Shown piece by piece: positions 1 to 64,000 of a DNA stretch of 64,000 bases. Source of the stretch: Candidatus Aenigmatarchaeota archaeon (GTDB taxonomy: Archaea > Aenigmatarchaeota > Aenigmatarchaeia > CG10238-14 > SCSR01); the NCBI GenBank assembly GCA_039000685.1, contig JAWBNW010000001.1, positions 14,655 to 78,654 of the forward strand. The letters run 5' to 3'. A program made the translations under genes and the position numbers. Each line of letters begins with the position of its first letter. Position 1 is the stretch's first letter. The notes below the pieces were generated by a model. The model was given only the letters and a program-made list of their open reading frames with translations, did not search any database and had not been told where the DNA came from.

Positions 1-911
1 ATTCCTTCCTATCCCAAAATGAAAAAATCTTGGATAATTTAAGAAATGATTTGGAACAAATAGAAAAACAGATTAAAGAAAATGAAAGCAAGAAGAGGAA
101 GTATGAAATATTGTTGATACAGCTCGAAGATTTGGAAGAAAAGAAAAAAAGGAGTGAGGTGTTGAAGAGAGAAACAGAAGAAATCAAATCAAGAATGAAA
201 GAAATAGAAGCAAAACTTGAAGGCAAAGATTTGGCAAGAATGGAAGAAGCTCTCAAGTCAATCATAAGCAAAGAAAGTGAAGTAAAAACAAGGCTTCAAT
301 CTTACGATTCGTTCATTCAAGAAAAAGAATTAAGGAAAAGGGAATACGAGGAAAAGTTGAAAGATCTGGAAAAACAGAATAGAGAAGTCAAAAAACTAGA
401 GCATTTGATAAGAGATTTGGAGATTTTCAGTCTCGCCCTTCAGCAAACACAGATTGAACTGAGGAGCAATTTTGTCGAGGCAGTGAATTACACCATGAAC
501 AAGCTTTGGAGCACTCTATACCCATACCATGATTTCGTCTCTGTTAGGTTGAATGCAGAAGAAGGAGACTATGTTTTGCAGTTGCAAGGAAGGGATGGTA
601 ATTGGATGAATGTTGAAGGTATAGCTTCCGGTGGTGAAAGGAGCATAGCTTGCCTTGCTTTGAGAATAGCTTTTGCCCTCGTGCTCGCTCCAACCATGAG
701 AATAATCTTTTTGGACGAGCCAAGTCACAATTTGGATCAAGTCTCTCTAAAAGTCTTTGCAACAACTTTGAAAGAAAAAATCAGCGAGTTCATCGATCAG
801 GTTTTCTTGATAACACATCAATCGGAGCTAGAAGATGCTTTGACAGGCAATGGCTACCTATTAGAAAGAGATAAGGAAAAAGACGGTGTGACAAAGGTTG
901 TTGCCTTATAA
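1..911 (+). CDS. rad50: Rad50 (SMC-like DNA repair ATPase), C-terminal portion; 5' end lies outside the window. The frame is open back to nt 3, and the track start at 30 is only an internal TTG.
   Basis: Long K/E-rich coiled coil. ABC signature SGGER (ASGGERSIACLALRIAF). Walker B IIFLDEPSHNLD. H-loop LITHQSE near the C-terminus. This is the typical Rad50/SbcC C-terminal head domain. Confidence 0.8.
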   Translation, partial: SFLSQNEKILDNLRNDLEQIEKQIKENESKKRKYEILLIQLEDLEEKKKRSEVLKRETEEIKSRMKEIEAKLEGKDLARMEEALKSIISKESEVKTRLQSYDSFIQEKELRKREYEEKLKDLEKQNREVKKLEHLIRDLEIFSLALQQTQIELRSNFVEAVNYTMNKLWSTLYPYHDFVSVRLNAEEGDYVLQLQGRDGNWMNVEGIASGGERSIACLALRIAFALVLAPTMRIIFLDEPSHNLDQVSLKVFATTLKEKISEFIDQVFLITHQSELEDALTGNGYLLERDKEKDGVTKVVAL

Positions 912-912
912 A

Positions 913-1611
913 TCATCTGAACAATTTTTCAGTCGGGTAAACAATTATTCCTTTACCAGATTTTATTTCAAATGGGTGCGAATCTGTGTCATGGTCCGTT
1001 GCTCTCATCTTTCTTATGGTTATCCCTCTTGGATATCCAGAAGAATAAGATAGCAATATTATACCATCTGAAGTGAATTCTTCTATTCCAAAAGATGAAA
1101 TAGAGTTGGAGCCTTCTGGAATTTCACAAGTGAGCAGAGCAGTACAATTCAATTTTTTGAGCAGTTTATCCAACTCAAGCAAGCTTCTTCTGATCTCCAA
1201 AGGTCTCTCGAAGAAAAGGCTTATAACTGTTATTGGGTCAATGACTATCCTCTCTGCCCCAACTTTTTCAACATTGTTTTCAATCAAATTCTTGAACTTT
1301 TCAAAATCATAGATGTCTGACTTTATGAGGAGAAGCTTTCCTTCTTTCTCTAGTTTTTCCAAAGGCCAGCCAAAAGTCAGGTTTATATATTTTTTTATCC
1401 TCTCGACATTTTCTTCTAAAGATATATACACACCTTTCTCTTTCTTTTCCAAAACACCATTGACCAAAAACTGCAAAGAGAGTATAGTCTTGCCTGATCC
1501 AGGACTGCCAGAAACAAGAATTGTAGAACCTTTAGGAAAACCGCCTTTAAGCAAAGCATCTAAACCTTTTATGCCAGAAGGAGTTCTTTCTATGGCATCA
1601 ACTTCTTTCAT
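913..1611 (-). CDS. KaiC-like RecA-superfamily ATPase (single KaiC domain, about 230 aa)
   Basis: GIKGLDALLKGGFPKGSTILVSGSPGSGKTILSLQFL...GVYISLEE matches the KaiC/RadA-paralog N-terminal pattern. Walker A GSPGSGKT. Walker B-like RIVIDPIT. Confidence 0.65.
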   Translation of the reverse strand: MKEVDAIERTPSGIKGLDALLKGGFPKGSTILVSGSPGSGKTILSLQFLVNGVLEKKEKGVYISLEENVERIKKYINLTFGWPLEKLEKEGKLLLIKSDIYDFEKFKNLIENNVEKVGAERIVIDPITVISLFFERPLEIRRSLLELDKLLKKLNCTALLTCEIPEGSNSISSFGIEEFTSDGIILLSYSSGYPRGITIRKMRATDHDTDSHPFEIKSGKGIIVYPTEKLFR

Positions 1612-1646
1612 AAATTAAATTTATTTTCAATAGTATAAGAATTAAT

Positions 1647-2234
1647 ATGGACAAATCGATAGAAACCATAAGAGGAGAGAAAACCCTCAAAGAATTTATT
1701 AAAAAACTCGAGCCAAAGAGTGTAGTTCTCTTTATCATCGATGCAAAGAAATACCATAAAATACATCCAAAACTTTTGCAGACCATAATAAAAGAAAAAT
1801 GTTTTGCAGGAATTTACATCACGATAAACAAGCCTTACAGTGCTTTGATCAAATACCTCAAAGAAAACAAAATAAACACGGATAACATATTTTTCATCGA
1901 TGCTATATCAAAGAGTGTTGGAGGGGAGATAAAAATGACAAAAGACTGTTTATTCATTCCTTCTCCCTCCCAACTAACTGATTTGGCAATAGCTTTAACT
2001 CAAGCTTTAGAAAGCATGGAACATAAGGAAAACAAATTCATTTTTCTCGATTCCCTTTCAACTTTATTAATCTATAACTCCTTTGAAGTTGCAGCCAAGT
2101 TCGTCCATTTCATAATCTCTAGGCTTAGACTGTTTGGTCTTGTCGGGATGATAATCTCAATAGAAAAACAAATAGATGAGAGAATGTTAAATATTTTAAT
2201 AGAGATGTGTGATAGGGTGGTTGAAGTCAAATGA
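1647..2234 (+). CDS. RecA/KaiC-fold-like protein lacking a P-loop (probably an inactive ATPase-like domain). It is divergently paired with the KaiC-like gene.
   Basis: Size and hydrophobic periodicity resemble KaiC/RecA-fold proteins. It has a hhhhD Walker B-like FIFLDSLSTLL. No GxxxxGK[ST] is present. The start is 35 nt from the divergent 913..1611 gene. Confidence 0.3.
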   Translation: MDKSIETIRGEKTLKEFIKKLEPKSVVLFIIDAKKYHKIHPKLLQTIIKEKCFAGIYITINKPYSALIKYLKENKINTDNIFFIDAISKSVGGEIKMTKDCLFIPSPSQLTDLAIALTQALESMEHKENKFIFLDSLSTLLIYNSFEVAAKFVHFIISRLRLFGLVGMIISIEKQIDERMLNILIEMCDRVVEVK

Positions 2235-2581
2235 TCGAAATCTTCTTTCAAATCTTAAGCTTGCTGAGCTCTGTTTTAGCTTTCATAACAGTAATTATGT
2301 TTGCTCGATCTAACATCAAGTTCACAAAAGGCGAATTGCAAGAAATAATCAATTATTTTGTTTGGGGAACTATATTCATGTTCGGTGCAATGGCGGCTCA
2401 ACTTCAAGTTGACCTCTTTAATTTGTCTGGCACACCAATAGATATGATAAAATATCTTCTATTGTTGATTGGTTTTTCATATTACTTATTAGCTTCCAAC
2501 CGAATTTACAAGATGTCAAAAGTCCTAGGGTTTGCTTCAGAAGAAATGCCAAAGAAACTGAAAAAAGTCCTTAAATCTTAA
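2231..2581 (+). CDS. Small polytopic membrane protein, start overlapping the upstream stop (ATGA)
   Basis: Three hydrophobic segments. Translationally coupled to the upstream gene. Confidence 0.4.
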   Translation: MIEIFFQILSLLSSVLAFITVIMFARSNIKFTKGELQEIINYFVWGTIFMFGAMAAQLQVDLFNLSGTPIDMIKYLLLLIGFSYYLLASNRIYKMSKVLGFASEEMPKKLKKVLKS

Positions 2582-2606
2582 TTTCAAGAAAAGTTTAATT
2601 TAAATT

Positions 2607-3017
2607 ATGAAGGCCCAAGTTGCTCTTGAATATTTAATGATAATTTCTTTTGCTTTGATGGTCTTGTTGCCTTACGCTCTTTATCTTCAAACAGCTTCCC
2701 AAAATTTAAAAGAAGACAACAATTTAGCCATAGCTTCCAATTCTCTGAAAAAAATAGGTCAGACAGCAGACTGGGTTTTTTCTCAAGGTGAGCCTGCCAA
2801 AATTACAATCTTGGTTCAAATTCCTGCTAACATTGAAGAAATTTCTTTTGACGGCAAAATGATGAACTGGAAAGTTAGGACTAGCGCTGGTCTATCAGAT
2901 ATTTACTACATTTCTTCGGCTAACTTGACAGGAAGCTTGCCAACAACTCCAGGCTATTACAATTTGCTGATTCAAGCTATCGGAAATGGGGTGAACATAA
3001 GTGTTAGCCCAAGTTAG
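2607..3017 (+). CDS. Archaeal type IV pilin-like protein (class III signal peptide)
   Basis: The N-terminus MKAQVALEYLMIISFALMVLLP has a short charged leader, Q/A, a conserved E, then a hydrophobic helix. Sequons follow (NLTGS). Confidence 0.55.
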   Translation: MKAQVALEYLMIISFALMVLLPYALYLQTASQNLKEDNNLAIASNSLKKIGQTADWVFSQGEPAKITILVQIPANIEEISFDGKMMNWKVRTSAGLSDIYYISSANLTGSLPTTPGYYNLLIQAIGNGVNISVSPS

Positions 3018-3390
3018 CATAGAATTTATTTCTTTGCTCTCATTCCTTTTCATTTTTTTATTCTTCACAATTTATCACAGTTCCAATCTTTACATTCAGA
3101 CAAACGCAGCAAGGATCTTGAAAGATGCACAAACAGTAAGCGATCAAATTGCTTCTGAAATAAACTTAGCCCTTAGAGCTGGGAGTGGCTACTCAAGAAC
3201 TTTCAATGTCCCAAATAAAATTTCCAATGCAATAGATTACAACATAACAGTAAAAGATTATCTTGTGATTTTGACTTGGAACGGTGGCTCCACACAATCT
3301 ATAATCTTGACAAGAAATATCAGTGGAGAAATATTGAAAGGTGAGAACTTGATAAGAAATTTGGATGGTGTGATTTATGCTAACCAATAA
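3001..3390 (+). CDS. Pilin-like protein (class III signal peptide-like N-terminus)
   Basis: MLAQVSIEFISLLSFLFIFLFF; overlaps the upstream gene by 17 nt. Confidence 0.45.
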   Translation: MLAQVSIEFISLLSFLFIFLFFTIYHSSNLYIQTNAARILKDAQTVSDQIASEINLALRAGSGYSRTFNVPNKISNAIDYNITVKDYLVILTWNGGSTQSIILTRNISGEILKGENLIRNLDGVIYANQ

Positions 3391-3859
3391 AGCCCAAGCC
3401 TTCACTTATGATTTTTTCATAGCTTTAGGTATTTTTTTTGTCGTGATGATTTTGGTGATGGGAAATTGGTACTTTTCAGCCGTTCAAACACAAGAAACCA
3501 TGGAAAAAAATTTAGCCTATAATATTCTACTTTCTGCATCTCAAGTTTGGTTTAAAGAAGGATTTCCAAAATATTGGAATGTTGACAATATAGTTGAGCT
3601 AGGTTTGTCCAATGACGGAAAGATAAATGAAACCAAAATGGAAATGCTGAACAATTCGATCGGATATCCCAAAGCAACTCTTTTGCTCAATCTTGGCAAT
3701 TTCAACTTGTGCTATGAAATTTATGACAAAACAGGAAATTTAATTTTTCGCTTTCCTCAAAATGCAGATCTTAATTCAGCAAAAAACATCTACAAGATTG
3801 AAAGAATTGGGATATTGAATGAGCAGCCTGTGAAAGTGAGGACTTTGATATGGAACTGA
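3377..3859 (+). CDS. Pilin-like protein
   Basis: MLTNKAQAFTYDFFIALGIFFVVMILV N-terminus; overlaps the upstream gene by 14 nt. Confidence 0.45.
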   Translation: MLTNKAQAFTYDFFIALGIFFVVMILVMGNWYFSAVQTQETMEKNLAYNILLSASQVWFKEGFPKYWNVDNIVELGLSNDGKINETKMEMLNNSIGYPKATLLLNLGNFNLCYEIYDKTGNLIFRFPQNADLNSAKNIYKIERIGILNEQPVKVRTLIWN

Positions 3860-5784
3860 AAGGTTTAGCTTTCACTGCTGACATTTTGATAGGTTTGACC
3901 TTAGCCATATCATTAATTCCTCTTTTCTATGTTGGAACAGAATCAAGCCATCCAGAAATTTCTTTTCAATCTTTAAGCTACCAAGCAAATGATTTGATAG
4001 AAGTGCTTGCAAATTTAAAAACAAGCTCTTTTTCCAACACACCAACAATCTCAAAACTCTTATCAGAGAAAATAATTTCAGAGACTGAACTGAACAAAAC
4101 TTTGCTAGACTTGATAGGAACTTTCTGGTATTCTGGTAATCAAAGCATCGCTTCAAATATAACAAAAGAAGTCCTGGAAGGTTTGACAGAAAAATGCTTC
4201 AGTCTCCAAACCCAGAATGAAACAATCTATTCATCTTGCTCATCTAATCCAAAAACAGTTTCTGTTGCTTACAGGTTGGAATCTGGCTATGAAATCGGAA
4301 AGCCGGTTTCTGGTTATGTGGCAAGGGCATGGGCAACAAAAGTGAGAAAAAACACAACCCAAATAATTATTTTCTATCCAGAAGGCTCAGGCTGGACTGC
4401 TCAAAGACTTGAAATCACGAAAAACTTTGCCTTACCAACAAACATAACAATCTACAACGCAACTTTGTATGTTTCAATCCATTTCGGAACTTCCAAATCC
4501 CAAGCCCAATTCGAGCAGCTTAAAATCAATGGTGTTCAAAAAAAGAATGATGTGAATTGGCTTTACTTGCAAGAAGAAGCTTTTGGTTGGGAAATTACTA
4601 CAGCAGCCTATGGTGTTGTTGACGTGACGAATGAAATTCAAGCAGGAAACAATTCAATTTACTTGGTGATAGGAACACCAAACTACCATTCTCACATTCA
4701 TCCAGGCATGAGGCTTATAGTGACTTACAGTTTGAGTCAAGAACTTTCAACAGGTAACAAAAGCTTCAAGAAGAGATATTATTTCGACAATGTGGTGGGG
4801 AGAACAGGTGCTTGGTCGATGGTCTCTTTCTATATCCCAGAAAATGCAAAAAATGCCACAGCTAGGCTTCATCTGAAAGCTTTAGAGGTCGATGATACTA
4901 AAGATTTGTTTGGAAGAAATTCCAGCGATGTGATAATTTATTTCAATTCAGACGACATCTTTTATAAAGACGGATATTGTTCTTCTCAAAATTGCTATCC
5001 TTCATGCAGTATTTCAGGTCTTTACTATAGAAACTGTCAAAAAGTTGGAGTGATGAATCCTGAGCTCTCATTAGATCTCACAAGCAATTTGACTAAAGGA
5101 ACAAATGTGATTTCAGTATATCTGAACAATTATGGTGACATTCACTGGGGAGATCAAAAGGCGATAATTTATTCAGATCTTTTGAATGACCCAGAAGGAT
5201 CTTCTTATGTTGAAGTCTCTTATGAAATGGAAGAACCAACTTTCAATTACGGTGAGATCGATATAACGAAAGAAATGTTGTTTGGAGGCTCTGCCAGCAA
5301 CCCAAAAACTTTCAATTTCACTCTAAGCCAAAATCAAATGAATGTTATAGAAGCTTTTGTCCACATAGCCCAGGGCTTCAGCAGCATGGTTAATGCTTCC
5401 ATAAACAACTTTTGGATCTTCACTTCACCTTCTATACGTGTCGTTCCTGAAAATGTTTATGTTTATCCAAACAAGCTCATCATCGGAACAAATTCAATCA
5501 AGCTTGTGGACTTTCAGCAAGGTGGCTCGATTTCAGGAACAAACTACATCTTGCCGTGGTCTTCTTTCGAATACACCTACCTCGTGAGAGGTTTGGTTGG
5601 CTATGGAAGTGTGTTCAATTCTTCTCAGCTTGCAATAGAAGATGCAAGACAAAGACTTCTTGCTCAAATGGGTGGCGAGGGAATAAAGCCGGAAGAGATG
5701 CAAGTCGACTCTCAAGCAGTTCAGGGCATAAGATGGCTTTGGGGTCCAAGCCTGTTCAAAATCTTGGTGTGGGAGAGAGAATGA
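3850..5784 (+). CDS. Large (644 aa) pilin-like or pilus-associated surface protein, a candidate tip adhesin
   Basis: N-terminus MELKGLAFTADILIGLTLAISLIP is a pilin-type hydrophobic helix. Many N-x-S/T sequons. Cys pairs sit in the middle. Overlaps the upstream gene by 10 nt. Confidence 0.45.
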   Translation: MELKGLAFTADILIGLTLAISLIPLFYVGTESSHPEISFQSLSYQANDLIEVLANLKTSSFSNTPTISKLLSEKIISETELNKTLLDLIGTFWYSGNQSIASNITKEVLEGLTEKCFSLQTQNETIYSSCSSNPKTVSVAYRLESGYEIGKPVSGYVARAWATKVRKNTTQIIIFYPEGSGWTAQRLEITKNFALPTNITIYNATLYVSIHFGTSKSQAQFEQLKINGVQKKNDVNWLYLQEEAFGWEITTAAYGVVDVTNEIQAGNNSIYLVIGTPNYHSHIHPGMRLIVTYSLSQELSTGNKSFKKRYYFDNVVGRTGAWSMVSFYIPENAKNATARLHLKALEVDDTKDLFGRNSSDVIIYFNSDDIFYKDGYCSSQNCYPSCSISGLYYRNCQKVGVMNPELSLDLTSNLTKGTNVISVYLNNYGDIHWGDQKAIIYSDLLNDPEGSSYVEVSYEMEEPTFNYGEIDITKEMLFGGSASNPKTFNFTLSQNQMNVIEAFVHIAQGFSSMVNASINNFWIFTSPSIRVVPENVYVYPNKLIIGTNSIKLVDFQQGGSISGTNYILPWSSFEYTYLVRGLVGYGSVFNSSQLAIEDARQRLLAQMGGEGIKPEEMQVDSQAVQGIRWLWGPSLFKILVWERE

Positions 5785-6746
5785 GAGGAATATTCTTCAG
5801 TTTGATGATAATTTTTCTAATGGCCTGCCTACTCATGTTTCTTTCTGTTCAGAGGTCCATGTTATCTTTTTACTCTTCTCAAAGAGCAATTGAAAATAGG
5901 ATAGAATCTATGCTGAACTTTTATGAGAGTGTGATTTATGACTCAAGAAAATCTATGGAAATCATGGCACAAAGGGCAGCTTGTTCAGCAATAAACTATG
6001 TGGTAACCACAGGCTCTCCCTTACATTCTTCAAACGAGTCTATAGCAGAGCTCATATTGGAAGGAACAATTAATTCTGAGATCCAAGGCCTGATGGAAGG
6101 ATCTACTACCAAAGATTGGGAAGAGAGCATAGAATATTTGGGAAGTCTTCAAGGATTTGGGGCCGAAGTCAATATCAAAGACTTATTGATAGAGCTCGAA
6201 GACAGTTACCATCTTTCCATCTCTTACACTATTCTCCTAGACCTTTATGATGATAATGTCAAGACAAACCTTACAAAAAGCTCAAGAGAAAAAATAATCG
6301 TAAGCATAGAAAATATGGAAGATCCTCTCTATCCTTTGAACACTTTAGGCAGAATAGTCAATGTCATAAGACCGAGCCCACATTGGCTCAACTACTCTAG
6401 CGAAGACACTACAAATTTGAAGGACGATTTAGACAATTCTTACTATCATCCCAGCTTATATGGAGCAAGTTTTCTGGATAGGCTTGAAGGCAAGTTCTTC
6501 GTTCAAGAAAAGTACTCCAAACCAAACCCAATCGGGTTGGAAAGTTTTGTCAACAAGGACAAAATCCTCAGCGCAGGCTTGCCGATAGATACTTACGCTA
6601 CAAACATAGATTATCTTTACTTCTCAAAAAGTGGTGTGGTCGCTTATTCTATTTTCAACATGCCTTCTAATTTTAGATTAGACAATGAGACTAGTCTTGA
6701 AGGGAAGACCCACCTTCAAATATACAATGTCACGGTGATTGAATGA
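5781..6746 (+). CDS. Membrane-anchored pilin-like or secreted protein (321 aa). The start at 5781 overlaps the upstream stop (ATGA).
   Basis: The track ORF 5556..6746 has an implausible N-terminal extension. The in-frame ATG at 5781 gives MRGIFFSLMIIFLMACLLMF, a signal-anchor helix, and overlaps the 3850..5784 stop. Confidence 0.4.
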   Translation: MRGIFFSLMIIFLMACLLMFLSVQRSMLSFYSSQRAIENRIESMLNFYESVIYDSRKSMEIMAQRAACSAINYVVTTGSPLHSSNESIAELILEGTINSEIQGLMEGSTTKDWEESIEYLGSLQGFGAEVNIKDLLIELEDSYHLSISYTILLDLYDDNVKTNLTKSSREKIIVSIENMEDPLYPLNTLGRIVNVIRPSPHWLNYSSEDTTNLKDDLDNSYYHPSLYGASFLDRLEGKFFVQEKYSKPNPIGLESFVNKDKILSAGLPIDTYATNIDYLYFSKSGVVAYSIFNMPSNFRLDNETSLEGKTHLQIYNVTVIE

Positions 6747-7480
6747 AATTAAAATACAAAATTTCACTCACAGCCCTGATGTTAATAATATTAGGTTCCC
6801 TAATCTTGGGTCCAAAAGAGTTTAAGCAAGCCCTTTTTCAATATTTTGAGGGAGGCAAAGGAGAAGAAAGCACTTCAGTTCAAAATTTAACTCAAAGTCA
6901 AACTGGTCAAACGAGCGAGACTAATTACTCTACAAACCCACCCCAAGAAGGTGGAGGAGGTGCTGGGGAAACAACCAAAGAAGAAGGACAAGCAGCAAAA
7001 GCAATAACCCTTGAAATCACAGACATTTGTTCAGGAAAGCTTGACCTATTCACCATTTCAGAAGGTGCTACTAAATGCTTGAACAGAAAATATCCGTATC
7101 AAATAATCCTTGAAAAAAATTCAACCCATTTGACAACAAGTTTTTATGGCTTAAGCGGGTTTGAGGAAAGCTATGAGCTGAACGAAACTATTCTACTATT
7201 CTTCATCTTTGCCGAGGATGTGGCGAGCGTGAGCCATGAGATTCAATCTTTCAGTTTAGAAGGAAGTCAAGATTTCAGTTTAGGTCAATATTATCTTCAC
7301 ACAATCTGGGAAAGAGATGCTGCTGGAAACTTGGTGATCTCAAAGATGATAGCAATTTTGCCTTTGCAAGTAAACGGCAATATTATGAGCAGTGATTGGA
7401 AAGAGCTTAAATTCTATCTGAATATACCTAACAAAACTTATTATTTGGGCAACCTTTGGGTCTTAGTGAAAGAAAAATAA
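6743..7480 (+). CDS. Secreted or membrane-anchored protein with a Q/T/G-rich linker, last gene of the plus-strand pilin-like operon
   Basis: N-terminal TM MKLKYKISLTALMLIILGSLILG. Low-complexity segment QSQTGQTSETNYSTNPPQEGGGGAGETT. ATGA overlap with the upstream gene. Confidence 0.4.
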   Translation: MKLKYKISLTALMLIILGSLILGPKEFKQALFQYFEGGKGEESTSVQNLTQSQTGQTSETNYSTNPPQEGGGGAGETTKEEGQAAKAITLEITDICSGKLDLFTISEGATKCLNRKYPYQIILEKNSTHLTTSFYGLSGFEESYELNETILLFFIFAEDVASVSHEIQSFSLEGSQDFSLGQYYLHTIWERDAAGNLVISKMIAILPLQVNGNIMSSDWKELKFYLNIPNKTYYLGNLWVLVKEK

Positions 7481-7491
7481 AAGAAAAAAAG
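7481..7491 (-). terminator. Oligo-T tract (CTTTTTTTCTT on the minus strand) immediately after the pilin stop codon
   Basis: Archaeal intrinsic terminators are T-runs. Here T7 follows the TAG. Confidence 0.35.
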
Positions 7492-7902
7492 CTAAGACGC
7501 TCCATGTAAAGTTGCATTAAGACTGCTCTCTATACCGCTAGCAACATCTATGAAGGTTACTTTCACTTCTACATCTCCAGCAAAGCAACCACTGCAAGGT
7601 ATGGAAAGTCTTGATTGTGGTTTTCCATTTAGAGGTACATCAAAGGTGTTTGAACCTTTTGAAGTATCAACTCGTGTAACATTTATTTCTCTTGGTCCTA
7701 CAATCACTGAAAGGGTATTAGCACCATGATAGTCATACGTAATTGCTGCGCCAGGCGGGAAACATGGACTGCAAGGCCCACCGATACCACCACCAGGCAA
7801 TCTGAAAATACCCATTGCGTACAAAGCTGCAACCACTGCAATTACTATCAAGATTGCCCATCCGTATGTCATCAAAAACTCAAGAGCCGCTTGTGCTTTC
7901 AT
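7492..7902 (-). CDS. Archaeal type IV pilin (probable major pilin)
   Basis: MKAQAALEFLMTYGWAILIVIAVVAAL is a textbook archaeal pilin N-terminal domain (class III signal peptide). Short 136 aa protein with a Gly/Pro/Cys-rich tail. It has its own putative promoter. Confidence 0.65.
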   Translation of the reverse strand: MKAQAALEFLMTYGWAILIVIAVVAALYAMGIFRLPGGGIGGPCSPCFPPGAAITYDYHGANTLSVIVGPREINVTRVDTSKGSNTFDVPLNGKPQSRLSIPCSGCFAGDVEVKVTFIDVASGIESSLNATLHGAS

Positions 7903-7940
7903 AATTATATTTTATTTTCCCGCCTTTTAAAGCTATAGAG
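7903..7940 (-). promoter_or_regulatory. Putative archaeal BRE/TATA promoter for the major pilin gene
   Basis: Minus-strand sequence ...CTATAGCTTTAAAAGGCGGGAAAATAAAATATAATT-ATG. The TATA-like TTTAAAA sits about 25-30 nt upstream of the start, probably on a leaderless mRNA. Confidence 0.3.
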
Positions 7941-8928
7941 TTGCTGCTGGGACAAGGAAGCCTATGAGGCCTGAGAGAGCAAGTCTTGCCATGAAATAGA
8001 TTGTTAGGTTGATTGCCAAGAGCAAGGGGATGTATTTCAAACCAGCTTTTTCCTTTCCCTCTTGCAACAAACCTATGAGCAAGCTGCCAAAAATCGATGA
8101 AAAAATCAAGGTTAGCAGACAATAAGCTCTGATGAAATCTGAAGAAACTTTAACTATACCAAGCTTCAAGCTTCCCATGGTCATGTAGCTTGCAGCTTCT
8201 TCTATTCTCAGCTTGCTTCCGATTGCACTCATGGTCTCAACCAAATAGGAAGAAAACGCAAATAGGACAGGGGAGGCAAAACCAACGGCTATGAAGATGA
8301 AAATGGCATACATTCCAACTTGTGCTGCTATCTCTTTTTTCAAGAGCTTGAGATCCCTTATGTCTTCAGCTGTTTGTTCGAGCAAACTTGCTATCTCCCC
8401 ACCTTTTCTCATACCTTCAACTATCAAGTTGAATGTCCTGTTTATTATCCTCGACCTAATTTTCTTTCCTAAAGAAAGCAAAGCATCTTCCAAGGCTTCA
8501 CCAGCTATTGCTTTTGTGGCAGCCATCTTAATCTCTTTTTCCAAAACACCAAACTCCGGTCTAGCAGAATAAAGCAAAGCCTTGTCTGGAGTTAAACCTG
8601 AGCGAATGTTTGCTGCCATTAGCTGCAGGGCATCAGGAAGGACAGATTCAGCAAAGCTTCCTCTCTTATCACCTATCAATATTAAAATAAGATCAATTAT
8701 CAATTGAATTCCAATGAAAACCAGGGGAATCAATAGCAGGATTACCCAACTAAAAACAAAAACAAGGGGAAGCAACAAGAATGAAAAGGCAAGAGAGTAA
8801 AGAAAAGATAAGGACAAGAATTTTTCCATTCTTATCTCAATCCCAGCATACTCTAAATTCTGCTCTAACCATTTCACGTACTTCTTCGGATAAATCCACC
8901 TTATTCTTCTATAAGCTCTCTCTATCAT
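7933..8928 (-). CDS. FlaJ/TadC-like pilus platform membrane protein (second half of a split FlaJ)
   Basis: T2SS-F-like topology: TM pair, cytoplasmic helical domain, TM. Overlaps the upstream half by 4 nt. Confidence 0.6.
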   Translation of the reverse strand: MIERAYRRIRWIYPKKYVKWLEQNLEYAGIEIRMEKFLSLSFLYSLAFSFLLLPLVFVFSWVILLLIPLVFIGIQLIIDLILILIGDKRGSFAESVLPDALQLMAANIRSGLTPDKALLYSARPEFGVLEKEIKMAATKAIAGEALEDALLSLGKKIRSRIINRTFNLIVEGMRKGGEIASLLEQTAEDIRDLKLLKKEIAAQVGMYAIFIFIAVGFASPVLFAFSSYLVETMSAIGSKLRIEEAASYMTMGSLKLGIVKVSSDFIRAYCLLTLIFSSIFGSLLIGLLQEGKEKAGLKYIPLLLAINLTIYFMARLALSGLIGFLVPAATL

Positions 8929-9812
8929 ACTTCCACACTCGGCCTCCTGCTCTTAACCATTCCTATGAGCATGACTTGAAAAACAACAACAACAAACAAA
9001 ATCAAAAAGAATATTGTCTCTGGAACTTGTATGCCAGCAAAAGTAGAGAAAATTATGAGAAAAGTTATTCCAAGAGTAGGTAGAATTACTGTCAACATCA
9101 AGTACATTAGAGCTAGTGGACTGAGTTGAGAGCCATACTTCCTTATCTTCACCTTCTGCTCTTCTGAAAGATTTTGGGCTATGATGTTAAGAGTATTCCC
9201 AACATCACCCCCCGCCCTCAAGCTGTTGACTATCTGCCAAATAACCCTCTTGAAACCAACATTCGGAACCCTAAAAGCAAGCTCTTCCAGAGCTTGTGTC
9301 TCCTCTTTTCCAGTTGCTATTTCTTTCACACATTTCTCAAATTCTTCCGAGACAGAACCATAATTTCCTTTCGAGACAGAAACCAAGGAATCAAAAATAG
9401 AAACTCCGGACTTGATTTGAATGAACAAATGTCTTATGGCAAACAAAAGATTTTTTTCCACATCTCTATCTTTCCTTGAAAGCAAGAGGCTTGGATAAAA
9501 GCTGATGTAATTGAAGACAACTACAGAGATCAAAAGAGAAAAGATGAATGAAAGCAAGGCGAGATTTTTCCCGGCTACCAACCCAAGAATCGTGAAAATT
9601 GAGAAAATCAAGAAAAACCAAAAGATAGAAGAGAATATTGCTATTGCTGAATATTCCCTGTCTTTCAAGTTTATTTCAGCTTGAATCAACTTCTGGGCAA
9701 GGAAAGGATTCAGCTTGACAAGTCTGCTCGATAGAAATAAAAAAGGTCTTGAAAGTTTCAAAACCTTTTGAACTGGAAATGGGACAAATGGTATTCTCTT
9801 CATCCAAACCAA
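8925..9812 (-). CDS. FlaJ/TadB-like pilus platform membrane protein (first half)
   Basis: GspF/TadB-like cytoplasmic domain ...LFAIRHLFIQIKSGVSIFDSL...ALEELAFRVPN...IVNSLRAGGDVGNTL, flanked by TM helices. Confidence 0.6.
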   Translation of the reverse strand: MVWMKRIPFVPFPVQKVLKLSRPFLFLSSRLVKLNPFLAQKLIQAEINLKDREYSAIAIFSSIFWFFLIFSIFTILGLVAGKNLALLSFIFSLLISVVVFNYISFYPSLLLSRKDRDVEKNLLFAIRHLFIQIKSGVSIFDSLVSVSKGNYGSVSEEFEKCVKEIATGKEETQALEELAFRVPNVGFKRVIWQIVNSLRAGGDVGNTLNIIAQNLSEEQKVKIRKYGSQLSPLALMYLMLTVILPTLGITFLIIFSTFAGIQVPETIFFLILFVVVVFQVMLIGMVKSRRPSVEV

Positions 9813-11311
9813 CTTTTTATCACTTTATCCACATTTTCTCTGTTTTCAACAGCTTTGACCAATTTCTCAGGTGAAGAATAATAAATTGCTATGAGCCTTC
9901 CAAGCTTGTTCAAATCTTTAACTTGATTTTCAACAAACCACTTCAATATCCCCACTTTTTCATCCATATTTTCTTTGATCTCCTGTTCAGTCATACCTGT
10001 GTGCATACCAATCTCTTCCACAATTCTCAAGCTATCATTCTCCCTCTCAATTTCATCTTTCACAGGCTTCCATCTGTACAAAGTGTTTAACTGTGGGCCT
10101 TGTTTCTCACTTCCTGGCAAAATTTCGCTCAGTTGGAACATCCTCCTTATCCCAAGCCTTCTATCCCTGAAAGCAACTGCAAGGAGATGTAAAGCTTCTA
10201 TCACACTTTCAGGCACGTTGATTGGCGGATTTATTAATCTTTTCAAGGCTTGTTCTGCTGTATCAGCATGCAAGGTAGCATAAACTGAATGGCCAGTGTG
10301 CATGGCTTCAAAAAGGACTTCTGCCTCTCTTGCTCTTCTTATCTCACCAACTATTATCCTGTCAGGTCTCATCCTCAAGCTGTTAACGAGCAAGCTGAGC
10401 ATGCTAACTTCTCCCAAACCTTCAGGATTTGGTTCCCTTGTTGTCAAAGGCACCCAATGCAGAAAATCAGCCAACTGTAATTCACGCGTGTCTTCAATAG
10501 AAACTACTCTTTGGTTTGGTGGAATGAAGCTCATGAAGACATTCAGCAAAGAAGTTTTTCCGCTTGCTGTACCACCAGCGACAATCATGTTCATCTCGTA
10601 CTGAATAGCAAGCCAAATTAAAGCAGCTACTTCATAATTCAAAGTTTTGTTTTCTATGAAATCTACTATCGTCCAAGGCGACCTTCTGAATTTTCTTATT
10701 GTTATTGTATTTCCATGAGTTGAAATGGGGAACAAAGTTGCATTAACTCTGTCTCCAGTCGGCAAGTGAGCATCCATGAGTGGGTTGAGAAGCGTGATTT
10801 GTCTGCCAACTTTTCTCCCTATATTATTGGCATAGTTCAATATCTCGCTTTCTTGCTCGATTTGTACATTGGTCTTGAGCCAACCATGCTTCTTGTGATA
10901 AACCCAAACCGGTTCTTTAGAGCTGTTGATGACGACTTCTTCCAGGTTTGGGTCTGCAAGCAAGAACTCAATCTTTCCCAATCCAAACATCTCTTGCATC
11001 AAAATCCCGATCAAATACTTTTGAGTACTCTCATTCACGAAAGGCATCTCTTTCTTGAAAATTTCCATCCCCTTTTCAAAGAATTTTCTCTTCAAATTTT
11101 CTATTGAAGTTACATCCATGAGTTCAGTTGGCTTGATTGGAATTTCGGTCAAGAGCATTGTCCTGATTTTTTCCAGAAGGACAGAAGTACCTGCAGCTAT
11201 TTCTGGAAGTTTGAGCTCATAGATGAGAACAAAATCAGAAGTTTTTTTTATTGAGACGGAAGCTTCTATGCCTTCAGAACTAACTTTATAGCTTTCAGAC
11301 TTTTCATTCAT
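9800..11311 (-). CDS. FlaI/PilB/VirB11-family secretion ATPase (archaeal pilus assembly ATPase)
   Basis: Walker A MIVAGGTASGKTSLLN. Asp box and Walker B ...RVVSIEDTRELQL. His box AMHTGHSVYATLHAD. About 500 aa. Confidence 0.8.
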   Translation of the reverse strand: MNEKSESYKVSSEGIEASVSIKKTSDFVLIYELKLPEIAAGTSVLLEKIRTMLLTEIPIKPTELMDVTSIENLKRKFFEKGMEIFKKEMPFVNESTQKYLIGILMQEMFGLGKIEFLLADPNLEEVVINSSKEPVWVYHKKHGWLKTNVQIEQESEILNYANNIGRKVGRQITLLNPLMDAHLPTGDRVNATLFPISTHGNTITIRKFRRSPWTIVDFIENKTLNYEVAALIWLAIQYEMNMIVAGGTASGKTSLLNVFMSFIPPNQRVVSIEDTRELQLADFLHWVPLTTREPNPEGLGEVSMLSLLVNSLRMRPDRIIVGEIRRAREAEVLFEAMHTGHSVYATLHADTAEQALKRLINPPINVPESVIEALHLLAVAFRDRRLGIRRMFQLSEILPGSEKQGPQLNTLYRWKPVKDEIERENDSLRIVEEIGMHTGMTEQEIKENMDEKVGILKWFVENQVKDLNKLGRLIAIYYSSPEKLVKAVENRENVDKVIKSWFG

Positions 11312-11339
11312 AAAATAAATTTTCTCTTTCGTATAAATA

Positions 11340-12113
11340 TCATTCTTGTTTTTTCATTTTCACAACAGGGCTTCCGATAGCAGGATAATTTATTTCAACT
11401 ATGCCATGCTCTTCAAGAATTTTTGCCCAATTTTCAACCAAATTCTCTGGAGTGTTCAAAAGTTTGGAAAGTTTTTGGAGTTCAACCGGACCTTCTTCCA
11501 AGATTTTCAACATTTCATCAATTTTTGTTGAGACAGTTTCCTTTATCTCTTGCTTTGGAGCCCATTTCAGCAAATCGGTTCTTGTTATTATTCCAACAAG
11601 CCTACCTTTTTTATCAAGGACAAGAAGCCTTTTGATGTTGTATTTTTCCATTTTCTTTTTTGCTTCTTCCACACTTTTATCTTCACCGATGCAAATCGGT
11701 TTTTTCATGATGTCAGCAACTATCGTGTTTTTGAGAACCTCTTTATCCTTTTCTTCTATTTCTTCCAAATTATTCTTCTTAACAATCTTCAAGATGTCAG
11801 TCTTGCTTATCTCACCTATGAAAAATCCTTTATCGAGAACAGGAGCACCAGAAATTTTTTTATTTTGGAAAATTTCGGCGACTTTATTCAAGCCCATATG
11901 GGGGTCGACAGAGATTATGTTTTTCGTCATCAACTCTGAAACCAAAATCTTTTTCTTCTCAGGCTTCACCTTTCTTTTAATTTTCACCATTCTTTTAATC
12001 TTTTTTGTTCTCTTTTTCACCTTCTTCTCAACTTTTATTTTTTTGGTCTTTATTTTTCTCTTGAAAAAACTGAAGAGCCAGTCTAGCACCATAATTATTA
12101 TCTGAAAAATCAA
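11340..12113 (-). CDS. Membrane-anchored CBS-pair domain protein with a poly-lysine linker and a C-terminal wHTH-like tail
   Basis: N-terminal TM. Linker KRKIKTKKIKVEKKVKKRTKKIKRMVKIKRKVKPEKKK. Two CBS motifs (LMTKNIISV...GAPVLD; IMKKPICIG...LLVLDKKGRLVGIITRTDLL). Helical C-terminus. Confidence 0.55.
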   Translation of the reverse strand: MIFQIIIMVLDWLFSFFKRKIKTKKIKVEKKVKKRTKKIKRMVKIKRKVKPEKKKILVSELMTKNIISVDPHMGLNKVAEIFQNKKISGAPVLDKGFFIGEISKTDILKIVKKNNLEEIEEKDKEVLKNTIVADIMKKPICIGEDKSVEEAKKKMEKYNIKRLLVLDKKGRLVGIITRTDLLKWAPKQEIKETVSTKIDEMLKILEEGPVELQKLSKLLNTPENLVENWAKILEEHGIVEINYPAIGSPVVKMKKQE

Positions 12114-12126
12114 ACATAAATTTTCA

Positions 12127-13653
12127 TCATTTGAAAGCTTCCAGATCTTCAGATTTTCTCTTCTCCTTTTCCATAAAAATGGCGATCTCTTCTTCCAGTT
12201 TTTTACCCTTTTCTGATTTCTTGCTTCTTCTTTCTCTAACTTTCACAAGCAGAGGATAGTTCACAGCCTCACCAACGATCAAAGCCTCACCGACTTTCAA
12301 TCCCGGCAACATATCCAAAACATCTTTTGTCACACCTTCCGAGCTTTCTCCTATGTGCTTGATGTCGTAAGGATTGTTTATCCTCATGATTATATGAGTG
12401 TTGCACTGGCTTAGGGCTGTCGTTGCAAGCCTTATCGGTCTTTGGGTTATCAAGACCAAGCAAGCTCCAAATTTTCTTCCCTCTCTTGCTATCTGTTCTA
12501 TGACATTCCTTGAAATTGCAGAAGCAGCTTCTTCTCCCTCTGGACAGAATTGATGGCTTTCTTCAACAAAAAGAATGAAAGGCGGAATTCTTCCTTGCCT
12601 CCTCAAATCAAAAAGCTTTCTTGCAAAATAAGTCAATATGATTTGTCTTTCTTTCAGATGAACAAAATCAGAGAGATCGAAAACTGTAAGCTGGCCAAGT
12701 TTTGCAACTTCTTCTAAAGAAGGAGAATCTATCTTACTGAACAATCCGGTTGAAGCCAGGTCAGAAAGCCAAGAGCCCAAAGCAGCTTTTGTTTTCGGGT
12801 TTATTTCACTTTCCCCCACAGCTTCAATCAACTCATCAAGATCATAAACCTTCTTCTCTTCTTGTAATTTTTTGATTATTGGTGAAAGCTCCCTTCTCTG
12901 AACAGAGGACATTTGTGGTATAAGTTCGTTCATCACGCTTGCTGAGATCTTGCTTGTGGCTATAAAGATTTTATCTTTTCCATAAACTTTTGTTTTGGTT
13001 ATATATTTTTCATCTTCCGAAAAGCCAACGTATTCGCCATGTGGATCAAAAACTATTATCGCAGGTCTTGCCTTGTCTTTTCTGTCAAGAATTTCTTCTA
13101 TTAAAACAGAAGCCAAATAGCTTTTGCCAGCACCACTTATTGCGAGAATTGCCAAATGTTTTTGGAAGAGCTTCGTCAAATTCAATTTCACATCAAGTTC
13201 ATGTGCTTCCATTCTTCCAATAGTCAAACCATTTTCGTCTAGTCCCAAAAACTCGGAAAGCAATTTTTCATCAGCCCTGTAAACCTTTTCTCCAGGTGAA
13301 GGAGGGAAAGAGACCCTAAGCTGCTTACCATTTTCAAGAATCCCCAAAGGTACAGCCGAAGCCACAAGAAATTCCCATCTGTCTGCTGGAAAAATTTCTT
13401 TCAACTCCCTCCCACTTCTCTCGTATTCTCTCACAGATTCAGCTCTCATGAAGTATCTGTTCATCCTGAAAATTTCAGCAACCCTTGCTATCAGTAAGCC
13501 TTGTTCTGTCTTTAGCTGGACATACTCATTCTTCTTCACAGGAATTTTTTCTTCACCTTCATTTATTACAAAAGAAAATTCACTGCTGCTTGGATCTTGC
13601 ATGGTTGAGATCACAGTTCCAATTTCTTTCATAGATTTTAAATTGATTGCCAA
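12127..13653 (-). CDS. herA: HerA-type hexameric helicase/translocase (FtsK-HerA superfamily)
   Basis: N-terminal HAS-barrel-like region. IGRMEAHELDVKLNLTKLFQKHLAILAISGAGKSY...IIVFDPHGEY closely matches the canonical HerA Walker A neighbourhood. Walker B ILFVEESHQF. Its stop is 13 nt from the CBS gene start. Confidence 0.8.
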   Translation of the reverse strand: MAINLKSMKEIGTVISTMQDPSSSEFSFVINEGEEKIPVKKNEYVQLKTEQGLLIARVAEIFRMNRYFMRAESVREYERSGRELKEIFPADRWEFLVASAVPLGILENGKQLRVSFPPSPGEKVYRADEKLLSEFLGLDENGLTIGRMEAHELDVKLNLTKLFQKHLAILAISGAGKSYLASVLIEEILDRKDKARPAIIVFDPHGEYVGFSEDEKYITKTKVYGKDKIFIATSKISASVMNELIPQMSSVQRRELSPIIKKLQEEKKVYDLDELIEAVGESEINPKTKAALGSWLSDLASTGLFSKIDSPSLEEVAKLGQLTVFDLSDFVHLKERQIILTYFARKLFDLRRQGRIPPFILFVEESHQFCPEGEEAASAISRNVIEQIAREGRKFGACLVLITQRPIRLATTALSQCNTHIIMRINNPYDIKHIGESSEGVTKDVLDMLPGLKVGEALIVGEAVNYPLLVKVRERRSKKSEKGKKLEEEIAIFMEKEKRKSEDLEAFK

Positions 13654-13843
13654 GAATATAAAAACTTAGAACTCACAAAGTGAATAATCATTTTTTAATT
13701 CTAAGGGCGGCAATTTTCCACACTCTTCTTTTAGGTTTTTTCCAAAATTAGACCATGTTTTCTACAAGTTTCAAAACATTAAACCCATTGCTCCGTTCAA
13801 TTTAAAAACCAGTATATTTTTTTCTTCTCCCATAGATAAAAAT

Positions 13844-14596
13844 ATGGCAATAAAGTTTATAACCAATCAACCAGCAGCTTTCATACAAGAAGAAAAGGCT
13901 TTGGTTATTGCAGAGCTTCATTTGGGCTTGGAGCACGATCTCTTCAAGAAAGGAATTACAATTCCACCACAAAGAGAGAAATTCCAAGAAAGATTGAATG
14001 AACTCTCCAAGATCACAAGAGCAAAAACTCTCATAATCTTGGGTGACATAAAACACAAAGTCCCTGGGATGAGCATAAGAGAGGAGAGAGAGCTCCCCAA
14101 ATTTTTGGATTGGTTGAAAGAAAATTTCAAAGTCATCCTTGTCAAAGGAAATCATGACGATGGAATTGAAGAGATAGTGCCAAAAGGAATTAAAGTTTAT
14201 GGGAGCAGGGGATTCAAGCTTGGAAAATGTGGCTTCTTTCACGGTCATGCTTGGCCTTCCAAAAGGCTCTTAGAATGTGACCATCTTTTCTTGGCCCATT
14301 TACATCCAGCCATAGAGTTCAAAGATAAGTTTGGTTTTAGAAACATAGAACAAGTTTGGGTCAAGGGAAAAATTGATCTCAAGAAAGCAAGAGAAAAATA
14401 CAAAGTGAAAAAAACAGGCAAGATGAATGTCATAATCATGCCAACTTTCAATCAACTACTCGGAAGCATAAGCATTCGCAAGCTATTGAAAAGTGAAGAA
14501 CCAGGAATAATAGGTAAGCTAATCGATACAGAAAATTCTAAAATTTATCTTTTGGATGGAAGTTTTCTTGGTTATTTGAAAGACTTAAAGGCTTAG
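13844..14596 (+). CDS. Calcineurin-like metallophosphoesterase, archaeal SbcD/Mre11-related short form
   Basis: Phosphoesterase motifs AELHLGLEH, GDIKH, GNHD, GHAWP, AHLH. Only 250 aa, shorter than a bona fide Mre11. Confidence 0.55.
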   Translation: MAIKFITNQPAAFIQEEKALVIAELHLGLEHDLFKKGITIPPQREKFQERLNELSKITRAKTLIILGDIKHKVPGMSIREERELPKFLDWLKENFKVILVKGNHDDGIEEIVPKGIKVYGSRGFKLGKCGFFHGHAWPSKRLLECDHLFLAHLHPAIEFKDKFGFRNIEQVWVKGKIDLKKAREKYKVKKTGKMNVIIMPTFNQLLGSISIRKLLKSEEPGIIGKLIDTENSKIYLLDGSFLGYLKDLKA

Positions 14597-15489
14597 CCCT
14601 TTCTTCTGATTTCAGCTTCTACTCTCTCCCTTATCCTTGCTTGTATCGCTTCTGTGATGTTGTCTAACTCTTCACCGAATCTTTCTCTCCACTCCGTCCT
14701 GTTTCTAATCTGCCACTTTGCACCACAAATACAAAAACCACTTAGGCAAATTGGTGTGTCATTTCCCAAGACCATCGGACAAATCAAGCCCCTGCACTCA
14801 GCGTCGTCACTGCAATTCATCCTCGTCCTGTTCCATGTCGGTAAACACATGCAAATTCCTGTTGTCCTGTTTGGTGGGATGAAACACCTCAACTCTCTAT
14901 CCAGCCTCAAAGGACACCAAACATTTAAGCCTGTGCAGTCTTCATCGCTAGTACAGCTTCTTCTACTCAAAGTTTCATTTGTTCTGTTCAAAAGCTCTTC
15001 TACCCTTTCCAAGCACTTCTCATGTCCTCTGATAGAAGCGTTTATCGCCCTTTCCAAGCCAAGCCTTGCTGCTTCCGGCGCTTTGCTTAAGACTCTTTCA
15101 AGAACTGCTATGTGCTTGTAGGTTACATTGCAAACATGCTCAAGTAAGACAGTCGCATTTCTTCCAAGACCAAATGTTCTGTTTGTTTCATCGTCAACCT
15201 CTCCCAACTCTCTTTCATATTCATATCTCAATCTCTCGGCATACTGCCACTTACCTTGTGCTAGAGTGGCATTGAGCTCTGCCAGCCTCTGCTCAGCAAG
15301 GAATGCATGAAATCTTGCTCTTGCTTCTGGGTCAAAAGTCAGCCAAAGTCTTACTCTTTCAAAAAAAGTTTTGACTGGATAGAAAGGATGGTCTGGAAGA
15401 ATTCCGGGGTTTGGCAATTCTTCTGCTGTGACCGTGTTGATTAACAAAAGAGTCGAAATTGCTATTGTAATTAAAATCTTGTTTTCCAA
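14593..15489 (-). CDS. Secreted Cys-rich protein, R/A/E-rich and GC-enriched, with many sequons; the N-terminal motif resembles DUF5667-like proteins
   Basis: Signal peptide MENKILITIAISTLLLINTVTA. PDHPFYPVKTFFERVR motif. About 13 N-x-S/T sequons. C-terminal Cys cluster. Codon usage differs sharply from its neighbours. Confidence 0.5.
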   Translation of the reverse strand: MENKILITIAISTLLLINTVTAEELPNPGILPDHPFYPVKTFFERVRLWLTFDPEARARFHAFLAEQRLAELNATLAQGKWQYAERLRYEYERELGEVDDETNRTFGLGRNATVLLEHVCNVTYKHIAVLERVLSKAPEAARLGLERAINASIRGHEKCLERVEELLNRTNETLSRRSCTSDEDCTGLNVWCPLRLDRELRCFIPPNRTTGICMCLPTWNRTRMNCSDDAECRGLICPMVLGNDTPICLSGFCICGAKWQIRNRTEWRERFGEELDNITEAIQARIRERVEAEIRRKG

Positions 15490-15526
15490 ATTTTCTCACC
15501 TTGGAATAATATTTATTTTCTTCAAT

Positions 15527-17239
15527 TTAAAAGTTTATCAATTCTCTTTCATCCTCATTCAATTTTTCCCACACTTCTTTCAAAATCTTCATATCTTCTT
15601 CACTTATCACCGAAATCAGAACATCGCCTTCATCTATATGTCTTCCAATTGTTGGCTCTTCCATGCTAACGGCAACTTTATCACCTTTCTTAGCTTCTTG
15701 TATGGTTTGGCCTTCCTTCTGAATCTCTTTTATCTTACCGACAATCTTGCCATCCTTCCTCTTCATTAAAGTCCCAGGTTTCAAAAAGCCTCTTTTGACC
15801 TCAATGCCAAAAATAGCAGGGTTGCAACTTCTGAAAACACATCCCTTCAGTATTAAAATCTCACACGGCCTTGTAACCTTGGCAAGCTTTTCTTCAATTT
15901 CTCTCTCCTTAGCCTTGAAGACCCATTCTTTGTAATCTTCAATAATCCTATAGATTATATTGTTCTGGAAAATCTCTATTTTTAAGTCTCTGGCTAAATT
16001 CTTTGCTTCTTCCAGAGCCTCAACATTGAAAGCCAATATAACTTTTCTCAGTTTATCATCCACACTCTCAGCTTCTATAACATCTTGTTTGGTGATGTGA
16101 CCAACCTCGGCTTTTCTTATCGGAATTCCCTCTTCGCTCAAAAGCTTTATCATGGCTTCCAAGCTACCCAGAGTGTCAGCTTTTATCACCACACCATCTA
16201 TCTGCTTTACAAACTGAACTTCCCCAACTTCAGTTTGCACACTTATTTTCGCCCCTTCTATTCCTTTTTCATCTTTCACCACAACTATCGGCGAGCCGGC
16301 TATCACATTTTCTAAGTTGGGAGCGGCAATTTTAATTCCAGCAGCAGCACCAACCTCTTCCACGCTTTCGAACTGCTTCTCGACTCTAAGCTCTTGCAAA
16401 GGTCTGGGTCTGAGCAAAGCCCTTATTTTTGTGATCACAGGCTCTTTCCCACCAATTACAAGGTAGTCCCCCCTTGCAATTTTTCCATCGTAAAGTATCA
16501 CATCAACAGTAGTTCCAAAACCTACCGTTTCCTTAACTTCCAGAACAGTACCCTTAGCAACTTCAGATAGCTCAAGTCTATCCTTTAAGAACTGTTGTGA
16601 AAGACCTGTTAAAACGACCAAAAGCTCTGGTATTCCCTCTCCAGTCACACCTGAGCAAGGAACTATTGCAACTTGTTTTCTGAAATCTTCAATTCTGTCA
16701 AACCTTTCAGAATTGAAACCCCTTTCAGCCAATTGTGAAACAAGCTTGTAAACATTTTTCTCAACCTCATCTTTCACATCTTCTGCTTGCATTTTAAAAC
16801 TTTCCAAAAAACAAGAATTTGGATAAGGATACCAGCCAGGAATTTTATCAATTTTCGTGGCAGCAACAACAAAAGGAGTTTTGAATTCTTTCAATATAGC
16901 TAGGCTTTCATCTGTTTGTTCTTGAAACCCTTCTATTATGTCAACAACTAGAATAGCAAGATCAGAAACAGCCCCTCCCCTTCTTCTCAAGGTTATAAAA
17001 GCAGCATGGCCTGGGGTATCAAGCAAGAGCAAGCCAGGAATCCGAACTTCTATCTTTAGATTTTGAATTAAAGCCCCACATATTTTCTTGATTGTTTCTA
17101 TTGGTATGTAGCTGGCACCAACGTGCTGGCTTATCATCCCTGGTTCAAGTTTAGTGACAGCAGTACCTCTGATTTTATCTAGCAAAGTGGTCTTGCCATG
17201 GTCTATGTTTTTGGTTGATCCTACAATATACAGGATCAA
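15527..17239 (-). CDS. infB: Translation initiation factor aIF5B (IF2-like GTPase)
   Basis: G1 NIDHGKTTLLD. G3 LLLDTPGHAAF. Beta-barrel domains. About 570 aa. Confidence 0.8.
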   Translation of the reverse strand: MILYIVGSTKNIDHGKTTLLDKIRGTAVTKLEPGMISQHVGASYIPIETIKKICGALIQNLKIEVRIPGLLLLDTPGHAAFITLRRRGGAVSDLAILVVDIIEGFQEQTDESLAILKEFKTPFVVAATKIDKIPGWYPYPNSCFLESFKMQAEDVKDEVEKNVYKLVSQLAERGFNSERFDRIEDFRKQVAIVPCSGVTGEGIPELLVVLTGLSQQFLKDRLELSEVAKGTVLEVKETVGFGTTVDVILYDGKIARGDYLVIGGKEPVITKIRALLRPRPLQELRVEKQFESVEEVGAAAGIKIAAPNLENVIAGSPIVVVKDEKGIEGAKISVQTEVGEVQFVKQIDGVVIKADTLGSLEAMIKLLSEEGIPIRKAEVGHITKQDVIEAESVDDKLRKVILAFNVEALEEAKNLARDLKIEIFQNNIIYRIIEDYKEWVFKAKEREIEEKLAKVTRPCEILILKGCVFRSCNPAIFGIEVKRGFLKPGTLMKRKDGKIVGKIKEIQKEGQTIQEAKKGDKVAVSMEEPTIGRHIDEGDVLISVISEEDMKILKEVWEKLNEDERELINF

Positions 17240-17529
17240 AGTCCAACAGTAACTATTATTGGTGATCTAATTGTCATTTGTCACACCTTTTAACACCTCT
17301 AGTTCTTTTTTCAGTTAATTCATAAATAAATCTATTAGATTTATTCACTAAATAGCCTCTTACATAATTTTCCTTTTTAAGTTTTGAAAGATAAAACGCT
17401 GCTTGAGATTTATTGCCTTTAGAAATTATACTTTAGCTTGAAATTGCATTAATTGTATCACGGTAAAACTTAAAAGAAAAAACAATTTATCTTAATCAAT
17501 TTTTAAATACATTTAAATAATAGATAACT

Positions 17530-17961
17530 ATGGCTTTAACCATTAACGATTTGATGCCGATAAGCTTGTGTATAGCAACTCAAGAACTTTTAGATGCTAA
17601 GCGCTTCAGGAACAATTTTTGTGATTTTGTCCTCTTCAAGTACAAAGACTTAAAGTTTACTGGAAAAATAATTGAAACTAAAAGACAACTCAACTCTTCC
17701 TCCCTAGAGAAGAATTTCTTTGAAGGACACAAAACAGCAATTCTCAGCAACATCGACAAGATAATCTCGCTCGTGATTTCAAGATACGCAAGCTTGGATG
17801 CAAGAGCTGTTGAAAGAATTGTGGAAAGTGCTAAAGAGATAATGGGCAAAATTCTTGCCGCAGAAAATTTTGATCAGCTTGCTTCTCTAGAACCAGATTT
17901 CAGGAGCAAGGTAACACTAAAAGTATACGAGCTTTTCACGATTTCTTCAAGGCCAAGGTAA
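17530..17961 (+). CDS. Hypothetical protein
   Basis: ORF only; preceded by a 290-bp AT-rich intergenic region. Confidence 0.3.
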   Translation: MALTINDLMPISLCIATQELLDAKRFRNNFCDFVLFKYKDLKFTGKIIETKRQLNSSSLEKNFFEGHKTAILSNIDKIISLVISRYASLDARAVERIVESAKEIMGKILAAENFDQLASLEPDFRSKVTLKVYELFTISSRPR

Positions 17962-17965
17962 TAAA

Positions 17966-18136
17966 ATGATCGGAGATTTCGATGGAGAAATAGAGAGACT
18001 AAAGGCTAAGAGAGCAGAAATAAGTAGCAAGATAGCTTCAACTAGAAATTTTGAAACAAAAGAAAAATTGAAAGAAGAGCTTGCAAGAATTGAATCACAA
18101 ATAAAGATATTGGAAAACATGAAGAGAAAATTGTAA
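17966..18136 (+). CDS. Small coiled-coil protein (56 aa), not in the ORF track
   Basis: ATG at 17966. MIGDFDGEIERLKAKRAEISSKIASTRNFETKEKLKEELARIESQIKILENMKRKL, stop at 18134-36. Confidence 0.2.
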   Translation: MIGDFDGEIERLKAKRAEISSKIASTRNFETKEKLKEELARIESQIKILENMKRKL

Positions 18137-18137
18137 A

Positions 18138-21020
18138 TTACTTGGCTTTCTTTTTTGTCAGCTCTTCCCACTTTTTCTTCAGTTCATCCCAAGTCCTTTT
18201 GACTTCTTCCTCCTCTTTTTTGGTTTGGACTATTGGTTTTTCTTCTTCAACCGGCCAGAACAAGAAAGCCAAAATACCCCCCACAATTGCCCCCACGATT
18301 ACCAAAATTATCCAGATTGGAAAGCCTTTTGTCCAATTACCAGCTATCGCAAAAAGAGAAAGACCAGGAGATATTGCTCTGAACTGATAATATTCTGAAG
18401 TTTCATTAATTTTTATTGTCTGAAGTTTTCTCCAAGTGTTGTTCGAAAGCCTGTAAAGAGCTATTGTGTTAACATCAATATTATTTTCACTTATCCAAGA
18501 CTTTTCGACTTGAAAGTCTATGCTTACGCTTATTACATCACTTTCATTCATGTTTGTTGTCACAATTTCTAGATATTTGTGGACAAGACCCTCTTCTGTT
18601 CTCACAGTCGCAGGAATGTTTTCTGGTTTTACCCCCTCTTTTACAGTCAATGTAGCATTGCTTACATTCTTGCTAACAAAGATTGTTATCTTCACAATTT
18701 TTAGTATATTGGCATTAGGAATTTCAACTACAGCAGGAGATTCTGGAGTAATTGATTGAATTTGAAAGCTGGCATTTATTGGCATGATTAGTGGTGGAAG
18801 TGTAGTTGTAGTAGTTGTGGTGGAAGTTGTAGTTGTGGTTGTAGTAGTTGTAGTAGTTATATTTGGTGTTGGTGGAAGTGTAGTTGTTGTGGTTTCTGGA
18901 GCAGTAATTGTTGTGTCAAAAGATATATTTCTGAACCAAGTGCCAGAAGTTTTATTTATCCATGATGTGCAGCTCCCTTCAGCATCACCAGCAACTATTC
19001 TCCAGGCGATATAGCAACCAGTATAATTGTAAGCTGAAATGTTGAAGAATACTTCTTCTCCAGGGTTTGGATATTTCAAGCAATTACTCAGGTAGAAATA
19101 AGCAGCAGATAAACAAGAACCTTTGGTTAATTTAATCGAAGTGTTTACAGCATCAATAGGACCAAGATTTTTGATGGTGACATTCACATAGCCAGTTGAA
19201 TTTTTATTCAGAGTTGAAGGATAGCTTACTAAGCTCATGTTAAGTCCGGTATCATCGATTGTGAGCAACTTATTTATTGGATCATCTAGACTTTCCCCCC
19301 GATAAATGTCTGAACCGAGTTTGATGTGAACATAATACCTTCCGCCAGGAGTTTTTTGTGGAACTGTTATATTTATTTTTCGATGGGTTCCATTCGAAAC
19401 ATTTGTAAAAGCCAGGGTTCCAGTAGAATAGGAAGCATTTGGTTCATATAGCCACACGCTCATGTTTTGAGTGAAATTGAATGGAAAATCTAAAGGAATA
19501 GAAACACCATCAACATAAGATATATCAAAAACAACACTCACATAGCCTTCCTGAGAGCTAACATTAACACTTTCATTCACCAATTCCACTATTGTTATGT
19601 TAAGGAAATTGGTTAAATTGAGTCTGATTGGAATTTTAAGTTGGCCACCATTTTCACCCAGGTAAATCAAATTTCCTTCATATCTTCCGCTGATGGCATC
19701 TGCAGGTATGGTTAAATTAATTTCTATAGTTTTTGTTGAATTTTCACACCCCACAGCATCGAAAGTTTTGTTTTCGTAGCTTGAAAAGTTCGTGATGATC
19801 CATTTGCTTGGGTTGACGAAAGCTTGTATAAGAAGCTTATATTCTGAAAAATTTACAGTTGTGTTTTTTACTTCAACTCTCCACCACCCAGCTTTTCCCG
19901 CATTATCAACTTCTACAAACTCTTCTTTCTCCAAGTTGCTCATGTTGGCGTTAACATATTTACCAGAAGAACTATTTACAAATTCTCCAGAAGAATTAAA
20001 CAGTGAAATGTTGTAAGCCCCGACACCACTCCAAATCAATCTGACTTTTATCCTTTCAAAAACAGAAGAATTTGGCAAAAAGAAAGTGAAATTTTTTGAA
20101 CCGCTGTCTATGAACTCTTTCAAATAATAAAGTTCAGATTCTTCACTCACACTCTGAATTGAAATATTGCCTTTGTTTGTTAAATTGAAAACCTTTGTGA
20201 TATTGGTTATATTCTGTAAACCGAAATTAATTTCTTCTGGGCTTGAGCCCAAAGCAAAAAGAATAACAGTTCCATTATAAGAAATTTCAGAGCTATGATT
20301 ACCGTAAATTCTTATCTCATAAGTTGAATTAGGGTTGATGAAACTATAGCTAAGTCTTTCTTCGTTTCCACCTTTGTTTATTGATTTTGCTTTCAGTTCA
20401 TTATTAGCCAGTAAGAATAAGTCTACATCTCCAGCATCGAAACTGATGTTCACAGTTATGCTTGTAGCATTTGGCAGGGTAGAGCAATTGAAATAGAAAG
20501 AATGGTATTCTACTGCATTTACAGGAAGAGTGCCGTTGAATTTACCAATCCCTGTAGAGCTATTTATCTCTATAGGCAAATCAACTATAACAGTAATGCT
20601 AACATTTTCACTTGAGTTTGTGATATTCTCAACAAAGAAATTTCCTTTGTATTTTCCAGGCATTCTATCTTGAACAGAAGCAATTATCGTGAAGTTTGAA
20701 AAGTTTGATTCTGAAGTGTTGATTGTGGTGATATTGCTTAAATTGCCGGTATGATTTATTAAAATTAGTTCAATTCCTTCTCCTTGAGAATAGTTTGCGA
20801 TAACAGCGGTACTGTTATTGAAAATTAAGGTGACGTTAAAAGTGGAATTGACAGTTAAATTTGTTTTATAACTATTAGTCCAGTTCAAGTAGATTGTTTC
20901 TGGTTGCAGACTGAATTCTCCACTGGTGCTAGAAACTAAAGCTTTAACAAAAGAGAAAATTGCAAGAGAAAAAATAGTCAAAAGAAGTAAAGTGAAGAAC
21001 CAATTTTTCATGTTTCTCAT
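18138..21020 (-). CDS. Large surface protein (S-layer or adhesin-like, 960 aa) with a Thr-rich linker and a C-terminal TM anchor
   Basis: Signal peptide. More than 40 N-x-S/T sequons. Linker TTTTLPPTPNITTTTTTTTTTTSTTTTTTTLPP. C-terminal TM GFPIWIILVIVGAIVGGILAFLFW followed by a K/E-rich cytoplasmic tail. Confidence 0.6.
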   Translation of the reverse strand: MRNMKNWFFTLLLLTIFSLAIFSFVKALVSSTSGEFSLQPETIYLNWTNSYKTNLTVNSTFNVTLIFNNSTAVIANYSQGEGIELILINHTGNLSNITTINTSESNFSNFTIIASVQDRMPGKYKGNFFVENITNSSENVSITVIVDLPIEINSSTGIGKFNGTLPVNAVEYHSFYFNCSTLPNATSITVNISFDAGDVDLFLLANNELKAKSINKGGNEERLSYSFINPNSTYEIRIYGNHSSEISYNGTVILFALGSSPEEINFGLQNITNITKVFNLTNKGNISIQSVSEESELYYLKEFIDSGSKNFTFFLPNSSVFERIKVRLIWSGVGAYNISLFNSSGEFVNSSSGKYVNANMSNLEKEEFVEVDNAGKAGWWRVEVKNTTVNFSEYKLLIQAFVNPSKWIITNFSSYENKTFDAVGCENSTKTIEINLTIPADAISGRYEGNLIYLGENGGQLKIPIRLNLTNFLNITIVELVNESVNVSSQEGYVSVVFDISYVDGVSIPLDFPFNFTQNMSVWLYEPNASYSTGTLAFTNVSNGTHRKINITVPQKTPGGRYYVHIKLGSDIYRGESLDDPINKLLTIDDTGLNMSLVSYPSTLNKNSTGYVNVTIKNLGPIDAVNTSIKLTKGSCLSAAYFYLSNCLKYPNPGEEVFFNISAYNYTGCYIAWRIVAGDAEGSCTSWINKTSGTWFRNISFDTTITAPETTTTTLPPTPNITTTTTTTTTTTSTTTTTTTLPPLIMPINASFQIQSITPESPAVVEIPNANILKIVKITIFVSKNVSNATLTVKEGVKPENIPATVRTEEGLVHKYLEIVTTNMNESDVISVSIDFQVEKSWISENNIDVNTIALYRLSNNTWRKLQTIKINETSEYYQFRAISPGLSLFAIAGNWTKGFPIWIILVIVGAIVGGILAFLFWPVEEEKPIVQTKKEEEEVKRTWDELKKKWEELTKKKAK
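18781..18900. repeat. Imperfect GTAGTT/GTGGTT-type microsatellite-like tract encoding the Thr-rich linker (minus strand)
   Basis: Plus strand reads ggtggaagtgtagttgtagtagttgtggtggaagttgtagttgtggttgtagtagttgtagtagtt... Confidence 0.6.
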
Positions 21021-21091
21021 TAAAATAATTTCTATTTCTTAGATAAAAAATCTAACCAAAAAGGATTTATTCAAGCTCTTTCTTTTTTAAA

Positions 21092-21688
21092 TTGATGAGA
21101 TTAGCTTGGTTTTTTGTTTTAATGACAATCTTAATTGCTGGGTGTGTGGAGAAAGGGAGCATGTCAAATTTAGAAGGAAAAAAAGTTTTGATGATAGTTG
21201 CACCAGAAAACTTTAGGGATGAAGAATTGCTTAAACCAAAAGAGATTTTGGAAAATGTTAAAGCAGAAGTTAAAATAGCTTCAAAAGGCGTTGCTACAGC
21301 AAGAGGAATGCTTGGTGCAAGCGTAAGTGTTGATCTTGATTTGAGTGAAGTTGAGGTCAAGAGCTATGATGCAGTGATTTTTGTTGGTGGGACAGGGGCT
21401 CAAGTTTACTTTGATGATCCAACAGCTTTGAAAATAGCAAGAGAGGCTTATGAACAAAGAAAAATTGTTGGGGCGATTTGCATAGCTCCTTCCATTCTAG
21501 CTAATGCGGGAATTCTTGAAGGTAAGAAAGCAACTTCTTGGCCAAGCGAAGTGAGCAATTTAGAAGCTAGAGGAGCTAGCTACACAGGAGAACTTGTTAC
21601 TGTGGATGGAAATATAATAACGGCTAAAGGGCCAGAAGCAGCAAGCCAATTTGGCAGAGCTATAGCTGAAGCTTTGGAATTAAATTAA
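21092..21688 (+). CDS. DJ-1/PfpI-family protein with lipoprotein-type signal peptide
   Basis: Lipobox LIAGC. Nucleophile elbow GAICIAP. DAVIFVGGTG motif. Confidence 0.6.
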   Translation: MMRLAWFFVLMTILIAGCVEKGSMSNLEGKKVLMIVAPENFRDEELLKPKEILENVKAEVKIASKGVATARGMLGASVSVDLDLSEVEVKSYDAVIFVGGTGAQVYFDDPTALKIAREAYEQRKIVGAICIAPSILANAGILEGKKATSWPSEVSNLEARGASYTGELVTVDGNIITAKGPEAASQFGRAIAEALELN

Positions 21689-21704
21689 GGGAGATATTTT
21701 AACT

Positions 21705-21926
21705 ATGAGAAAGAAACCTGAAGAATTTAAGAAATTAACAAATGAAAAAAGAGAAAAATCCAGACAATATATTCTGGCTACTATGGCATGGATTATGGCA
21801 TGGATAATAGCAGTTTGGCAAGTTTTACTTTCTAAACTAAATGCTGATACAAATATCTTAATACTGACATTGGTTTTAAACACAATAATCTTCTTTTCTT
21901 TGATTTTTTTCTATTGGAAAGCTTGA
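21705..21926 (+). CDS. Small membrane protein
   Basis: Two hydrophobic helices. Ends 6 nt before the 3' end of the tRNA on the other strand. Confidence 0.3.
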   Translation: MRKKPEEFKKLTNEKREKSRQYILATMAWIMAWIIAVWQVLLSKLNADTNILILTLVLNTIIFFSLIFFYWKA

Positions 21927-21931
21927 AACTA

Positions 21932-22006
21932 TGCCCCCGAGGGGATTTGAACCCCCAACCAACGGCTTAGGAAGCCGCTGCTCTATCCAAGTTGAGCTAC
22001 GAGGGC
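21932..22006 (-). tRNA. tRNA-Arg (anticodon CCT)
   Basis: Minus strand reads GCCCTCG-TA-GCTC-AACTTGGATA-GAGC-A-GCGGC-TTCCTAA-GCCGT-TGGTT-GGGGG-TTCAAAT-CCCCT-CGGGGGC-A. A full cloverleaf folds by hand, with U33, anticodon CCU and A37. CCA is not encoded. Confidence 0.8.
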
Positions 22007-22040
22007 CTCTAAATTTATAAGAGCCATATTAATTTATATT

Positions 22041-23147
22041 ATGCTTTCTGAAAAAGAAATGCAAAAAATTGCTAGAAATGTGATAAGAACAAACTTGGCA
22101 GTTAAAGAAAAAGATGTTACTCTGATTTCTTGTGGCCCCAAATCTTTGAAATTTGCTGAAGCTTTAGCTTTTGAGACAGCAAAAGTTGGAGCCCAACCAA
22201 CAATAACTTACGGAAGCGATGAGCTAAGCTTAAAAATTTACAAAACCATTAAAGTCAAGTTTTTAAAACAATGGCCAAAGCTTGCTGATGTTCTTTCCAA
22301 GCTTGTTGATGTTAAAATTGTCATAGACGATACAAATCCTTTTGCTGCAAGAGAGCTCCCTCAATGGAAAGTTGAGATAAGGAGAAAAACTGTTAAGCCG
22401 ATAAGGGAAAGAGAAGAAGAGAGACAGAGAAAAAAAGAAATGAAAGCTGCTTTAATCGGCTTTCCAACAGAAGAAGAAGCAAAAGCTTTAGGTATACCTT
22501 TTCAAAAGCTAGACAAAATATTCTGGAACGCCATGAAAGTTGATTACGAGAAGCTTTACCAATACAACCAAAAACTCATTCAAAAGTTGAAAAATTCAGA
22601 CAAAGTTAGAATAATAGGCGAGAGGACTGACTTGAAATTTTCAGTTAAAGGAAGAAAGTTCATAAACGCTTGTGGCCTCGTGACAAAAAAAGGTGAGATT
22701 GGCTATCTGAATTTGCCTGATGGCGAAGTTTTCTGTCCTCCAGTTGAGGATTCGGTTGAAGGAGAAATTTATTTTGATTTGCCTTGCATGTGGCATTATG
22801 GAAAACAAGTTGAAGGAGTTTGGTTCAAGTTTGAAAAAGGAAGGCTTGTAGATTACAAGATAGAAAAAGGAAGAGAGAATTTTGAAGATGTTTTTAAACA
22901 TGCTTCTGGTGATAAAGATAGAATAGGAGAATTTGCTATTGGTACAAATCCCAAAGCAAAACCAACAGGAGGAATGATAATTGTAGACGAAAAAGTTAGA
23001 GGGACAATTCATTTTGCTTTAGGGCACAACAAACACTTCGGTGGAAAAAACAATTCAACTCTACATTGGGATTTCTTCAAAGACATGAAGCAAGGAGAAA
23101 TTTATGTTGATGGTGAGCTTTTGATGAAAAATGGAAAGATAGTGTAG
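22041..23147 (+). CDS. Aminopeptidase, M29 (AmpS/aminopeptidase T)-like
   Basis: N-terminal pattern IARNVIRTNLAVKEKDVTLISCGPKSLKFAEALAFETAKVGAQP. C-terminal pattern GTIHFALGHN...HWDFF...IYVDGELLMKNGKI. Both fit the M29 family. Confidence 0.55.
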   Translation: MLSEKEMQKIARNVIRTNLAVKEKDVTLISCGPKSLKFAEALAFETAKVGAQPTITYGSDELSLKIYKTIKVKFLKQWPKLADVLSKLVDVKIVIDDTNPFAARELPQWKVEIRRKTVKPIREREEERQRKKEMKAALIGFPTEEEAKALGIPFQKLDKIFWNAMKVDYEKLYQYNQKLIQKLKNSDKVRIIGERTDLKFSVKGRKFINACGLVTKKGEIGYLNLPDGEVFCPPVEDSVEGEIYFDLPCMWHYGKQVEGVWFKFEKGRLVDYKIEKGRENFEDVFKHASGDKDRIGEFAIGTNPKAKPTGGMIIVDEKVRGTIHFALGHNKHFGGKNNSTLHWDFFKDMKQGEIYVDGELLMKNGKIV

Positions 23148-23150
23148 CTC

Positions 23151-23897
23151 ATGGGGATGATTAAAACTAAAGAAGAAATCAAACTTTTAAAAAAATCTGC
23201 TGAAATTTCAAATTCTTGCATACCATTGATTGAAAGCTTGTTAAAAAAAGAAAAAATTACAGAGAAAGAAATAGCTTCGGCTATCAGAAGAAAAATTTAT
23301 TCTCAAGGGGCAGAGCTTGCTTTCAGGACAATTGTTGCTTGTGGCAAGAGAGCTGCAAGAATCCATGCAAAACCAAGAGCATCAAACAAAATAATTTCTG
23401 GTTTAGGATATGTGGACTTTGGAGCTTCCTATAAAGGCTACAAAACAGATGTCACTGTGCCATTCATAAAGGGAAAAATAAGTAAGAAAGAAGAAAAAAT
23501 GGTCAAGGCAGTTATTCAAGCTTATAACTTAGCTTTTAAATCTTTGAAAGTTGGTCTTCCTTGCTTTCAACTTTTTGAAAAAGTTGATAATTTCTTGAGA
23601 AAACAAGGCTTTGGCATGCAGCATTCCCTTGGTCATGGTGTTGGTTTGAAAATTCATGAGTTACCCACAATTGGAATACCAAAAGAAAAATTGGAGAAAC
23701 TGAATAAAAAGAAGAAAAAGAAACTGGAGAAACTAAAGAAAATAAGATTTCAAGAAAACATGGTCTTCACGATTGAGCCAGCAGTTTATGTTAAAGGGTT
23801 GGGTGGCTGTAGACTTGAAAACACAATTCTTTTAACAAAAAGTGAGCCCGTAAGTATAACGAACTCTAAACTTTTGATAATAAAAAACCAAGTTTGA
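23151..23897 (+). CDS. M24-family metallopeptidase catalytic domain (methionine-aminopeptidase-sized) with a poly-Lys insertion
   Basis: Metal ligand pattern VDFGASYKGYKTDVT, HSLGHGVGLKIHE, MVFTIEP, LENTIL. Insert KLEKLNKKKKKKLEKLKKI. Confidence 0.55.
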   Translation: MGMIKTKEEIKLLKKSAEISNSCIPLIESLLKKEKITEKEIASAIRRKIYSQGAELAFRTIVACGKRAARIHAKPRASNKIISGLGYVDFGASYKGYKTDVTVPFIKGKISKKEEKMVKAVIQAYNLAFKSLKVGLPCFQLFEKVDNFLRKQGFGMQHSLGHGVGLKIHELPTIGIPKEKLEKLNKKKKKKLEKLKKIRFQENMVFTIEPAVYVKGLGGCRLENTILLTKSEPVSITNSKLLIIKNQV

Positions 23898-23954
23898 AAA
23901 AAATCAGAAATAGAAATGAAATAAACTTAAATCTTTAAGTTTTTATAACTAATC

Positions 23955-24338
23955 ATGAACATAATGTTTTGGAAGAAAGAAAAGCCAAAAGAAAAAAAAC
24001 AAATAAGAGAAGAAACCAAAACACTACTAAAAACTGAATGCGAAAAATCTAACAGACCAGATTTATACCAATATCTTCAGTATGTACCCTATTTTCCTGA
24101 TAAATGGAAGAAAGGTCAAGAAACTTCTTATTTTCACTCAGGTTGTCTCACGTTGTATGAGGGTCTTAGGTTAGAAGCACAAAATAATCCAGAAGCAATA
24201 GAAAAGTTTGAGAAGGCAAAACAAGAATTAGGAGAAAGTAGACAAAAAGAGCCAATATACGCTAGAGATGCAGAAGAAATTATTAAAAATTTTGATGATG
24301 TTATAAAAATTCTGAGAAGACTTTGGAAAATAGATTAA
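23955..24338 (+). CDS. Hypothetical protein
   Basis: ORF only. Confidence 0.3.
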   Translation: MNIMFWKKEKPKEKKQIREETKTLLKTECEKSNRPDLYQYLQYVPYFPDKWKKGQETSYFHSGCLTLYEGLRLEAQNNPEAIEKFEKAKQELGESRQKEPIYARDAEEIIKNFDDVIKILRRLWKID

Positions 24339-26134
24339 ATCAAGGCCTTAATCATCTTCTTATTCACCAAAGCTCTGATAATCTCTTTCCCGATTTCTGA
24401 TGCTTTATTGACTTTTATGCTTGCTTTTTTGCCTATGGTGGCAGAAAATAAAAACTCATCTTCAACATAGAAATTTGCAACCTTCCCAACAAGCTTTTTA
24501 TTGAATTTAAACTCTATGCTATTTCCACTTTCGTTGATTTCAAACTCAACTTCTTTTCCTATCGCAGGAACTCTTGGTTCAACTTCTATATGCAAACCAA
24601 GCTTTTTCTCTATTGCCGAGATAGTATTGCCTTCTTTCCCAATCAACCTTGCAATCACATCATTCTCAACCCTTACTATAGCTTGAGTATCAGAAACAAG
24701 CTCAACTTGGGCTCTTGGGTCAAATCTTTCTATCTCTTGCTTTATTCTCTCAGCAGCCAATTTTTTCATTGGAGATACTTCGCTTGCTGTGACAGGGACG
24801 ATTATATTCTCTTCGCCAAAGGTGTAAATTTCATACTCAAGCTTTCCTGTCTCAAAATCTTTTATCTCAACCAATGGTCTTGCCAAGTCAGCTTCCGTCA
24901 TTCCCGTGGGCACTCTTACAGTCAAATTCAACTCGTAAACTTTTTTTACTTCACCCTCTTTTATGAAGATCACCGTGTCAATTATATGTGGGATCATCCC
25001 AAGCTCAGTTCTCATTATAAATCTCTGAATTGCATCTATTGCGTTGCTAGCGTGAACAACACCTATCATCCCAACTCCAGCCAAGCGCATGTCAGAAAAA
25101 ATCTCAAAATCTTTCGTCTTCCTAACTTCGTCATAAACTGAATAATCTGGTCTCACCAGCAGCAAGATATCGGCAGTTTTCTCAAAATCACCTTCCAAAG
25201 GCCCATATTGAGTGATTTCAGGACCAACTTGCAAGTCTTTCGGACTTTCCAAAGTCTTCACTATCTTTCCCTGCTCTTTGTAAAATTCTGCTATGCTGCT
25301 TGCAAAAGTTGTCTTTCCAGAACCTGGAGGACCCGCAATCAAAATTCCTTCTGCCTTTTCCTTCAACCTCTTCATCAACTTTTCAGAAAGCTTGTAATCT
25401 TCAAGATTTAGTTTAACTATCGGTCTCACAATCGTGAGCTCAAGACCATCAGAAAAAGGAGGTCTTGCTATTGCTATTCTATAATCACCGAGTTGCAAGA
25501 CCATTGCTCCAGCTCGGGCTATTTCAACATGACCTTCTTCACTCACCCTCGCCGCTTCCAAAATTTCCTTGATTATTTCTTCTATTTCTTCTGCACTCAA
25601 TTTCTCCTCTCTGATCTTCAAAAGCTCAAATTTCCCAGGCTTCCCTCTTTTCGCAAGTGGTACTACATCTTCTTTCAAATGAACGCTTAAAGTGTCTGGA
25701 GTAAAATACTTCTCAAATTCCAAACCAGTTGTTTTTATTTCTTGTGCTATGTATTCGACAGGAATCCCCTCAGCTTCTGCAACTAATGCTTGAACATAAT
25801 CAGCGGTAAGCAACTTTCCATTTTCAGCTTTTGCCACATCCCTTATCAAGGCATCTATTCTTCCTGCTTTTGCCAGCTTTATTTCTTCTAAGCTTGGTCT
25901 TTCTCCCGTAAACCTTATCTTTATTTTTTTCTCTTCACAAACCTTCCTTATCTTCTTCAATTCATCAAGACCAACAAAACCAACGTCCCTTCCTTTTGAT
26001 GCTTGTGCTTGCAGTTCATCTAAAACAGCTAGAGGTATCACTAGCTCGAAATCTTTCAGCTCATCTCTTTCAAGCATTCGAGTCAAATTTCCATGAATTA
26101 TCACTGAAGTATCGGGAACAATTCTATTTACCAT
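24335..26134 (-). CDS. PIN-domain / PhoH-like ATPase / KH-domain protein (archaeal PilT-N-terminus-type ATPase)
   Basis: N-terminal PIN (IVPDTSVIIHG...D). P-loop ILIAGPPGSGKTTFASSIA. C-terminal KH-like domain (IARLIGKEGNTISAIEKKLGL). Confidence 0.7.
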   Translation of the reverse strand: MVNRIVPDTSVIIHGNLTRMLERDELKDFELVIPLAVLDELQAQASKGRDVGFVGLDELKKIRKVCEEKKIKIRFTGERPSLEEIKLAKAGRIDALIRDVAKAENGKLLTADYVQALVAEAEGIPVEYIAQEIKTTGLEFEKYFTPDTLSVHLKEDVVPLAKRGKPGKFELLKIREEKLSAEEIEEIIKEILEAARVSEEGHVEIARAGAMVLQLGDYRIAIARPPFSDGLELTIVRPIVKLNLEDYKLSEKLMKRLKEKAEGILIAGPPGSGKTTFASSIAEFYKEQGKIVKTLESPKDLQVGPEITQYGPLEGDFEKTADILLLVRPDYSVYDEVRKTKDFEIFSDMRLAGVGMIGVVHASNAIDAIQRFIMRTELGMIPHIIDTVIFIKEGEVKKVYELNLTVRVPTGMTEADLARPLVEIKDFETGKLEYEIYTFGEENIIVPVTASEVSPMKKLAAERIKQEIERFDPRAQVELVSDTQAIVRVENDVIARLIGKEGNTISAIEKKLGLHIEVEPRVPAIGKEVEFEINESGNSIEFKFNKKLVGKVANFYVEDEFLFSATIGKKASIKVNKASEIGKEIIRALVNKKMIKALI

Positions 26135-26303
26135 ATTTTAACCTTGTTTTTCCTTGTTTTAAACCTATACTTTTTTCTTCCAAAATTCTTTTAAATCTTT
26201 CTATCTATTTATTCACCTCTAAATCACGACAAATTCGTTGATTTTAAAACAATATTTGTAGAATAGCAAAATATTTAAAGGTTAAATAATTCTTTTTAAT
26301 CAA

Positions 26304-26430
26304 GATGAACATGAAAATGTGTCCAGAGTGCGGGAGTGACAATCTAAAACACGATTTTGAAGGCTTGATATGTAAAGACTGTGGAACAGTAATAGAGGAA
26401 AGCTTTATTTCAGGTAAAAGAATAATTTAA
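26304..26430 (+). CDS. 42-aa zinc-ribbon mini-protein, similar to the TFB or TFS N-terminal ribbon
   Basis: [39 protein letters not shown]...C.DCG ribbon like the TFB N-terminus. Not in the ORF track because it is under 60 aa. Confidence 0.35.
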
Positions 26431-26449
26431 GTCGGTATTGATTTAAGGT

Positions 26450-27061
26450 TTGGTTAGCGTGAAGAGTGGAAAATTTATAGTTTTTGAAGGGATAGATGGT
26501 GCTGGAAAAACTACACAAATAGCTCTTTTGAGATCTTGGCTCGAACAAAAGAAGATAAAATGTATAACAACAAAAGAACCAACAGAAAATATAACTGGAA
26601 ACATTCTCAAGTTAACAATGCAAATGGAAAAACTCTCACCAATCACAGATGCGTTGCTCTTTGCTGCTGATAGGTCGGAGCATCTAGACAAGAAGATCAA
26701 ACAACAATTGAAAAAGGGAGGAATAATTATATCAGAACGCTACATTTATGCTAATCTTGCATTCCAAACATCTCAGGGTGTGAGCGAAAGATTTATTCGA
26801 AACATAAATGAGTTTGCAATTCAACCAGACTTGGTGATACTGCTTGATGCACCTGCAGAAGTTGCATTGAAGAGGAAGTGGAACTTGCTTTACTACTTAC
26901 CTTCGAAATTCGAGAAGAGCATTGCTTTCAACGAGAAAGTAAGAATGAAATATCTTGAGCTTGCTAAGAAATATGATTTGAAGGTAGTCGATGCTTCTCG
27001 TTCGATAGATGAAGTTTTTGAAGATGTCAAGAAAATAGTGGCAAAAGAACTTAAGCTATGA
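26450..27061 (+). CDS. tmk: Thymidylate kinase
   Basis: FIVFEGIDGAGKTTQ P-loop. DR(S) motif ADRSEH. Lid region. TTG at 26450 or GTG at 26459 as start. Confidence 0.8.
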   Translation: MVSVKSGKFIVFEGIDGAGKTTQIALLRSWLEQKKIKCITTKEPTENITGNILKLTMQMEKLSPITDALLFAADRSEHLDKKIKQQLKKGGIIISERYIYANLAFQTSQGVSERFIRNINEFAIQPDLVILLDAPAEVALKRKWNLLYYLPSKFEKSIAFNEKVRMKYLELAKKYDLKVVDASRSIDEVFEDVKKIVAKELKL

Positions 27062-28361
27062 TTTCTATGATCTCTTCGATTCCAAGTTCTTTCTCAACCT
27101 TTTTCTTCATATCTTTAACCTTAAACTTTTTTTCTTCAATCTCTTTCTTTCCCACTATCACTACAAAAGGTATTCCCAAAGAATCAGCATACTCAAGTTG
27201 TTTAGTTAAATTTCTTTTCATCAAATCTACTTGAGTTGGAATTCCTGCTTTTCTCAACTTATTTGCAACTTCTATAGCTTCTCTTTTTACGCTTTCTTCA
27301 ACATTGGCAACAAAAACCTTGACTTTTGTTTTCTGGAGCTTAATTTTTTTCTCATTTTTCAAAATTTCGATTATCCTCTCTATTCCAAGGGAAATTCCTG
27401 TGGCCGGAGTTGGTTTTCCACCGTAAAGCTCTATAAGTTTATCATATCTCCCACCCCCAGCCAAAGAGCCAACTTTTCCCCCTCTAACTTCAATTTCAAA
27501 TATTGGGCCGGTGTAATAGTCTAAGCCCCTTGCCAGGCTGAAATCAAGAACGAGCGAATCAGCTATCCTATAAAATTTTGAGAATTCATAAATTTGTTTC
27601 AATTCCTCAATTCCTTCTTTTCCTTTTAAGCTACTCTTTACCAATTCTTCTCCTCTTTTCAAGACTTCTTCATATCTTCCTTCAATTGATATAATCTCAA
27701 GCAGCTCTTCTATTTGTTTTTTAGGGAGCCCAATTTTCCCCAATTCTTCTTTCACACCATCAACACCAATTTTGCCCAGCTTGTCTATAGCCCTGAAAAC
27801 TTCCAAGCTACCAAACTCAATCTTGAGTTCTTCAGGAATTTTTTCTTTCAAGATTTCAACAAAAGCTTCTAAAACTTTTCTGTTATTTATCCTTATTTTC
27901 AAATCTTTGAAACCCAAAGCTTTCAAGCAATCTACTGCACATGCTAAACATTCGACATCAGCTTCCATGCTTTTTGAGCCGCATATATCAACATCGGCTT
28001 GGTAAAATTGCCTGAGCCTTCCAGCTTGTGGCTCTTCATATCGCCAAACTGGTGCAATGGCATATCTCTTGAATGGTTTTGGTAGCTGGGGATTGCTTGC
28101 AAGAAATCTTGCCAAAGGAACAGTCAAATCAAACCTTAAACCAAGCTTTCTCTCTTTCTCACTTTCAATTCTGAAAATTTGTTTTGCAACATCTTCTCCA
28201 CTTTTTGCCGTCAAAAGCTCCAAATCTTCAAGAGCAGGAGTTTCTATAGTTTCAAATCCGTAAGCTTCAAAAATTTTCTTGATGGTTTGAATCACATATT
28301 CACGAATAACCATTTCTTCAGTTCCAAAATCTCTCATACCTTTTGGTGGTTGAAATTTCAC
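27051..28361 (-). CDS. hisS: Histidyl-tRNA synthetase
   Basis: MKFQPPKGMRDF start. Class II motifs. C-terminal anticodon-binding domain. Confidence 0.85.
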   Translation of the reverse strand: MKFQPPKGMRDFGTEEMVIREYVIQTIKKIFEAYGFETIETPALEDLELLTAKSGEDVAKQIFRIESEKERKLGLRFDLTVPLARFLASNPQLPKPFKRYAIAPVWRYEEPQAGRLRQFYQADVDICGSKSMEADVECLACAVDCLKALGFKDLKIRINNRKVLEAFVEILKEKIPEELKIEFGSLEVFRAIDKLGKIGVDGVKEELGKIGLPKKQIEELLEIISIEGRYEEVLKRGEELVKSSLKGKEGIEELKQIYEFSKFYRIADSLVLDFSLARGLDYYTGPIFEIEVRGGKVGSLAGGGRYDKLIELYGGKPTPATGISLGIERIIEILKNEKKIKLQKTKVKVFVANVEESVKREAIEVANKLRKAGIPTQVDLMKRNLTKQLEYADSLGIPFVVIVGKKEIEEKKFKVKDMKKKVEKELGIEEIIEIIA

Positions 28362-28482
28362 TATTTCGCCCTAATAAATTAATTCTTGTAAAAGATATAA
28401 AATATCAATTCAATCATTTTTTGTATACCATATCCAGCAAATTATCCAACGAAACAATAAAAATTTCTTTTGAAAGGGTTAT

Positions 28483-29922
28483 ATGTTTTTTATGCCAACT
28501 GTTTTGGTTGTCGACAGAGGAGGAAGAGGAAACGCGATTGCTTACTGCTTTGCCAAAAGTCCGAAAGTCTCGAAAGTTTTCGTGGCCCCAGGAAATGCAG
28601 GCAGTTCTTTGCTTGAAAAATGTCAACAAGTCCCAATTGAATCGATAGAAGAGATGATAGATTTTGTTGAAAAAAATAAAATTGATTTGACTTTTGTTGG
28701 ACCAGAAGGCTATTTATCAAAGGGGATAGTGAACAAATTTTTGGAGAGGGATTTGAGAATAGTTGGTCCAACTAAGGAAGCCACAATCTTGGAATCGAGC
28801 AAGTGTGACACGAAAATTTTTCTAAGTCAGATAGGGGTTCCAGTTCCAGAGTTCAAAATTTTTGGCGATCCTGAAGAAGCTAAAGCTTACGTGAGAGATT
28901 TTTACAAAAATAGGCCAGGAGAGAATGTTGTGGTTAAAGCAGACGGTCTTGCTGAAGGAAAAGGTTCTTTTGTCTGCAATTCTCTTGAGAATGCCGAATA
29001 TGCGATAGACTACATCATGGTTCAAAGAGCTTTTGGTGATTCTGGGAGAAGGGTTGTTATAGAAAAAAGGCTTTATGGTCAAGAGCTCATGTTCTTTGTT
29101 CTCACCGATGGCAAAACAGTTTTGCCGATTGAATCAGCTATGGACTACAAGGCAGCTTTCGATGATGATAACGATGCTAGAACAAAATATTTCGGTGGTT
29201 TGAACCCTAGAACAGGGGGGATGGGCGGCTACTCCCCACATCCTTGGCTTGATGAAGAACTAAAACAGAAGATCATGGAAAGGATAGCAATCCCGACAAT
29301 AAGAAAATTCAAAGAATTGAAAGGAATAGAGTACAAGGGGATAATGTATTTTGGTCTGATGATCTGTGAAGAAAATGGGGAGAAAAATCCTTATGTTCTA
29401 GAAATCAATGTTAGGATGGGAGATCCGGAAGCTCAAGTCATTTTGCCAAGACTGAAAACAGATTTTTATGATTTGTCAGAAGCGATAATAGAAGGTAAAC
29501 TTAATGAAATTACCTTAAGTTGGGATCCAGATTACTATTTGGGAATATGCGCAGTTAGTGGAAAAATACTCAGACCACTTTTTGAGTCTGGTAGAGGGGA
29601 AGAATATGATGAAAGAAAGAACATAGGTTATCCCGGTCCCCATATAACAAATCAACCAATTTTTGGTCTGAGAAAAGTAGACCCAAGCTGTTTAATTTTC
29701 CACAATGGGACAGCATTTAAACCAAGAGATCCAAAAGACCCAAGCAGCATAGACCCAAGCAAAAAAGATGAAGATGGCAATATAGTGACGACAGGAGGAA
29801 GGGTCTTGACATTAGTTGCAAAAGGAAAAACTTTGGAAGAGGCAAGAGAAAAAGCTTACTCTGAAATCGAAAAAATATTTTTCTCAGGAATGAGGTACAG
29901 AAGGGATATAGGTAAAACTTAA
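28483..29922 (+). CDS. purD: Phosphoribosylamine--glycine ligase
   Basis: VLVVDRGGRGNAIAYCFAKSPKVSKVFVAPGNAG; ATP-grasp core. Confidence 0.85.
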   Translation: MFFMPTVLVVDRGGRGNAIAYCFAKSPKVSKVFVAPGNAGSSLLEKCQQVPIESIEEMIDFVEKNKIDLTFVGPEGYLSKGIVNKFLERDLRIVGPTKEATILESSKCDTKIFLSQIGVPVPEFKIFGDPEEAKAYVRDFYKNRPGENVVVKADGLAEGKGSFVCNSLENAEYAIDYIMVQRAFGDSGRRVVIEKRLYGQELMFFVLTDGKTVLPIESAMDYKAAFDDDNDARTKYFGGLNPRTGGMGGYSPHPWLDEELKQKIMERIAIPTIRKFKELKGIEYKGIMYFGLMICEENGEKNPYVLEINVRMGDPEAQVILPRLKTDFYDLSEAIIEGKLNEITLSWDPDYYLGICAVSGKILRPLFESGRGEEYDERKNIGYPGPHITNQPIFGLRKVDPSCLIFHNGTAFKPRDPKDPSSIDPSKKDEDGNIVTTGGRVLTLVAKGKTLEEAREKAYSEIEKIFFSGMRYRRDIGKT

Positions 29923-31352
29923 GATTCTATCTCATAATATCTTTTCACGGTCGATTGTGTCTTTAATTTATCTGCTAGAGATTGTGCGATTGGTGTGGTA
30001 TATCTTCCAGTCAAGCAGGCCGTACAAAGCTCTTCTTCTTTGAAACCGATAGCATCCACAAGACCTTCAATTGTTTGATAGCAAAGCTTATCCACGTTGA
30101 TTTTTTTGGCAATTTCTTCCACAGTGTGATTTGCTGCGATGAGTTCTGTGTGAGTCGCCATGTCAATCCCATAGAAACATGGAGAAATGATGGGAGGGCA
30201 AGTTATCCAGAGCTCAACTTTTTTAGCCCCAGCTTTTCTCACTATGTCTACAATTTTTCTGGAAGTAGTTCCCCTCACAATGCTATCATCAACCAAGAGC
30301 ACTTTCTTATCTTTTATCACTGATTTTATCGGGTTTAGTTTGAATTTCATAGCACCGTCTCTTGCTTTTTGTGCTGGCATGATGAATGTTCTCCAGATGT
30401 ATCTATTCTTGATTAAACCTTCTGCAACCGCCAGACCAGTTTCTTTACCAACGCCTTCAGCTGCTGGTCTTGAAGTATCTGGAACTGGTATAACAACATC
30501 AGCATCTGTTTGATAGGTTTTTGCCAAATTTTCCCCCAATTTTATTCTAACATCATAAACAGATTTCCCCTCAAGAACACTATCAGGGCGAGAAAAATAA
30601 ACATACTCAAACATGCAGTGAGCTCTTTTTTTACACGGAAAAATTTGTTTTCTTTCAGCACTATCTTCTTTCACGATTATCATTTCACCAGGCTTTACAT
30701 CTGAAAAATTTTCAATGTTATTTATGTCAAGGGCAACACTCTCAGAAGCAAATGCTTTTGAATTTTCATCTTCACCAAAAACAAGAGGTTTGAAGCCAAA
30801 CGGATCCCTGAAAGCCACGAGCTCACAATCTCCGCTCAAGAACACTGCCGAATAAGAGCCTTCTATTTTATTCATACAATTCAAAATAGCGTTTTCTAGA
30901 TCATTTTTTCTTATCAGTTCTTCTGCCAAAAGATGAGTTAAAACTTCAGCATCACTTCCTGATTGAATCAATCTCCCATTCTGCACAAGCTCCCTTCTCA
31001 AATCAATTATGTTTACGATGTTTCCGTTGAAGCAAAAGGAAATTCCACGCTTAGGGTAGTTTATCACGAAGGGCTGGGCATTTTCCAGTGTGGATGTGGA
31101 CATGGTTGAATATCTAACATGTCCTATTCCTATTTTTCCTTTCAACTCAGCAACTATTCTTTCCTTGAAAGAATCTGTGACAAGCCCCATGGCCCTTTTC
31201 AAGTGAATTTTTGAATCTTCTAGTGTTGATATTCCTGCTGATTCTTGTCCTCTGTGTTGCAAAGCCACAAGACCATAATAAATCCTCCTTGCCACATCTT
31301 CAGAAGAATTGCAACCAAACACGCCACAAGCTTCTTTCAAAGGGCAACACAT
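29919..31352 (-). CDS. purF: Amidophosphoribosyltransferase
   Basis: N-terminal propeptide then CGVFG (Ntn nucleophile Cys). PRTase motif VLLVDDSIVRGTT. Confidence 0.85.
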   Translation of the reverse strand: MCCPLKEACGVFGCNSSEDVARRIYYGLVALQHRGQESAGISTLEDSKIHLKRAMGLVTDSFKERIVAELKGKIGIGHVRYSTMSTSTLENAQPFVINYPKRGISFCFNGNIVNIIDLRRELVQNGRLIQSGSDAEVLTHLLAEELIRKNDLENAILNCMNKIEGSYSAVFLSGDCELVAFRDPFGFKPLVFGEDENSKAFASESVALDINNIENFSDVKPGEMIIVKEDSAERKQIFPCKKRAHCMFEYVYFSRPDSVLEGKSVYDVRIKLGENLAKTYQTDADVVIPVPDTSRPAAEGVGKETGLAVAEGLIKNRYIWRTFIMPAQKARDGAMKFKLNPIKSVIKDKKVLLVDDSIVRGTTSRKIVDIVRKAGAKKVELWITCPPIISPCFYGIDMATHTELIAANHTVEEIAKKINVDKLCYQTIEGLVDAIGFKEEELCTACLTGRYTTPIAQSLADKLKTQSTVKRYYEIES

Positions 31353-31413
31353 ATTTCAAAATAGGTTTTGTTATTTAAAACCATTTAATTTTTCAAAAAA
31401 CTAATTTTATTAA

Positions 31414-31803
31414 ATGGGAGGAATATTGCACCATCTTGTTTTCGGCTCGGTTTCAGCTTTAATAGTCTACCGAAATTTCAAGAGATGGCAATATTCTGCT
31501 GCAATTTTCATAGGGAATTTCCTTCACGACATTTTCATCGTACCTTTTATATCAATTCTCCTTAAAACATTTGATCCAATGAAAATAATCTCATCTTCTT
31601 ACTGGTTCCACAGAGACACTTCTTTTCTCATCTTATGGATGTCATTCCAAACAATTTTTGTAGTCTTCTTCCTTTTCTTTCAAAAATACCTTAGGAAAAA
31701 AGAGTTCAAGGATTTAGAGTACAACATCGGCTTTCTTCTCATGGGGATTTTAACACACGCCTTCATAGACATTATAGTTCAAGAGCAAGGAATATTGTAC
31801 TGA
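31414..31803 (+). CDS. Small polytopic membrane protein, possibly a membrane-bound metal-dependent hydrolase (DUF457-like)
   Basis: Four TM helices with conserved His residues (LHHLV, LHD, THAFID). Confidence 0.3.
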   Translation: MGGILHHLVFGSVSALIVYRNFKRWQYSAAIFIGNFLHDIFIVPFISILLKTFDPMKIISSSYWFHRDTSFLILWMSFQTIFVVFFLFFQKYLRKKEFKDLEYNIGFLLMGILTHAFIDIIVQEQGILY

Positions 31804-31913
31804 AGAAAACTTTAAGTAGTTGTTTCGTGAAATTAAATTAAGGAGTAAAATGAAGGGCGATAATCGGATCTGATTCTAAAGTTTTATTTAGCCCAAACTC
31901 CAAAAAAGAATTT

Positions 31914-34900
31914 ATGGTCAAACAAGCTACACCAAAAGAACAGGAAGAAAGGATAATGCAATTCTGGAAGAAAAATAAAGTCTACGAGAAGGTTAAAGCT
32001 CAAAGGAAAAAGGCAAGGAAATTTTATTTCTTAGATGGCCCACCTTATGCTACCGGCAGCATTCATGTAGGCACTGCAATGAACAAGGTGATAAAAGATT
32101 GTTACTTGAGATTTTTCAGAATGTTTGGCTTCAATGTTTGGGACCAACCAGGCTATGATACACATGGCGTGCCGATAGAAAACAAAATAGAAAAGGAGCT
32201 CGGCTTCAAGAGCAAGAAAGATATAGAGAATTTTGGTGTTGCTAAGTTCATTCAAAAATGTAGGGAATTTGCCACAAAATATATAGGTGTGATGGGAAAA
32301 CAGTTCGAAAACCTTGGGGTTTGGATGAATTGGAATAATCCTTACTTAACTTTGGCAAACGACTACATAGAAGGAGCTTGGTTTACCTTCAAGAAAGCTT
32401 TTGAGAAAGGTTTTTTATACAAGGGAAATTATCCGGTTCATGTTTGTCCAAGATGTGTGACAAAAGATTCTTTAGTTTTTACTAATTATAGTTGGAAAAG
32501 TATGGATAAATTAAAAAATTGTTGGAAAAATGAAAAAGTTATGGCATTAAATCTTAAAAATTTTGATTTGTTACCATCACACATAAATGGATATCTAGAA
32601 ACAAAAGATATGGTTTTGAAGGTCGAAACCCAAAGTGGATTAAGTATCGAAGCAACTTTAGATCACCCGTTTTTAACTAAAGAAGGTTGGAAAGAGCTTA
32701 GAGATTTGAAGGTAGGTGAGAAGGTTGGAGTAATTCATCTCCCAGTTTTTATTGAAGAGTGTAATTCAAATAAAATAATTCTAACAAAAAAAGAAATTAT
32801 AAATACAATCAAAAATTTGAATAGGAGATATGGAAATTCTAAAAGAATAGACAAAGTTATAAATAGAGTTTTACAGGAGCTTGATGGTAAAAACCTTTTA
32901 CCTTTATTTGAGAAAGATGAAAAAAATGAAATTCTTTTCCGAATTTTGGGTTACTTGTTTGGGGACGGTTCGGTGATTATAAGAAAGAAGAAAGGTAGAG
33001 ATTTCCCAGAGATTGTAGTATTCTTTTCAGCCAAATCCAAAGAAGATCTTAAAAAGATTAAAAAAGACTTGAAAAAGTTAGGGTTCAAGTCGAGTAATAT
33101 AAAAAGTAGAGAAAGAAAGTCCTTGATAAATAACAAAGAAGTGAAAGGACAAGATAACGAAATGTACTGCTATTCTTCTTCGTTTGGAATTTTACTTATA
33201 GCTTTAGGCATGCCATGCGGGAAAAAATATGAAATTGGTTTTGATATCCCTAGAATATTAAAGAAAGTAAAATCTAAAATTATTAAGGTAGAATTCTTAC
33301 GTGGCTATTTCGGCGCTGAGTTAAGTAAACCAAGTTTAAGAGAAACAGGAAAATACTTCAAGGAATTAATTTTCAGAGTAGAAAAAAATAGAAATTTAGA
33401 GATTTCTGCCACAAAATTTGTAAAATCTATTTATGGATTGCTCAGAGAATTTGACATAAAAACGAGACCTATAACAAAGAAATATAAAAATGTTAATGGA
33501 AAAGAAAAAGTTGTAGTTACAGGAAGAATAAGTTGCAGAATCTCAAATATTGTAAAATTCTTGGAAACTATAGGGTACGTTTATTGTAAAGAAAGGGAAG
33601 TGCTATCGTCTCACGTGCTTTCTTATTTAAAGACAAAAATCAGAAAAAAGTTGAGTAGAGAAGGCTTACCGAAATTTAACACTTATGTAAAAAATAATAG
33701 AATTAAAAATGGTTTAATTTGGGAAAAGATAGAAAAAATAGAACACACTGGTATAAAAGAAGTAGCAGATGTAAATGTCGGAAGGAACCATAACTTTATC
33801 GTGAACGGGTTTGTTACACACAATTGTGAAACGGTGGTGGCTTATAATGAGATAGAATACGTGAAAATTAAAGATCCTGGCATATATGTTAAGTTTAGGA
33901 CAAAAAAAAGTCCTAACACTTTTTTGGTCTGTTTTACAACCACTCCATGGACTTTGCCTGCGAATACCGGTATAATGGCAAAGCCAGATGCAGAATATGC
34001 TTTTGTTCAAGTTGACAATGAAGTTCTAATCTTGGCCAAGCAACTCCTAGAAGAAGTGATGAAAAAAGTTGGGATAAAAGATTACAAGATCTTGGAGACA
34101 AAGTTGGGAAGGGAACTCGAGAATTTAAAGTATGAACATCCTTTTGCCGATGAGTTTAAATTCCAACAAGTTTTAACAAATGCTCACCGTGTAGTCCTTT
34201 CAGACCAATTTGTAAGCTTGGAAGAAGGTACAGGCTTGGTTCACACGGCTCCAGGCCATGGAGAAGAAGATTATAAAGTCGGTTTGGAGACAGGATTACC
34301 AGCTATTTCTCCTGTAAAAATTGATGGAACTTTTGATGAAAGTTGCGGAAAATATGCAGGCATGTTTGTTAAAGATGCCGATAAGCTAATATTGCAAGAG
34401 CTGAGGGCAAAAGGTTTGCTACTTCATGAAGAAACTATTGAGCATGATTATCCAATTTGTTGGCGTTGCAACACTCCTTTACTCCAAATTTCAGTACCTC
34501 AATGGTTTTTCAGAGTTACTGCAATTAGAAACAAACTGATAGAAGAAAATAAAAAGATAAAATGGAATCCAAGCTGGGCAAGTCAAAGATTTCAAAACTG
34601 GCTTGAAAGCTTGGGAGACTGGCCAATTTCTAGACAAAGATATTGGGGAATTCCTTTGCCTATATGGGTTTGTGAAAAATGTGAAAACATTAAAGTCATC
34701 GGATCAAGAGAAGAATTACCAAGAATACCGAAAGACTTCCACAGGCCTTACATAGATGAAATAATTCTTGAATGCAAATGTGGTGGCAAGATGAAAAGAA
34801 TTCCAGATGTGCTTGATGTTTGGTTTGACTCAGGAGTTGCTTCTTGGGCTTCTTTAGGTTTCCCAAGGGAGAAAAAACTTTTCAAGAAGCTTTGGCCCGC

Positions 34901-36164
34901 TGATTTCATCCTTGAAGGCTCTGATCAGTTTCGTGGCTGGTGGAATTCTTTGATGATAACAAGCATGATGACTTTTGATAAAGCTCCTTTCAAAAGTGTC
35001 TTGATGCACGGTTTGGTTTTGGATGCCCATGGTCAGAAGATGTCAAAAAGTTTGCAGAATATTGTAAGCACGGAAGAAGTGATAGAAAAATACGGGAGAG
35101 ATTTGCTTAGATTTTATTACCTTTCGAACGAGCCTTGGAATGACTCTTACTTCAGTTGGCAAACTATGGAAGAAATAGCAAAATCTTTTGTTGTAGTAAG
35201 AAATACTTTCAATTTCGTCAAAACTTATGTTTATTCTCCAGGGAAACCAAAGGGCTTAAAGCAGGAAGACAAATGGATTCTATCTAGGTTAAATTCTTTA
35301 GTAGAAAGTTGCACAAAGCATTTTCAAGATCACAATGCCCACAAAGCTGCAAATGAAATTTTGGACTTCGTCTTGAACGATTTCTCAAGATGGTACATCA
35401 AGCTGATAAGGGATAGAACATGGCCTTTGTATGACGGCAAGGATAAACAAGCAGCTTTCTTTACTTGTTTAACTGTAACTGAAACTATAGCAAAACTTTT
35501 GGCTCCAGTTTGTCCTTTCTTGGCAGAGCAAGTTTATCAAGAAATTGTTAAGCATTTGAAAAAAGGCAAAATCTCGGTTCACATGGAAGATTGGCCAAAG
35601 ACTGATAAGAAAATGATAAACAAAAATTTAGAGGAAGAGATGAAAGTTGCCAAGCAGATTGTGGAAGCTTGCAGTGCAGCAAGACAAAAAGCAAATTTGA
35701 AGCTAAGATGGCCAATCGATTCAGTTCTTATTACCACAAAAGACAAGAGAGTTTTAGCTTCTTTGAAAGATTTGAAAGAAGTTTTGCTCAAAATGTGTAA
35801 TGCAAAATCAATAAAGCTAGCAAAAGAAGAACCAAAAGGTGAATTTTCTGTAGCAGAATTTAGCTTAGGAAAAATTTTCATTCCATCTAAGCTTGATGAA
35901 AAGCTTTTGGACGAAGCTCTCTTGAGAGAAATTGTCAGGAAGATTCAGGAAATGAGAAAGAAATTTGGTTTTGTTGTTGCGGAAAGAATTGTTTTGAGCT
36001 TAAGCTCTGATGAAAAAACTAACAAGCTTTTGGAGAAGAACAAAAAAATGATAGAAAAAGAAGTTGGGGCTAAATCTGTGGTAGTAGGAAAAACAAAAGG
36101 AAGATTTTCAGAAACTCTCGAGTTTGAAGACAAAAAAATAAACATAGCTTTCAGCAAAGCTTAA
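31914..36164 (+). CDS. ileS: Isoleucyl-tRNA synthetase interrupted by a 457-aa intein
   Basis: HIGH-type motif PYATGSIHVGTAMN. KMSKS. Editing domain. The WCxRC|ET extein junction is split: ...VHVCPR / intein / CETVVAY. Extein is about 959 aa. Confidence 0.9.
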   Translation: MVKQATPKEQEERIMQFWKKNKVYEKVKAQRKKARKFYFLDGPPYATGSIHVGTAMNKVIKDCYLRFFRMFGFNVWDQPGYDTHGVPIENKIEKELGFKSKKDIENFGVAKFIQKCREFATKYIGVMGKQFENLGVWMNWNNPYLTLANDYIEGAWFTFKKAFEKGFLYKGNYPVHVCPRCVTKDSLVFTNYSWKSMDKLKNCWKNEKVMALNLKNFDLLPSHINGYLETKDMVLKVETQSGLSIEATLDHPFLTKEGWKELRDLKVGEKVGVIHLPVFIEECNSNKIILTKKEIINTIKNLNRRYGNSKRIDKVINRVLQELDGKNLLPLFEKDEKNEILFRILGYLFGDGSVIIRKKKGRDFPEIVVFFSAKSKEDLKKIKKDLKKLGFKSSNIKSRERKSLINNKEVKGQDNEMYCYSSSFGILLIALGMPCGKKYEIGFDIPRILKKVKSKIIKVEFLRGYFGAELSKPSLRETGKYFKELIFRVEKNRNLEISATKFVKSIYGLLREFDIKTRPITKKYKNVNGKEKVVVTGRISCRISNIVKFLETIGYVYCKEREVLSSHVLSYLKTKIRKKLSREGLPKFNTYVKNNRIKNGLIWEKIEKIEHTGIKEVADVNVGRNHNFIVNGFVTHNCETVVAYNEIEYVKIKDPGIYVKFRTKKSPNTFLVCFTTTPWTLPANTGIMAKPDAEYAFVQVDNEVLILAKQLLEEVMKKVGIKDYKILETKLGRELENLKYEHPFADEFKFQQVLTNAHRVVLSDQFVSLEEGTGLVHTAPGHGEEDYKVGLETGLPAISPVKIDGTFDESCGKYAGMFVKDADKLILQELRAKGLLLHEETIEHDYPICWRCNTPLLQISVPQWFFRVTAIRNKLIEENKKIKWNPSWASQRFQNWLESLGDWPISRQRYWGIPLPIWVCEKCENIKVIGSREELPRIPKDFHRPYIDEIILECKCGGKMKRIPDVLDVWFDSGVASWASLGFPREKKLFKKLWPADFILEGSDQFRGWWNSLMITSMMTFDKAPFKSVLMHGLVLDAHGQKMSKSLQNIVSTEEVIEKYGRDLLRFYYLSNEPWNDSYFSWQTMEEIAKSFVVVRNTFNFVKTYVYSPGKPKGLKQEDKWILSRLNSLVESCTKHFQDHNAHKAANEILDFVLNDFSRWYIKLIRDRTWPLYDGKDKQAAFFTCLTVTETIAKLLAPVCPFLAEQVYQEIVKHLKKGKISVHMEDWPKTDKKMINKNLEEEMKVAKQIVEACSAARQKANLKLRWPIDSVLITTKDKRVLASLKDLKEVLLKMCNAKSIKLAKEEPKGEFSVAEFSLGKIFIPSKLDEKLLDEALLREIVRKIQEMRKKFGFVVAERIVLSLSSDEKTNKLLEKNKKMIEKEVGAKSVVVGKTKGRFSETLEFEDKKINIAFSKA
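32454..33824 (+). other. Intein with LAGLIDADG homing endonuclease domain inside ileS
   Basis: Starts CVTKDSLVFT (block A) and ends FVTHN followed by +1 Cys. Two LAGLIDADG motifs LGYLFGDGSV and LRGYFGAELS. Removal restores the conserved CPRCET motif. Confidence 0.8.
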
Positions 36165-36225
36165 TTGGCTTTAACAACCCAAGTAGTTCTAAAATTATAT
36201 AAACCAAATTTTTCAAATTATCAAT

Positions 36226-36447
36226 ATGAATTTTGATAAGATTCTTGGGTACGTTGGCTTAATAATTGTTATTTTAGTTATAGTCTATTTGACTTTAAAA
36301 GTTTTGGGAATAGTTCAAAGTGTAAGTGTAGAAGAAATTTTGCTTGGTTTTGCAGGAGGTCAAGCTTTGTTAGACATTCATCTTATAAAAGCTATAAGTA
36401 GAATAGAAGGGAAAATAGGTCTTTTTGAAAGAAAAATAAAACTCTAG
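36226..36447 (+). CDS. Small membrane protein
   Basis: Single TM, 73 aa. Confidence 0.25.
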   Translation: MNFDKILGYVGLIIVILVIVYLTLKVLGIVQSVSVEEILLGFAGGQALLDIHLIKAISRIEGKIGLFERKIKL

Positions 36448-36490
36448 CTATTTATCTTTGTTTTCCTAAATTAATTTAAGGTAATGACAA

Positions 36491-37249
36491 ATGGGTTTAG
36501 GGTTAAAATCATTTGAAGATACTTTTAACTTCGTGAAAAAGAACCCGAAAGTATTTTTACTTGCCCTTATTCCAAATCTAGTTGTTCCATTGATAGGCCT
36601 AGCCGGAAGACCAAGTTTAACTTTGGAGTGGCTAATTGCTGTTGTTATTTATTTTGTTGTTATAATTATTCTTTCAATTCTTGTGGCTGGGAGTTATCCT
36701 TTTGTAGTTTATCAGAGTTTAAAGGGCAAGGAAATTGGCCTTAAAGAGGCCCTTGATTCTTCTTTAAGAAGATTTGGAGATATTATACTTACTTTTATTT
36801 TGTTTGGTGTGATAGCTCTTGCTACAATATCCATTCCATTACTACTTTTAATTCCAGCCATATTGTTTGAGTCTCTTACCCTCATCATTATTTCTGCAAC
36901 CCTTTTGATACCGTTTGGCATATTATTGACATATGTTTTACTAAGATTGCCTCTGGCCATACCAATTTTGACTATTGAAAGCAAAAGGCCAGTGGAGAGT
37001 TTAAAAGAAAGTTGGAGGAGAACTAAAGGTTATCTTTGGTCAATTGCCGGGGCAACATTTCTCCTCACTTTAGTTATAACTGTAATCTTAATCCCCGTAA
37101 ATATCTTAAGTGAAGTTTGCAAGTATCTTAATCTCTCATATGTTTCTACAATAATAGATGTCATATCTTCAACTATAAGTGCAACTTTTTCTGGTTTGCT
37201 TATGCCAATTTTTTACTTCAACCTCAAAAGAGAAACTTCTCTTAAATGA
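36491..37249 (+). CDS. Polytopic membrane protein (6-7 TM), function unknown
   Basis: Hydrophobicity only. Confidence 0.35.
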   Translation: MGLGLKSFEDTFNFVKKNPKVFLLALIPNLVVPLIGLAGRPSLTLEWLIAVVIYFVVIIILSILVAGSYPFVVYQSLKGKEIGLKEALDSSLRRFGDIILTFILFGVIALATISIPLLLLIPAILFESLTLIIISATLLIPFGILLTYVLLRLPLAIPILTIESKRPVESLKESWRRTKGYLWSIAGATFLLTLVITVILIPVNILSEVCKYLNLSYVSTIIDVISSTISATFSGLLMPIFYFNLKRETSLK

Positions 37250-37309
37250 AATTTAACTTACTCTTGTAGTTCTAAATCTATATGAATTGTTTTTTATCCA
37301 AACTCAAAC

Positions 37310-37717
37310 ATGGAAATCAAGAAAAAAATTTTGCTGATAGTCTGTATTTTAATCTCACTCACAGGCTTGGTTTTCATATATTTCTCAGCTTTAGCAATTT
37401 CACCTTCTGAAACAAAAATAAGCAAGATAGATTCAAGTCTGATCGGCAAGCTAGTTTCTACCACAGGCAAAATTTCTTATGTGCGAGCCCATTCAGCAGG
37501 TCACATTTTTCTAACCTTGTCAGATGGAGATTCAAAAATTGATGTTCCTATTTTCTCAAGTTTGATAAGCAAACTGAATAGCAATGGAATAACTCAATAT
37601 GACTTGAGAAAAGGTAAGACTGTGAGAATAACGGGAATTGTTGGTGAATACAAGGGCCAGCTTCAAATCGTTCCTAGGAAGCCTGCAGATATTCAAATTT
37701 TAGATAGCTTGAAGTGA
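37310..37717 (+). CDS. Membrane-anchored protein with a possible OB-fold
   Basis: N-terminal TM followed by a beta-rich roughly 100 aa domain (GKISYVRAHSAGHIFLTLSDGDSKIDV...VRITGIVGEYKGQLQIVP). Confidence 0.3.
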   Translation: MEIKKKILLIVCILISLTGLVFIYFSALAISPSETKISKIDSSLIGKLVSTTGKISYVRAHSAGHIFLTLSDGDSKIDVPIFSSLISKLNSNGITQYDLRKGKTVRITGIVGEYKGQLQIVPRKPADIQILDSLK

Positions 37718-37718
37718 T

Positions 37719-38960
37719 ATGTTAGATTTCATCTTGATTTCAATTCTTGGTGTTTCAATAGGTTTGTTTTCAGGCTTGATGCCGAGTATGCACGTGAACA
37801 CTTTATTACCTTTGCTTCTTTCTTTCTCAACTTTTCTCAACCTTTCACCCTACCATTTAGCAGTTCTTGTAGTCTCAACTGCTATGAGTGAGATATTCTT
37901 TAATTTCATTCCATCAATTTTCATCGGTGCACCCGAGGAAGGCACAGCTTTATCTGTTTTGCCAGGCCATAGACTTCTTTTAGAAGGAAGAGGTTATGAA
38001 GCAATTAAACTTACAGTTATAGGTAGCGTAGGCTCTTTGATTCTTAGTCTTCTTTTGATAGCCTTTCTTTCACCCTATTTTACATCCTTCTACAAACTCA
38101 CAAGACCATACATACATTTTGCCATAATTGCTGTGATAGCTTTTATGATTTTTTCTGAAAGAAAGCCAAAGAAAATAATTTCTTCAGCTTTTATAATTTT
38201 GCTTTCAGGGATTTTTGGGTTGCTTGCTTTAAATTCTCAGCTTTTGCCTTCACAGCATATTCTTTTTCCCGTTTTGACCGGAATGTTCGGCTTAAGCACT
38301 TTAATAATCAGCTTTTCTGAAACTTCAAAAATTCCAGAACAAAAAGAGGATTTTTCTTTGAAAATTTCAGCAAAAGAAATTTTGAAATCAATTTTTTTAG
38401 GCTCAATCGCCGGGATTCTCGTCGGTTTTTTACCGGCAGTTGGGATTTCAGAAGCTGCAGTCATGGTACAATATCTTGGGGGAAGAGGAGATGCAAGAAG
38501 TTTTCTTATCACACTCTCTGGAATAAATGTTGGAAATGAAGTTTTTTCCTTGATTTCTCTCTACTTGGTTTCAAATCCAAGAAGTGGTTCAAGTGTTGCA
38601 ATCCAACAGATCTTAACAGAACTTAGCTTTTATGATGTTTTGCTTTTGGTTGGAACTATTTGCTTTGTTTCAGGAATTTCAGCTTTGCTTACACTTTACC
38701 TTGGCAAACAAATACCAAAATTCTTAGTCAGATTAGACTACAAAACTTTAACTCTTTCTATTATAACTTTCATTTGTGCTATGGTCTTCATCTGGACGGG
38801 AATTGCTGGCATTATTATACTTTCAATTTCAACTGCAATTGGTTTACTTTGTGCTCATTTAGAAGTAAGAAGAAGCCATTGCATGGGTGTTCTTTTGATT
38901 CCAAGCATCTTATTCTTTGCTGACTTAAACTCTTCGATTCTTTCAGCATTGGGTATATGA
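37719..38960 (+). CDS. TctA-like (DUF112) transporter membrane protein
   Basis: LLPLLLSF...AVLVVSTAMSEIFFNFIPSIFIGAPEEGTALSVLPGHRLLLEGRGYEA matches the TctA conserved N-terminal block. More than 10 TM. Confidence 0.5.
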   Translation: MLDFILISILGVSIGLFSGLMPSMHVNTLLPLLLSFSTFLNLSPYHLAVLVVSTAMSEIFFNFIPSIFIGAPEEGTALSVLPGHRLLLEGRGYEAIKLTVIGSVGSLILSLLLIAFLSPYFTSFYKLTRPYIHFAIIAVIAFMIFSERKPKKIISSAFIILLSGIFGLLALNSQLLPSQHILFPVLTGMFGLSTLIISFSETSKIPEQKEDFSLKISAKEILKSIFLGSIAGILVGFLPAVGISEAAVMVQYLGGRGDARSFLITLSGINVGNEVFSLISLYLVSNPRSGSSVAIQQILTELSFYDVLLLVGTICFVSGISALLTLYLGKQIPKFLVRLDYKTLTLSIITFICAMVFIWTGIAGIIILSISTAIGLLCAHLEVRRSHCMGVLLIPSILFFADLNSSILSALGI

Positions 38961-38996
38961 ATATTTTAATTAAATAATAATTTTTATAGGTGATCT

Positions 38997-41321
38997 ATGG
39001 TAACAAAAAAAGAATTGATTCAAGAATTTCAAAAGAAGCCCGAGCGCTATTGGAAGGTTAAACTCTTCGATGAATTAAACTTCAAAAGAAGGCAGTGCAA
39101 CAAATGTGGCAAATATTTCTGGTCAATAAAAGAACAAGAAACTTGCAATGATTCTACTTGTAGAGCTTACGACTTCATAGGCAAGCCACCAACAAAAAAG
39201 AGCTGGGATATTTTTAAGACTTGGGAAAAAATTCAAAAATTTTTTGTCGATAACAATCATATTGCCCTCAACCGCTATCCCACAGTCTGTAGATGGTATC
39301 CACTTTACTTCACAATCGCAGGTATAGTGAATTTCTATAGAGTTAGTGAGGATGGTAGCCTAGATTGGGAATTTCCAGCAAACCCAACTATCTTGCTGCA
39401 GCCTTGCTTGCGCTTTAATGATATACCAAATGTTGGCTTGAATTCAAAGAGCTTCACTTGCTTTGGTATGGTCCAGCAAACTTCTTTGTTTGATGGCAAA
39501 AAAGGCTATTGGAAAGATAAATGCATAGAACTTGATTTTGAATTGCTAACAAAAGTTTTTGGAATTAAACCAGAAGAGATAAACTTCATAGAAGACGCTT
39601 GGCTTGGCTACGCTGCTTTTGGAAGCAGCTTGGAATACCATGTTCAAGGAATAGAGCTTGGTAATGCCGTCTTCACAGAATTCCTAGGAACCCCTGAGAA
39701 TTACAGGGAAGCAAAAGAAAAAATAATTGACATGGGCGCTGGTTGGGAAAGGCTTGCTTGGATAACTCAAGGCAAACTAACTTGCTATGATGCAGTTTTT
39801 GGTCCAGTTTTAGAGAAGATGAAAAAAACTTGTGGGATAAAGTATGATAAAAAGTTTTTTACACAATACTCAAAAATTTCAGGAAGAATCAATCTTGACG
39901 AGTTTGCAGATTTTAGGCCAGTCTTATCTTCTTTAGCTGAAACACTTAAGATATCTCCCGAAGAACTGCAAAAAACAATCGAGCCTGTACAAGCTTTGTA
40001 CGCAATAGCAGATCATACTAGAGCTTTGGTTTTTGCAATTGCAGATGGCGGTTTGCCGAGCAATGTTGCTGGGGGTTACAACTTGAGAGTTATTTTGAGA
40101 AGATCCTTGAGCTTCATAGATAAGTTTGAATGGAATTTGAGAATAGAGGACGTTGCGAATTGGCACATAGACTATTTGAAAAAAATTTTCCCTGAGCTTG
40201 AAAAAAAGAGAGAAGAGATAGAAAAAATTTTACAGGTTGAAACTAAAAGGTACAAAACTACTAAAGAAAGAGCTGGCAGAATTATTCAGTCGTTTGCTGG
40301 GAGAAAACCAACAGAAGAAGAATTGATAAAGCTATATGATTCTGAAGGAATAACACCTGAGCAACTTGGAATAGAAGTTTCTTCAGATTTCTACACCAAG
40401 GTTACAGAAAGGCATATGGCTGAGAAAGAAGAAGGCGAAAAAATAGCTTTGGATGTCTCTGGCTTACCGAAAACAAAAATTTTGTACTACGACGATGTTA
40501 TCAACTTCAAAGCAAAAGTTTTGAAAATCTCGGGAAACTTTGTCGTTCTGGACCAAACAGCTTTCTATCCGACTTCTGGTGGTCAAGAGCATGATACCGG
40601 CTATATTGGTGATAACAAGGTTGTTGATGTGATGAAAATCCATTCTGTCATACTTCATCAGCTTGAAGGATGCAATTTGAAGGAAGGTCAAATTGTTGAT
40701 TGTAAAGTTGATAAGAAAAGAAGAGAAATTTTGAAGAAGCATCACGATGCAATTCACATAATAAGTGGGGCAGCAAGAAAAGTTTTGGGTCAACATGTCC
40801 ATCAATATGGTGCAGAAAAGACAGAAGAAAAAGCAAGAATTGACATAACACACTTCGAAGCCTTAAGCGAAGAGGAAGAGGAAAAAATAGAAAAGCTTGC
40901 AAATGAAATTGTGCAAAAAGGTTTGCCAATAAATAAGTTTATTTTGGATAGAGGTGAAGCTGAAAAGAAATATGGTTTTGGAATTTATGCAGGTGGCTAC
41001 ATACCTTCAAGAAAGCTTAGGATTGTTGAGATAAAGAGGTTTGATGTTGAAGCTTGTGGAGGCTTGCATGGCAACAACACAAAAGAAGTTGGTTTAATAA
41101 AAATCTTGAGGACGAAAAGAATTGCTGATGGTTTGGTTAGAATTGAAATAAAAGCAGGAGATGTTGCTCTAGAATACTTGAAAGAAAAAGAAAGAATATT
41201 GAGAGAAGTTGAAAAAAGGCTAGATGTAAAGGAAGAAAAAGTTGTTGAAGCTGTAAAAGAACTTTTCGAAAAGTGGAAAAAACTTAGAAAGCAGTTGAAA
41301 AAAATGAGGAAGAAAAAATGA
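38997..41321 (+). CDS. alaS: Alanyl-tRNA synthetase (archaeal type; short C-terminus)
   Basis: Archaeal AlaRS N-terminus. Editing domain HxxxH...CGGLH (VEACGGLHGNNTKEVG). 774 aa, shorter than typical archaeal AlaRS. Confidence 0.85.
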   Translation: MVTKKELIQEFQKKPERYWKVKLFDELNFKRRQCNKCGKYFWSIKEQETCNDSTCRAYDFIGKPPTKKSWDIFKTWEKIQKFFVDNNHIALNRYPTVCRWYPLYFTIAGIVNFYRVSEDGSLDWEFPANPTILLQPCLRFNDIPNVGLNSKSFTCFGMVQQTSLFDGKKGYWKDKCIELDFELLTKVFGIKPEEINFIEDAWLGYAAFGSSLEYHVQGIELGNAVFTEFLGTPENYREAKEKIIDMGAGWERLAWITQGKLTCYDAVFGPVLEKMKKTCGIKYDKKFFTQYSKISGRINLDEFADFRPVLSSLAETLKISPEELQKTIEPVQALYAIADHTRALVFAIADGGLPSNVAGGYNLRVILRRSLSFIDKFEWNLRIEDVANWHIDYLKKIFPELEKKREEIEKILQVETKRYKTTKERAGRIIQSFAGRKPTEEELIKLYDSEGITPEQLGIEVSSDFYTKVTERHMAEKEEGEKIALDVSGLPKTKILYYDDVINFKAKVLKISGNFVVLDQTAFYPTSGGQEHDTGYIGDNKVVDVMKIHSVILHQLEGCNLKEGQIVDCKVDKKRREILKKHHDAIHIISGAARKVLGQHVHQYGAEKTEEKARIDITHFEALSEEEEEKIEKLANEIVQKGLPINKFILDRGEAEKKYGFGIYAGGYIPSRKLRIVEIKRFDVEACGGLHGNNTKEVGLIKILRTKRIADGLVRIEIKAGDVALEYLKEKERILREVEKRLDVKEEKVVEAVKELFEKWKKLRKQLKKMRKKK

Positions 41322-41473
41322 TTTCAAGAAGAGAATGGGAAGAATTGAAGAAGAAAGAAAAGATATTGAGAAAAGCTACTGAGATCCTTAGGGTTGAGGA
41401 TAAAGATTTGCCTAGAGTCATAGAGAGATTTCAAAAGGAGATAAAAGAAATGGAAGAAAAGTTAAGAGAGTAA
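41318..41473 (+). CDS. Small helical ORF (51 aa) overlapping the alaS stop (ATGA)
   Basis: MISRREWEELKKKEKILRKATEILRVEDKDLPRVIERFQKEIKEMEEKLRE. Could be a detached AlaRS C-terminal helical piece. Confidence 0.2.
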   Translation: MISRREWEELKKKEKILRKATEILRVEDKDLPRVIERFQKEIKEMEEKLRE

Positions 41474-41474
41474 C

Positions 41475-42044
41475 TCAATAATCGTATGGCACAATCCATA
41501 ATTCCTCAAAATCTTCTAAACTATACTCCTTAGTTTTTAATCTTTCTCTTTCTTCTTCCAATCCTTTTTTAAATTCTCTCCATTTTTCATCTAATTTAAT
41601 CAATTCATTACCATATTTTATCACAAAATCAAATGGCCTTATAAACTTTCTATCTTTCGAAAGATGCGAATCAAGACTAACTATATTTTCCACTTCATTT
41701 AATTTGGCAAGGGTCAATAGTGCGCCATCAACCGAGCCATATTTTTCTTTATTTTTGATCAACTTCTTATCTAGTCTTATTCGGATAAAATTTCTATTTT
41801 TTAAGATATTATAAACCCAAGAACAGCCTAAACCATTATATTTTTTAATCAAACATTTTATAATTTCTTTTTCAGTCCCGTAGGCTATACCAAACTTTAA
41901 TGTACTATTGTCTTGTGATTCGACTATTCTCCAACAATCTGGATAACACCTAACGGCCCCAATGAAAATATTTGAGTCCAAAAGATTGATTTTTTGAGGA
42001 AGTTGACCAAAACCTTTTTCATCCCATATCGTGTAATCTTTCAT
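41475..42044 (-). CDS. Hypothetical protein, possibly PIN-like nuclease fold
   Basis: LLDSNIFI and VSLDSHL acidic motifs are reminiscent of PIN domains; weak. Confidence 0.25.
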   Translation of the reverse strand: MKDYTIWDEKGFGQLPQKINLLDSNIFIGAVRCYPDCWRIVESQDNSTLKFGIAYGTEKEIIKCLIKKYNGLGCSWVYNILKNRNFIRIRLDKKLIKNKEKYGSVDGALLTLAKLNEVENIVSLDSHLSKDRKFIRPFDFVIKYGNELIKLDEKWREFKKGLEEERERLKTKEYSLEDFEELWIVPYDY

Positions 42045-42098
42045 ATTTTTAATCTTTTTGATAATTATTAATCTTTTTTCTTGAATAATACACAGTTA

Positions 42099-42722
42099 TT
42101 AAGAAGTCTTCCCTTTAGGCAATATCATCAAACCTTCTTCCGGATCTCCTATTGCAAGATAATTGTTCTCTAAGAACAGCTTTCCGATTAAAGCAGAAGT
42201 GATAGCATCTAGCTCATCGTCTGTTATTTTCTCTTTTTCAACATCTCCCCTAAACCCAAATTTTATCAAGGCCTTTCTCAGTTTTTCTATTCCCTTTTTC
42301 TTTCTAGAAATCCCAAGTATGTCTTGAGCTGCTCCGGGAAAACTTTCTATAACTTTGTAGCCTTTTCTTTCAAAAAATTTCTTCAGTTTCATTCCTCTTT
42401 TAGTCAAGCTTCTCATAGGCCCAAGTGTAATAGGGAAGAATTTTATCTTCATTTTAATCAATTCTCTATCACATGCCCTAAGATGAGGGCCTTTTTGCTC
42501 AATAGTTTTCCTACCTTTCGGTAAACTCAGAGGAGCATCTATGCTTATGATGTCAGGATTTCTTTTGAGGCTCTCTTCAATTATTTCTTTGTCTGAATGC
42601 AAAGCAAGGGTCTTACAATTCAAATTCTCATCCATAAAACAAAATCCGGTTGTTTGTTTCTCGCTACCAGCCAAATCTATACCAACAATCCTCATCTCAA
42701 TTCCACTTAAACCTTGGCACAT
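42099..42722 (-). CDS. DUF429-like RNase H-fold predicted nuclease (likely start at internal Met10, MRIVGIDLAG)
   Basis: MRIVGIDLAGSEK...ISIDAPLSLP pattern. Confidence 0.45.
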   Translation of the reverse strand: MCQGLSGIEMRIVGIDLAGSEKQTTGFCFMDENLNCKTLALHSDKEIIEESLKRNPDIISIDAPLSLPKGRKTIEQKGPHLRACDRELIKMKIKFFPITLGPMRSLTKRGMKLKKFFERKGYKVIESFPGAAQDILGISRKKKGIEKLRKALIKFGFRGDVEKEKITDDELDAITSALIGKLFLENNYLAIGDPEEGLMILPKGKTS

Positions 42723-43165
42723 TCAACAGGTGGATAAAGCATGATTTCACACAAAACATCCATTACATTTTCTTCTGTTATGTTTTCTCCTTCCAATTCT
42801 TTTTCTTGAAGGTAAATTCTATTCTCTGTTATGTTAAAACCTATGAAGTGGAGCTTTGGAAAGCTTTCATTGACCAAAATCTTTTCCAAGAAAACTTTGT
42901 CGCTATACTGATTTGCAAAATCTTCTAGGAGAGAAATCTTTTCTTGACAATCTTGGCAGTCTTGACCATACAGAAATTCCAACAAAACCCTGCCTTGTCT
43001 CAAAACAAGATTTTTTTGCTGGACATCCAGCTCATAATTCACTATGTTTCCTTCTGGCAGGGTCGGCCTTGAAATTAAAGAAGATATGAAATAAATAAGG
43101 GTAGAGCTAAGCATGAGCAGAGCCAAGAAAATTCCAAGCAAGCTTGACTTCTTCATACTTAACAA
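42707..43165 (-). CDS. Membrane-anchored thioredoxin-like protein
   Basis: N-terminal TM. CQDC motif (GQDCQDCQ) in a Trx-like context. Confidence 0.3.
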   Translation of the reverse strand: MLSMKKSSLLGIFLALLMLSSTLIYFISSLISRPTLPEGNIVNYELDVQQKNLVLRQGRVLLEFLYGQDCQDCQEKISLLEDFANQYSDKVFLEKILVNESFPKLHFIGFNITENRIYLQEKELEGENITEENVMDVLCEIMLYPPVECAKV

Positions 43166-43200
43166 ATTTAACTCCTTAAGATAAATTTTTATTAGATGAT

Positions 43201-43992
43201 ATGGTTCTGGAAAGATTGGTAAGTGTGAGAGGTGCTCTCAAGCAGCCCTTTTGGGTCTTCATCTTGGGCGGCTTGATTTCCACTATAAGCTTAGCTTTGT
43301 CTTTCTTAATTTTTCCCGACTCTGTTGGTCTGATCAGCAACTTCTTCATCACATTTGGTATAATGCCTTTCATGCTAGATTTCATAAGGTATGAAGGAGC
43401 TAATGTAGAGCAGAAAGCGGAAGAACTGAAGAAGATGAACATCTTCCAAAGACATAGAAATGTAATAATGATCTATACAGCTTTTTTTGCCGGCATGGTT
43501 CTGACACAAACAATCCTCTACATGATGATCCCTGAAAATTGGTGTCAAAAACTCTTCAACGATCAGATCACTCAAATAAATTTGATAAGAGGCAAGGCCA
43601 CTTTTGGTGGGACATTTTCCACTATACTAATAAACAATTCTGGTGTTCTCATGCTCTCTTTTCTCTTTTCTTTCTTGTTCGGCGCAGGAGCAATTTTCAT
43701 CTTGGCTTGGAATGCTTCAGTTCTTTCTGTTGCAATTGGAATGACGGCAAAAAGTTTAGGCGGCTTTAGAGGGATTCCTCTAGCGATTCTAACTTTCTTC
43801 CCTCATGGGAGTCTTGAGATTTTGGCTTACTTCATAGGAGGAATTGCAGGTGGCTTGGCTTCTGTGGCTTTCACAAAAAGGAAAACAGAAAAATTCAGTT
43901 TTGTCTTGAGAGATAGTTTTGAGATGATGTTAGCTGCTTTTGTTTTGTTGGTGATAGCAGCCACAATAGAAACCACAATAATCGTGGCTTAA
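43201..43992 (+). CDS. SpoIIM/DUF95-family membrane protein
   Basis: FFPHGSLEILAYFIGGIAGGLAS C-terminal block typical of DUF95. About 5 TM. Confidence 0.4.
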   Translation: MVLERLVSVRGALKQPFWVFILGGLISTISLALSFLIFPDSVGLISNFFITFGIMPFMLDFIRYEGANVEQKAEELKKMNIFQRHRNVIMIYTAFFAGMVLTQTILYMMIPENWCQKLFNDQITQINLIRGKATFGGTFSTILINNSGVLMLSFLFSFLFGAGAIFILAWNASVLSVAIGMTAKSLGGFRGIPLAILTFFPHGSLEILAYFIGGIAGGLASVAFTKRKTEKFSFVLRDSFEMMLAAFVLLVIAATIETTIIVA

Positions 43993-46686
43993 TCACTCTA
44001 AATAAATCCCGGGTTTACCATACTTTGCTTTTGCTGCCTTGTTTTGTGGATCATACTTTTTCTCATCAGAAGCCTTGAAAGCAAAAATTTTCTTGAATCC
44101 AAACTTCTTCTTCAAGAATTTCACATTTTCTTCAAAATATTCCAGCTCTTTGTCGGTCACAAAATAAAAGTAAGCTTTCTCTTTTTTTCCAGCAAGCTTG
44201 AGAACTTGAGATACATCTTCCATCAATTTTTTGAAATTTTGCTCTAACTCTAAAACATTCTTATCAATTTTACTCTCTTCAGCTTCAGGCCATTTGGCCA
44301 CACAAACGAAGTCGTTGTTTCCAAGCTCGTGCCACCACTCTTCAGCCACATGAGGCAAGACAGGAGCAAGAATTTTCACCATGTTTCTAACAGCTTCAGA
44401 AATTATTTGCTTGTTGCAATTCTTTATTCCACCGCATCTTTCCAAATATTCTTTCAAATCATTGATGAATTCAAAAAGAGCAACTTGGACTGCTGTTCTG
44501 AACTTAAGCTCTTCATAAGCTTCAGTAGCTTTCTTCACATTTTGTTGAACTTTGCTCTGCAACAACAAATCAATTTTTTTTAAATCTTCCCTTTCAGTTT
44601 TCTTCAAATCTTTAACAAGTTTTGAGATGAATTTTATCTTTGAAGCATAAGTTGCAACAGTTTCATCTCTCCAATCCCCATCATCCAAATTTTCAGCAGA
44701 AGCCGTGATGTTTATTCTGACCAAATCACTTCCAATTTTTTTCACCAAATCTTTCAAAGGTATTATGTTTCCTTTAGACTTACTCATCTTCGTCCCACTT
44801 GCATTAACAAAACCATTCACACCAATTGCCTTGGGCCAATACTTTGGATCATCCCAAATGGCGACATGGTGGAAGATATAGAACGTCAAATGATTTTGAA
44901 CGAGATCTTTGCCAGAGTTCCTCAAGTCAACAGGATAGAAATATTCAAATTCTCTTCTCATTTCTTCTATTATTTCTTTCTCCAAACCAGAGTTTTTACT
45001 CACTTCTTCCATATCTCCTTTACCCAAAAAAACATAATCGAAAACTTCATCCGTCAGTTTTTTGGCAGGTATTTTTTTCTCATTTATCACTTTTGCTATT
45101 GTGTAGTAGGCCATATAGATCACGCTGTCAGAAAGAGTTTCAATCTTCCAGCTCTTGTCCCATGGCAACGGCGTCCCCAAGCCAGTTTTTCTCGTGCAAG
45201 CCTTATCTTTCAGCCAGTCTACCGTGTTCAAGAACTGACTTCTTATCTCTTCTGGATAAAATTTCATAGCTTTTATGCATCGCCTGACCTTTTCTTTCCA
45301 TTCTTCATCTGAAAATTTCAAGAACCATTGATTCTCTAAAATCTTCACATGATTTTTTGTCCCACATCTACATACAACTAGACCAGTTGATTCCCACATC
45401 ACATCTGCTATTCCTCTTTCAATGAAATCTTTTGAAAGCTTTTCCTTGCATTCAGAAACTTTCATCCCAGAATATTCACCACAATTTTCTTTCAATACAC
45501 CAAGATGGAATTCTTTCTTGTAAACTTCGGAAGTAGCTTCCTCTAATTTTTCTTTGTCATTTTGATCTTTAACTCCAAGCTTCTCACAGAATTCTATTCC
45601 AGGATGATCCCCAAGTTCAGGTGTTTTTATCAGTGATATTGGTTCAATCTCAAGAACAACTTTTGGATCAATCCCATATTTTTTAACTTCTTCAGGATTT
45701 CTTTGCAGATCATAAAGACCAATCCAATCATAAGGGGCATGAGAAGGGACAGACATCACAATTCCAGTAGCAGAATCTGGATCAACAAAGCTTGCAGGCA
45801 AAACTATAACTTTATCTCCATTCACAGGATTTTCCACGTACTTACCAACAAACTCTGAACCTTTTATGCTACTCAAAACTTCAACTCTTTTCAATTGGTC
45901 TTTGAGCTTCCCAGCAGCCTCTTTGCTTAAGAGCCAAGTTTCAGAATCAACTTTAGCCCAAACATACTCAACATCTGGATTAATCCAAAGATTTGTTACA
46001 CCATAAGTTGTTTCCGGTCTTAAAGTACCACAAGGTAAAATTTCTCCTGAGCTGAGTCTAAATTTTATCAAGATATAGTCTATTGGGCTTTCACCCTCAC
46101 CTTTAAGTCTGTCATGATCTCCTGTGGGTGATTGACATTTTGGACACCAAATAACAGGGTGAGTACCTTGAACAACATATCCTTTTTTTCTTAAAGTGTT
46201 GTATTGCCATTCAATAAATCTACTGAAACAAGGGTCTATTGCAGTTATGAATTTTCTTCTCCAGTCAACTGAAAAACCCATTGATCTTGCGGCCTTCTCT
46301 ATTTTCTTCGTCCAGAATTTTGCAACAAATTCCGGTCCCCTCTTTACAAAATTCTCCAGATCTTTGTCAGTTGCACCAAATGAATAGAAAGTCTCAATCT
46401 GAGTTTTATCCCTCGATTTAATCCTTTCAATCGAGCCTAAAATCGGTTCACCAGTCGCGTGGAAACCCATGGCAAGCATGGCATTAAATCCTTGCATTCT
46501 CTTGAATCTGCAATAAACATCAATCCTGCTGTAAGTGAAAGCATGTCCTATGTGAAGATCAGCATTAACATAAGGAATTATCAAGGAAGTGAAAAATTTT
46601 TGTTTGCTTGGGTCAACATTTGCTTCAAAAATCTTAGCCTTTTCCCACTCAGCTTGCCATTTCTTCTCTATTTTCTTTAGGTTCAT
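43993..46686 (-). CDS. leuS: Leucyl-tRNA synthetase (archaeal type)
   Basis: HIGH motif ADLHIGHAFTY. KMSKS KMSKSKGN. CP1 editing domain. Confidence 0.9.
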   Translation of the reverse strand: MNLKKIEKKWQAEWEKAKIFEANVDPSKQKFFTSLIIPYVNADLHIGHAFTYSRIDVYCRFKRMQGFNAMLAMGFHATGEPILGSIERIKSRDKTQIETFYSFGATDKDLENFVKRGPEFVAKFWTKKIEKAARSMGFSVDWRRKFITAIDPCFSRFIEWQYNTLRKKGYVVQGTHPVIWCPKCQSPTGDHDRLKGEGESPIDYILIKFRLSSGEILPCGTLRPETTYGVTNLWINPDVEYVWAKVDSETWLLSKEAAGKLKDQLKRVEVLSSIKGSEFVGKYVENPVNGDKVIVLPASFVDPDSATGIVMSVPSHAPYDWIGLYDLQRNPEEVKKYGIDPKVVLEIEPISLIKTPELGDHPGIEFCEKLGVKDQNDKEKLEEATSEVYKKEFHLGVLKENCGEYSGMKVSECKEKLSKDFIERGIADVMWESTGLVVCRCGTKNHVKILENQWFLKFSDEEWKEKVRRCIKAMKFYPEEIRSQFLNTVDWLKDKACTRKTGLGTPLPWDKSWKIETLSDSVIYMAYYTIAKVINEKKIPAKKLTDEVFDYVFLGKGDMEEVSKNSGLEKEIIEEMRREFEYFYPVDLRNSGKDLVQNHLTFYIFHHVAIWDDPKYWPKAIGVNGFVNASGTKMSKSKGNIIPLKDLVKKIGSDLVRINITASAENLDDGDWRDETVATYASKIKFISKLVKDLKKTEREDLKKIDLLLQSKVQQNVKKATEAYEELKFRTAVQVALFEFINDLKEYLERCGGIKNCNKQIISEAVRNMVKILAPVLPHVAEEWWHELGNNDFVCVAKWPEAEESKIDKNVLELEQNFKKLMEDVSQVLKLAGKKEKAYFYFVTDKELEYFEENVKFLKKKFGFKKIFAFKASDEKKYDPQNKAAKAKYGKPGIYLE

Positions 46687-46801
46687 GAATAACCTCCTCG
46701 ATAAATTGTAATATAGAGAAAGAGAGCTTTAAGCTTACAGGAGAAGTCGCTCACCCATCTCGCTCACTAAATTATTTTTAAGAAAGAAAGAATAAAAAGC
46801 T

Positions 46802-48037
46802 TTAGGCTACAATGCTCTTCAATACACGATAAATAGATTCTGGTATGTTTGCGCTTAAGTTATGTGTATTGTTACGAAAGTCCGGTCTTGTGTTGAATTC
46901 ATTTGCATATGGAGTGCATTTGTCCAAATGTTCTAATATAAGTGATTGAGCCTCTAAATATTCTGGTAGGGATTTGAATTCTGCGTATATTTGGTCATGT
47001 TCTCTCAAGGTTTTGTTAAATTCACCTTCAGTGCATCTATTTTCCAATCTTTTTTCCAATGCAACTTTAACTTTTGTTTTGACTGGTTCTATTTTCTCGG
47101 TTTTGAACTTACTAAGCTTTTTTATTCCTTCATATATTTTTTTTCTTTCCTCACCATCCTCACATACAGGAATTATATCAATCCCTCCATACAATGCGTC
47201 TATATTAAATCCCCGAGATCTCGTGAAATTAACAAGTGCATTTATACACTCAACAGCAATTTTCTCATATTTGGGAGGTGTGGGTATTCCTATAGGAATC
47301 GCTCCTAAAGCTGTATTTTTAGCAATTATCTCATCACTACTTACAACACGAGCCAAACAACCAATAACAACTGGAGATTTACCCTTCTCTTTTTCTAAAG
47401 ATATTCTTAAGTCAAGAGCATGTGGTTTGAATTCCTCCGCATATACACCATACGGATTGCTTAGACATGGAAAGAGGGCTTCATTTATTTTTCCACGATC
47501 TTTATAATTTTGAAAGGCTGTGACACAAGTCCTTAGGAAGTCTTTTTCACTTTCGATATAAAAAATAGCTTTACCTCTACTTCCTTCCGTAGGCTTTATA
47601 ACAGCCTTCTTCCATTCTTGAAAGATCAATTTCGAAATTTTTTCTGCAGCATTTCTGTTTAACGAAAATCGATCACCATACTTTTTAATCGGAAAATCTT
47701 GAATTAAAATACTATCTATAGTAGGTATTCTATATCTTCTAAAGATATCTTTTAGTCTCGGTTTTGAGTTAGAAAAATATTCAACTCCATATGGATTTAT
47801 AACAAGTATATCAGCCTTTTCAAAATTTTCTGTGCTATTTTCCCTAAAATTTTTACTCGTGGCTCTATTAACTATAGCTTCTATACCGTACGAATTAATC
47901 AAACTGCGGGTTTCTTCAGGTGATTTGAATGAGAAATTTTTTAAATCAATAAACTGAATTTCTACTTTTTTACTTAGTTCTTCTAGTAGTGAAAACTCAT
48001 CCAATAATATTTCATCACTTGCTAGCCCAATTTTCAT
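46802..48037 (-). CDS. ATP-grasp family ligase (RimK/LysX-like core with N-terminal extension)
   Basis: AVIKPTEGSRGKAIFYIESEKD is an ATP-grasp B-loop pattern. 411 aa. Native AT-rich composition. Confidence 0.45.
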   Translation of the reverse strand: MKIGLASDEILLDEFSLLEELSKKVEIQFIDLKNFSFKSPEETRSLINSYGIEAIVNRATSKNFRENSTENFEKADILVINPYGVEYFSNSKPRLKDIFRRYRIPTIDSILIQDFPIKKYGDRFSLNRNAAEKISKLIFQEWKKAVIKPTEGSRGKAIFYIESEKDFLRTCVTAFQNYKDRGKINEALFPCLSNPYGVYAEEFKPHALDLRISLEKEKGKSPVVIGCLARVVSSDEIIAKNTALGAIPIGIPTPPKYEKIAVECINALVNFTRSRGFNIDALYGGIDIIPVCEDGEERKKIYEGIKKLSKFKTEKIEPVKTKVKVALEKRLENRCTEGEFNKTLREHDQIYAEFKSLPEYLEAQSLILEHLDKCTPYANEFNTRPDFRNNTHNLSANIPESIYRVLKSIVA

Positions 48038-48090
48038 AATTAGTTAAAAAATAACAAAGTTTTAAATCCTTAACTATAAGGATTAAAAAT

Positions 48091-49545
48091 ATGGTAAAGA
48101 ATGAAATAAGGCTAGAAAGAATCAACGACACAACTTTAAGAGAAGGGGAACAAACACCAGGCGTTCTATTTAAAAGAGAGGAAAGAACAAAAATAGCGGA
48201 AATGTTATCAGATGCTATAGGTAGAAAGTTATTCCTGGAAATTGGTTTTGCGTATAATGAGCTTTTTGCTTCTGGTGTGGCATCTACGATTAAAACCCTG
48301 GGAGAAAGTGGTAGAAAAGTTAAGACATTATTACATGCTAGATGCAGAAGAGAAGATATTGATGTTAGCTATAAATGCGGATCTTGGGGAGTAATAGTTT
48401 ATCTCCCACTTTCTGATGAGCAACTTAAGTTTAAATTGGGTAAATCATATGAATGGGCCTTAGCACAGATAAAAGACGTCATAAGTTATGCAAAGGAGAA
48501 TGTAGGATTTGAATGTGTTGAATATACGCTTGAGGATATGACTGCAGTACCTAGAGACAGAGCTATAGAAGGTGCTAAGACTGCTTTAGAAGCCGGTGCA
48601 GATGTCATAAGGTTGGCAGACACTGCGGCCAGATTTGGTCCAGATGAGTTTGGTGAGGCTGTGAGGAAAATTGTAGAAGCATTGCCAGAAGGAACACAAA
48701 TTGATGTACATTGCCATAATGATAGAGGCTTAGCATTAGCTAATGCTATAGCAGGGCTTAAAGCCGGGGCGACAGGTGTTCATACAACTGTGTTAGGAAT
48801 TGGTGAGAGATGTGGCATTCCTGACCTTATAACTTTAATCGAGAACCTTGAGAGCTTGTACAACATAGAGACTGGTGTGAAGCATGAATTAATTCCTCCT
48901 ATTTATTACTATGTTTCCGCTTGTACAGGAATACCAATACCAAAGAATCATCCAATTATAGGAATTTATGCTAGAACACATAAGGCTGGCACACATCAAG
49001 TCACAGTCTTAAGACAGTTAAAAGAAACAGGGGAAGCAACAACTTATGAGACAATTAATTTCAGCAAGTGGGGGTTGGACAGAGAATTTGAGTTTGGTCC
49101 TATGCAATCAGAAGAACTCACAAAACATTATTTGGAAAGATACGGTCTAGACACGAGTAACTCAAAAGAGATTACAGAGAGAATAAGAAAATATTCTATG
49201 GAAAGAGGAAGGCCGTTGGTTTTGAGAGAATTTAGAGAAATTGTTAAAGAAATAACAGGAAAGGAAATTTTAGTTCCAGCAGGCGAGGAAATGATGATAG
49301 CAATTGTAGGCATGAAGGTAGAGATAGGGGCAGACGAAGTTTCAATGATAAGAGAAATAAATAAAGTATGTTTAAAATACGGTGCTACTAATGAAATTTA
49401 TGAAGTAACGGGTAGTTTTGATTATATATTACATCTCAACAACATCAGAGATATGAATGAAATGAATTCCCTAACCAATGAAATAAGAAAAATAAAAGGA
49501 GTCAGCAGCACGGAGACACATATAGTTTTGGACTATTTCAGGTAG
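48091..49545 (+). CDS. Homocitrate/2-isopropylmalate synthase family (DRE-TIM, HMGL-like) with C-terminal RAM (AsnC/Lrp-type) regulatory domain
   Basis: DTTLREGEQ, HCHNDRGLA and LGIGERCGI catalytic motifs. C-terminal roughly 80 aa ...EVTGSFDYILHLNNIRDMNEMNSLTNEIRKIKGVSSTETHIVL matches the RAM domain. GC-enriched centre. Confidence 0.7.
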   Translation: MVKNEIRLERINDTTLREGEQTPGVLFKREERTKIAEMLSDAIGRKLFLEIGFAYNELFASGVASTIKTLGESGRKVKTLLHARCRREDIDVSYKCGSWGVIVYLPLSDEQLKFKLGKSYEWALAQIKDVISYAKENVGFECVEYTLEDMTAVPRDRAIEGAKTALEAGADVIRLADTAARFGPDEFGEAVRKIVEALPEGTQIDVHCHNDRGLALANAIAGLKAGATGVHTTVLGIGERCGIPDLITLIENLESLYNIETGVKHELIPPIYYYVSACTGIPIPKNHPIIGIYARTHKAGTHQVTVLRQLKETGEATTYETINFSKWGLDREFEFGPMQSEELTKHYLERYGLDTSNSKEITERIRKYSMERGRPLVLREFREIVKEITGKEILVPAGEEMMIAIVGMKVEIGADEVSMIREINKVCLKYGATNEIYEVTGSFDYILHLNNIRDMNEMNSLTNEIRKIKGVSSTETHIVLDYFR

Positions 49546-50373
49546 TCTTCAATTTTTCTATTATTCGATTTGTAAATTCATCAGTACTCATTTGGACGAA
49601 ATTCATGTTTTCATCAATTTTCCCATTTTTATAACTTTCTTTTAAGACCTCATCTGTAATTTCCTCTAGTTTTCTTCCTTTTTCATCCCATCCAAAAGAA
49701 TACAACATCAGACTTAAAGCTCTAATAGCTCCTGAGGGTTAACTCTTTTTGTTTGCCCTCTTTCTATTAAATCGTCTGCCGTGCCATGTACGGGCTCAAA
49801 AATATTTGCTTTTTCACCTATGGCAGCACTCCCCACTGACCAAGGGGGTACAGGTGAAATCGAGGAAGCTAAATCTCCTTGAGAGTTTTCCAACACGATA
49901 ACTTTTTCATTTAAAGTTGCAGGATTTTGTGCGATTTTGTGGAAGCAATCATCCACATTTATTTTTTCTTTTGGAACTAAAGGATAATTTTTTCCAACTT
50001 CATCAAATATTTCATTCCAAAAACCGTCTCCCATTTTTATGACAGTTGGTTTGGAAGCACAAATAACACCAAGCTTATTTCTTTCAGCATACTCGAAGGC
50101 TTTTGAGAAGAAACTTTCCAATTGTTTTCTAGAAAATACTCTTTCTGTGATAACAATTTCATCATCATTAATTTCTATTCTTTCTTTTCCGGAATACAGC
50201 CCTTCTCTACCTTGTCTAAAAATAATAAAATTGTAAGATTCTTTTGACCAAGGAAGACTTTTTATCGGTCTTATGATAGCATTTACTTGGGCAACATCTT
50301 TCATGTAAACTACAGCACTTTTTGACATGTCTTTTGTGTTTATCGGGCCTTTGAATATATTTCTATTTCCATC
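49538..50373 (-). pseudogene. 3-isopropylmalate/homoisocitrate dehydrogenase-like pseudogene, N-terminally truncated and frameshifted near 49730
   Basis: The track ORF 49714..50328 matches the IMDH core. It ends FEPVHGTADDL...NPQELLEL*. The next frame continues GAIARALSLMLYSFGWDEKGRKLEEITDEVLKESY...FTNRIIEKLKTT*, the IMDH C-terminus. The N-terminal GDGIGPE region is absent because the HEN-like ORF occupies that position. Confidence 0.6.
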
Positions 50374-50402
50374 TCAAGATTTTCTATATTGTTCGTGATT
50401 AC

Positions 50403-50900
50403 TTGATTAGACTTAGAACGAAAACATTACCGTTTAATGAATCGTTTGCACGAGAGCTAAAAAGAATTGGTATATCTTCTAAAACTGTATATATTTCAGA
50501 GCGTGGACAATGGAATACATATGTATGTTCCGTCGAGTTTGCTAAATGGTTAAAAAGCCTCTCACTTAAAAATATCGAAGAAATTGTAACGCGAAATAAA
50601 AAGAGTACAATTGCATTCATTAGGGGATTCTACGAAAGTGAAGGTAGCGCAAAAAAGTGGTATAATGTTGTTTATGTTTCAATGGTGAATTCAAAGAGAG
50701 AGTTGATCGAATTGTTAAATAGACTCATAACTACTTTTGGTTTTAAAACAACTATACGTAAGAGATTTGATAAGAGGTATGGTTCTTACATCTACGAACT
50801 TCATATTTTAGGTAGTAGCAAAGAAAAACTTAAATTCCTGGGCTTGATTAACCCATGTATTAAAGCCAACCCAAAGCAATATCCGCTTAAAAATTCTTGA
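50403..50900 (+). CDS. Truncated LAGLIDADG homing-endonuclease-like ORF (free-standing)
   Basis: IAFIRGFYESEGSA (LAGLIDADG-type motif) followed by ...FGFKTTIRKRFDKRYGSYIYELHILGSSKEKLKFLGLI, typical of an HEN domain. The N-terminal part looks like the tail of a first HEN domain. Confidence 0.45.
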   Translation: MIRLRTKTLPFNESFARELKRIGISSKTVYISERGQWNTYVCSVEFAKWLKSLSLKNIEEIVTRNKKSTIAFIRGFYESEGSAKKWYNVVYVSMVNSKRELIELLNRLITTFGFKTTIRKRFDKRYGSYIYELHILGSSKEKLKFLGLINPCIKANPKQYPLKNS

Positions 50901-50912
50901 TATAGATCTTTT

Positions 50913-53900
50913 TTACCTTCTTTGCAAAAGTTGTCTAATTTTTTCAACACACTCAGGATTCATTAAAGTTGTAATATCACCAAGGTCTTCACTTTTCAGT
51001 AATCTTTTTAATACACGTCTGAGAATTTTCCCGCTTCTTGTTTTAGGCAAATCTTGCACATAAACAATCTTTGCAGGCTTTGCTATTGGCCCAATTCTCT
51101 TGGCCACAAGCTCTACCAGCTCAGAAGAAAGCTTTTCACTTGCTTCAAAACCTGCTTTCAAAACAACAAAAGCTATAGGAACTTCACCTTTAATTTCATC
51201 AGGCAATCCAACGACTGCTGACTCAACAACAGCTTCATGTAAGTTCAAAACATCTTCAATTTCAGCATTCGATAAGCGATGACCAGCAACTTTAAGCACA
51301 TCATCTATCCTTCCTGTAATTCTAATCAAACCATTTTCATCCTTCAAAGCTCCGTCTCCTGCGAGGTAAATTTCCTTTCCATACTTGCTGAAGTAAGCTT
51401 CCTCATATTTTTCATGATTTTTGTAAATTCCTCTAAACATACCAGGAGAAAAAGGAGGCAATATAACAAGATTTCCTATTTGGTTCGTTTGACAAGGCTT
51501 TCCTTCTTCATTCAGTATATCAACTTTTACCCCAGGAAAAGGCAAACCAACATGAGCCGGCTTGAAAGGTCCAACTCCTGGCAAAGAAGTTATCAATATG
51601 CCGCCAGTCTCAGTTTGCCACCAAGTGTCAACTATCAAACATCTCTTCTTTCCAATATTCTCAAAATACCATTTCCAAGCACCTTCATCTATTACTTCAC
51701 CAACCGAGCCCAAAAGTCTCAAACTTTTGAACTTATACTTCTTTACAGCTTCTCCACTCAATTTTTCAAACATTCTAATTGCAGTAGGCGCCGTGTAGAA
51801 AATTGTCACCTTATATTTTTCAATTATTTGGGCCCATCTATCTGGGCTTGGAAAATCTAAAGAGCCTTCAAAAATGAGAAAAGTAATACCATTCAACAAA
51901 TTAGCGTAACAATTGTAGGTGTGAGAAGTAATCCAACCTATATCTGCAGTACAATTATGAACTACTAGATTGTTTAAAGTATATGAATTATGCTTAGTTT
52001 TTAAATTCCAAACTAAGCCTTCATAATAAGAAATTTCTTTTTTATTTATCGGAAAGAAAATCAGGTTGGTGGTAATTATTGCCCTCTGCCAACTATAAGT
52101 TTCTTTGGGTTCTTTTAAATTAAATTGAGAATAAAATTTTTGAGCACTTTTACCTGTGATGGCCAATTCATAACTATCTTGGCCACTTTGAATTTTATAC
52201 CCTTCTTGCCTTTTTCTTGTTTTTTCTGCCGGTAAATAAGTAATTGAAGTAACTATACCAAGTTTATTAAGAATCAATTTTATTTGATAAGCTAGTGTAC
52301 GGGAAGCGGTTGTAATTCTTACTCTCCTCCTTCTTCTTAAATCGGTGTTACCATCTCCCAACCAATAACCTTTAATAAATTCCCATAGAAGATCTTTCTC
52401 CAGCGTTAATATCCAATGAGGGAGATGTTTTTCGTAGCTACGATGACCAAAAAGTTTGGAAAAAAATTCAGCCAAGATTACAGAATTTGCACGCGTTTCC
52501 CAACATCCTTTATATTTTAACACTCGAGCTCTTATTCCAAATATTTTTTTAAATAAATTTGCGCTATCTTTGGCAAGCCTCTTTTCTTTCTCTGAAAAGG
52601 TAAGCTGGAGCGTATCTTGAGCAATGCTCCCTTCAGCAATATAATAACCGACAAGTCTTAAAAAGTTGTTATCAATTTTGATCTCATCTTTTATTTTTCC
52701 CTTTTCACCTTTTTTAGGAAGAATGTAGTTATCTTTAGTTTTTCTGTTTTTGACAATGTCCGAGATTTTAATTGTTTTCTTTTTCCATTCCTTAGCTATC
52801 CTTGGAAAAGCAACATAATCCCCAACTTTTAAATCTTTAGCTCTAACCCATTCAGTTATTATAGGCATTCTTTTTTTGAGGACTAAAACTTTATGGTTTG
52901 GAGTCAACTCCACTGGAAGGTTAGTGTAAGAAGTGAATAATCTCACAAGCCCTCCTTTATATTCTCGGACAAAAATCTTTTCAACAGGCATAAATCTTCC
53001 TCGATGGGTAAGAACTTTTTCCCCGATTTTTATATCTTGAATTTCTTTAACTCCAGGATTTGTAACAACTAAACTTCCAGAAGGCACACACCAAAAAACA
53101 TCATCATCATGCCAGTCAAAAATCCATTTTCCAGTCCAATAAGCTTGAACAGTATAACCACCACAGACGTGCATGCAGGGTTTTGGGATACCAGTGCTAC
53201 CACTTGTTGACAAAATAAATAAAACATCTTCTGAATCCATTATTTCAGCTTCACACTCTTCGCTCTCTTTTTCTACAAGCTCGTGCCACCAAAAATCTTG
53301 TCCAGGGTTCCAAGCAATTTGATTCCCAATTCTTTTCACCACAATAATCTTTTTCACACTTGTTTCTTTTACACCCTCATCAGCATTTTCCTTCAAATTT
53401 ATAATTTTCCCCCTTCTGTAGTAGCCGTCAGCTGTTATCAGAAGTTTTGCCTGAGTTATTTGAAGCCTTATTCTTAAAGCCTGAGGAGAGAATGCAGAAA
53501 AAATAACAGTATGAATAGCCCCAATTCTAGCACAAGCAAGCATAGAAATTATGGCTTCTGGAATCATCGGTAAGTAAATTCCAACCACATCTCCCCTCTT
53601 GATCCCAAGCTTTTTCAGAGCATTTGCTGCTTTGTTAACTTGTTTGAAAAGCTCTTCATAAGTTAAAATTCTTGGTTTCTCTTCAACTGGTTCAGGCTCC
53701 CAAATTATAGCCGGTTTGCTCTTGATCTTCTCCCAGTTGATCCTTTTCTCAAAAATGTTTGAAGTTATGTTTATTTTTCCACCCAAAAACCATTTGAAGT
53801 AAGGCGGTGAATGCTCAAAAGCTTTCTCCCACCTCTTGAACCAAAAGAGCTTATCAGCCAAATCTTCCCAAAATTTCACAGGATCTTTATCTGCTTCTTC

Positions 53901-54005
53901 ATAAATTTTCTTGTCGCTAACCCATGCTTTATTCTTCATCTTCCTCGAAGGCCAATAAAGTTCACCTTTCTTTTCAACCCAAGAATTCCCAAAACCAAAA
54001 ATCAT
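50913..54005 (-). CDS. acs: Acetyl-CoA synthetase (AMP-forming) interrupted by a 379-aa intein
   Basis: LSTSGSTGIPKPCMHVCGGY (A3 motif). Extein junction ...DVFW / intein / CTADIGWITSHTY. Extein is 651 aa. Confidence 0.85.
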   Translation of the reverse strand: MIFGFGNSWVEKKGELYWPSRKMKNKAWVSDKKIYEEADKDPVKFWEDLADKLFWFKRWEKAFEHSPPYFKWFLGGKINITSNIFEKRINWEKIKSKPAIIWEPEPVEEKPRILTYEELFKQVNKAANALKKLGIKRGDVVGIYLPMIPEAIISMLACARIGAIHTVIFSAFSPQALRIRLQITQAKLLITADGYYRRGKIINLKENADEGVKETSVKKIIVVKRIGNQIAWNPGQDFWWHELVEKESEECEAEIMDSEDVLFILSTSGSTGIPKPCMHVCGGYTVQAYWTGKWIFDWHDDDVFWCVPSGSLVVTNPGVKEIQDIKIGEKVLTHRGRFMPVEKIFVREYKGGLVRLFTSYTNLPVELTPNHKVLVLKKRMPIITEWVRAKDLKVGDYVAFPRIAKEWKKKTIKISDIVKNRKTKDNYILPKKGEKGKIKDEIKIDNNFLRLVGYYIAEGSIAQDTLQLTFSEKEKRLAKDSANLFKKIFGIRARVLKYKGCWETRANSVILAEFFSKLFGHRSYEKHLPHWILTLEKDLLWEFIKGYWLGDGNTDLRRRRRVRITTASRTLAYQIKLILNKLGIVTSITYLPAEKTRKRQEGYKIQSGQDSYELAITGKSAQKFYSQFNLKEPKETYSWQRAIITTNLIFFPINKKEISYYEGLVWNLKTKHNSYTLNNLVVHNCTADIGWITSHTYNCYANLLNGITFLIFEGSLDFPSPDRWAQIIEKYKVTIFYTAPTAIRMFEKLSGEAVKKYKFKSLRLLGSVGEVIDEGAWKWYFENIGKKRCLIVDTWWQTETGGILITSLPGVGPFKPAHVGLPFPGVKVDILNEEGKPCQTNQIGNLVILPPFSPGMFRGIYKNHEKYEEAYFSKYGKEIYLAGDGALKDENGLIRITGRIDDVLKVAGHRLSNAEIEDVLNLHEAVVESAVVGLPDEIKGEVPIAFVVLKAGFEASEKLSSELVELVAKRIGPIAKPAKIVYVQDLPKTRSGKILRRVLKRLLKSEDLGDITTLMNPECVEKIRQLLQRR
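51954..53090 (-). other. Intein with LAGLIDADG homing endonuclease domain inside acs
   Basis: Starts CVPSGSLVVT and ends LVVHN with +1 Cys. LAGLIDADG motifs LRLVGYYIAEGSI and IKGYWLGDGNTD. Removal restores the conserved YWCTADIGW motif. Confidence 0.8.
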
Positions 54006-54037
54006 ATAGTTTAATTATTCTTTTTATGGTAAAAAAC

Positions 54038-54607
54038 TTACAGTTTAAAGGCTTCTTCAAAAACTTTCTTGTTTGCTTCCAAGAACTGAGGCCTTATCCT
54101 TTGAGAAACAGCTTTCCAAGCATTTTCTTTTCTTATTGGCAAAAGCTTCTTCTTCACAGCATAGCCAAGCATGAAGATGTTGCTCATTGCAGCTTCTCCC
54201 GTGAGCTTTTCTACAATCTCGCTAGCATTCACAGCTTCAACTTTAGCAATTTTCTTCATTTCTTCCAAGATGTTTTTTACATCTGAAATTTCAGCCAAAG
54301 GTTTCGGGCTTAGCAGCTTTTTATCTGTAAGCACAACAGTTCTCTTGTTAGCATAATAACAAGCTCTCCAAGCTTCCAAAACATCTAAGGCTATTATTAA
54401 ATCAGCCCCTGCTTTTCTCACCAAAGGTGAAAAAACTTTTTCTCCAAATCTAACATGACACTGCAGAGCTCCTCCTCTTTGAGAAAGACCATGAACTTCC
54501 ACTGCTTTAACCTCATACCCTTCTTCAATCGCTGCTCTAGCTATTATTTCAGCCAAGCTCAAAACCCCTTGACCACCGTAGCCTGCAACAACCAAATTGA
54601 ATTTCAT
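54038..54607 (-). CDS. iorB: Indolepyruvate (2-oxoacid):ferredoxin oxidoreductase beta/gamma-type subunit
   Basis: MKFNLVVAGYGGQGVLSLAEIIARAA gamma-subunit signature; overlaps iorA by 4 nt. Confidence 0.65.
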   Translation of the reverse strand: MKFNLVVAGYGGQGVLSLAEIIARAAIEEGYEVKAVEVHGLSQRGGALQCHVRFGEKVFSPLVRKAGADLIIALDVLEAWRACYYANKRTVVLTDKKLLSPKPLAEISDVKNILEEMKKIAKVEAVNASEIVEKLTGEAAMSNIFMLGYAVKKKLLPIRKENAWKAVSQRIRPQFLEANKKVFEEAFKL

Positions 54608-56442
54608 TTTTCCACCCTTGATCTAATTCCTTTGAAAATTTGAGTGCAAACACCACAACCCCAGCAAAGATTTTGATCTATGTAAAACTTTTCTTCTTTT
54701 CTTATCGCCGGACAACCAAAAGCTTTTAGTTCTTCAGCTTTTTCTTGATCAGGCTGATCAACAAACTCAAACTTAGGAATTTTTGCTCCACTTCTTGCGA
54801 GCTTCCTCACGGTTTGAAGCCTGCATTCACCTCTTGCAACTATAAGGCTTACCCCCGGCAAAGAATAAAGCTCTTTCGCCACTTTTATGAATTCTTCAAG
54901 ATTGAAAGCATTAACAACTCTAACATTCTCCACACCACAAGCTTCAGCTATATCTTCTATCGCCAAAGCTTTTGTTTCTTCTCCCATTCCAGTCAAGGCA
55001 ATTCCAGGATGGGGTTGATGTCCTGTCATGGCAGTTGTTCTGTTATCGAGAACAACAACAAGCAAATTGCTTTTGTTGTGAACAGCATTTATCAGACCAG
55101 GAATTCCCGCATGGAAGAAAGTTGAGTCACCGATGAAAACAACAGGTTTTTGTTTTATCGCTTTTTCTATTCCTTGAGAAACGCTCATGCTAGCTCCCAT
55201 TGAAATAAAAAAGTCTTGTTGGCTTATAGGAGGAAAAATTCCAAGCATGTAGCATCCTATGTCGCCTGCAAAAACTTTATCAGCACCAACAGCTTGCTTG
55301 ATCGCCCAAAAACTTGCTCTGTGTGGGCAGCCAGGACAAAGTTGGGGAAATCTTTTCTCTATTTTCTCAAGCTCAAACTTGTTTTCCATTTCTTTCGGAA
55401 CTTTTTTCTTGGCAAGCTTAGCCAAAGCTTGAATCACAATTTCTGGTTTGTATTCGCCAGCGAAAGGAAGTAAGCCTTTGCCTAGAACTTTAAGCTTAGG
55501 GTTCACATCTTTCGCTATTTTTTTCACATCTTCTTCAAGAATTGGCTCAAGTTCTTCAACAACCAAAACTTCCTTCAAATTTTTGATGAAGCCTGCTATT
55601 AGCTTTTCTGGCAAAGGATAGCTCATGCTGATCTTGAGCAAAGGAAGTTTTAGCCCAAGCTCTTCCAAAGCTTCCAAAGCGTAATTGAAAGAAACACCAG
55701 AAGCTATTATTCCAAGTTTGCTTTTAGAATTTTTGTTCAAGATGAAGTTGATCTTGCTTTTTTCTCCAAACTCTTTTATTTTTTCCAGCTTTTCATGGAT
55801 TTCAGCATGTGTTTGAATTATTTTTGGAGGATAATTTCTGAAAGCAATGTCCTTAACAAATTTTCCTTCAGCCTTACCTTTCTTTATCTCTCCCAATCCA
55901 ACCAAACTTCTCATATGGCTAACTCGAGTTGTGCTTCTTATGATAAAAGGAATACCAAACTTTTCTGAAAGATCGAAAGCAAGTTTTGTTAAGTCTTTAG
56001 CTTCTTGCGGGTCAGAAGGCTCAAGCAAAGGCAAATGGGCAATTCTTGCAAAAAGCCTACTATCTTGCTCTGATTGAGCTGAGCTCCAGCATCCAGGATC
56101 ATCAGCAACAACTATAACCATGCCTGCTTTAACTCCAGTGTAAGTTAAAGGAAAAACAGAATCGCAGGCAACATTCAGTCCAAAGTCCTTAAAGGAAACG
56201 ATCGACCTTAAGCCTGAAAGAGCAGCACCAGCAGCAACTTCAACCGCAACTTTTTCATTCGTGCTGTATTCAAAGTAAATTCCAACCTGTTTTGCAACTT
56301 CAGCAAAAGTGTCACCAATTTCTGAAGCTGGAGTTCCAGGGTAAGTTGTTGCTACCGCTACACCAGCTTCCAAAGCACCTCTCGCTATAGCTTCATTTCC
56401 CAGCAAGAAAGCCTTTTTTTCTTGTGAAAGAACTTCACTCAT
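54604..56442 (-). CDS. iorA: Indolepyruvate:ferredoxin oxidoreductase alpha subunit (TPP-dependent, with C-terminal 4Fe-4S cluster)
   Basis: LLGNEAIARGALEAGVAVATTYPGTPASEI N-terminus. TPP motif GDIGCYMLG...GDSTFFHAG. C-terminal CPAI...CWGCGVC ferredoxin-like cluster. 612 aa two-subunit architecture. Confidence 0.7.
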   Translation of the reverse strand: MSEVLSQEKKAFLLGNEAIARGALEAGVAVATTYPGTPASEIGDTFAEVAKQVGIYFEYSTNEKVAVEVAAGAALSGLRSIVSFKDFGLNVACDSVFPLTYTGVKAGMVIVVADDPGCWSSAQSEQDSRLFARIAHLPLLEPSDPQEAKDLTKLAFDLSEKFGIPFIIRSTTRVSHMRSLVGLGEIKKGKAEGKFVKDIAFRNYPPKIIQTHAEIHEKLEKIKEFGEKSKINFILNKNSKSKLGIIASGVSFNYALEALEELGLKLPLLKISMSYPLPEKLIAGFIKNLKEVLVVEELEPILEEDVKKIAKDVNPKLKVLGKGLLPFAGEYKPEIVIQALAKLAKKKVPKEMENKFELEKIEKRFPQLCPGCPHRASFWAIKQAVGADKVFAGDIGCYMLGIFPPISQQDFFISMGASMSVSQGIEKAIKQKPVVFIGDSTFFHAGIPGLINAVHNKSNLLVVVLDNRTTAMTGHQPHPGIALTGMGEETKALAIEDIAEACGVENVRVVNAFNLEEFIKVAKELYSLPGVSLIVARGECRLQTVRKLARSGAKIPKFEFVDQPDQEKAEELKAFGCPAIRKEEKFYIDQNLCWGCGVCTQIFKGIRSRVEK

Positions 56443-56517
56443 TTACCCGCCTTTAAACAATTTTGTTCAAGCTCATGTAAATAATTTATTTGTTGTAGAA
56501 CTAAAAGAAACTATTGA

Positions 56518-56533
56518 GCCCCCGTAGCTCAGT
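56518..56533 (+). repeat. 16-nt direct repeat identical to the predicted mature 5' end of the downstream tRNA (GCCCCCGTAGCTCAGT)
   Basis: Exact match to acceptor 5' strand plus D-stem start of the tRNA at 57108, with the 13-nt insert removed. Preceded by an AT-rich promoter-like tract AAATAATTTATT. Confidence 0.45.
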
Positions 56534-56554
56534 CAAGATTTAATTAAAAAACTT

Positions 56555-57112
56555 ATGGAAAAACGTTTAATTTTCGCAAAGGGAAAACAGAGGGAACTTC
56601 TTAAAACAGCTCTTTCAAAATTTAAATTGAATAGAAAAGAATTTGCTAAATCGTTCAACATACCCTTTAAAACTTTTGAAAAATGGTTATATGAAGAAAG
56701 AAGTTTACCTAAGAGTTTTTTTGGCAAGCTGTGCATGAAAGCGCCTGAATTTAAAAACTTCGAAAAGTTTATACAAAATGAAGAAGATCCTAATTGGGGG
56801 CGTAGAAAGGGTGGAAAAATAAATATAAACAGAATTTCGGATTTGAATGTTTATATGAAAAGACTACGTGAAAAATTGCAAATACTTGCTACATTAGGAT
56901 TTAAATTTAGAGTTTCTAGACATAAAGCAAAATGGAGTAAAATTTCAGGTTTATATACGAATCATTTAAGTGAATTTGTTAAATTTTATTCAATAGGAGG
57001 ATTTGTGAAAGGAGTGAAAATATCCAATAAAAGTAAACTTTTTACTGGTATGGAAAAAAATAAATTATTACGCGAAATAATAAGAAACTATCCAAATAGC
57101 CCCCGTAAGTGA
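56555..57112 (+). CDS. Hypothetical protein (185 aa) encoded between the tRNA 5' repeat and the tRNA
   Basis: ORF only. N-terminal region HTH-like (NRKEFAKSFNIPFKTFEKWL). Basic, K/R-rich. Confidence 0.3.
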   Translation: MEKRLIFAKGKQRELLKTALSKFKLNRKEFAKSFNIPFKTFEKWLYEERSLPKSFFGKLCMKAPEFKNFEKFIQNEEDPNWGRRKGGKININRISDLNVYMKRLREKLQILATLGFKFRVSRHKAKWSKISGLYTNHLSEFVKFYSIGGFVKGVKISNKSKLFTGMEKNKLLREIIRNYPNSPRK

Positions 57113-57213
57113 TGGGGAAAGCTCAGTTTGGATAGAGCGGCTATGTAAGAAGCACCGTAAGCCTTCTAAGCAGATGGTCGAGGGTTCGAATCCCTCCGGG
57201 GGCATGCTTATTT
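57108..57213 (+). tRNA. tRNA gene with non-canonical architecture: a 13-nt insertion after nt 9 and an over-long anticodon region with a probable intron. Isotype unresolved.
   Basis: GCCCCCG-TA-[agtgatggggaaa]-GCTC-AGTTTGGATA-GAGC-...-GAGGG-TTCGAAT-CCCTC-CGGGGGC-A. Acceptor, D and T arms are perfect. The 41 nt between D and T arms, against 22-23 expected, do not fold canonically. A T-run follows at 57217-57225. Confidence 0.5.
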
Positions 57214-57262
57214 TTACAATTTCCATCTGGCTTATATAAGCAATCGAAACAAGGCTAAAATC

Positions 57263-57815
57263 ATGCCTGAACTTTATGGTTATGAGAAAGGAATAGAAAG
57301 GGGATTGTTAGCAATTAAACAAATAGATGAAAGGACTTACGAAAAAGTGAAAGAATTTGTGAGGAAGTTGGAAACTAACAATTATTCAAAAAGAAGGATT
57401 TTTAAATACATTTATTTCTTGAAAAATCTCAGAGAGTTGCTTGGAAAAGATTTTAGTGAAGCCGAGAAACAAGATGTTGAAGAATTAGTGATAAAGCTTA
57501 ACAGCAATAACTATTCTGAGAATTCAAAAGCAGATTTCAAGAAGATTTTTAAGTTTTATTACTGCTGGCTTAAGTTTGGAAAGTTTGAAGGGAAGGAAAA
57601 GATTTGAAGAGGTGCTTAGGGATTTATTGATTTACTGTGCTGAAAGAGATAAGGATTTTAAGAAAGTTTTCGTTAAATTCATCAAGGAAAGGAACGCTCA
57701 AGATTTATTCGAAATGGAAAAAACTGAGAAAATACGCGCCATTGATTTTTTGAAAGGATGGAGTTTATGGAAGAAAAAAGAAAAGAGGGAAGGGGTGAAA
57801 AGAAAAAATACCTGA
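57263..57815 (+). pseudogene. Tyrosine-recombinase (integrase) N-terminal core-binding domain fragment, apparently frameshifted (57263..57607 and 57576..57815)
   Basis: ...YSKRRIFKYIYFLKNLRELLGKDFSEAEKQDVEELVIKLNSNNYSENSKADFKKIFKFYYCWL fits a phage-integrase SAM-like N-terminal domain. No catalytic R..HxxR..Y domain follows. Confidence 0.35.
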
Positions 57816-57963
57816 AAAAAACATACTATTTTTGTCAGTGAAAATTGAAGAAAAGCATGTTCTCGCCGTGGCACTTGACTGATGGTTATATAAACATCTG
57901 TCACAAATTTGGCAATTTTCATAAAAATCAAGATTTAAATCTTGATTTAAAAATAATAAAATT

Positions 57964-58338
57964 ATGCAATTTGATGTAAAAATACAACCCCCGTATTTGT
58001 ATCCAAAGAGAAAAAGAAAAGTTAAGTCTAGTATTAGAAAAAAATTAATGTACAAACCTCGCAAATGTGTTTATTGCAGAAAACATGAAGCTATGCATTT
58101 ACATCATGTTAGAGGTTTTGCAAAAGGCGGTAGTGATAAAGAAAGTAATTTAGTTCCTCTTTGCGCTAACTGCCATTACAAAATCCACCATGGTATAATA
58201 ACAACAGAACAATTGAAAAGAAGATTAGGAATTAAGACAAAGCTAAGGAAAAAATCAAAAAGAAAAAGAAGACAAGAATATTATAGGTTTGAATTACCTA
58301 AGTTTAAGCCACCAAAATTGAGTTTAAAACATTGGTGA
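57964..58338 (+). CDS. HNH endonuclease
   Basis: CVYCRKHEAMHLHHVRGFAKGGSDKESNLVPLCANCHYKIHHG is an HNH motif with a Zn-binding Cys pair. Basic K/R-rich tails. Confidence 0.6.
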   Translation: MQFDVKIQPPYLYPKRKRKVKSSIRKKLMYKPRKCVYCRKHEAMHLHHVRGFAKGGSDKESNLVPLCANCHYKIHHGIITTEQLKRRLGIKTKLRKKSKRKRRQEYYRFELPKFKPPKLSLKHW

Positions 58339-58476
58339 TATGTATGCCAGAATTTCTTGCAAGAAGAAAGAAGACTAAGACAAAGAGGCCGGTAAGTTTT
58401 ATGACAAAATACGGCATTGTGTGTTTTAAAGCAAGAAGAAAACCAAAACGAAGATATAGGGTGAGATTTTAATTTT

Positions 58477-58659
58477 TTATTTTTGAGTGTATAAGAACAG
58501 ACCGCCTACAAAAGCCATAATTATAGCCCCAAAAATATACCAACCTATATTTGAAAATTCAGGTGTTATTTGAGAAAAATTAGAAATAATTAAAAATACT
58601 ACATAGATTGCAAGTATACCAACCAATATAAATCTTATAAACTCCGTTATATTTTCCAT
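58477..58659 (-). CDS. Small two-TM membrane protein
   Basis: 60 aa, hydrophobic. Confidence 0.25.
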   Translation of the reverse strand: MENITEFIRFILVGILAIYVVFLIISNFSQITPEFSNIGWYIFGAIIMAFVGGLFLYTQK

Positions 58660-58842
58660 AATTTTTTTAACCCACTTTTATATAAATATAAATTTATCTT
58701 TTATGCTCAATGTTTCTAGATTTAGTCTAAATGTTCTAATCACTGCTGTTAATCTTTTTTATTCTTCTTCATTCTGATAAGTTATGTATTCGATAAATTT
58801 AAAATACCAAACTTTTTAACTTCATTTAAACAATAACTTTTC

Positions 58843-59076
58843 ATGTCAGAAGATATAGAAGAGCAAAAATTTGGGATTTTCATAGTAAGGAGAATAAACA
58901 AGAAGACAAAACAAATGCAAGTTGAGCTGAAGACAAAAGGCGAAAAATTTCCACTAAGCGAGGCAGTGATAATCCTAGAAGGCTGGATTGAAAGGGTGAA
59001 ACAAGAAATAAAGAAGCCTTTCAACTTTGACAAGATGATCTTCAAAAGCTTTGACAAGCCAGAAGAAAAGCCTTGA
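58843..59076 (+). CDS. Small hypothetical protein upstream of the minD-like gene
   Basis: ORF only. Confidence 0.25.
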   Translation: MSEDIEEQKFGIFIVRRINKKTKQMQVELKTKGEKFPLSEAVIILEGWIERVKQEIKKPFNFDKMIFKSFDKPEEKP

Positions 59077-59198
59077 ATTCAATCAAATAAAATTAACTTA
59101 AGCTTTGCTTTTCCCACTAGCCACAATTTTTTCCAATAACTTTAAAAATAAAAGCTAATAAACTTTTAAACTATAAAAAACAAATTAAGGTTGATTGG

Positions 59199-59972
59199 AT
59201 GACAAGGGCGATAGCAATAATAAGTGGTAAGGGCGGGGTTGGCAAAACTACCTTAACCTCAAACCTGGCTTCTGCCTTATGTTTGCAAGGGGAAGATGTT
59301 GTTGCTGTTGACGCCAACCTAACAACACCAAACTTGGGCCTGCACTTAGGAATGCATTTCGCCCCAATAACTTTACATGATGTGCTGAAAGGGGAGTCAA
59401 AGCTTAGAGATGCAACTTATCCTCATCCATTTGGGTTTAAAGTTGTGCCCGCAAGCATGAGTGTTGATGATTTGACTGGAATTGATCCTTCAAGACTTTA
59501 CGAAGTAGTTTTAAACTTGACAGGGAAGACCAATTTCATCCTTTTGGATTCAGCAGCAGGCTTGGGCAGGGAAGCAACTTCAGCCTTGCAAGCAACAGAA
59601 GAAGTCTTGATAATCACAAATCCAAACTTGCCTTCGGTTGCAGATGCTTTGAAGACCATAAGGCTTGCTGAAAGGCTGGACAAGAAGATAATTGGAGTGG
59701 TTGCAAACAGGGTTAGAAAGAAAGAATATGAATTAACAAAAGCTGAGATTGAAGAGATGACTGGCTATCCAGTTTTAGCGCAAATCCCCGAAGATAACAA
59801 TGTGACAAAAGCAATTTTTGCAAAGATGCCTGTTGTTAATTATTCTCCTCATTCACCAGCTGCGATTGAATTTAAAAGACTGGCTTGCTTGCTTACAGGA
59901 AAACCTTTCCTTGAAAAGCCAAGACTTCACTTCACTCTCATCGATAGACTTGTTAACTGGATGATGAGATAG
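59199..59972 (+). CDS. MinD/ParA-family P-loop ATPase
   Basis: Deviant Walker A IISGKGGVGKTT. Walker B ILLDSAAG. A'-motif. Confidence 0.75.
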   Translation: MTRAIAIISGKGGVGKTTLTSNLASALCLQGEDVVAVDANLTTPNLGLHLGMHFAPITLHDVLKGESKLRDATYPHPFGFKVVPASMSVDDLTGIDPSRLYEVVLNLTGKTNFILLDSAAGLGREATSALQATEEVLIITNPNLPSVADALKTIRLAERLDKKIIGVVANRVRKKEYELTKAEIEEMTGYPVLAQIPEDNNVTKAIFAKMPVVNYSPHSPAAIEFKRLACLLTGKPFLEKPRLHFTLIDRLVNWMMR

Positions 59973-60078
59973 TTTTTGCGATATACATTATCCTGAAGTT
60001 TGCATGAAAAGATAAAAGTTAGAAGATTCATTTAAATCAGGGAAATGAGTATGAAGTATTTTTGGCTTAAGAATAAAT

Positions 60079-61731
60079 TCACAATATAAAGCTCAAATCA
60101 ATCTCAAAAGCTGCTATTGGCATTTCCAACTTCCAATTCTCAAGAACAGAAGGGTGAATTTCGCCAATTATTCCAATAGCCTTGCCTTTAACCAAAATTT
60201 CTGCGGTTCTTCCTTCGATGAAGCTGGGATGCTTGCTCTCTCTTAACTTGTATTTTGCTCCAACCAAAGACATGAAAGCATCCAGAACAGCAACAATATC
60301 ATCATAGCTTACTCTAGAATCAGCAATTGCTACAACAAGCTTCCTCACATCTCTTGTTCTAGTTTCTTGCTTCTCATCAATCAAAACAACATCTCCAACT
60401 TCAAATATTTTTTGTGGATATTCAACATGTTGGTTATTTGCAAAAAATTCCATCAAGCTTGGCAATAGCCAATTCCTGAAAACACTCCAGTTTTCCGAGA
60501 CAATATTCTCTATTTCAGCTACTCTTTCTTCTTTCAAATTCATCTTCTTGAACAAATTCTCTTTGCTTGTTAAAGTGTAAGATAAAATCTCTTGAAAACC
60601 TAAGCTAACCATGAGCTCTTCAACTTTTTCAGTTTTCACTTCAATTTCACTAAGTTTCCCTTCAACTTTCATCTTCAAAGGTTCAGGCTTGATCTTGTTG
60701 TAGCCGTAAGAAATTATCACATCTTCAACCACATCTCTCTGATGCATTATGTCATTGCGATAAGCAGGGTAAAGCAATTCAATTTTTTTGCCTTTCTTCA
60801 AAATCTTGTAGTTTGCTTTCTCAAGCAATTTGCAAATTTCTCCCAAGCTTAAGTCAAGACCAGAAATTTTTCTCACGTAGCTTACATCAACAAAAGTCTT
60901 CTTCGGCTTGAAATCTGGTGTGATTATAGTTTTGCTAGGATAAACAACTTTCACAGAGCAAATTTCTCCACCTCGATCGGCCATAGCCGTTACCATCACA
61001 TTCAAAGCAGGCATCAAAAACTTTAAGTTAAAACCACTGCACTCAATGAAAACATTCTTTGTTTCTTCAGTAACTTTTCCACTATACTCTGAGTTTATGA
61101 TTGGTGGCAAGGACAAGACTTCATTTCTTGCATCGATGAAAATAGGATATTCTTTCTTTCCAGCAAGCAAATGTCCAAACTCTTTTCCTTTTGGATGCTT
61201 TTCCAAAATTTCCCTTGGTGTCAAAGCTTCCTTGAAATCAAGCGGAATGAACTTGATTCCATCAGGCTTTACTGTTGTAAATCTTATTGGTGGCTTAATC
61301 TTATCATAATCATAAACCCCAATTGCAACTTCTTTCCTGTTTCTTCCCAAGCTTCCAGCAATTTTTTCTTGAAGCTGAATCATTTGGGAGAGAAAAGCTG
61401 GAGTAACTTTTAAGTTTTTCACAACAGCACAAACTGTGTAAGGCCTAACTTTTGAAACTTTTTTATCAACTTCAACAACAACTTCTGAGCTCTTGACTTC
61501 ATATTCAGGAAAAATTGGCTCGAAAGCCCTACTTCTTATTTCTCTTGCTATTCCTTCTGAGCTCCATAAGTCTGGCCTGTTTGTGTCTTTTGCTTCAATT
61601 TTCAGATTGTCTCCTTCCACAGCCTCTATTTCACACTTTGCAAAATTTACAAGTTCTTTCAATTCTTCTATTTCAATTTTTCTTCCGATCAATTCACACA
61701 AATCTTGATAAGAAGCTTCTATGGTTGGCAT
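60079..61731 (-). CDS. pheT: Phenylalanyl-tRNA synthetase beta subunit (archaeal)
   Basis: MPTIEASYQDLCELIGRK N-terminus. B3/B4 and B5 domains. 550 aa. Confidence 0.85.
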   Translation of the reverse strand: MPTIEASYQDLCELIGRKIEIEELKELVNFAKCEIEAVEGDNLKIEAKDTNRPDLWSSEGIAREIRSRAFEPIFPEYEVKSSEVVVEVDKKVSKVRPYTVCAVVKNLKVTPAFLSQMIQLQEKIAGSLGRNRKEVAIGVYDYDKIKPPIRFTTVKPDGIKFIPLDFKEALTPREILEKHPKGKEFGHLLAGKKEYPIFIDARNEVLSLPPIINSEYSGKVTEETKNVFIECSGFNLKFLMPALNVMVTAMADRGGEICSVKVVYPSKTIITPDFKPKKTFVDVSYVRKISGLDLSLGEICKLLEKANYKILKKGKKIELLYPAYRNDIMHQRDVVEDVIISYGYNKIKPEPLKMKVEGKLSEIEVKTEKVEELMVSLGFQEILSYTLTSKENLFKKMNLKEERVAEIENIVSENWSVFRNWLLPSLMEFFANNQHVEYPQKIFEVGDVVLIDEKQETRTRDVRKLVVAIADSRVSYDDIVAVLDAFMSLVGAKYKLRESKHPSFIEGRTAEILVKGKAIGIIGEIHPSVLENWKLEMPIAAFEIDLSFIL

Positions 61732-62560
61732 TCAAATCCTCCTCAACCAATTCAACTTTCTTTTTTGAAATATATTTCCCACAATTTGGACAGATATAGC
61801 GTGGATATTTTTTATCTTTATATTTCCAAAATCCACATTTCCAAATTTTTTCATATCCACAATATGGGCAAGGAATTTCAATAGATGAGGCTCGTTTAAA
61901 GAAAGATTCTAACTCAATTATCTTTTGTATTTTATTTTGTTTTTCTTTATGTTTACTCAAAGGCAATAAAATTTTTGCTAATCTTATCACATCCTTTATG
62001 CGCATTAACATGACTCTATATAAATCGAAATTACAAACCCCTATGCCTGTGTAAGTACCTCTTTTTCTTACTAAATAAAAATGTGATTTAAATCCAAGTT
62101 CTTTTAATTTCTTATGAATTTGTTCTAAAATGGTTTTGTCACAAGTTCCTAAACTAAATACTAAGTCCTTATATTTTCCATTATATTTTTTGTGTTTGGT
62201 TATTATCCAACTACCTTCACTATCTACATATCCTGCTAAAAAAGAATAAAATAATTCTTCCTTATTTAATATCCATTCTGGAATGTACGTGGGTTTATTT
62301 ACTAAGAACTCAAAACTACTGTTCAAAGAACAATAAGCTCTAGTAGTTTTTTCTGTTGCACCACCTTTTTTCTCATACCACGAAACCTTTCCATAGCTTG
62401 AGAATACATTTTGAAACATCTCTATTTGTACAGGCTTAGAAGATGTTACCTCCACAATAACACGATTAGAATCTTTCCTCGCATATATATCACCAGCCCT
62501 TAAACCTAAAAGATAAGCTTTTTCTTCATCTGAAAGCAAAGGTATAGACAATTCGTTCAT
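61694..62560 (-). mobile_element. Free-standing LAGLIDADG homing endonuclease with C-terminal C4 zinc ribbon, inserted between pheS and pheT
   Basis: LAGLIDADG motifs LLGLRAGDIYAR and FLAGYVDSEGSW. C-terminal CPYCG...CPNCG ribbon. The 3' end overlaps the pheT start by 38 nt. It lies 10 nt downstream of pheS. Confidence 0.7.
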
Positions 62561-62570
62561 TCACATCTAC

Positions 62571-63854
62571 CTATTCTACAGATTGCTTCAGTCTCAGCCA
62601 CTTTAAATCTTTGGAAAAAAGTTCTCTTATATCGTTTATATTTAGTTTAAACATAGCTAATCTATCGATGCCTAAACCCCAAGCCAACACTGGTACTTTT
62701 ATACCTAAGGGGTAGGTTACCTCTTCTCTGAAAATTCCTGAACCACCAAGTTCAATCCATCCAAGTTGGGGGTGCTTGCAAGATAATTGGGCCGAGCATT
62801 CTGTGAAAGGATAGTAGTCAGGAATGAACTTAACCTCTTCAGCTCCAGCTATTTCTTTTGCAAACATTTTTAAAATTCCCAATAAATTTCTGAAGTTTAC
62901 ATCTTCACCCAAAACAATCCCTTCAACTTGATTAAACTCAACTCCATGAGAAGCATCAATCACATCTGGCCTATAGCACCTAGCTATAGCAAAGTATTTT
63001 CCAGGAATTTTTGGTTTACTTGCTAAAGTTCTTGCAGACAAGCAAGTACCATGTGCTCTTGGCATGAGCTGCATTGCAATTCTTGGATCCCATTTATAAC
63101 CCCAGCCTGTGCTTCCAGCAATTCCTTTTTCATGAGCTTTTTTCACTGCTTGAACAAACTTTTTTGGTAAACTCCCAAGCTTTGGATATTTCATCATGTA
63201 AGTGCTCCACCAATCTCTTGCAGGATGATTTTGTGGCTGATACAAGGCATCGAAATTCCAGAACTGTGTTTCTATTGTAGGGCCTCTCATTTCAATGAAG
63301 CCCATGTCAACAAGCTTCTTTCTGATTTGACTCAAAAATTGTAAGTAAGGTTGCCTTTTTCCATGAGAAATTTTGTCCAATTCAAGCTTCTTTCTAACAG
63401 TCACAACATCAACAGGCTTGAATTTTCGTCCTTTCCACAATTTTGTGACCAAAAGTTCATGGCTTAGAACATCAATTATATTTCCAGCTTTAGCTAAAGC
63501 TTCTTCAACCGCTTTGTAAGTTTCTGTAACTTTTTCAACCAAATTCCTTTCAATCAAAGTTTTCAAAGTTTCTTCATCAACTTCTTTTCCTTTAGCAATT
63601 TTCTTCAGAGCTTCTTCTTCCGGAATTTCTTCAGGCACAGGTTTCATAAGAATTATTTCATCACCTTTTTTCATCACCCATCCTTTTTCCAAAGCCCATT
63701 TCAAAGCTATGGGAAAATTCTTGATTTTTGGTATGAGCTTGCCAAGAGTTGCAGTTTTTTGGGGCATGCTGTCTAGCAGCAAAACAAGATTCTTCTCAGG
63801 CAAGCCTTTCTCCAAGTACTCCTTTCCTTCTTCTGTCAGCTTATAGCTTGACAT
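62571..63854 (-). CDS. pheS: Phenylalanyl-tRNA synthetase alpha subunit
   Basis: Class II motifs (...FRPDYYPFTECSAQ..., GWIELGGSGIF, GLGIDRLAM). Confidence 0.85.
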   Translation of the reverse strand: MSSYKLTEEGKEYLEKGLPEKNLVLLLDSMPQKTATLGKLIPKIKNFPIALKWALEKGWVMKKGDEIILMKPVPEEIPEEEALKKIAKGKEVDEETLKTLIERNLVEKVTETYKAVEEALAKAGNIIDVLSHELLVTKLWKGRKFKPVDVVTVRKKLELDKISHGKRQPYLQFLSQIRKKLVDMGFIEMRGPTIETQFWNFDALYQPQNHPARDWWSTYMMKYPKLGSLPKKFVQAVKKAHEKGIAGSTGWGYKWDPRIAMQLMPRAHGTCLSARTLASKPKIPGKYFAIARCYRPDVIDASHGVEFNQVEGIVLGEDVNFRNLLGILKMFAKEIAGAEEVKFIPDYYPFTECSAQLSCKHPQLGWIELGGSGIFREEVTYPLGIKVPVLAWGLGIDRLAMFKLNINDIRELFSKDLKWLRLKQSVE

Positions 63855-64000
63855 TTAATCACTATTTGATTTTTTTAATATTATTTGTATGTCCATGCGA
63901 TTCCTTTTTCAATTTTTCTTAGAGCTTTATAAAGCTCTTCTCCTTTACACTTCCACCCCCCCATCCTATAATATATTTTACCATCAGCATTCATTGCTAC

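What the first reader, a model, noticed from the sequence alone, without database searches (positions are those of the whole stretch)
56518..57213. Anomalous tRNA locus: 16-nt duplicate of the mature 5' end 590 bp upstream, 13-nt insertion after position 9, over-long anticodon region
Acceptor, D and T arms at 57108-57213 fold perfectly only if the 13 nt after U8-A9 are skipped. The segment between D-arm and T-arm is 41 nt rather than 22-23 and does not form a canonical anticodon stem. That implies at least one more intron, possibly non-canonical, or a degenerate gene. An exact copy of the spliced 5' end (GCCCCCGTAGCTCAGT) with its own AT-rich promoter-like sequence sits at 56518, and a 185-aa ORF lies in between. 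Three models fit. It could be a tRNA with multiple or non-canonical introns, as seen in some archaeal lineages. The tRNA 5' end could have been used as an integration site with the duplicate as att scar. Or the true tRNA could be transcribed from the 56518 promoter with a huge ORF-bearing intervening sequence.
Basis: seen in the sequence. Interest (0 to 1): 0.65.

Follow-up and report, generated by a model that had tools for sequence, protein, structure and literature searches.

The report
Homing endonuclease cassette overwrote tRNA gene
An archaeal arginine-tRNA gene interrupted by two tiny introns sits directly behind a decayed "selfish" nuclease gene; the pair replaced the original tRNA gene and left its first 16 bases as a scar, which suggests one way such odd tRNA introns could spread.

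Summary
Window 57099-57204 is a tRNA-Arg(UCU) gene with two bulge-helix-bulge (BHB) introns: 13 nt at position 8/9 and 18 nt at 29/30. A relative that lacks the second intron carries exactly the predicted exon junction.

The 185-aa ORF (56555-57112) is an in-frame deletion remnant of a ~370-aa LAGLIDADG homing endonuclease with an N-terminal helix-turn-helix. In 13 of 13 loci where its close relatives could be examined, the gene abuts or overlaps the 5' end of a tRNA gene. Wherever the introns could be placed, at least one lies between positions 8 and 23.

Nine syntenic loci from five lineages of Aenigmatarchaeota (IorA 75-97% identical) carry the same promoter followed by an uninterrupted 5' half and only a 37/38 intron. 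They have no endonuclease gene. Homology to them stops exactly at 56533, so the 16-nt repeat is the stub of the resident tRNA gene.

Best reading: a free-standing endonuclease gene plus its linked, intron-bearing tRNA allele invaded and overwrote the resident gene. The endonuclease has since decayed. A 2012 Caldiarchaeum case has the same architecture but was attributed to an integrase. Cleavage, intron-based immunity and splicing are inferred, not shown.

The parts
56477..56517 (+). Resident tRNA promoter and leader. It has a TATA-like GTAAATAATTTATTT about 34 nt upstream of the stub, and the leader ends in ..AAGAAACTATTGA. It now probably drives the endonuclease remnant.
   Evidence: Nearly identical sequence directly precedes intact tRNA-Arg(UCU) genes in L022-L026, L028-L032. 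The promoter role is inferred from position and conservation.
56518..56533 (+). Stub: the first 16 nt (positions 1-16) of the resident tRNA-Arg(UCU) gene, left behind by the invasion.
   Evidence: Unique in the window. blastn homology to naive alleles (97.8% to L022) ends exactly at 56533. The same stub is present in L001.
56555..57112 (+). Decayed LAGLIDADG homing-endonuclease gene (185 aa). It keeps the N-terminal HTH (~110 aa) and the C-terminal ~75 aa. About 190 aa, including both LAGLIDADG motifs, are deleted in frame; the deletion junction is near 56881/56882.
   Evidence: Alignment A1. Homology to L001 ends at 56881. The family is LAGLIDADG by Pfam, predicted fold and invariant TDG / (D/E)G motifs.
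57054..57091 (+). Second, tRNA-proximal promoter-like region inside the 3' end of the ORF: AAAAAATAAATTATTA, then AAGAAACTAT.
   Evidence: Resembles the resident promoter (11 of 2000 shuffles reach the score). It is conserved upstream of the same tRNA in L027. Function is inferred.
57099..57204 (+). tRNA-Arg(UCU) gene, 106 nt. Exons are 57099-57106, 57120-57142 and 57161-57204 (75 nt once spliced). No CCA is encoded.
   Evidence: ARAGORN calls the spliced form tRNA-Arg(tct). The cloverleaf has the same energy as the minimum-free-energy fold, -32.3 kcal/mol. Exons are 74/75 identical to L027 while the flank is 61% identical. It is 61/75 identical to the window's own tRNA-Arg(CCU).
57107..57119 (+). 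Intron 1, 13 nt, between positions 8 and 9. BHB: central helix C57101-04/G57114-17, bulges GU|A and AA|A, outer helix G1-C11 and C2-G10, inner A-U pair closing a GUGA loop.
   Evidence: 4/4 in the central helix. The stub and all naive alleles read GCCCCCGTAGCTCAGT without it. L027 has a 12-nt version.
57143..57160 (+). Intron 2, 18 nt, between positions 29 and 30. BHB: central helix GCGG(57137-40)/CCGU(57155-58), bulges CU|A and AA|G, inner helix UGU/GCA.
   Evidence: 4/4. The L027 ortholog lacks it and reads GGCT|GCCTTCTAAGCAGA.
57206..58842 (.). Extra block 3' of the tRNA. It holds an N-terminal fragment of a tyrosine integrase (57263-57607), an HNH endonuclease ORF (57964-58338) and a small membrane ORF (58477-58659, - strand). 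It is probably debris of another element. Whether it belongs to the cassette is unresolved.
   Evidence: Pfam and PHROGs hits. The block is absent in L027, where the tRNA abuts the 77-aa ORF. No tRNA 3'-end repeat was found.

Best explanation
The locus is the aftermath of an invasion of a tRNA gene by a free-standing homing-endonuclease cassette.

Shown:
(a) 57099-57204 is a tRNA-Arg(UCU) gene with two BHB introns, at 8/9 and 29/30.
(b) 56555-57112 is an inactivated member of a LAGLIDADG endonuclease family whose gene is fused to the 5' side of intron-bearing tRNA genes in several archaeal phyla.
(c) Close relatives carry, at the same site and behind the same promoter, an endonuclease-free tRNA-Arg(UCU) allele with an uninterrupted 5' half.
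(d) In the window everything from tRNA position 17 onward has been replaced. Only the 16-nt stub of the resident gene remains.

Inferred:
- The full-length enzyme cuts the intron-less 5' half of the naive tRNA gene. If the stub's end at position 16 marks the top-strand cut, the site would be centred near 14/15 and span roughly positions 4-25.
- Repair from a donor copied the endonuclease gene together with its tightly linked tRNA allele.
- That allele escapes cleavage because an intron splits the site. Exon positions 1-26 are identical in both alleles.
- The left junction was made by illegitimate joining, which stranded the stub.
- After fixation the endonuclease decayed: a frameshift in L001, an in-frame deletion here, and a ~230-nt remnant in L027.
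- The tRNA is made from its own promoter inside the 3' end of the ORF, or by RNase P from read-through transcripts. It is matured by the archaeal splicing endonuclease and ligase.
For: tRNA and introns:
- Hand-spliced sequences are called tRNA-Arg(tct), and every non-canonical intron has a 4/4 central helix in register. The background rate is 2.9%.
- L027 gives the exon junction for intron 2.
- Exons are 74/75 identical to L027, against 61% in the flank.

Endonuclease:
- The ORF's only close homolog, P0001, continues into a LAGLIDADG body.
- P0002 passes the Pfam LAGLIDADG_3 threshold.
- The predicted structure (pLDDT 82) matches I-AniI, I-Tsp061I, I-OnuI, I-SceI and I-DmoI.
- The acidic residues of both motifs are invariant in 22 of 22 full-length members.

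Linkage:
- In W, L002, L003, L004/5, L006, L007/8, L014 and L016-L021 the ORF's stop lies between about 35 nt inside and about 57 nt upstream of a tRNA start.
- All resolvable tRNAs carry an intron at 8/9, 9/10, 17/18, 21/22 or 22/23.

Invasion:
- Naive alleles L022-24, L025, L026, L028-31 and L032 share the promoter and have only a 37/38 intron.
- Homology breaks at 56533 and resumes at 58843.
- The window's allele differs from the naive one at 9 exon positions, all 3' of position 26. Six are paired, compensatory changes in the anticodon and T stems.
- Presence and absence are patchy relative to IorA identity: 97% naive, 92% invaded, 87/85/83% naive, 83% invaded remnant, 75% naive.
Against: - No cleavage, splicing or expression data exist, and the endonuclease target is unknown.
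- Only one stub-leaving event is documented (window/L001, possibly shared with L027). No significant stubs were found upstream of the other family members.
- In the window, L027, L006 and L020 the whole D arm (positions 9/10 to at least 29) is uninterrupted. Immunity therefore requires the recognition site to reach position 8 or lower.
- Positions 1-16 are identical in both alleles, so the stub cannot show which allele body was resident.
- Non-canonical introns may be common in these lineages regardless. A second multi-intron tRNA with no adjacent endonuclease gene lies in L014.
- An integrase fragment lies next to the tRNA.
- More distant family members are not next to a tRNA.
Confidence: 0.68

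Rival explanations
1. Integrase-mediated site-specific integration, as proposed for the Caldiarchaeum tRNA-Thr locus. A plasmid or virus with an attP that contains the tRNA 5' part (with an intron) recombined with the tRNA gene. This duplicated the 16-nt core. Most of the element was later lost.
For: - tRNA genes are classic att sites, and the architecture matches Sugahara et al. 2012.
- An N-terminal fragment of a tyrosine integrase lies 59 nt downstream of the tRNA.
- The region 3' of this tRNA differs in every relative, as expected of an integration hot spot.
Against: - The only gene between the repeats is a LAGLIDADG remnant, and the integrase fragment lies outside them.
- Simple recombination would leave the resident tRNA body 3' of the core. 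Instead the body is another allele with a different intron pattern.
- No integrase accompanies the endonuclease-tRNA pair in the longer loci L002 and L018-L021.
- No repeat of the tRNA 3' end was found.
Confidence: 0.12
2. The stub is a working exon. Transcripts from the 56480s promoter are spliced at a long-range BHB that joins 56518-56525 to 57120. This removes a 594-nt intron (56526-57119) that contains the whole ORF, as in the LAGLIDADG-bearing introns of archaeal rRNA genes.
For: - The stub repeats the 5' splice-site sequence.
- With its leader AUUGA it forms a 7-bp outer helix plus the 4/4 central helix and correct 3-nt bulges. The two-strand energy is -18.0 kcal/mol, against -13.3 for the local 5' exon.
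- The ORF's stop (57110-57112) lies just inside this putative intron.
Against: - The downstream gene has its own 5' exon and a promoter-like box.
- L027 has lost the stub's CCCC and the ORF, yet keeps the tRNA with 74/75 identical exons.
- Stub positions 9-16 match the tRNA because of ancestry, not need.
- The leader is ancestral and also present in naive alleles.
- There is almost no inner helix.
- At best this is an extra pathway. It does not explain the origin of the locus.
Confidence: 0.15
3. Degenerate tRNA pseudogene with random insertions; the repeat and the ORF are incidental.
For: Standard tRNA finders and Rfam do not detect the gene. There is a G27-A43 mismatch.
Against: - The cloverleaf is perfect after removing two inserts, and each insert has an in-register BHB.
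- Exons are conserved against the flank.
- The same G27-A43 is present in L002 and in the naive alleles.
- The gene replaced the only tRNA-Arg(UCU) gene at this locus.
Confidence: 0.03
4. The LAGLIDADG-HTH protein is a domesticated factor for its neighbouring tRNA, either a maturase-like helper for BHB splicing or a WhiA-like regulator. It would not be a mobile nuclease, and the linkage would reflect function.
For: - Tight, conserved linkage on the same strand.
- LAGLIDADG maturases and WhiA appear among the structural matches.
- The window's copy keeps its reading frame.
Against: - The catalytic acidic residues are invariant, whereas WhiA lacks them (own knowledge).
- The gene is dispensable and decays (L001, window, L027), and close relatives manage without it.
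- Its patchy distribution is typical of selfish elements.
Confidence: 0.07

Closest known systems
Caldiarchaeum subterraneum tRNA-Thr(GGU) locus heterogeneity (Sugahara et al. 2012, PLoS One 7:e32504; PMC3293823)
   Same: Strains of one population carry either a naive tRNA allele or a disrupted one. The disrupted form has a 5' tRNA fragment behind the original promoter, then an inserted segment with an ORF immediately upstream of, and on the same strand as, a tRNA allele that has an extra non-canonical intron (24/25). The authors concluded that the intron arrived with a mobile element and may block re-invasion.
   Different: - There the fragment covers positions 1-27 and the insertion is 1.87 kb, including a repeated 545-bp element.
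- The ORF was only guessed to be a DNA-binding protein or recombinase.
- The tRNA 3' part stayed resident, which fits site-specific insertion by a pNOB8-type integrase.
- Here the ORF is demonstrably LAGLIDADG, the whole tRNA body is a different allele, and the ORF-tRNA pairing recurs across phyla.
- I could not test whether their ORF 'b' belongs to this family.
Multi-intron tRNA genes with BHB introns at non-canonical positions (Thermoproteales, Nanoarchaeota, ARMAN; reviewed in PMC4090602)
   Same: Short introns at non-canonical sites, each defined by a bulge-helix-bulge motif, with several per gene and missed by standard finders. Positions 22/23 and 29/30 are on the published list.
   Different: The lineage is Aenigmatarchaeota (DPANN). 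An 8/9 or 9/10 intron is not on the list quoted in that review. Here the introns are physically tied to an endonuclease gene.
Free-standing homing endonucleases of T-even phages, especially SegB in the T4 tRNA gene region (Brok-Volchanskaya et al. 2008; cited in PMC13096335)
   Same: The endonuclease gene lies outside any intron or intein and next to tRNA genes. It is thought to cut the homologous region of endonuclease-free genomes and be inherited by co-conversion with flanking DNA, so-called intron-less homing.
   Different: SegB is a GIY-YIG enzyme in a bacteriophage. Resistance of the donor there does not involve tRNA introns. Here the enzyme is LAGLIDADG+HTH in cellular archaeal genomes.
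LAGLIDADG endonucleases encoded inside archaeal rRNA BHB introns (I-DmoI, I-Tsp061I, I-PorI)
   Same: Same enzyme fold, archaeal host, stable-RNA target gene, and association with BHB introns.
   Different: Those ORFs sit inside the intron they mobilise. Here the ORF sits in the 5' flank or promoter region of the gene, the introns are 12-35 nt and ORF-less, and the protein has an extra N-terminal HTH.
SSV-type and pNOB8-type integrative elements at archaeal tRNA genes
   Same: A tRNA gene is the target, a partial tRNA copy is left as a scar, and an integrase fragment is nearby.
   Different: Those elements duplicate the 3' part, carry an integrase inside the element, and keep the resident remainder of the tRNA. 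None of this holds here.

Membership tests
Archaeal tRNA gene with BHB introns | A canonical cloverleaf with a standard anticodon loop once the inserts are removed | tested here: met
   ARAGORN calls the 75-nt spliced form tRNA-Arg(tct). The cloverleaf energy equals the minimum free energy, -32.3 kcal/mol.
Archaeal tRNA gene with BHB introns | Each exon-intron pair forms two 3-nt bulges separated by a 4-bp helix, with cleavage after the second bulge nucleotide | tested here: met
   Intron 1: CCCC/GGGG with bulges GU|A and AA|A. Intron 2: GCGG/CCGU with bulges CU|A and AA|G. Both are 4/4; the background rate is 2.9%. The outer helix of intron 2 is absent, so that motif is relaxed.
Archaeal tRNA gene with BHB introns | Exon junctions confirmed by intron-less homologs | tested here: met
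   L027 lacks intron 2 and reads GGCT|GCC. The stub and nine naive loci read ..CCGTAGCTC.. without intron 1.
Archaeal tRNA gene with BHB introns | The mature spliced RNA exists, and the genome encodes a splicing endonuclease able to cut non-canonical sites | not testable with these tools
   No RNA data are available. The enzyme gene was not looked for and may lie outside the window.
LAGLIDADG homing endonuclease (free-standing) | Two-domain LAGLIDADG fold with a conserved acidic residue in each motif | tested here: met
   Met for the family: Pfam, fold matches, and TDG and (D/E)G in 22 of 22 members. Not met for the window's own copy, in which both motifs are deleted.
LAGLIDADG homing endonuclease (free-standing) | Presence/absence polymorphism at an otherwise syntenic site, with signs of the invasion-decay cycle | tested here: met
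   Naive loci L022-26 and L028-32, against invaded W, L001 and L027. Decay: a frameshift in L001, a deletion in the window and a remnant with stop codons in L027.
LAGLIDADG homing endonuclease (free-standing) | Site-specific cleavage of the endonuclease-free allele near the insertion point | not testable with these tools
   Only indirect evidence: the stub ends at tRNA position 16.
LAGLIDADG homing endonuclease (free-standing) | The carrier allele is resistant because the target is disrupted | tested here: inconclusive
   Exon positions 1-26 are identical in both alleles. Every linked tRNA that could be resolved has an intron between 8/9 and 22/23, and no naive allele does. The target itself is unknown.
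Integrase-type integrative element at a tRNA gene | An integrase gene inside the segment bounded by the tRNA repeats | tested here: not met
   Only the LAGLIDADG remnant lies between 56533 and 57099. The integrase fragment is at 57263-57607, outside the repeats.
Integrase-type integrative element at a tRNA gene | The tRNA part distal to the crossover keeps the resident sequence | tested here: not met
   There are 9 exon differences, all 3' of position 26, and a different intron set compared with L022, whose flank is 97.8% identical. Caveat: the resident body in this exact lineage is inferred from relatives.
ORF-bearing BHB intron (rRNA-intron type) | A BHB at the boundaries of the ORF-containing segment, and no separate 5' exon downstream | tested here: not met
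   0/4 pairs at the 16/17 register. A BHB is possible only at 8/9, using the shared 3' site. The downstream gene has its own 5' exon, so the second criterion fails.

The most novel reading that the evidence does not exclude
A family of tRNA-gene-specific LAGLIDADG endonucleases travels as a two-part selfish cassette: the endonuclease gene plus a linked tRNA allele. Non-canonical BHB introns in that allele split the enzyme's recognition site and make it immune. Each homing event then replaces an intron-less tRNA gene with an intron-bearing one. This would be a concrete mechanism for the unexplained gain and spread of non-canonical tRNA introns, and for stray tRNA fragments, in Archaea. In this locus the stub may additionally allow the endonuclease mRNA to be excised as a 594-nt tRNA intron.
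Probability: 0.3. Interest if true: 0.85.

Novelty: new variant of a known kind. Interest (0 to 1): 0.68.

Why it matters
How archaeal tRNA genes acquire introns at non-canonical positions, and how tRNA fragments become scattered, is an acknowledged open question. [quoted passage not shown] The main ideas are protection against mobile elements (Randau and Soll) and delivery by an integrating element (Sugahara 2012).

This locus, with its relatives, offers a before, during and after series within one genus-level group. It also names a candidate agent: a LAGLIDADG endonuclease family that is consistently linked to tRNA alleles carrying introns in the 5' half.

The resulting hypothesis can be tested directly with a cleavage assay on naive and intron-bearing tRNA gene sequences. 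If it holds, it links homing-endonuclease biology to tRNA intron evolution.

There is also a practical point. tRNA-Arg(UCU) is missed or mis-typed by standard tools in these genomes. ARAGORN's intron mode calls it tRNA-Pyl or tRNA-Gln, which could lead to false claims of missing tRNAs or of stop-codon suppressors.

Tried and rejected
- **Group I intron or another known RNA in the 56534-57098 segment.** Rfam at a permissive E-value found nothing relevant.
- **tRNA-Pyl(CUA) with a single 33-nt intron** (ARAGORN -i). Rejected: it ignores the 8/9 insert, and ARAGORN gives the same mis-call for naive alleles.
- **BHB for a giant intron at the D-loop junction (16/17).** 0/4 pairs. Other registers score 2/4 or less, except 8/9 and a self-complementary AGCU register with no flanking helices.
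- **Stubs upstream of the other family members.** None was significant under two scoring schemes. My by-eye candidates in L002 and L006 did not survive shuffling. L020's GGGCCCGTG is weak (15 of 300 shuffles reached its score under the first scheme).
- **A repeat of the tRNA 3' end that would mark an att site for the integrase fragment.** None found.
- **Viral carriers.** Neither the endonuclease family nor this tRNA allele was found in IMG/VR.
- **Membership of the window's other LAGLIDADG ORFs in this family.** No.
- **Sequence match of the family to solved structures.** None significant; only the fold search worked.
- **Whether the Caldiarchaeum ORF 'b' belongs to the family.** Its sequence is not in the held supplements, and names of ten ~270-aa representatives were uninformative.
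- **Resolving the L003 tRNA automatically with up to three strict BHB introns.** No solution. It stays unresolved apart from a 22/23 intron seen by eye.
- **First attempt at a locus scan with the seven-sequence alignment.** It failed for lack of conserved columns.
Full report
**1. Observation**

The 16-mer GCCCCCGTAGCTCAGT occurs once in the window, at 56518-56533. Its features are the acceptor GCCCCCG/CGGGGGC, D arm GCTC-AGTTTGGATA-GAGC, T arm GAGGG-TTCGAAT-CCCTC and discriminator A.

Default ARAGORN and Rfam find only a tRNA-Arg(CCU) at 21932-22006. A permissive Rfam scan of the region finds no tRNA and no group I intron. ARAGORN's intron mode calls 57099-57204 'tRNA-Pyl(cta)' with one 33-nt intron, which does not account for the insert after position 8. 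The 185-aa ORF is at 56555-57112. It overlaps the tRNA's first 14 nt and stops inside the first insert.

**2. The tRNA**

Removing 57107-57119 (13 nt, between positions 8 and 9) and 57143-57160 (18 nt, between 29 and 30) gives a 75-nt sequence. ARAGORN calls it tRNA-Arg(tct). Its cloverleaf has the same energy as the minimum-free-energy fold.

Both inserts fit the archaeal bulge-helix-bulge (BHB) rule exactly: a 4-bp helix flanked by 3-nt bulges, with cleavage after the second bulge base.
- Intron 1: CCCC/GGGG, bulges GU|A and AA|A.
- Intron 2: GCGG/CCGU, bulges CU|A and AA|G.

Random registers reach 4/4 pairs only 2.9% of the time.

The relative L027 carries the same allele with a 12-nt version of intron 1 and no intron 2. 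It reads GGCT|GCCTTCTAAGCAGA, exactly the predicted junction. Exons are 74/75 identical between the window and L027, while the adjacent flank is 61% identical. The spliced product is also 61/75 identical to the window's own intron-less tRNA-Arg(CCU). The gene therefore looks functional, not degenerate.

**3. The ORF**

The ORF has no meaningful Pfam hit and a single close homolog among 5.8 billion proteins: P0001, from a Candidatus Aenigmatarchaeota genome. P0001's contig (L001) is syntenic with the window and carries the same stub. There the ORF continues into a longer body.

P0001 has five homologs of 250-376 aa. An alignment shows that the window's ORF is an in-frame internal deletion. It keeps the N-terminal helix-turn-helix region and the C-terminal ~75 aa, and lacks both LAGLIDADG motifs.

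The family is LAGLIDADG on three counts:
- P0002 passes the Pfam LAGLIDADG_3 threshold.
- A confident model (pLDDT 82) matches I-AniI, the bI3 maturase, I-Tsp061I, I-OnuI, I-SceI and I-DmoI.
- The acidic residues of both motifs (TDG and D/E-G) are invariant in 22 full-length members.

An exhaustive profile search finds 719 cluster representatives, about 25-30 of them with the full two-part architecture.

**4. Linkage to tRNA genes**

[quoted passage not shown] These are W, L002, L003, L004/5, L006, L007/8 and L016-L021, plus the Woesearchaeota locus L014. Standard tools miss all of these tRNAs, apart from one dubious overlapping ARAGORN call in L019.

Hand splicing, checked by ARAGORN and the BHB test for ten sequences, gives the following. 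The entries for L006, L014 and L019-L021 were read directly from the sequences.

| Locus | tRNA | Intron positions |
|---|---|---|
| Window | Arg(UCU) | 8/9, 29/30 |
| L027 | Arg(UCU) | 8/9 |
| L002 | Arg(UCU) | 22/23 |
| L004, L016, L017 | Arg(UCU) | 17/18, 37/38 |
| L006 | Arg(CCU) | 9/10, 37/38 |
| L018-L021 | Lys(CUU) | 9/10, plus 22/23 and/or 37/38 |
| L014 | tentatively Gln(CUG) | 21/22, 37/38 |

L003 is only partly resolved. More distant relatives, which share the LAGLIDADG body only and have other N-termini, are not next to a tRNA.

**5. The empty site**

Homologs of the neighbouring IorA protein gave a graded series of syntenic loci.
- L022-24 (97% IorA identity), L025 (87%), L026 (85%), L032 (83%) and L028-31 (75%) all have the same promoter, directly followed by an intact tRNA-Arg(UCU). 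That gene has only a canonical 37/38 intron and no endonuclease gene.
- blastn homology of the window to these loci runs to 56533 exactly, which is tRNA position 16, and resumes at 58843.
- The 16-mer is therefore the stub of the resident gene.

The window's tRNA differs from the naive allele at 9 exon positions, all 3' of position 26. Six are paired, compensatory changes in the anticodon and T stems. The intron pattern differs too.

L027 (83%) shows a later stage. It has a decayed stub, a ~230-nt remnant of the endonuclease's 3' end with stop codons, the second promoter-like box and the same tRNA allele. L001 (92%) has a longer but frameshifted endonuclease gene.

This is the invasion, fixation and decay series expected of a homing-endonuclease gene. 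Its patchy distribution relative to host similarity suggests lateral spread or repeated loss.

**6. Mechanism (inferred)**

The enzyme probably cuts the intron-less 5' half of the tRNA gene. LAGLIDADG enzymes leave 4-nt 3' overhangs (established knowledge). If the stub's end at position 16 marks the top-strand cut, the site would be centred near 14/15 and span about positions 4-25.

Every linked tRNA has an intron inside that span, and no naive allele does. Exon positions 1-26 are identical in the two alleles. If the target lies there, only the introns can protect the carrier.

Repair from a donor would copy the endonuclease gene and its tightly linked allele. The left end, lacking homology, would join illegitimately and strand the stub.

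A/T-rich boxes about 25-35 nt upstream of the tRNA, inside the last codons of the ORF, suggest that the tRNA keeps its own promoter. The resident promoter plus stub would then drive the endonuclease transcript.

None of these steps has been tested. The weak points are:
- only one documented stub event;
- an intact D arm in several carrier alleles;
- an unknown background frequency of such introns.

**7. Rivals**

- **Integrase-mediated integration.** This was the explanation offered for the near-identical Caldiarchaeum tRNA-Thr architecture. It fits poorly here. The integrase fragment (57263-57607) lies outside the repeat-bounded segment. The tRNA body is not the resident one. No integrase accompanies the pair in the longer loci.
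- **A giant intron starting in the D loop.** Excluded: 0/4 pairs at that register.
- **A long-range BHB at 8/9.** This remains possible. The stub's first 8 nt and its leader pair with the 3' half of intron 1, giving a 7-bp outer helix, a 4/4 central helix, and -18.0 against -13.3 kcal/mol for the local exon. It would excise 594 nt containing the whole ORF. L027 shows the stub is dispensable, so this is at most a side pathway.
- **A pseudogene, or a domesticated maturase or regulator.** Both are unlikely.

**8. Comparison with known systems and novelty**

- Multi-intron BHB tRNA genes are well known, and 22/23 and 29/30 are listed positions.
- A stub plus an ORF-bearing insertion plus a tRNA with an extra intron has been described once (PMC3293823).
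- The idea that introns protect tRNA genes from mobile elements dates from 2008.
- Free-standing endonucleases that spread with flanking DNA, including SegB in the T4 tRNA region, are known.

Five full-text searches of the held library found no report of the following:
- a LAGLIDADG+HTH family dedicated to archaeal tRNA genes;
- its constant pairing with tRNA alleles carrying introns in the 5' half, across DPANN and other archaea;
- a population series showing allele replacement.

I classify the finding as a new variant of a known kind.

**9. Verdict**

The finding is genuine and more interesting than a mere odd tRNA. Its descriptive core is solid: a multi-intron tRNA, a decayed LAGLIDADG gene, and a stub of the resident gene. 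The mechanistic core, homing with intron-based immunity, is a well-motivated inference that awaits a simple biochemical test.

Noticed in passing
window 50913-54005 (-), insert about 51876-53087: The acetyl-CoA synthetase gene carries a LAGLIDADG-containing intein. It is absent from the ~650-aa orthologs in L001, L022 and L025-L032. This is another presence/absence polymorphism among close relatives.
   Followed up: partly
window 61694-62560 (-): A free-standing LAGLIDADG_3 ORF (288 aa, with a C-terminal zinc ribbon) is wedged between pheT (60079-61731) and pheS (62571-63854). The two genes abut or overlap in L026-L028. The ORF does not belong to the tRNA-linked family.
   Followed up: partly
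window 50403-50900 (+): A third LAGLIDADG_3 ORF (165 aa) lies next to the synthetase gene and is unrelated to the tRNA-linked family. This genome segment is unusually rich in homing-type elements.
   Followed up: partly
window 57206-58842: A 1.6-kb block 3' of the tRNA holds an integrase N-terminal fragment, a 79-aa ORF, an HNH endonuclease ORF and a small membrane ORF. It is absent in L027. The space between this tRNA and the 77-aa ORF differs in every relative (about 50 nt to 2.3 kb), so it is an integration hot spot. No att repeat was found.
   Followed up: partly
window 57205-57225 and L032 (3' flank of its tRNA): The first ~20 nt after the window's tRNA (tgcttatttttacaatttcc) resemble the 3' flank of the naive tRNA in L032 (tgcttatttcttcaatttttt). 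The right-hand recombination junction may therefore lie at the tRNA's 3' end.
   Followed up: no
L018-L021 and L010 (just upstream of the endonuclease ORF); L020 (also 3' of the tRNA): A conserved motif, TTTCGGTGACC(C/T)CTCTCCCC preceded by a TATA-like box, occurs upstream of the endonuclease gene. In L020 it occurs again downstream of the tRNA, so it flanks the pair there. It is unexplained.
   Followed up: no
L018-L021 and L027, immediately 5' of the tRNA: An extra partial copy of the acceptor 5' strand sits directly upstream of the tRNA: GGGCCC|GGGCCCGTG.. and GCCCCCGTAAATATCGA|GCCCCCGTAAGT... These may be further repair scars or alternative pairing partners.
   Followed up: no
L022-L032 and window 57099-57204: ARAGORN's intron mode types tRNA-Arg(UCU) genes, both naive and invaded, as tRNA-Pyl(cta) or tRNA-Gln(ctg). 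This is an annotation trap for these genomes.
   Followed up: yes
L022/L025/L026 compared with L004/L016/L017, the 37/38 introns: The canonical intron of the naive Aenigmatarchaeota allele shares a 3' segment (..TGATTSAARGATGAARGAA) with the 37/38 intron of the endonuclease-linked tRNA-Arg(UCU) genes of an unrelated metagenomic lineage. This points to an old, conserved intron.
   Followed up: no
window 57927-57948 compared with 56533-56545 (and L001): CAAGATTTAA(A)T, the sequence that follows the stub, recurs upstream of the HNH ORF. It is a 12-nt exact match to the L001 version. It could be chance in AT-rich DNA or a shared promoter element.
   Followed up: no

Follow-up and report, generated by a model that had tools for sequence, protein, structure and literature searches.

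A free-standing LAGLIDADG gene at the pheS-pheT junction of an Aenigmatarchaeota archaeon and its probable homing

The pheS-pheT junction and the encoded protein

The stretch of DNA analysed (the window) is 64,000 nucleotides long and holds one tRNA gene; all positions given here are counted from its first letter. Within it the genes for the alpha and beta subunits of PheRS are separated by a free-standing LAGLIDADG ORF (Table 1), a candidate homing endonuclease gene (HEG) whose product is referred to as HEN. The coordinates and motifs agree with the original prediction of a 288-aa double-motif LAGLIDADG protein with a C4 ribbon, lying 10 nt past pheS and overlapping pheT by 38 nt. The spacer is too short for a promoter of its own, so the HEG is probably co-transcribed with pheS; its GC content is 0.30, versus 0.36-0.38 for pheS and pheT. 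The HEN frame crosses the first 12 codons of pheT, in another frame, until a TGA at 61694-61696. This overlap is genuine, as the pheT ATG at 61731 is supported by the alignment of relatives: ATGCC(A/G)AC.. and the residues MPTIE align from residue 1 in about 60 PheT relatives, and a pheT start further downstream, which would have removed the overlap, is not what the alignment indicates.

Table 1. Features at the pheS-pheT junction, in window coordinates
Feature	Position	Strand	Details and evidence
pheS, PheRS alpha subunit	62571..63854	-	427 aa; ORF; tRNA-synt_2d, E 5.7e-79; identity profile
Imported 3' part of pheS	62571..62960	-	residue ~299 to stop; 97.8% identity to L078, 77.7% to L079
Replacement pheS tail from the cassette	62571..62606	-	LKWLRLKQSVE + TAG; alignment of window, L001 and L078 vs empty L079 and L080
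Spacer, pheS stop to HEN ATG	62561..62570	-	10 nt, GTAGATGTGA
HEN ORF (LAGLIDADG HEG)	61694..62560	-	free-standing; 288 aa; ATG start
LAGLIDADG motif 1	62486..62512	-	L17-I25, LLGLRAGDI; catalytic D24; D in 14/14 ORFs
LAGLIDADG motif 2	62213..62239	-	L108-G116, LAGYVDSEG; catalytic E115; E in 14/14 ORFs
C4 zinc ribbon	61781..61870	-	C231, C234, C257, C260; Cys invariant in 14/14 ORFs
Native pheS tail remnant	61732..61755	-	24 nt, TTGAATTGGTTGAGGAGGATTTGA; LNWLRRI* in the old pheS frame
HEN/pheT overlap	61694..61731	-	38 nt
pheT, PheRS beta subunit	60079..61731	-	550 aa; native backbone; Pfam tRNA_synthFbeta, B5, B3_4

HEN matches the Pfam profile LAGLIDADG_3 at 36 bits (gathering cut-off 22.5; E 8.6e-9); a PDB sequence search with it returns nothing beyond weak motif-level matches to I-CreI and I-OnuI derivatives, with motif 2 aligned to the motif of I-CreI. 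Through AlphaFold2 modeling (mean pLDDT 90.9) and Foldseek, the protein is predicted to contain tandem alpha-beta-beta-alpha-beta-beta-alpha LAGLIDADG domains, which make up a DNA-binding saddle; the top PDB matches are E-DreI (E 7e-10), PI-PfuI, bI3 maturase, I-Tsp061I, I-AniI, I-OnuI, I-SceI, and I-DmoI, with a Foldseek probability of 1.00 to E-DreI, PI-PfuI, I-AniI, I-OnuI, I-SceI, and I-DmoI. The matches are monomeric double-motif LAGLIDADG enzymes, with WhiA also among the fold matches, and a double LAGLIDADG fold is confidently predicted for HEN. Beta strands are predicted at residues 239-265, and the zinc ribbon is presumed to be an accessory DNA-binding module; its matches to HVO_2753-like, Lar, IS1/IS1595, and TFIIB ribbons, and with them a transposase or TFIIB typing, all fall below curated cut-offs. 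The ORF is intact in each of the 14 HEG copies examined, with D24, E115, and the four Cys invariant; in an alignment of 39 proteins E115 is invariant, and D24 and the ribbon Cys are at least 90% conserved. The HEG has a dN/dS of 0.10-0.17; intact ORFs, invariant catalytic residues, and low dN/dS may be read as signs of an active enzyme.

Occupied sites, empty sites, and an imported block

Outside the window, a close relative of the HEG (41-99% identity) was located in 15 separate contexts (L001-L006, L078, L087, L158, L160, L161, and L163-L166); in all 15 the order is pheS, HEG, pheT on one strand, with the HEG ending at or within the pheT start. Among 80 metagenome PheS relatives the gene is present in only two, L078 and L087, and in 59 pheS and pheT abut (−25 to +13 nt from pheS stop to pheT ATG); for most occupied loci, the nearest host neighbors are empty. 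The closest backbone to that of the window, L079 (about 90-92% DNA identity), lacks the HEG and was recovered from the same metagenome (Ga0105162) as the occupied L078. A comparison of junctions in relatives had been suggested as the check on a homing insertion; it reveals precise empty sites in the closest relatives, and with 59 of the 80 sampled loci empty, the gene is far from being carried by all of them. Abutting or overlapping pheS and pheT are shown by this comparison to be the ancestral state. Wider pheS-pheT gaps in L089, L132, L155, L112, L143, L149, L124, and L131 were considered as decayed HEGs and rejected, as the genes inside are unrelated (on visual inspection of their translations: ROK-like kinase, iron alcohol dehydrogenase-like, Nudix-like, and small toxin/antitoxin-like ORFs).

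A block of ~1.2 kb, made up of the terminal ~360-390 nt of pheS, complete with a tail and stop of its own, the 10-nt spacer, and the HEG, is 98-99% identical between the window and L078, against 83-84% in the flanks. Along the locus, identity to L078 is 0.840 in the pheS 5' part, 0.978 in the pheS 3' tract, 0.990 in the HEG, and 0.829 in pheT; identity to the empty L079 runs the other way, at 0.898, 0.777, and 0.919 for the pheS 5' part, the 3' tract, and pheT. Fisher tests on the imported pheS tract give p = 3e-37 and p = 7e-8, and across the window/L078/L079 identity contrasts p ranges from 1e-49 to 7e-8. The pheS of the window is accordingly a hybrid, with ~895 nt of native backbone at its 5' end and ~390 nt derived from a donor at its 3' end. 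In the near-identical strain L001, the tract and HEG are 0.994-0.996 identical to those of the window and the flanks 0.958-0.972 (p = 1e-7). L078 is a metagenome contig and possibly a strain chimera; neither the breakpoint between window and L079 nor the independently assembled L001 hinges on it. By comparison, the window lineage is shown to have an L079-like backbone that gained a ~1.2-kb block shared with L078; the transfer would be recent, and the block looks like a co-conversion tract. The tract is one-sided, with ~360-390 nt upstream and almost nothing downstream, and stems from a single event, which makes the position of cleavage uncertain.

At the junction itself, the tail brought by the cassette stands in for the native LNWLRR(S/I)* tail of pheS, and the native tail survives as a 24-nt remnant on the far side of the insert, identical at 22 of 24 positions to the tail at the empty L079 site, where the junction reads ...TTTTCCAAAGATTTGAACTGGTTGAGGAGG... 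The insertion point in the window lineage is therefore 24 nt within the old pheS 3' end. The remnant holds the pheT Shine-Dalgarno sequence GAGGAGG (61738-61744) and has become part of the HEN reading frame. Lacking a stop of its own, the cassette reads through the remnant and 38 nt of pheT, hence the overlap; the last ~20 residues of HEN are the host junction (native pheS tail and first 12 pheT codons) in the HEN frame. Of the two readings originally put forward, an intergenic homing insertion stands as regards homing at the junction, but the insertion is not strictly intergenic, as it lies inside the old pheS and supplies a replacement tail; recruitment of the HEN C-terminus into the operon junction has the direction reversed, since it is the host junction that is read as the tail of a stop-less cassette.

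The distances among HEGs bear no relation to those among their hosts: a Mantel test of HEG against PheS+PheT distances gives r = 0.003 (p = 0.44), versus r = 0.73 (p = 4e-4) for PheS against PheT. In the pair L164 and L165, the hosts are 75% identical and the HEGs 49%. On these distances the HEG phylogeny is incongruent with that of its hosts. The signature expected of habitual co-conversion, a correlation of HEG distance with the C-terminal part of PheS or the N-terminal part of PheT, gives no signal (Mantel r −0.13 to 0.19).

Probable homing and the alternatives

The ORF is very probably a free-standing, site-specific LAGLIDADG HEG, with the pheS-pheT junction of Aenigmatarchaeota-like archaea as its homing site. 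The view of a homing insertion that must preserve pheT expression, as originally predicted, is borne out by the empty sites, by the 98-99% identity of the block against 83-84% in its flanks, and by the incongruent phylogeny. It is proposed that the LAGLIDADG core and zinc ribbon would bind the uninterrupted pheS-end/pheT-start DNA of HEG-less genomes and cut both strands, either at the insertion point or upstream of it; going by the edge of the remnant, the break would fall near ...CCAAAGAT|TTGAAC..., 24 nt before the pheT ATG. Repair off HEG-bearing DNA would then copy the HEG and convert flanking pheS, and occupied alleles, with their site split and their new pheS tail recoded, would be immune. 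Expression of the HEG would most likely occur on the pheS transcript, and the native 24-nt tail, kept 3' of the insert, would still supply the Shine-Dalgarno sequence and start context of pheT. Since the ribosome-binding site and start of pheT lie inside the 3' end of the HEG, only a precise deletion would remove the HEG without harm to pheT.

It is unlikely that the window copy is an inactive or passive relic, an HTH-less gene that once homed but no longer cleaves, its block having moved through transformation or ordinary homologous recombination. Decay is a common end of the HEG life cycle, and in the alignment the N-terminal HTH-like domain of most members of the family has been lost from the window HEN (in relatives this domain has faint matches to HTH_28, GcrA, and UPF0175 and to nothing else), together with a ~200-nt promoter and small-ORF region present in L002, L003, L005, and L006; an HTH-less HEN could be weakened or mobilised in trans. 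Ordinary homologous recombination could in principle move such a block without an endonuclease; however, the recombined block is centered on the HEG in the window, L001, and L078. HTH-less variants have also arisen several times and still have intact ORFs (P0004, P0005, P0008, P0011, P0012, P0014, P0015, and P0029), and the changes between the window and L078 HEGs are mostly synonymous (7 synonymous, 4 non-synonymous), with catalytic residues intact.

There is very little likelihood that the gene encodes a domesticated LAGLIDADG host protein, a DNA/RNA-binding regulator or aaRS-associated factor inherited vertically at pheST in the manner of WhiA or the maturases. The constant operon position, the translationally packed location between pheS and pheT, the intact ORFs, and the low dN/dS would all suit such a protein, as strong purifying selection and operon integration are also expected of a host-beneficial gene, and WhiA and bI3 maturase are among the fold matches. 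Against this, the gene is absent from most relatives, the closest backbone included, its distances do not co-diverge with those of PheS or PheT, it is 99% identical across hosts that are only 83-84% identical, and its catalytic acidic residues are invariant, unlike those of WhiA. The presence/absence pattern and incongruent phylogeny largely refute domestication; a conserved PheRS-associated factor is ruled out by the empty sites together with the same phylogeny.

That the gene is an element of transposon or IS type, or the degenerate ORF of an intein or intron, can be given next to no credence: the ribbon weakly matches IS1/IS1595 N-terminal ribbons (E 0.0044) and LAGLIDADG-bearing inteins do occur elsewhere in the window (IleRS and Acs), but all located HEG contexts are at one single site, profile searches find no transposase domain in HEN and no Hint/Intein_splicing domain of the kind seen in the IleRS and Acs inteins, no terminal inverted repeats are found at the element boundaries, and a TAG stop separates the HEN ORF from pheS. 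In Rfam, neither introns nor any other RNA family match the interval 61400-62900, with hits up to E <= 1 admitted. HEN shows no similarity to the two intein endonuclease domains of the window and has no near-identical copy within it, the best other match being a 165-aa LAGLIDADG ORF at 50403-50900 (28% identity over 75 aa, E 0.15); no relative of HEN is found in IMG/VR contigs as a viral carrier.

Related systems, wider family, and significance

The free-standing homing endonucleases of phage T4 carry out what is termed "intronless homing"; of these mobE lies between nrdA and nrdB (PMC2790892, PMC2988022). As with mobE, the pheS/pheT HEG is wedged between two subunit genes of one essential enzyme (PMC2790892), has no space for its own promoter and is likely to be co-transcribed with the upstream gene, and carries expression signals of the downstream gene in its 3' end, which selects against deletion. 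The T4 genes also resemble it in being mobile and in that flanking markers are co-converted, perhaps from a cleavage site at some distance from the insertion. The T4 enzymes, however, are of the HNH or GIY-YIG type rather than LAGLIDADG and spread between co-infecting phages, whereas the pheS/pheT HEG would spread between cellular chromosomes; their cleavage sites are mapped, while that of HEN is a prediction.

Fungal mitochondrial mORFs replace the C-terminus of a gene, as in atp6 of Allomyces macrogynus and atp6, atp9, cox2, and nad3 of Glomus (PMC3630166). The order by which they are defined, a foreign C-terminal segment followed by the endonuclease ORF and then the native C-terminal remnant, is also found here (PMC3630166). 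In both cases an endonuclease ORF (LAGLIDADG or GIY-YIG in mORFs) interrupts a conserved gene at its 3' end, a foreign C-terminal coding segment arrives with the insert to replace the native one (here the replacement tail, within the ~390-nt foreign tract), and the native remnant downstream is closer to HEG-less relatives (PMC3630166). The pheS/pheT HEG differs in that its host is an archaeal chromosome rather than an organelle, it is not fused in frame to the host gene, it adds a zinc ribbon (and in relatives an HTH-like domain), and the pheS remnant is not junk, since the essential gene that follows has its ribosome-binding site there and the endonuclease takes its own tail from it.

With I-DmoI/E-DreI, I-Tsp061I, PI-PfuI, I-AniI, I-OnuI, and I-SceI, HEN shares the fold, both catalytic motifs, and a typical core length; those enzymes are intron- or intein-encoded, unlike HEN, and identity to them is 10-24%. 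The C-terminal C4 ribbon is an addition relative to enzymes of the I-DmoI type. Yeast HO is likewise free-standing and of LAGLIDADG type, and it depends on a zinc-binding domain at its C-terminus for DNA recognition; unlike HEN, it derives from an intein and has been domesticated, acting in mating-type switching rather than as a homing element.

The window gene may be one clade of a large radiation of free-standing LAGLIDADG genes in DPANN-type ultra-small archaea and CPR bacteria, in which every clade seems to be devoted to the end of a single highly conserved housekeeping gene or gene pair; the chances of this are considered about even. Apparent target genes of the clades are pheS/pheT, gatD/gatE, metG, H+-pyrophosphatase, groEL, uvrA, and HMG-CoA reductase; most members have the N-terminal HTH-like domain, and some come with a TATA-like promoter of their own and a small partner gene resembling MazE/AbrB. 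The radiation is apparently undescribed; a search of the accessible literature found no paper tying homing endonucleases to pheS/pheT or describing the HEN family.

This kind of element is well known; its before-and-after state is unusually clear here. Empty and occupied alleles from one metagenome provide a near before-and-after pair of a homing event in an uncultivated archaeon, with a mapped conversion tract, a hybrid pheS, and a leftover piece of the target that locates the insertion point to within a few bases, and they yield a testable target sequence for a compact 288-aa zinc-ribbon LAGLIDADG enzyme. The locus shows how a selfish gene can be tolerated inside the translationally coupled operon of an essential two-subunit enzyme: the upstream gene receives a new 3' end from it, and the ribosome-binding site of the downstream gene is retained within its coding tail, which makes deletion hard. 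When genomes of these archaea are annotated, "extra" ORFs found between pheS and pheT are to be regarded as parasites, not PheRS accessory subunits, and the 3' third of pheS may differ in ancestry from the remainder. If all members of the wider family are active homing elements, essential genes in these lineages would commonly be parasitised by homing into cellular chromosomes with neither intron nor intein, and the family would offer a wealth of natural meganucleases equipped with accessory DNA-binding modules.

Endonuclease gene at the pheS-pheT junction

The free-standing LAGLIDADG homing endonuclease gene (HEN) of this Aenigmatarchaeota-type archaeon lies between pheS and pheT, which encode the PheRS alpha and beta subunits; its ATG follows the pheS stop by 10 nt, and the last 38 nt of its ORF overlap pheT. 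The ORF list and sequence bear out the ORF, gap and overlap of the original prediction, and its double-motif LAGLIDADG protein with a C4 ribbon is upheld by the Pfam match, the motif residues and four cysteines. HEN matches LAGLIDADG_3 at 36 bits, above the gathering score of 22.5 bits, and its neighbours carry PheRS alpha and beta domains, as expected. Both motifs contain an acidic residue (LLGLRAGD24, LAGYVDSE115), and the ribbon (C231, C234, C257, C260) is downstream of both. The AlphaFold2 model, from an input alignment of 39 homologues, is confident (pLDDT 90.9); in the PDB it is matched best by monomeric two-motif LAGLIDADG enzymes (E-DreI/I-DmoI, PI-PfuI, bI3 maturase, I-Tsp061I, I-AniI, I-OnuI, I-SceI). 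The GC content is 0.30 in HEN versus 0.36-0.38 in pheS and pheT.

Positions of HEN, its host genes and side features (window coordinates unless a locus is named)
Feature	Position	Strand	Details
HEN ORF	61694..62560	-	288 aa; ORF list and sequence
pheS	62571..63854	-	427 aa; ORF list
pheT	60079..61731	-	550 aa; ORF list
Replacement pheS tail	62571-62606	-	TTAAAGTGGCTGAGACTGAAGCAATCTGTAGAATAG, LKWLRLKQSVE*; differs from L079 tail
Native pheS tail remnant	61732-61755	-	TTGAATTGGTTGAGGAGGATTTGA; LNWLRRI* in old pheS frame
Second LAGLIDADG_3 ORF	50403-50900	+	165 aa
Acetyl-CoA synthetase gene	50913-54005	-	
Isoleucyl-tRNA synthetase gene	31914-36164	+	1416 aa
HNH endonuclease ORF	57964-58338	+	124 aa
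Retroelement-like cassette	L004:1181-4196		between pheS and HEN
Small ORF	L004:5571-5837		88 aa; between HEN and pheT
46-47 aa ORF regions	L002:5602-5805; L003:5603-5805; L005:5607-5802; L006:5612-5793		
Small junction inserts	L124:6224-6502; L131:1117-1343		distant relatives
L075 features	34-507; 446-3058; 3245-4051	- (446-3058)	

In its testable features the protein corresponds to both a two-motif LAGLIDADG enzyme and a free-standing HEG. An intein was rejected, the ORF having no intein domain by Pfam and lacking the properties of that class, and HEN has no meaningful similarity to the endonuclease domains of the window's two inteins; an IS element and a WhiA-like domesticated protein were likewise rejected on their class properties. 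Searches found no intron-like RNA at the HEN region, no terminal inverted repeats at the element boundaries and no relatives in viral contigs. All 14 HEN ORFs examined are intact, with D24, E115 and the four cysteines invariant, and dN/dS is 0.10-0.17; HEN forms without the N-terminal HTH-like domain of most homologues have several origins and are still intact.

Empty site, insertion and conversion tract

L079, the empty locus with the backbone closest to the window, reads ...TCCAAAGAT TTGAACTGGTTGAGGAGGAGTTGA ATGCC...; its pheS ends in ...SKDLNWLRRS*, with the TGA directly against the pheT ATG. On the gene strand, the window runs from ...TCCAAAGAT through a new tail, the 10-nt spacer, HEN and TTGAATTGGTTGAGGAGGATTTGA to the ATGCC of the pheT start, and TTGAATTGGTTGAGGAGGATTTGA agrees with the L079 tail in 22 of its 24 nt. 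A foreign tail upstream of HEN and an L079-like tail downstream show that the substitute pheS tail came with the cassette and that the native one was left beyond the insert. Within the remnant, GAGGAGG lies upstream of the pheT ATG; in the HEN frame the remnant reads ...ELVEEDLNA..., and that frame continues for 38 nt of pheT to a TGA; because the HEN end is remnant and pheT read in another frame, only ~90% of the HEN query aligns to homologues. Other family clades, such as L166 (HEN 74% identical), carry no remnant, so it records how the window's sub-lineage arose.

DNA identity of the window to the occupied L078 is 0.840 in pheS 5' (63854-62961), 0.978 in pheS 3' (62960-62600), 0.990 in HEN, with 7 synonymous and 4 non-synonymous differences, and 0.829 in pheT; identity to L079, where HEN is absent, is 0.898, 0.777 and 0.919 in pheS 5', pheS 3' and pheT. 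Mismatch density changes along the window comparisons (Fisher p 1e-49 to 7e-8), and the mismatch lists put the left breakpoint close to 62960 and the right between ~61745 and 61690. Regional identities and breakpoints show an L079-like backbone into which an L078-like lineage contributed HEN and the final ~360-390 nt of pheS; the imported tract makes PheS a hybrid from ~residue 299 onward. L078, which shares its metagenome of origin (Ga0105162) with L079, might in principle be an assembly chimera; neither the window-versus-L079 breakpoint nor the separate assembly of the near-identical strain L001 relies on it, and identity to L001 is 0.994-0.996 in the tract and HEN versus 0.958-0.972 in the flanks (p = 1e-7). 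HEN has moved horizontally with conversion of flanking pheS, and both host genes are preserved after its insertion.

Distribution of the family

A protein search with the window HEN returned ~40 proteins (43-74% identity, ~90% of the query covered), most of them ~330 aa because of an extra N-terminal HTH-like domain of ~50 aa that is absent from the window copy. L001, a contig of MAG DRTY-6_201808_bins_83 with the same gene arrangement, encodes a HEN of 99% protein identity, named "LAGLIDADG family homing endonuclease" at NCBI. Relatives were placed in 15 distinct contexts besides the window, from reference genomes (L001-L006), a metagenome scan (L078, L087) and contig look-ups (L158, L160, L161, L163, L164, L165, L166); in all 15, pheS, HEN and pheT follow in this order on one strand, with HEN ending at or inside the pheT start, and L004 has extra genes between pheS and HEN and a small ORF before pheT. 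Many family ORFs lack their own stop and end within pheT (one such ending, ...CQQ*, is ATGCCAACAATAG in the +1 frame), so the window's overlap is a family habit; it is the longest of the junctions examined.

Metagenome contigs scanned with a PheS alignment gave 80 loci (46-91% PheS identity); the pheS stop and pheT ATG abut or overlap with no insert in 59 (-25 to +13 nt), HEN is present only in L078 and L087, and a few distant loci hold unrelated genes in the gap. Most occupied loci have empty loci as their nearest host neighbours. No correlation links HEN distances to those of PheS+PheT (Mantel r = 0.003, p = 0.44, L078 removed); between PheS and PheT the distances correlate (r = 0.73, p = 4e-4). 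Host identity between L164 and L165 is 75%, versus 49% for their HENs, and L005 is the most divergent host, yet its HEN is 68% identical to that of L003. HEN at pheS-pheT is a site-specific presence/absence polymorphism. The empty junctions that the original prediction proposed to seek in relatives therefore exist, and together with the transfer with its conversion tract and the junction anatomy they support and sharpen its homing-insertion reading.

Other genes also occupy these junctions. The L004 cassette resembles a diversity-generating retroelement (bAvd-like protein, reverse transcriptase and, upstream, a 301-aa ORF), and its 88-aa ORF has a faint YafQ-toxin match. In L002, L003, L005 and L006 the ~200 nt from the pheS stop to the HTH-LAGLIDADG gene encode a conserved 46-47 aa protein (..FDAKxWKTGNALVITIPSxxVKKFKxKEKExLEVTIKR) with MazE/AbrB-type matches at E 3e-5 to 3e-4, slightly under the Pfam cut-off, downstream of a conserved A/T-rich TATA-like block, TTTAAATATATGTAAATACAAAATATATAC; this cassette is a two-gene unit, possibly with a promoter of its own, and the window copy has neither ORF nor block. 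Further small inserts occur in distant relatives (L124, L131 and the gaps of L143 and L149): one is a conserved ~90-aa ORF (..KWHFHILTP.C.FS...YSIVFE.EK......FF.EKPPRQE.LEILFHG) with no match in Pfam, another a small ORF pair resembling a toxin/antitoxin module.

Distant relatives (30-45% identical in the LAGLIDADG core; L007-L077, e.g. L047, L009, L067, L050, L038/L016, L046) lie at the ends of other housekeeping genes: upstream of metG (12 loci), convergent on H+-pyrophosphatase (H+-PPase; 9), groEL (7) and uvrA (6), between gatD and gatE (5) and adjoining HMG-CoA reductase (2). Their hosts include Aenigmatarchaeota, Woesearchaeota, Nanoarchaeota, Hadarchaeota, Thaumarchaeota/Nitrososphaerota and many CPR bacteria. 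This placement at gene ends suggests that free-standing HEGs have radiated broadly in DPANN-type archaea and CPR bacteria.

The window is rich in aaRS genes (IleRS, AlaRS, LeuRS, PheRS) and in genes for selfish nucleases. Its second free-standing LAGLIDADG_3 ORF (single motif, E 1.9e-13) is convergent with the acetyl-CoA synthetase gene and 12 nt from that gene's 3' end, an arrangement seen in the distant HEN relatives; that gene and the isoleucyl-tRNA synthetase gene each contain an intein with a LAGLIDADG domain, and the HNH ORF is ~1.7 kb past the pheT 3' end. In L075 (JAVZHJ010000037), from the same MAG as L001, a truncated HEN-like ORF converges on the gene for an 870-aa protein and overlaps its 3' end; the protein has an intein-like insertion bearing LAGLIDADG motifs (by eye). 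L075 also has a separate 268-aa HTH-LAGLIDADG ORF.

Precedents and a proposed homing route

The closest precedents are the fungal mitochondrial mORFs, which bring a foreign replacement C-terminus into the 3' end of atp6, atp9, cox2 or nad3, with the native one left downstream (PMC3630166), and the T4 free-standing endonucleases, above all mobE, between the genes for two ribonucleotide reductase subunits (PMC2790892, PMC2988022). The enzyme would recognise the intact pheS-end/pheT-start sequence and cut there, close to the remnant's boundary (CCAAAGAT|TTGAAC) or farther upstream in pheS; phage free-standing enzymes cleave hundreds of bp or more from their own gene (PMC2988022). Recombinational repair would then copy the cassette, and the split site and recoded new tail would spare occupied alleles. 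With a 10-nt gap leaving no room for a promoter, HEN is probably expressed from the pheS transcript; mobE is transcribed together with nrdA (PMC2790892). Imprecise deletion of HEN would be harmful, since its 3' end contains the ribosome-binding site and start of pheT, an argument also made for the nrdB promoter inside mobE (PMC2790892).

A search of the accessible literature library found no paper on this HEN family or on any HEG at pheS/pheT. This kind of element is well known, and HEN, with its accessory zinc ribbon, is a new and well-documented member from an archaeon; the locus is of value chiefly for its clear natural before-and-after evidence and a testable target site.
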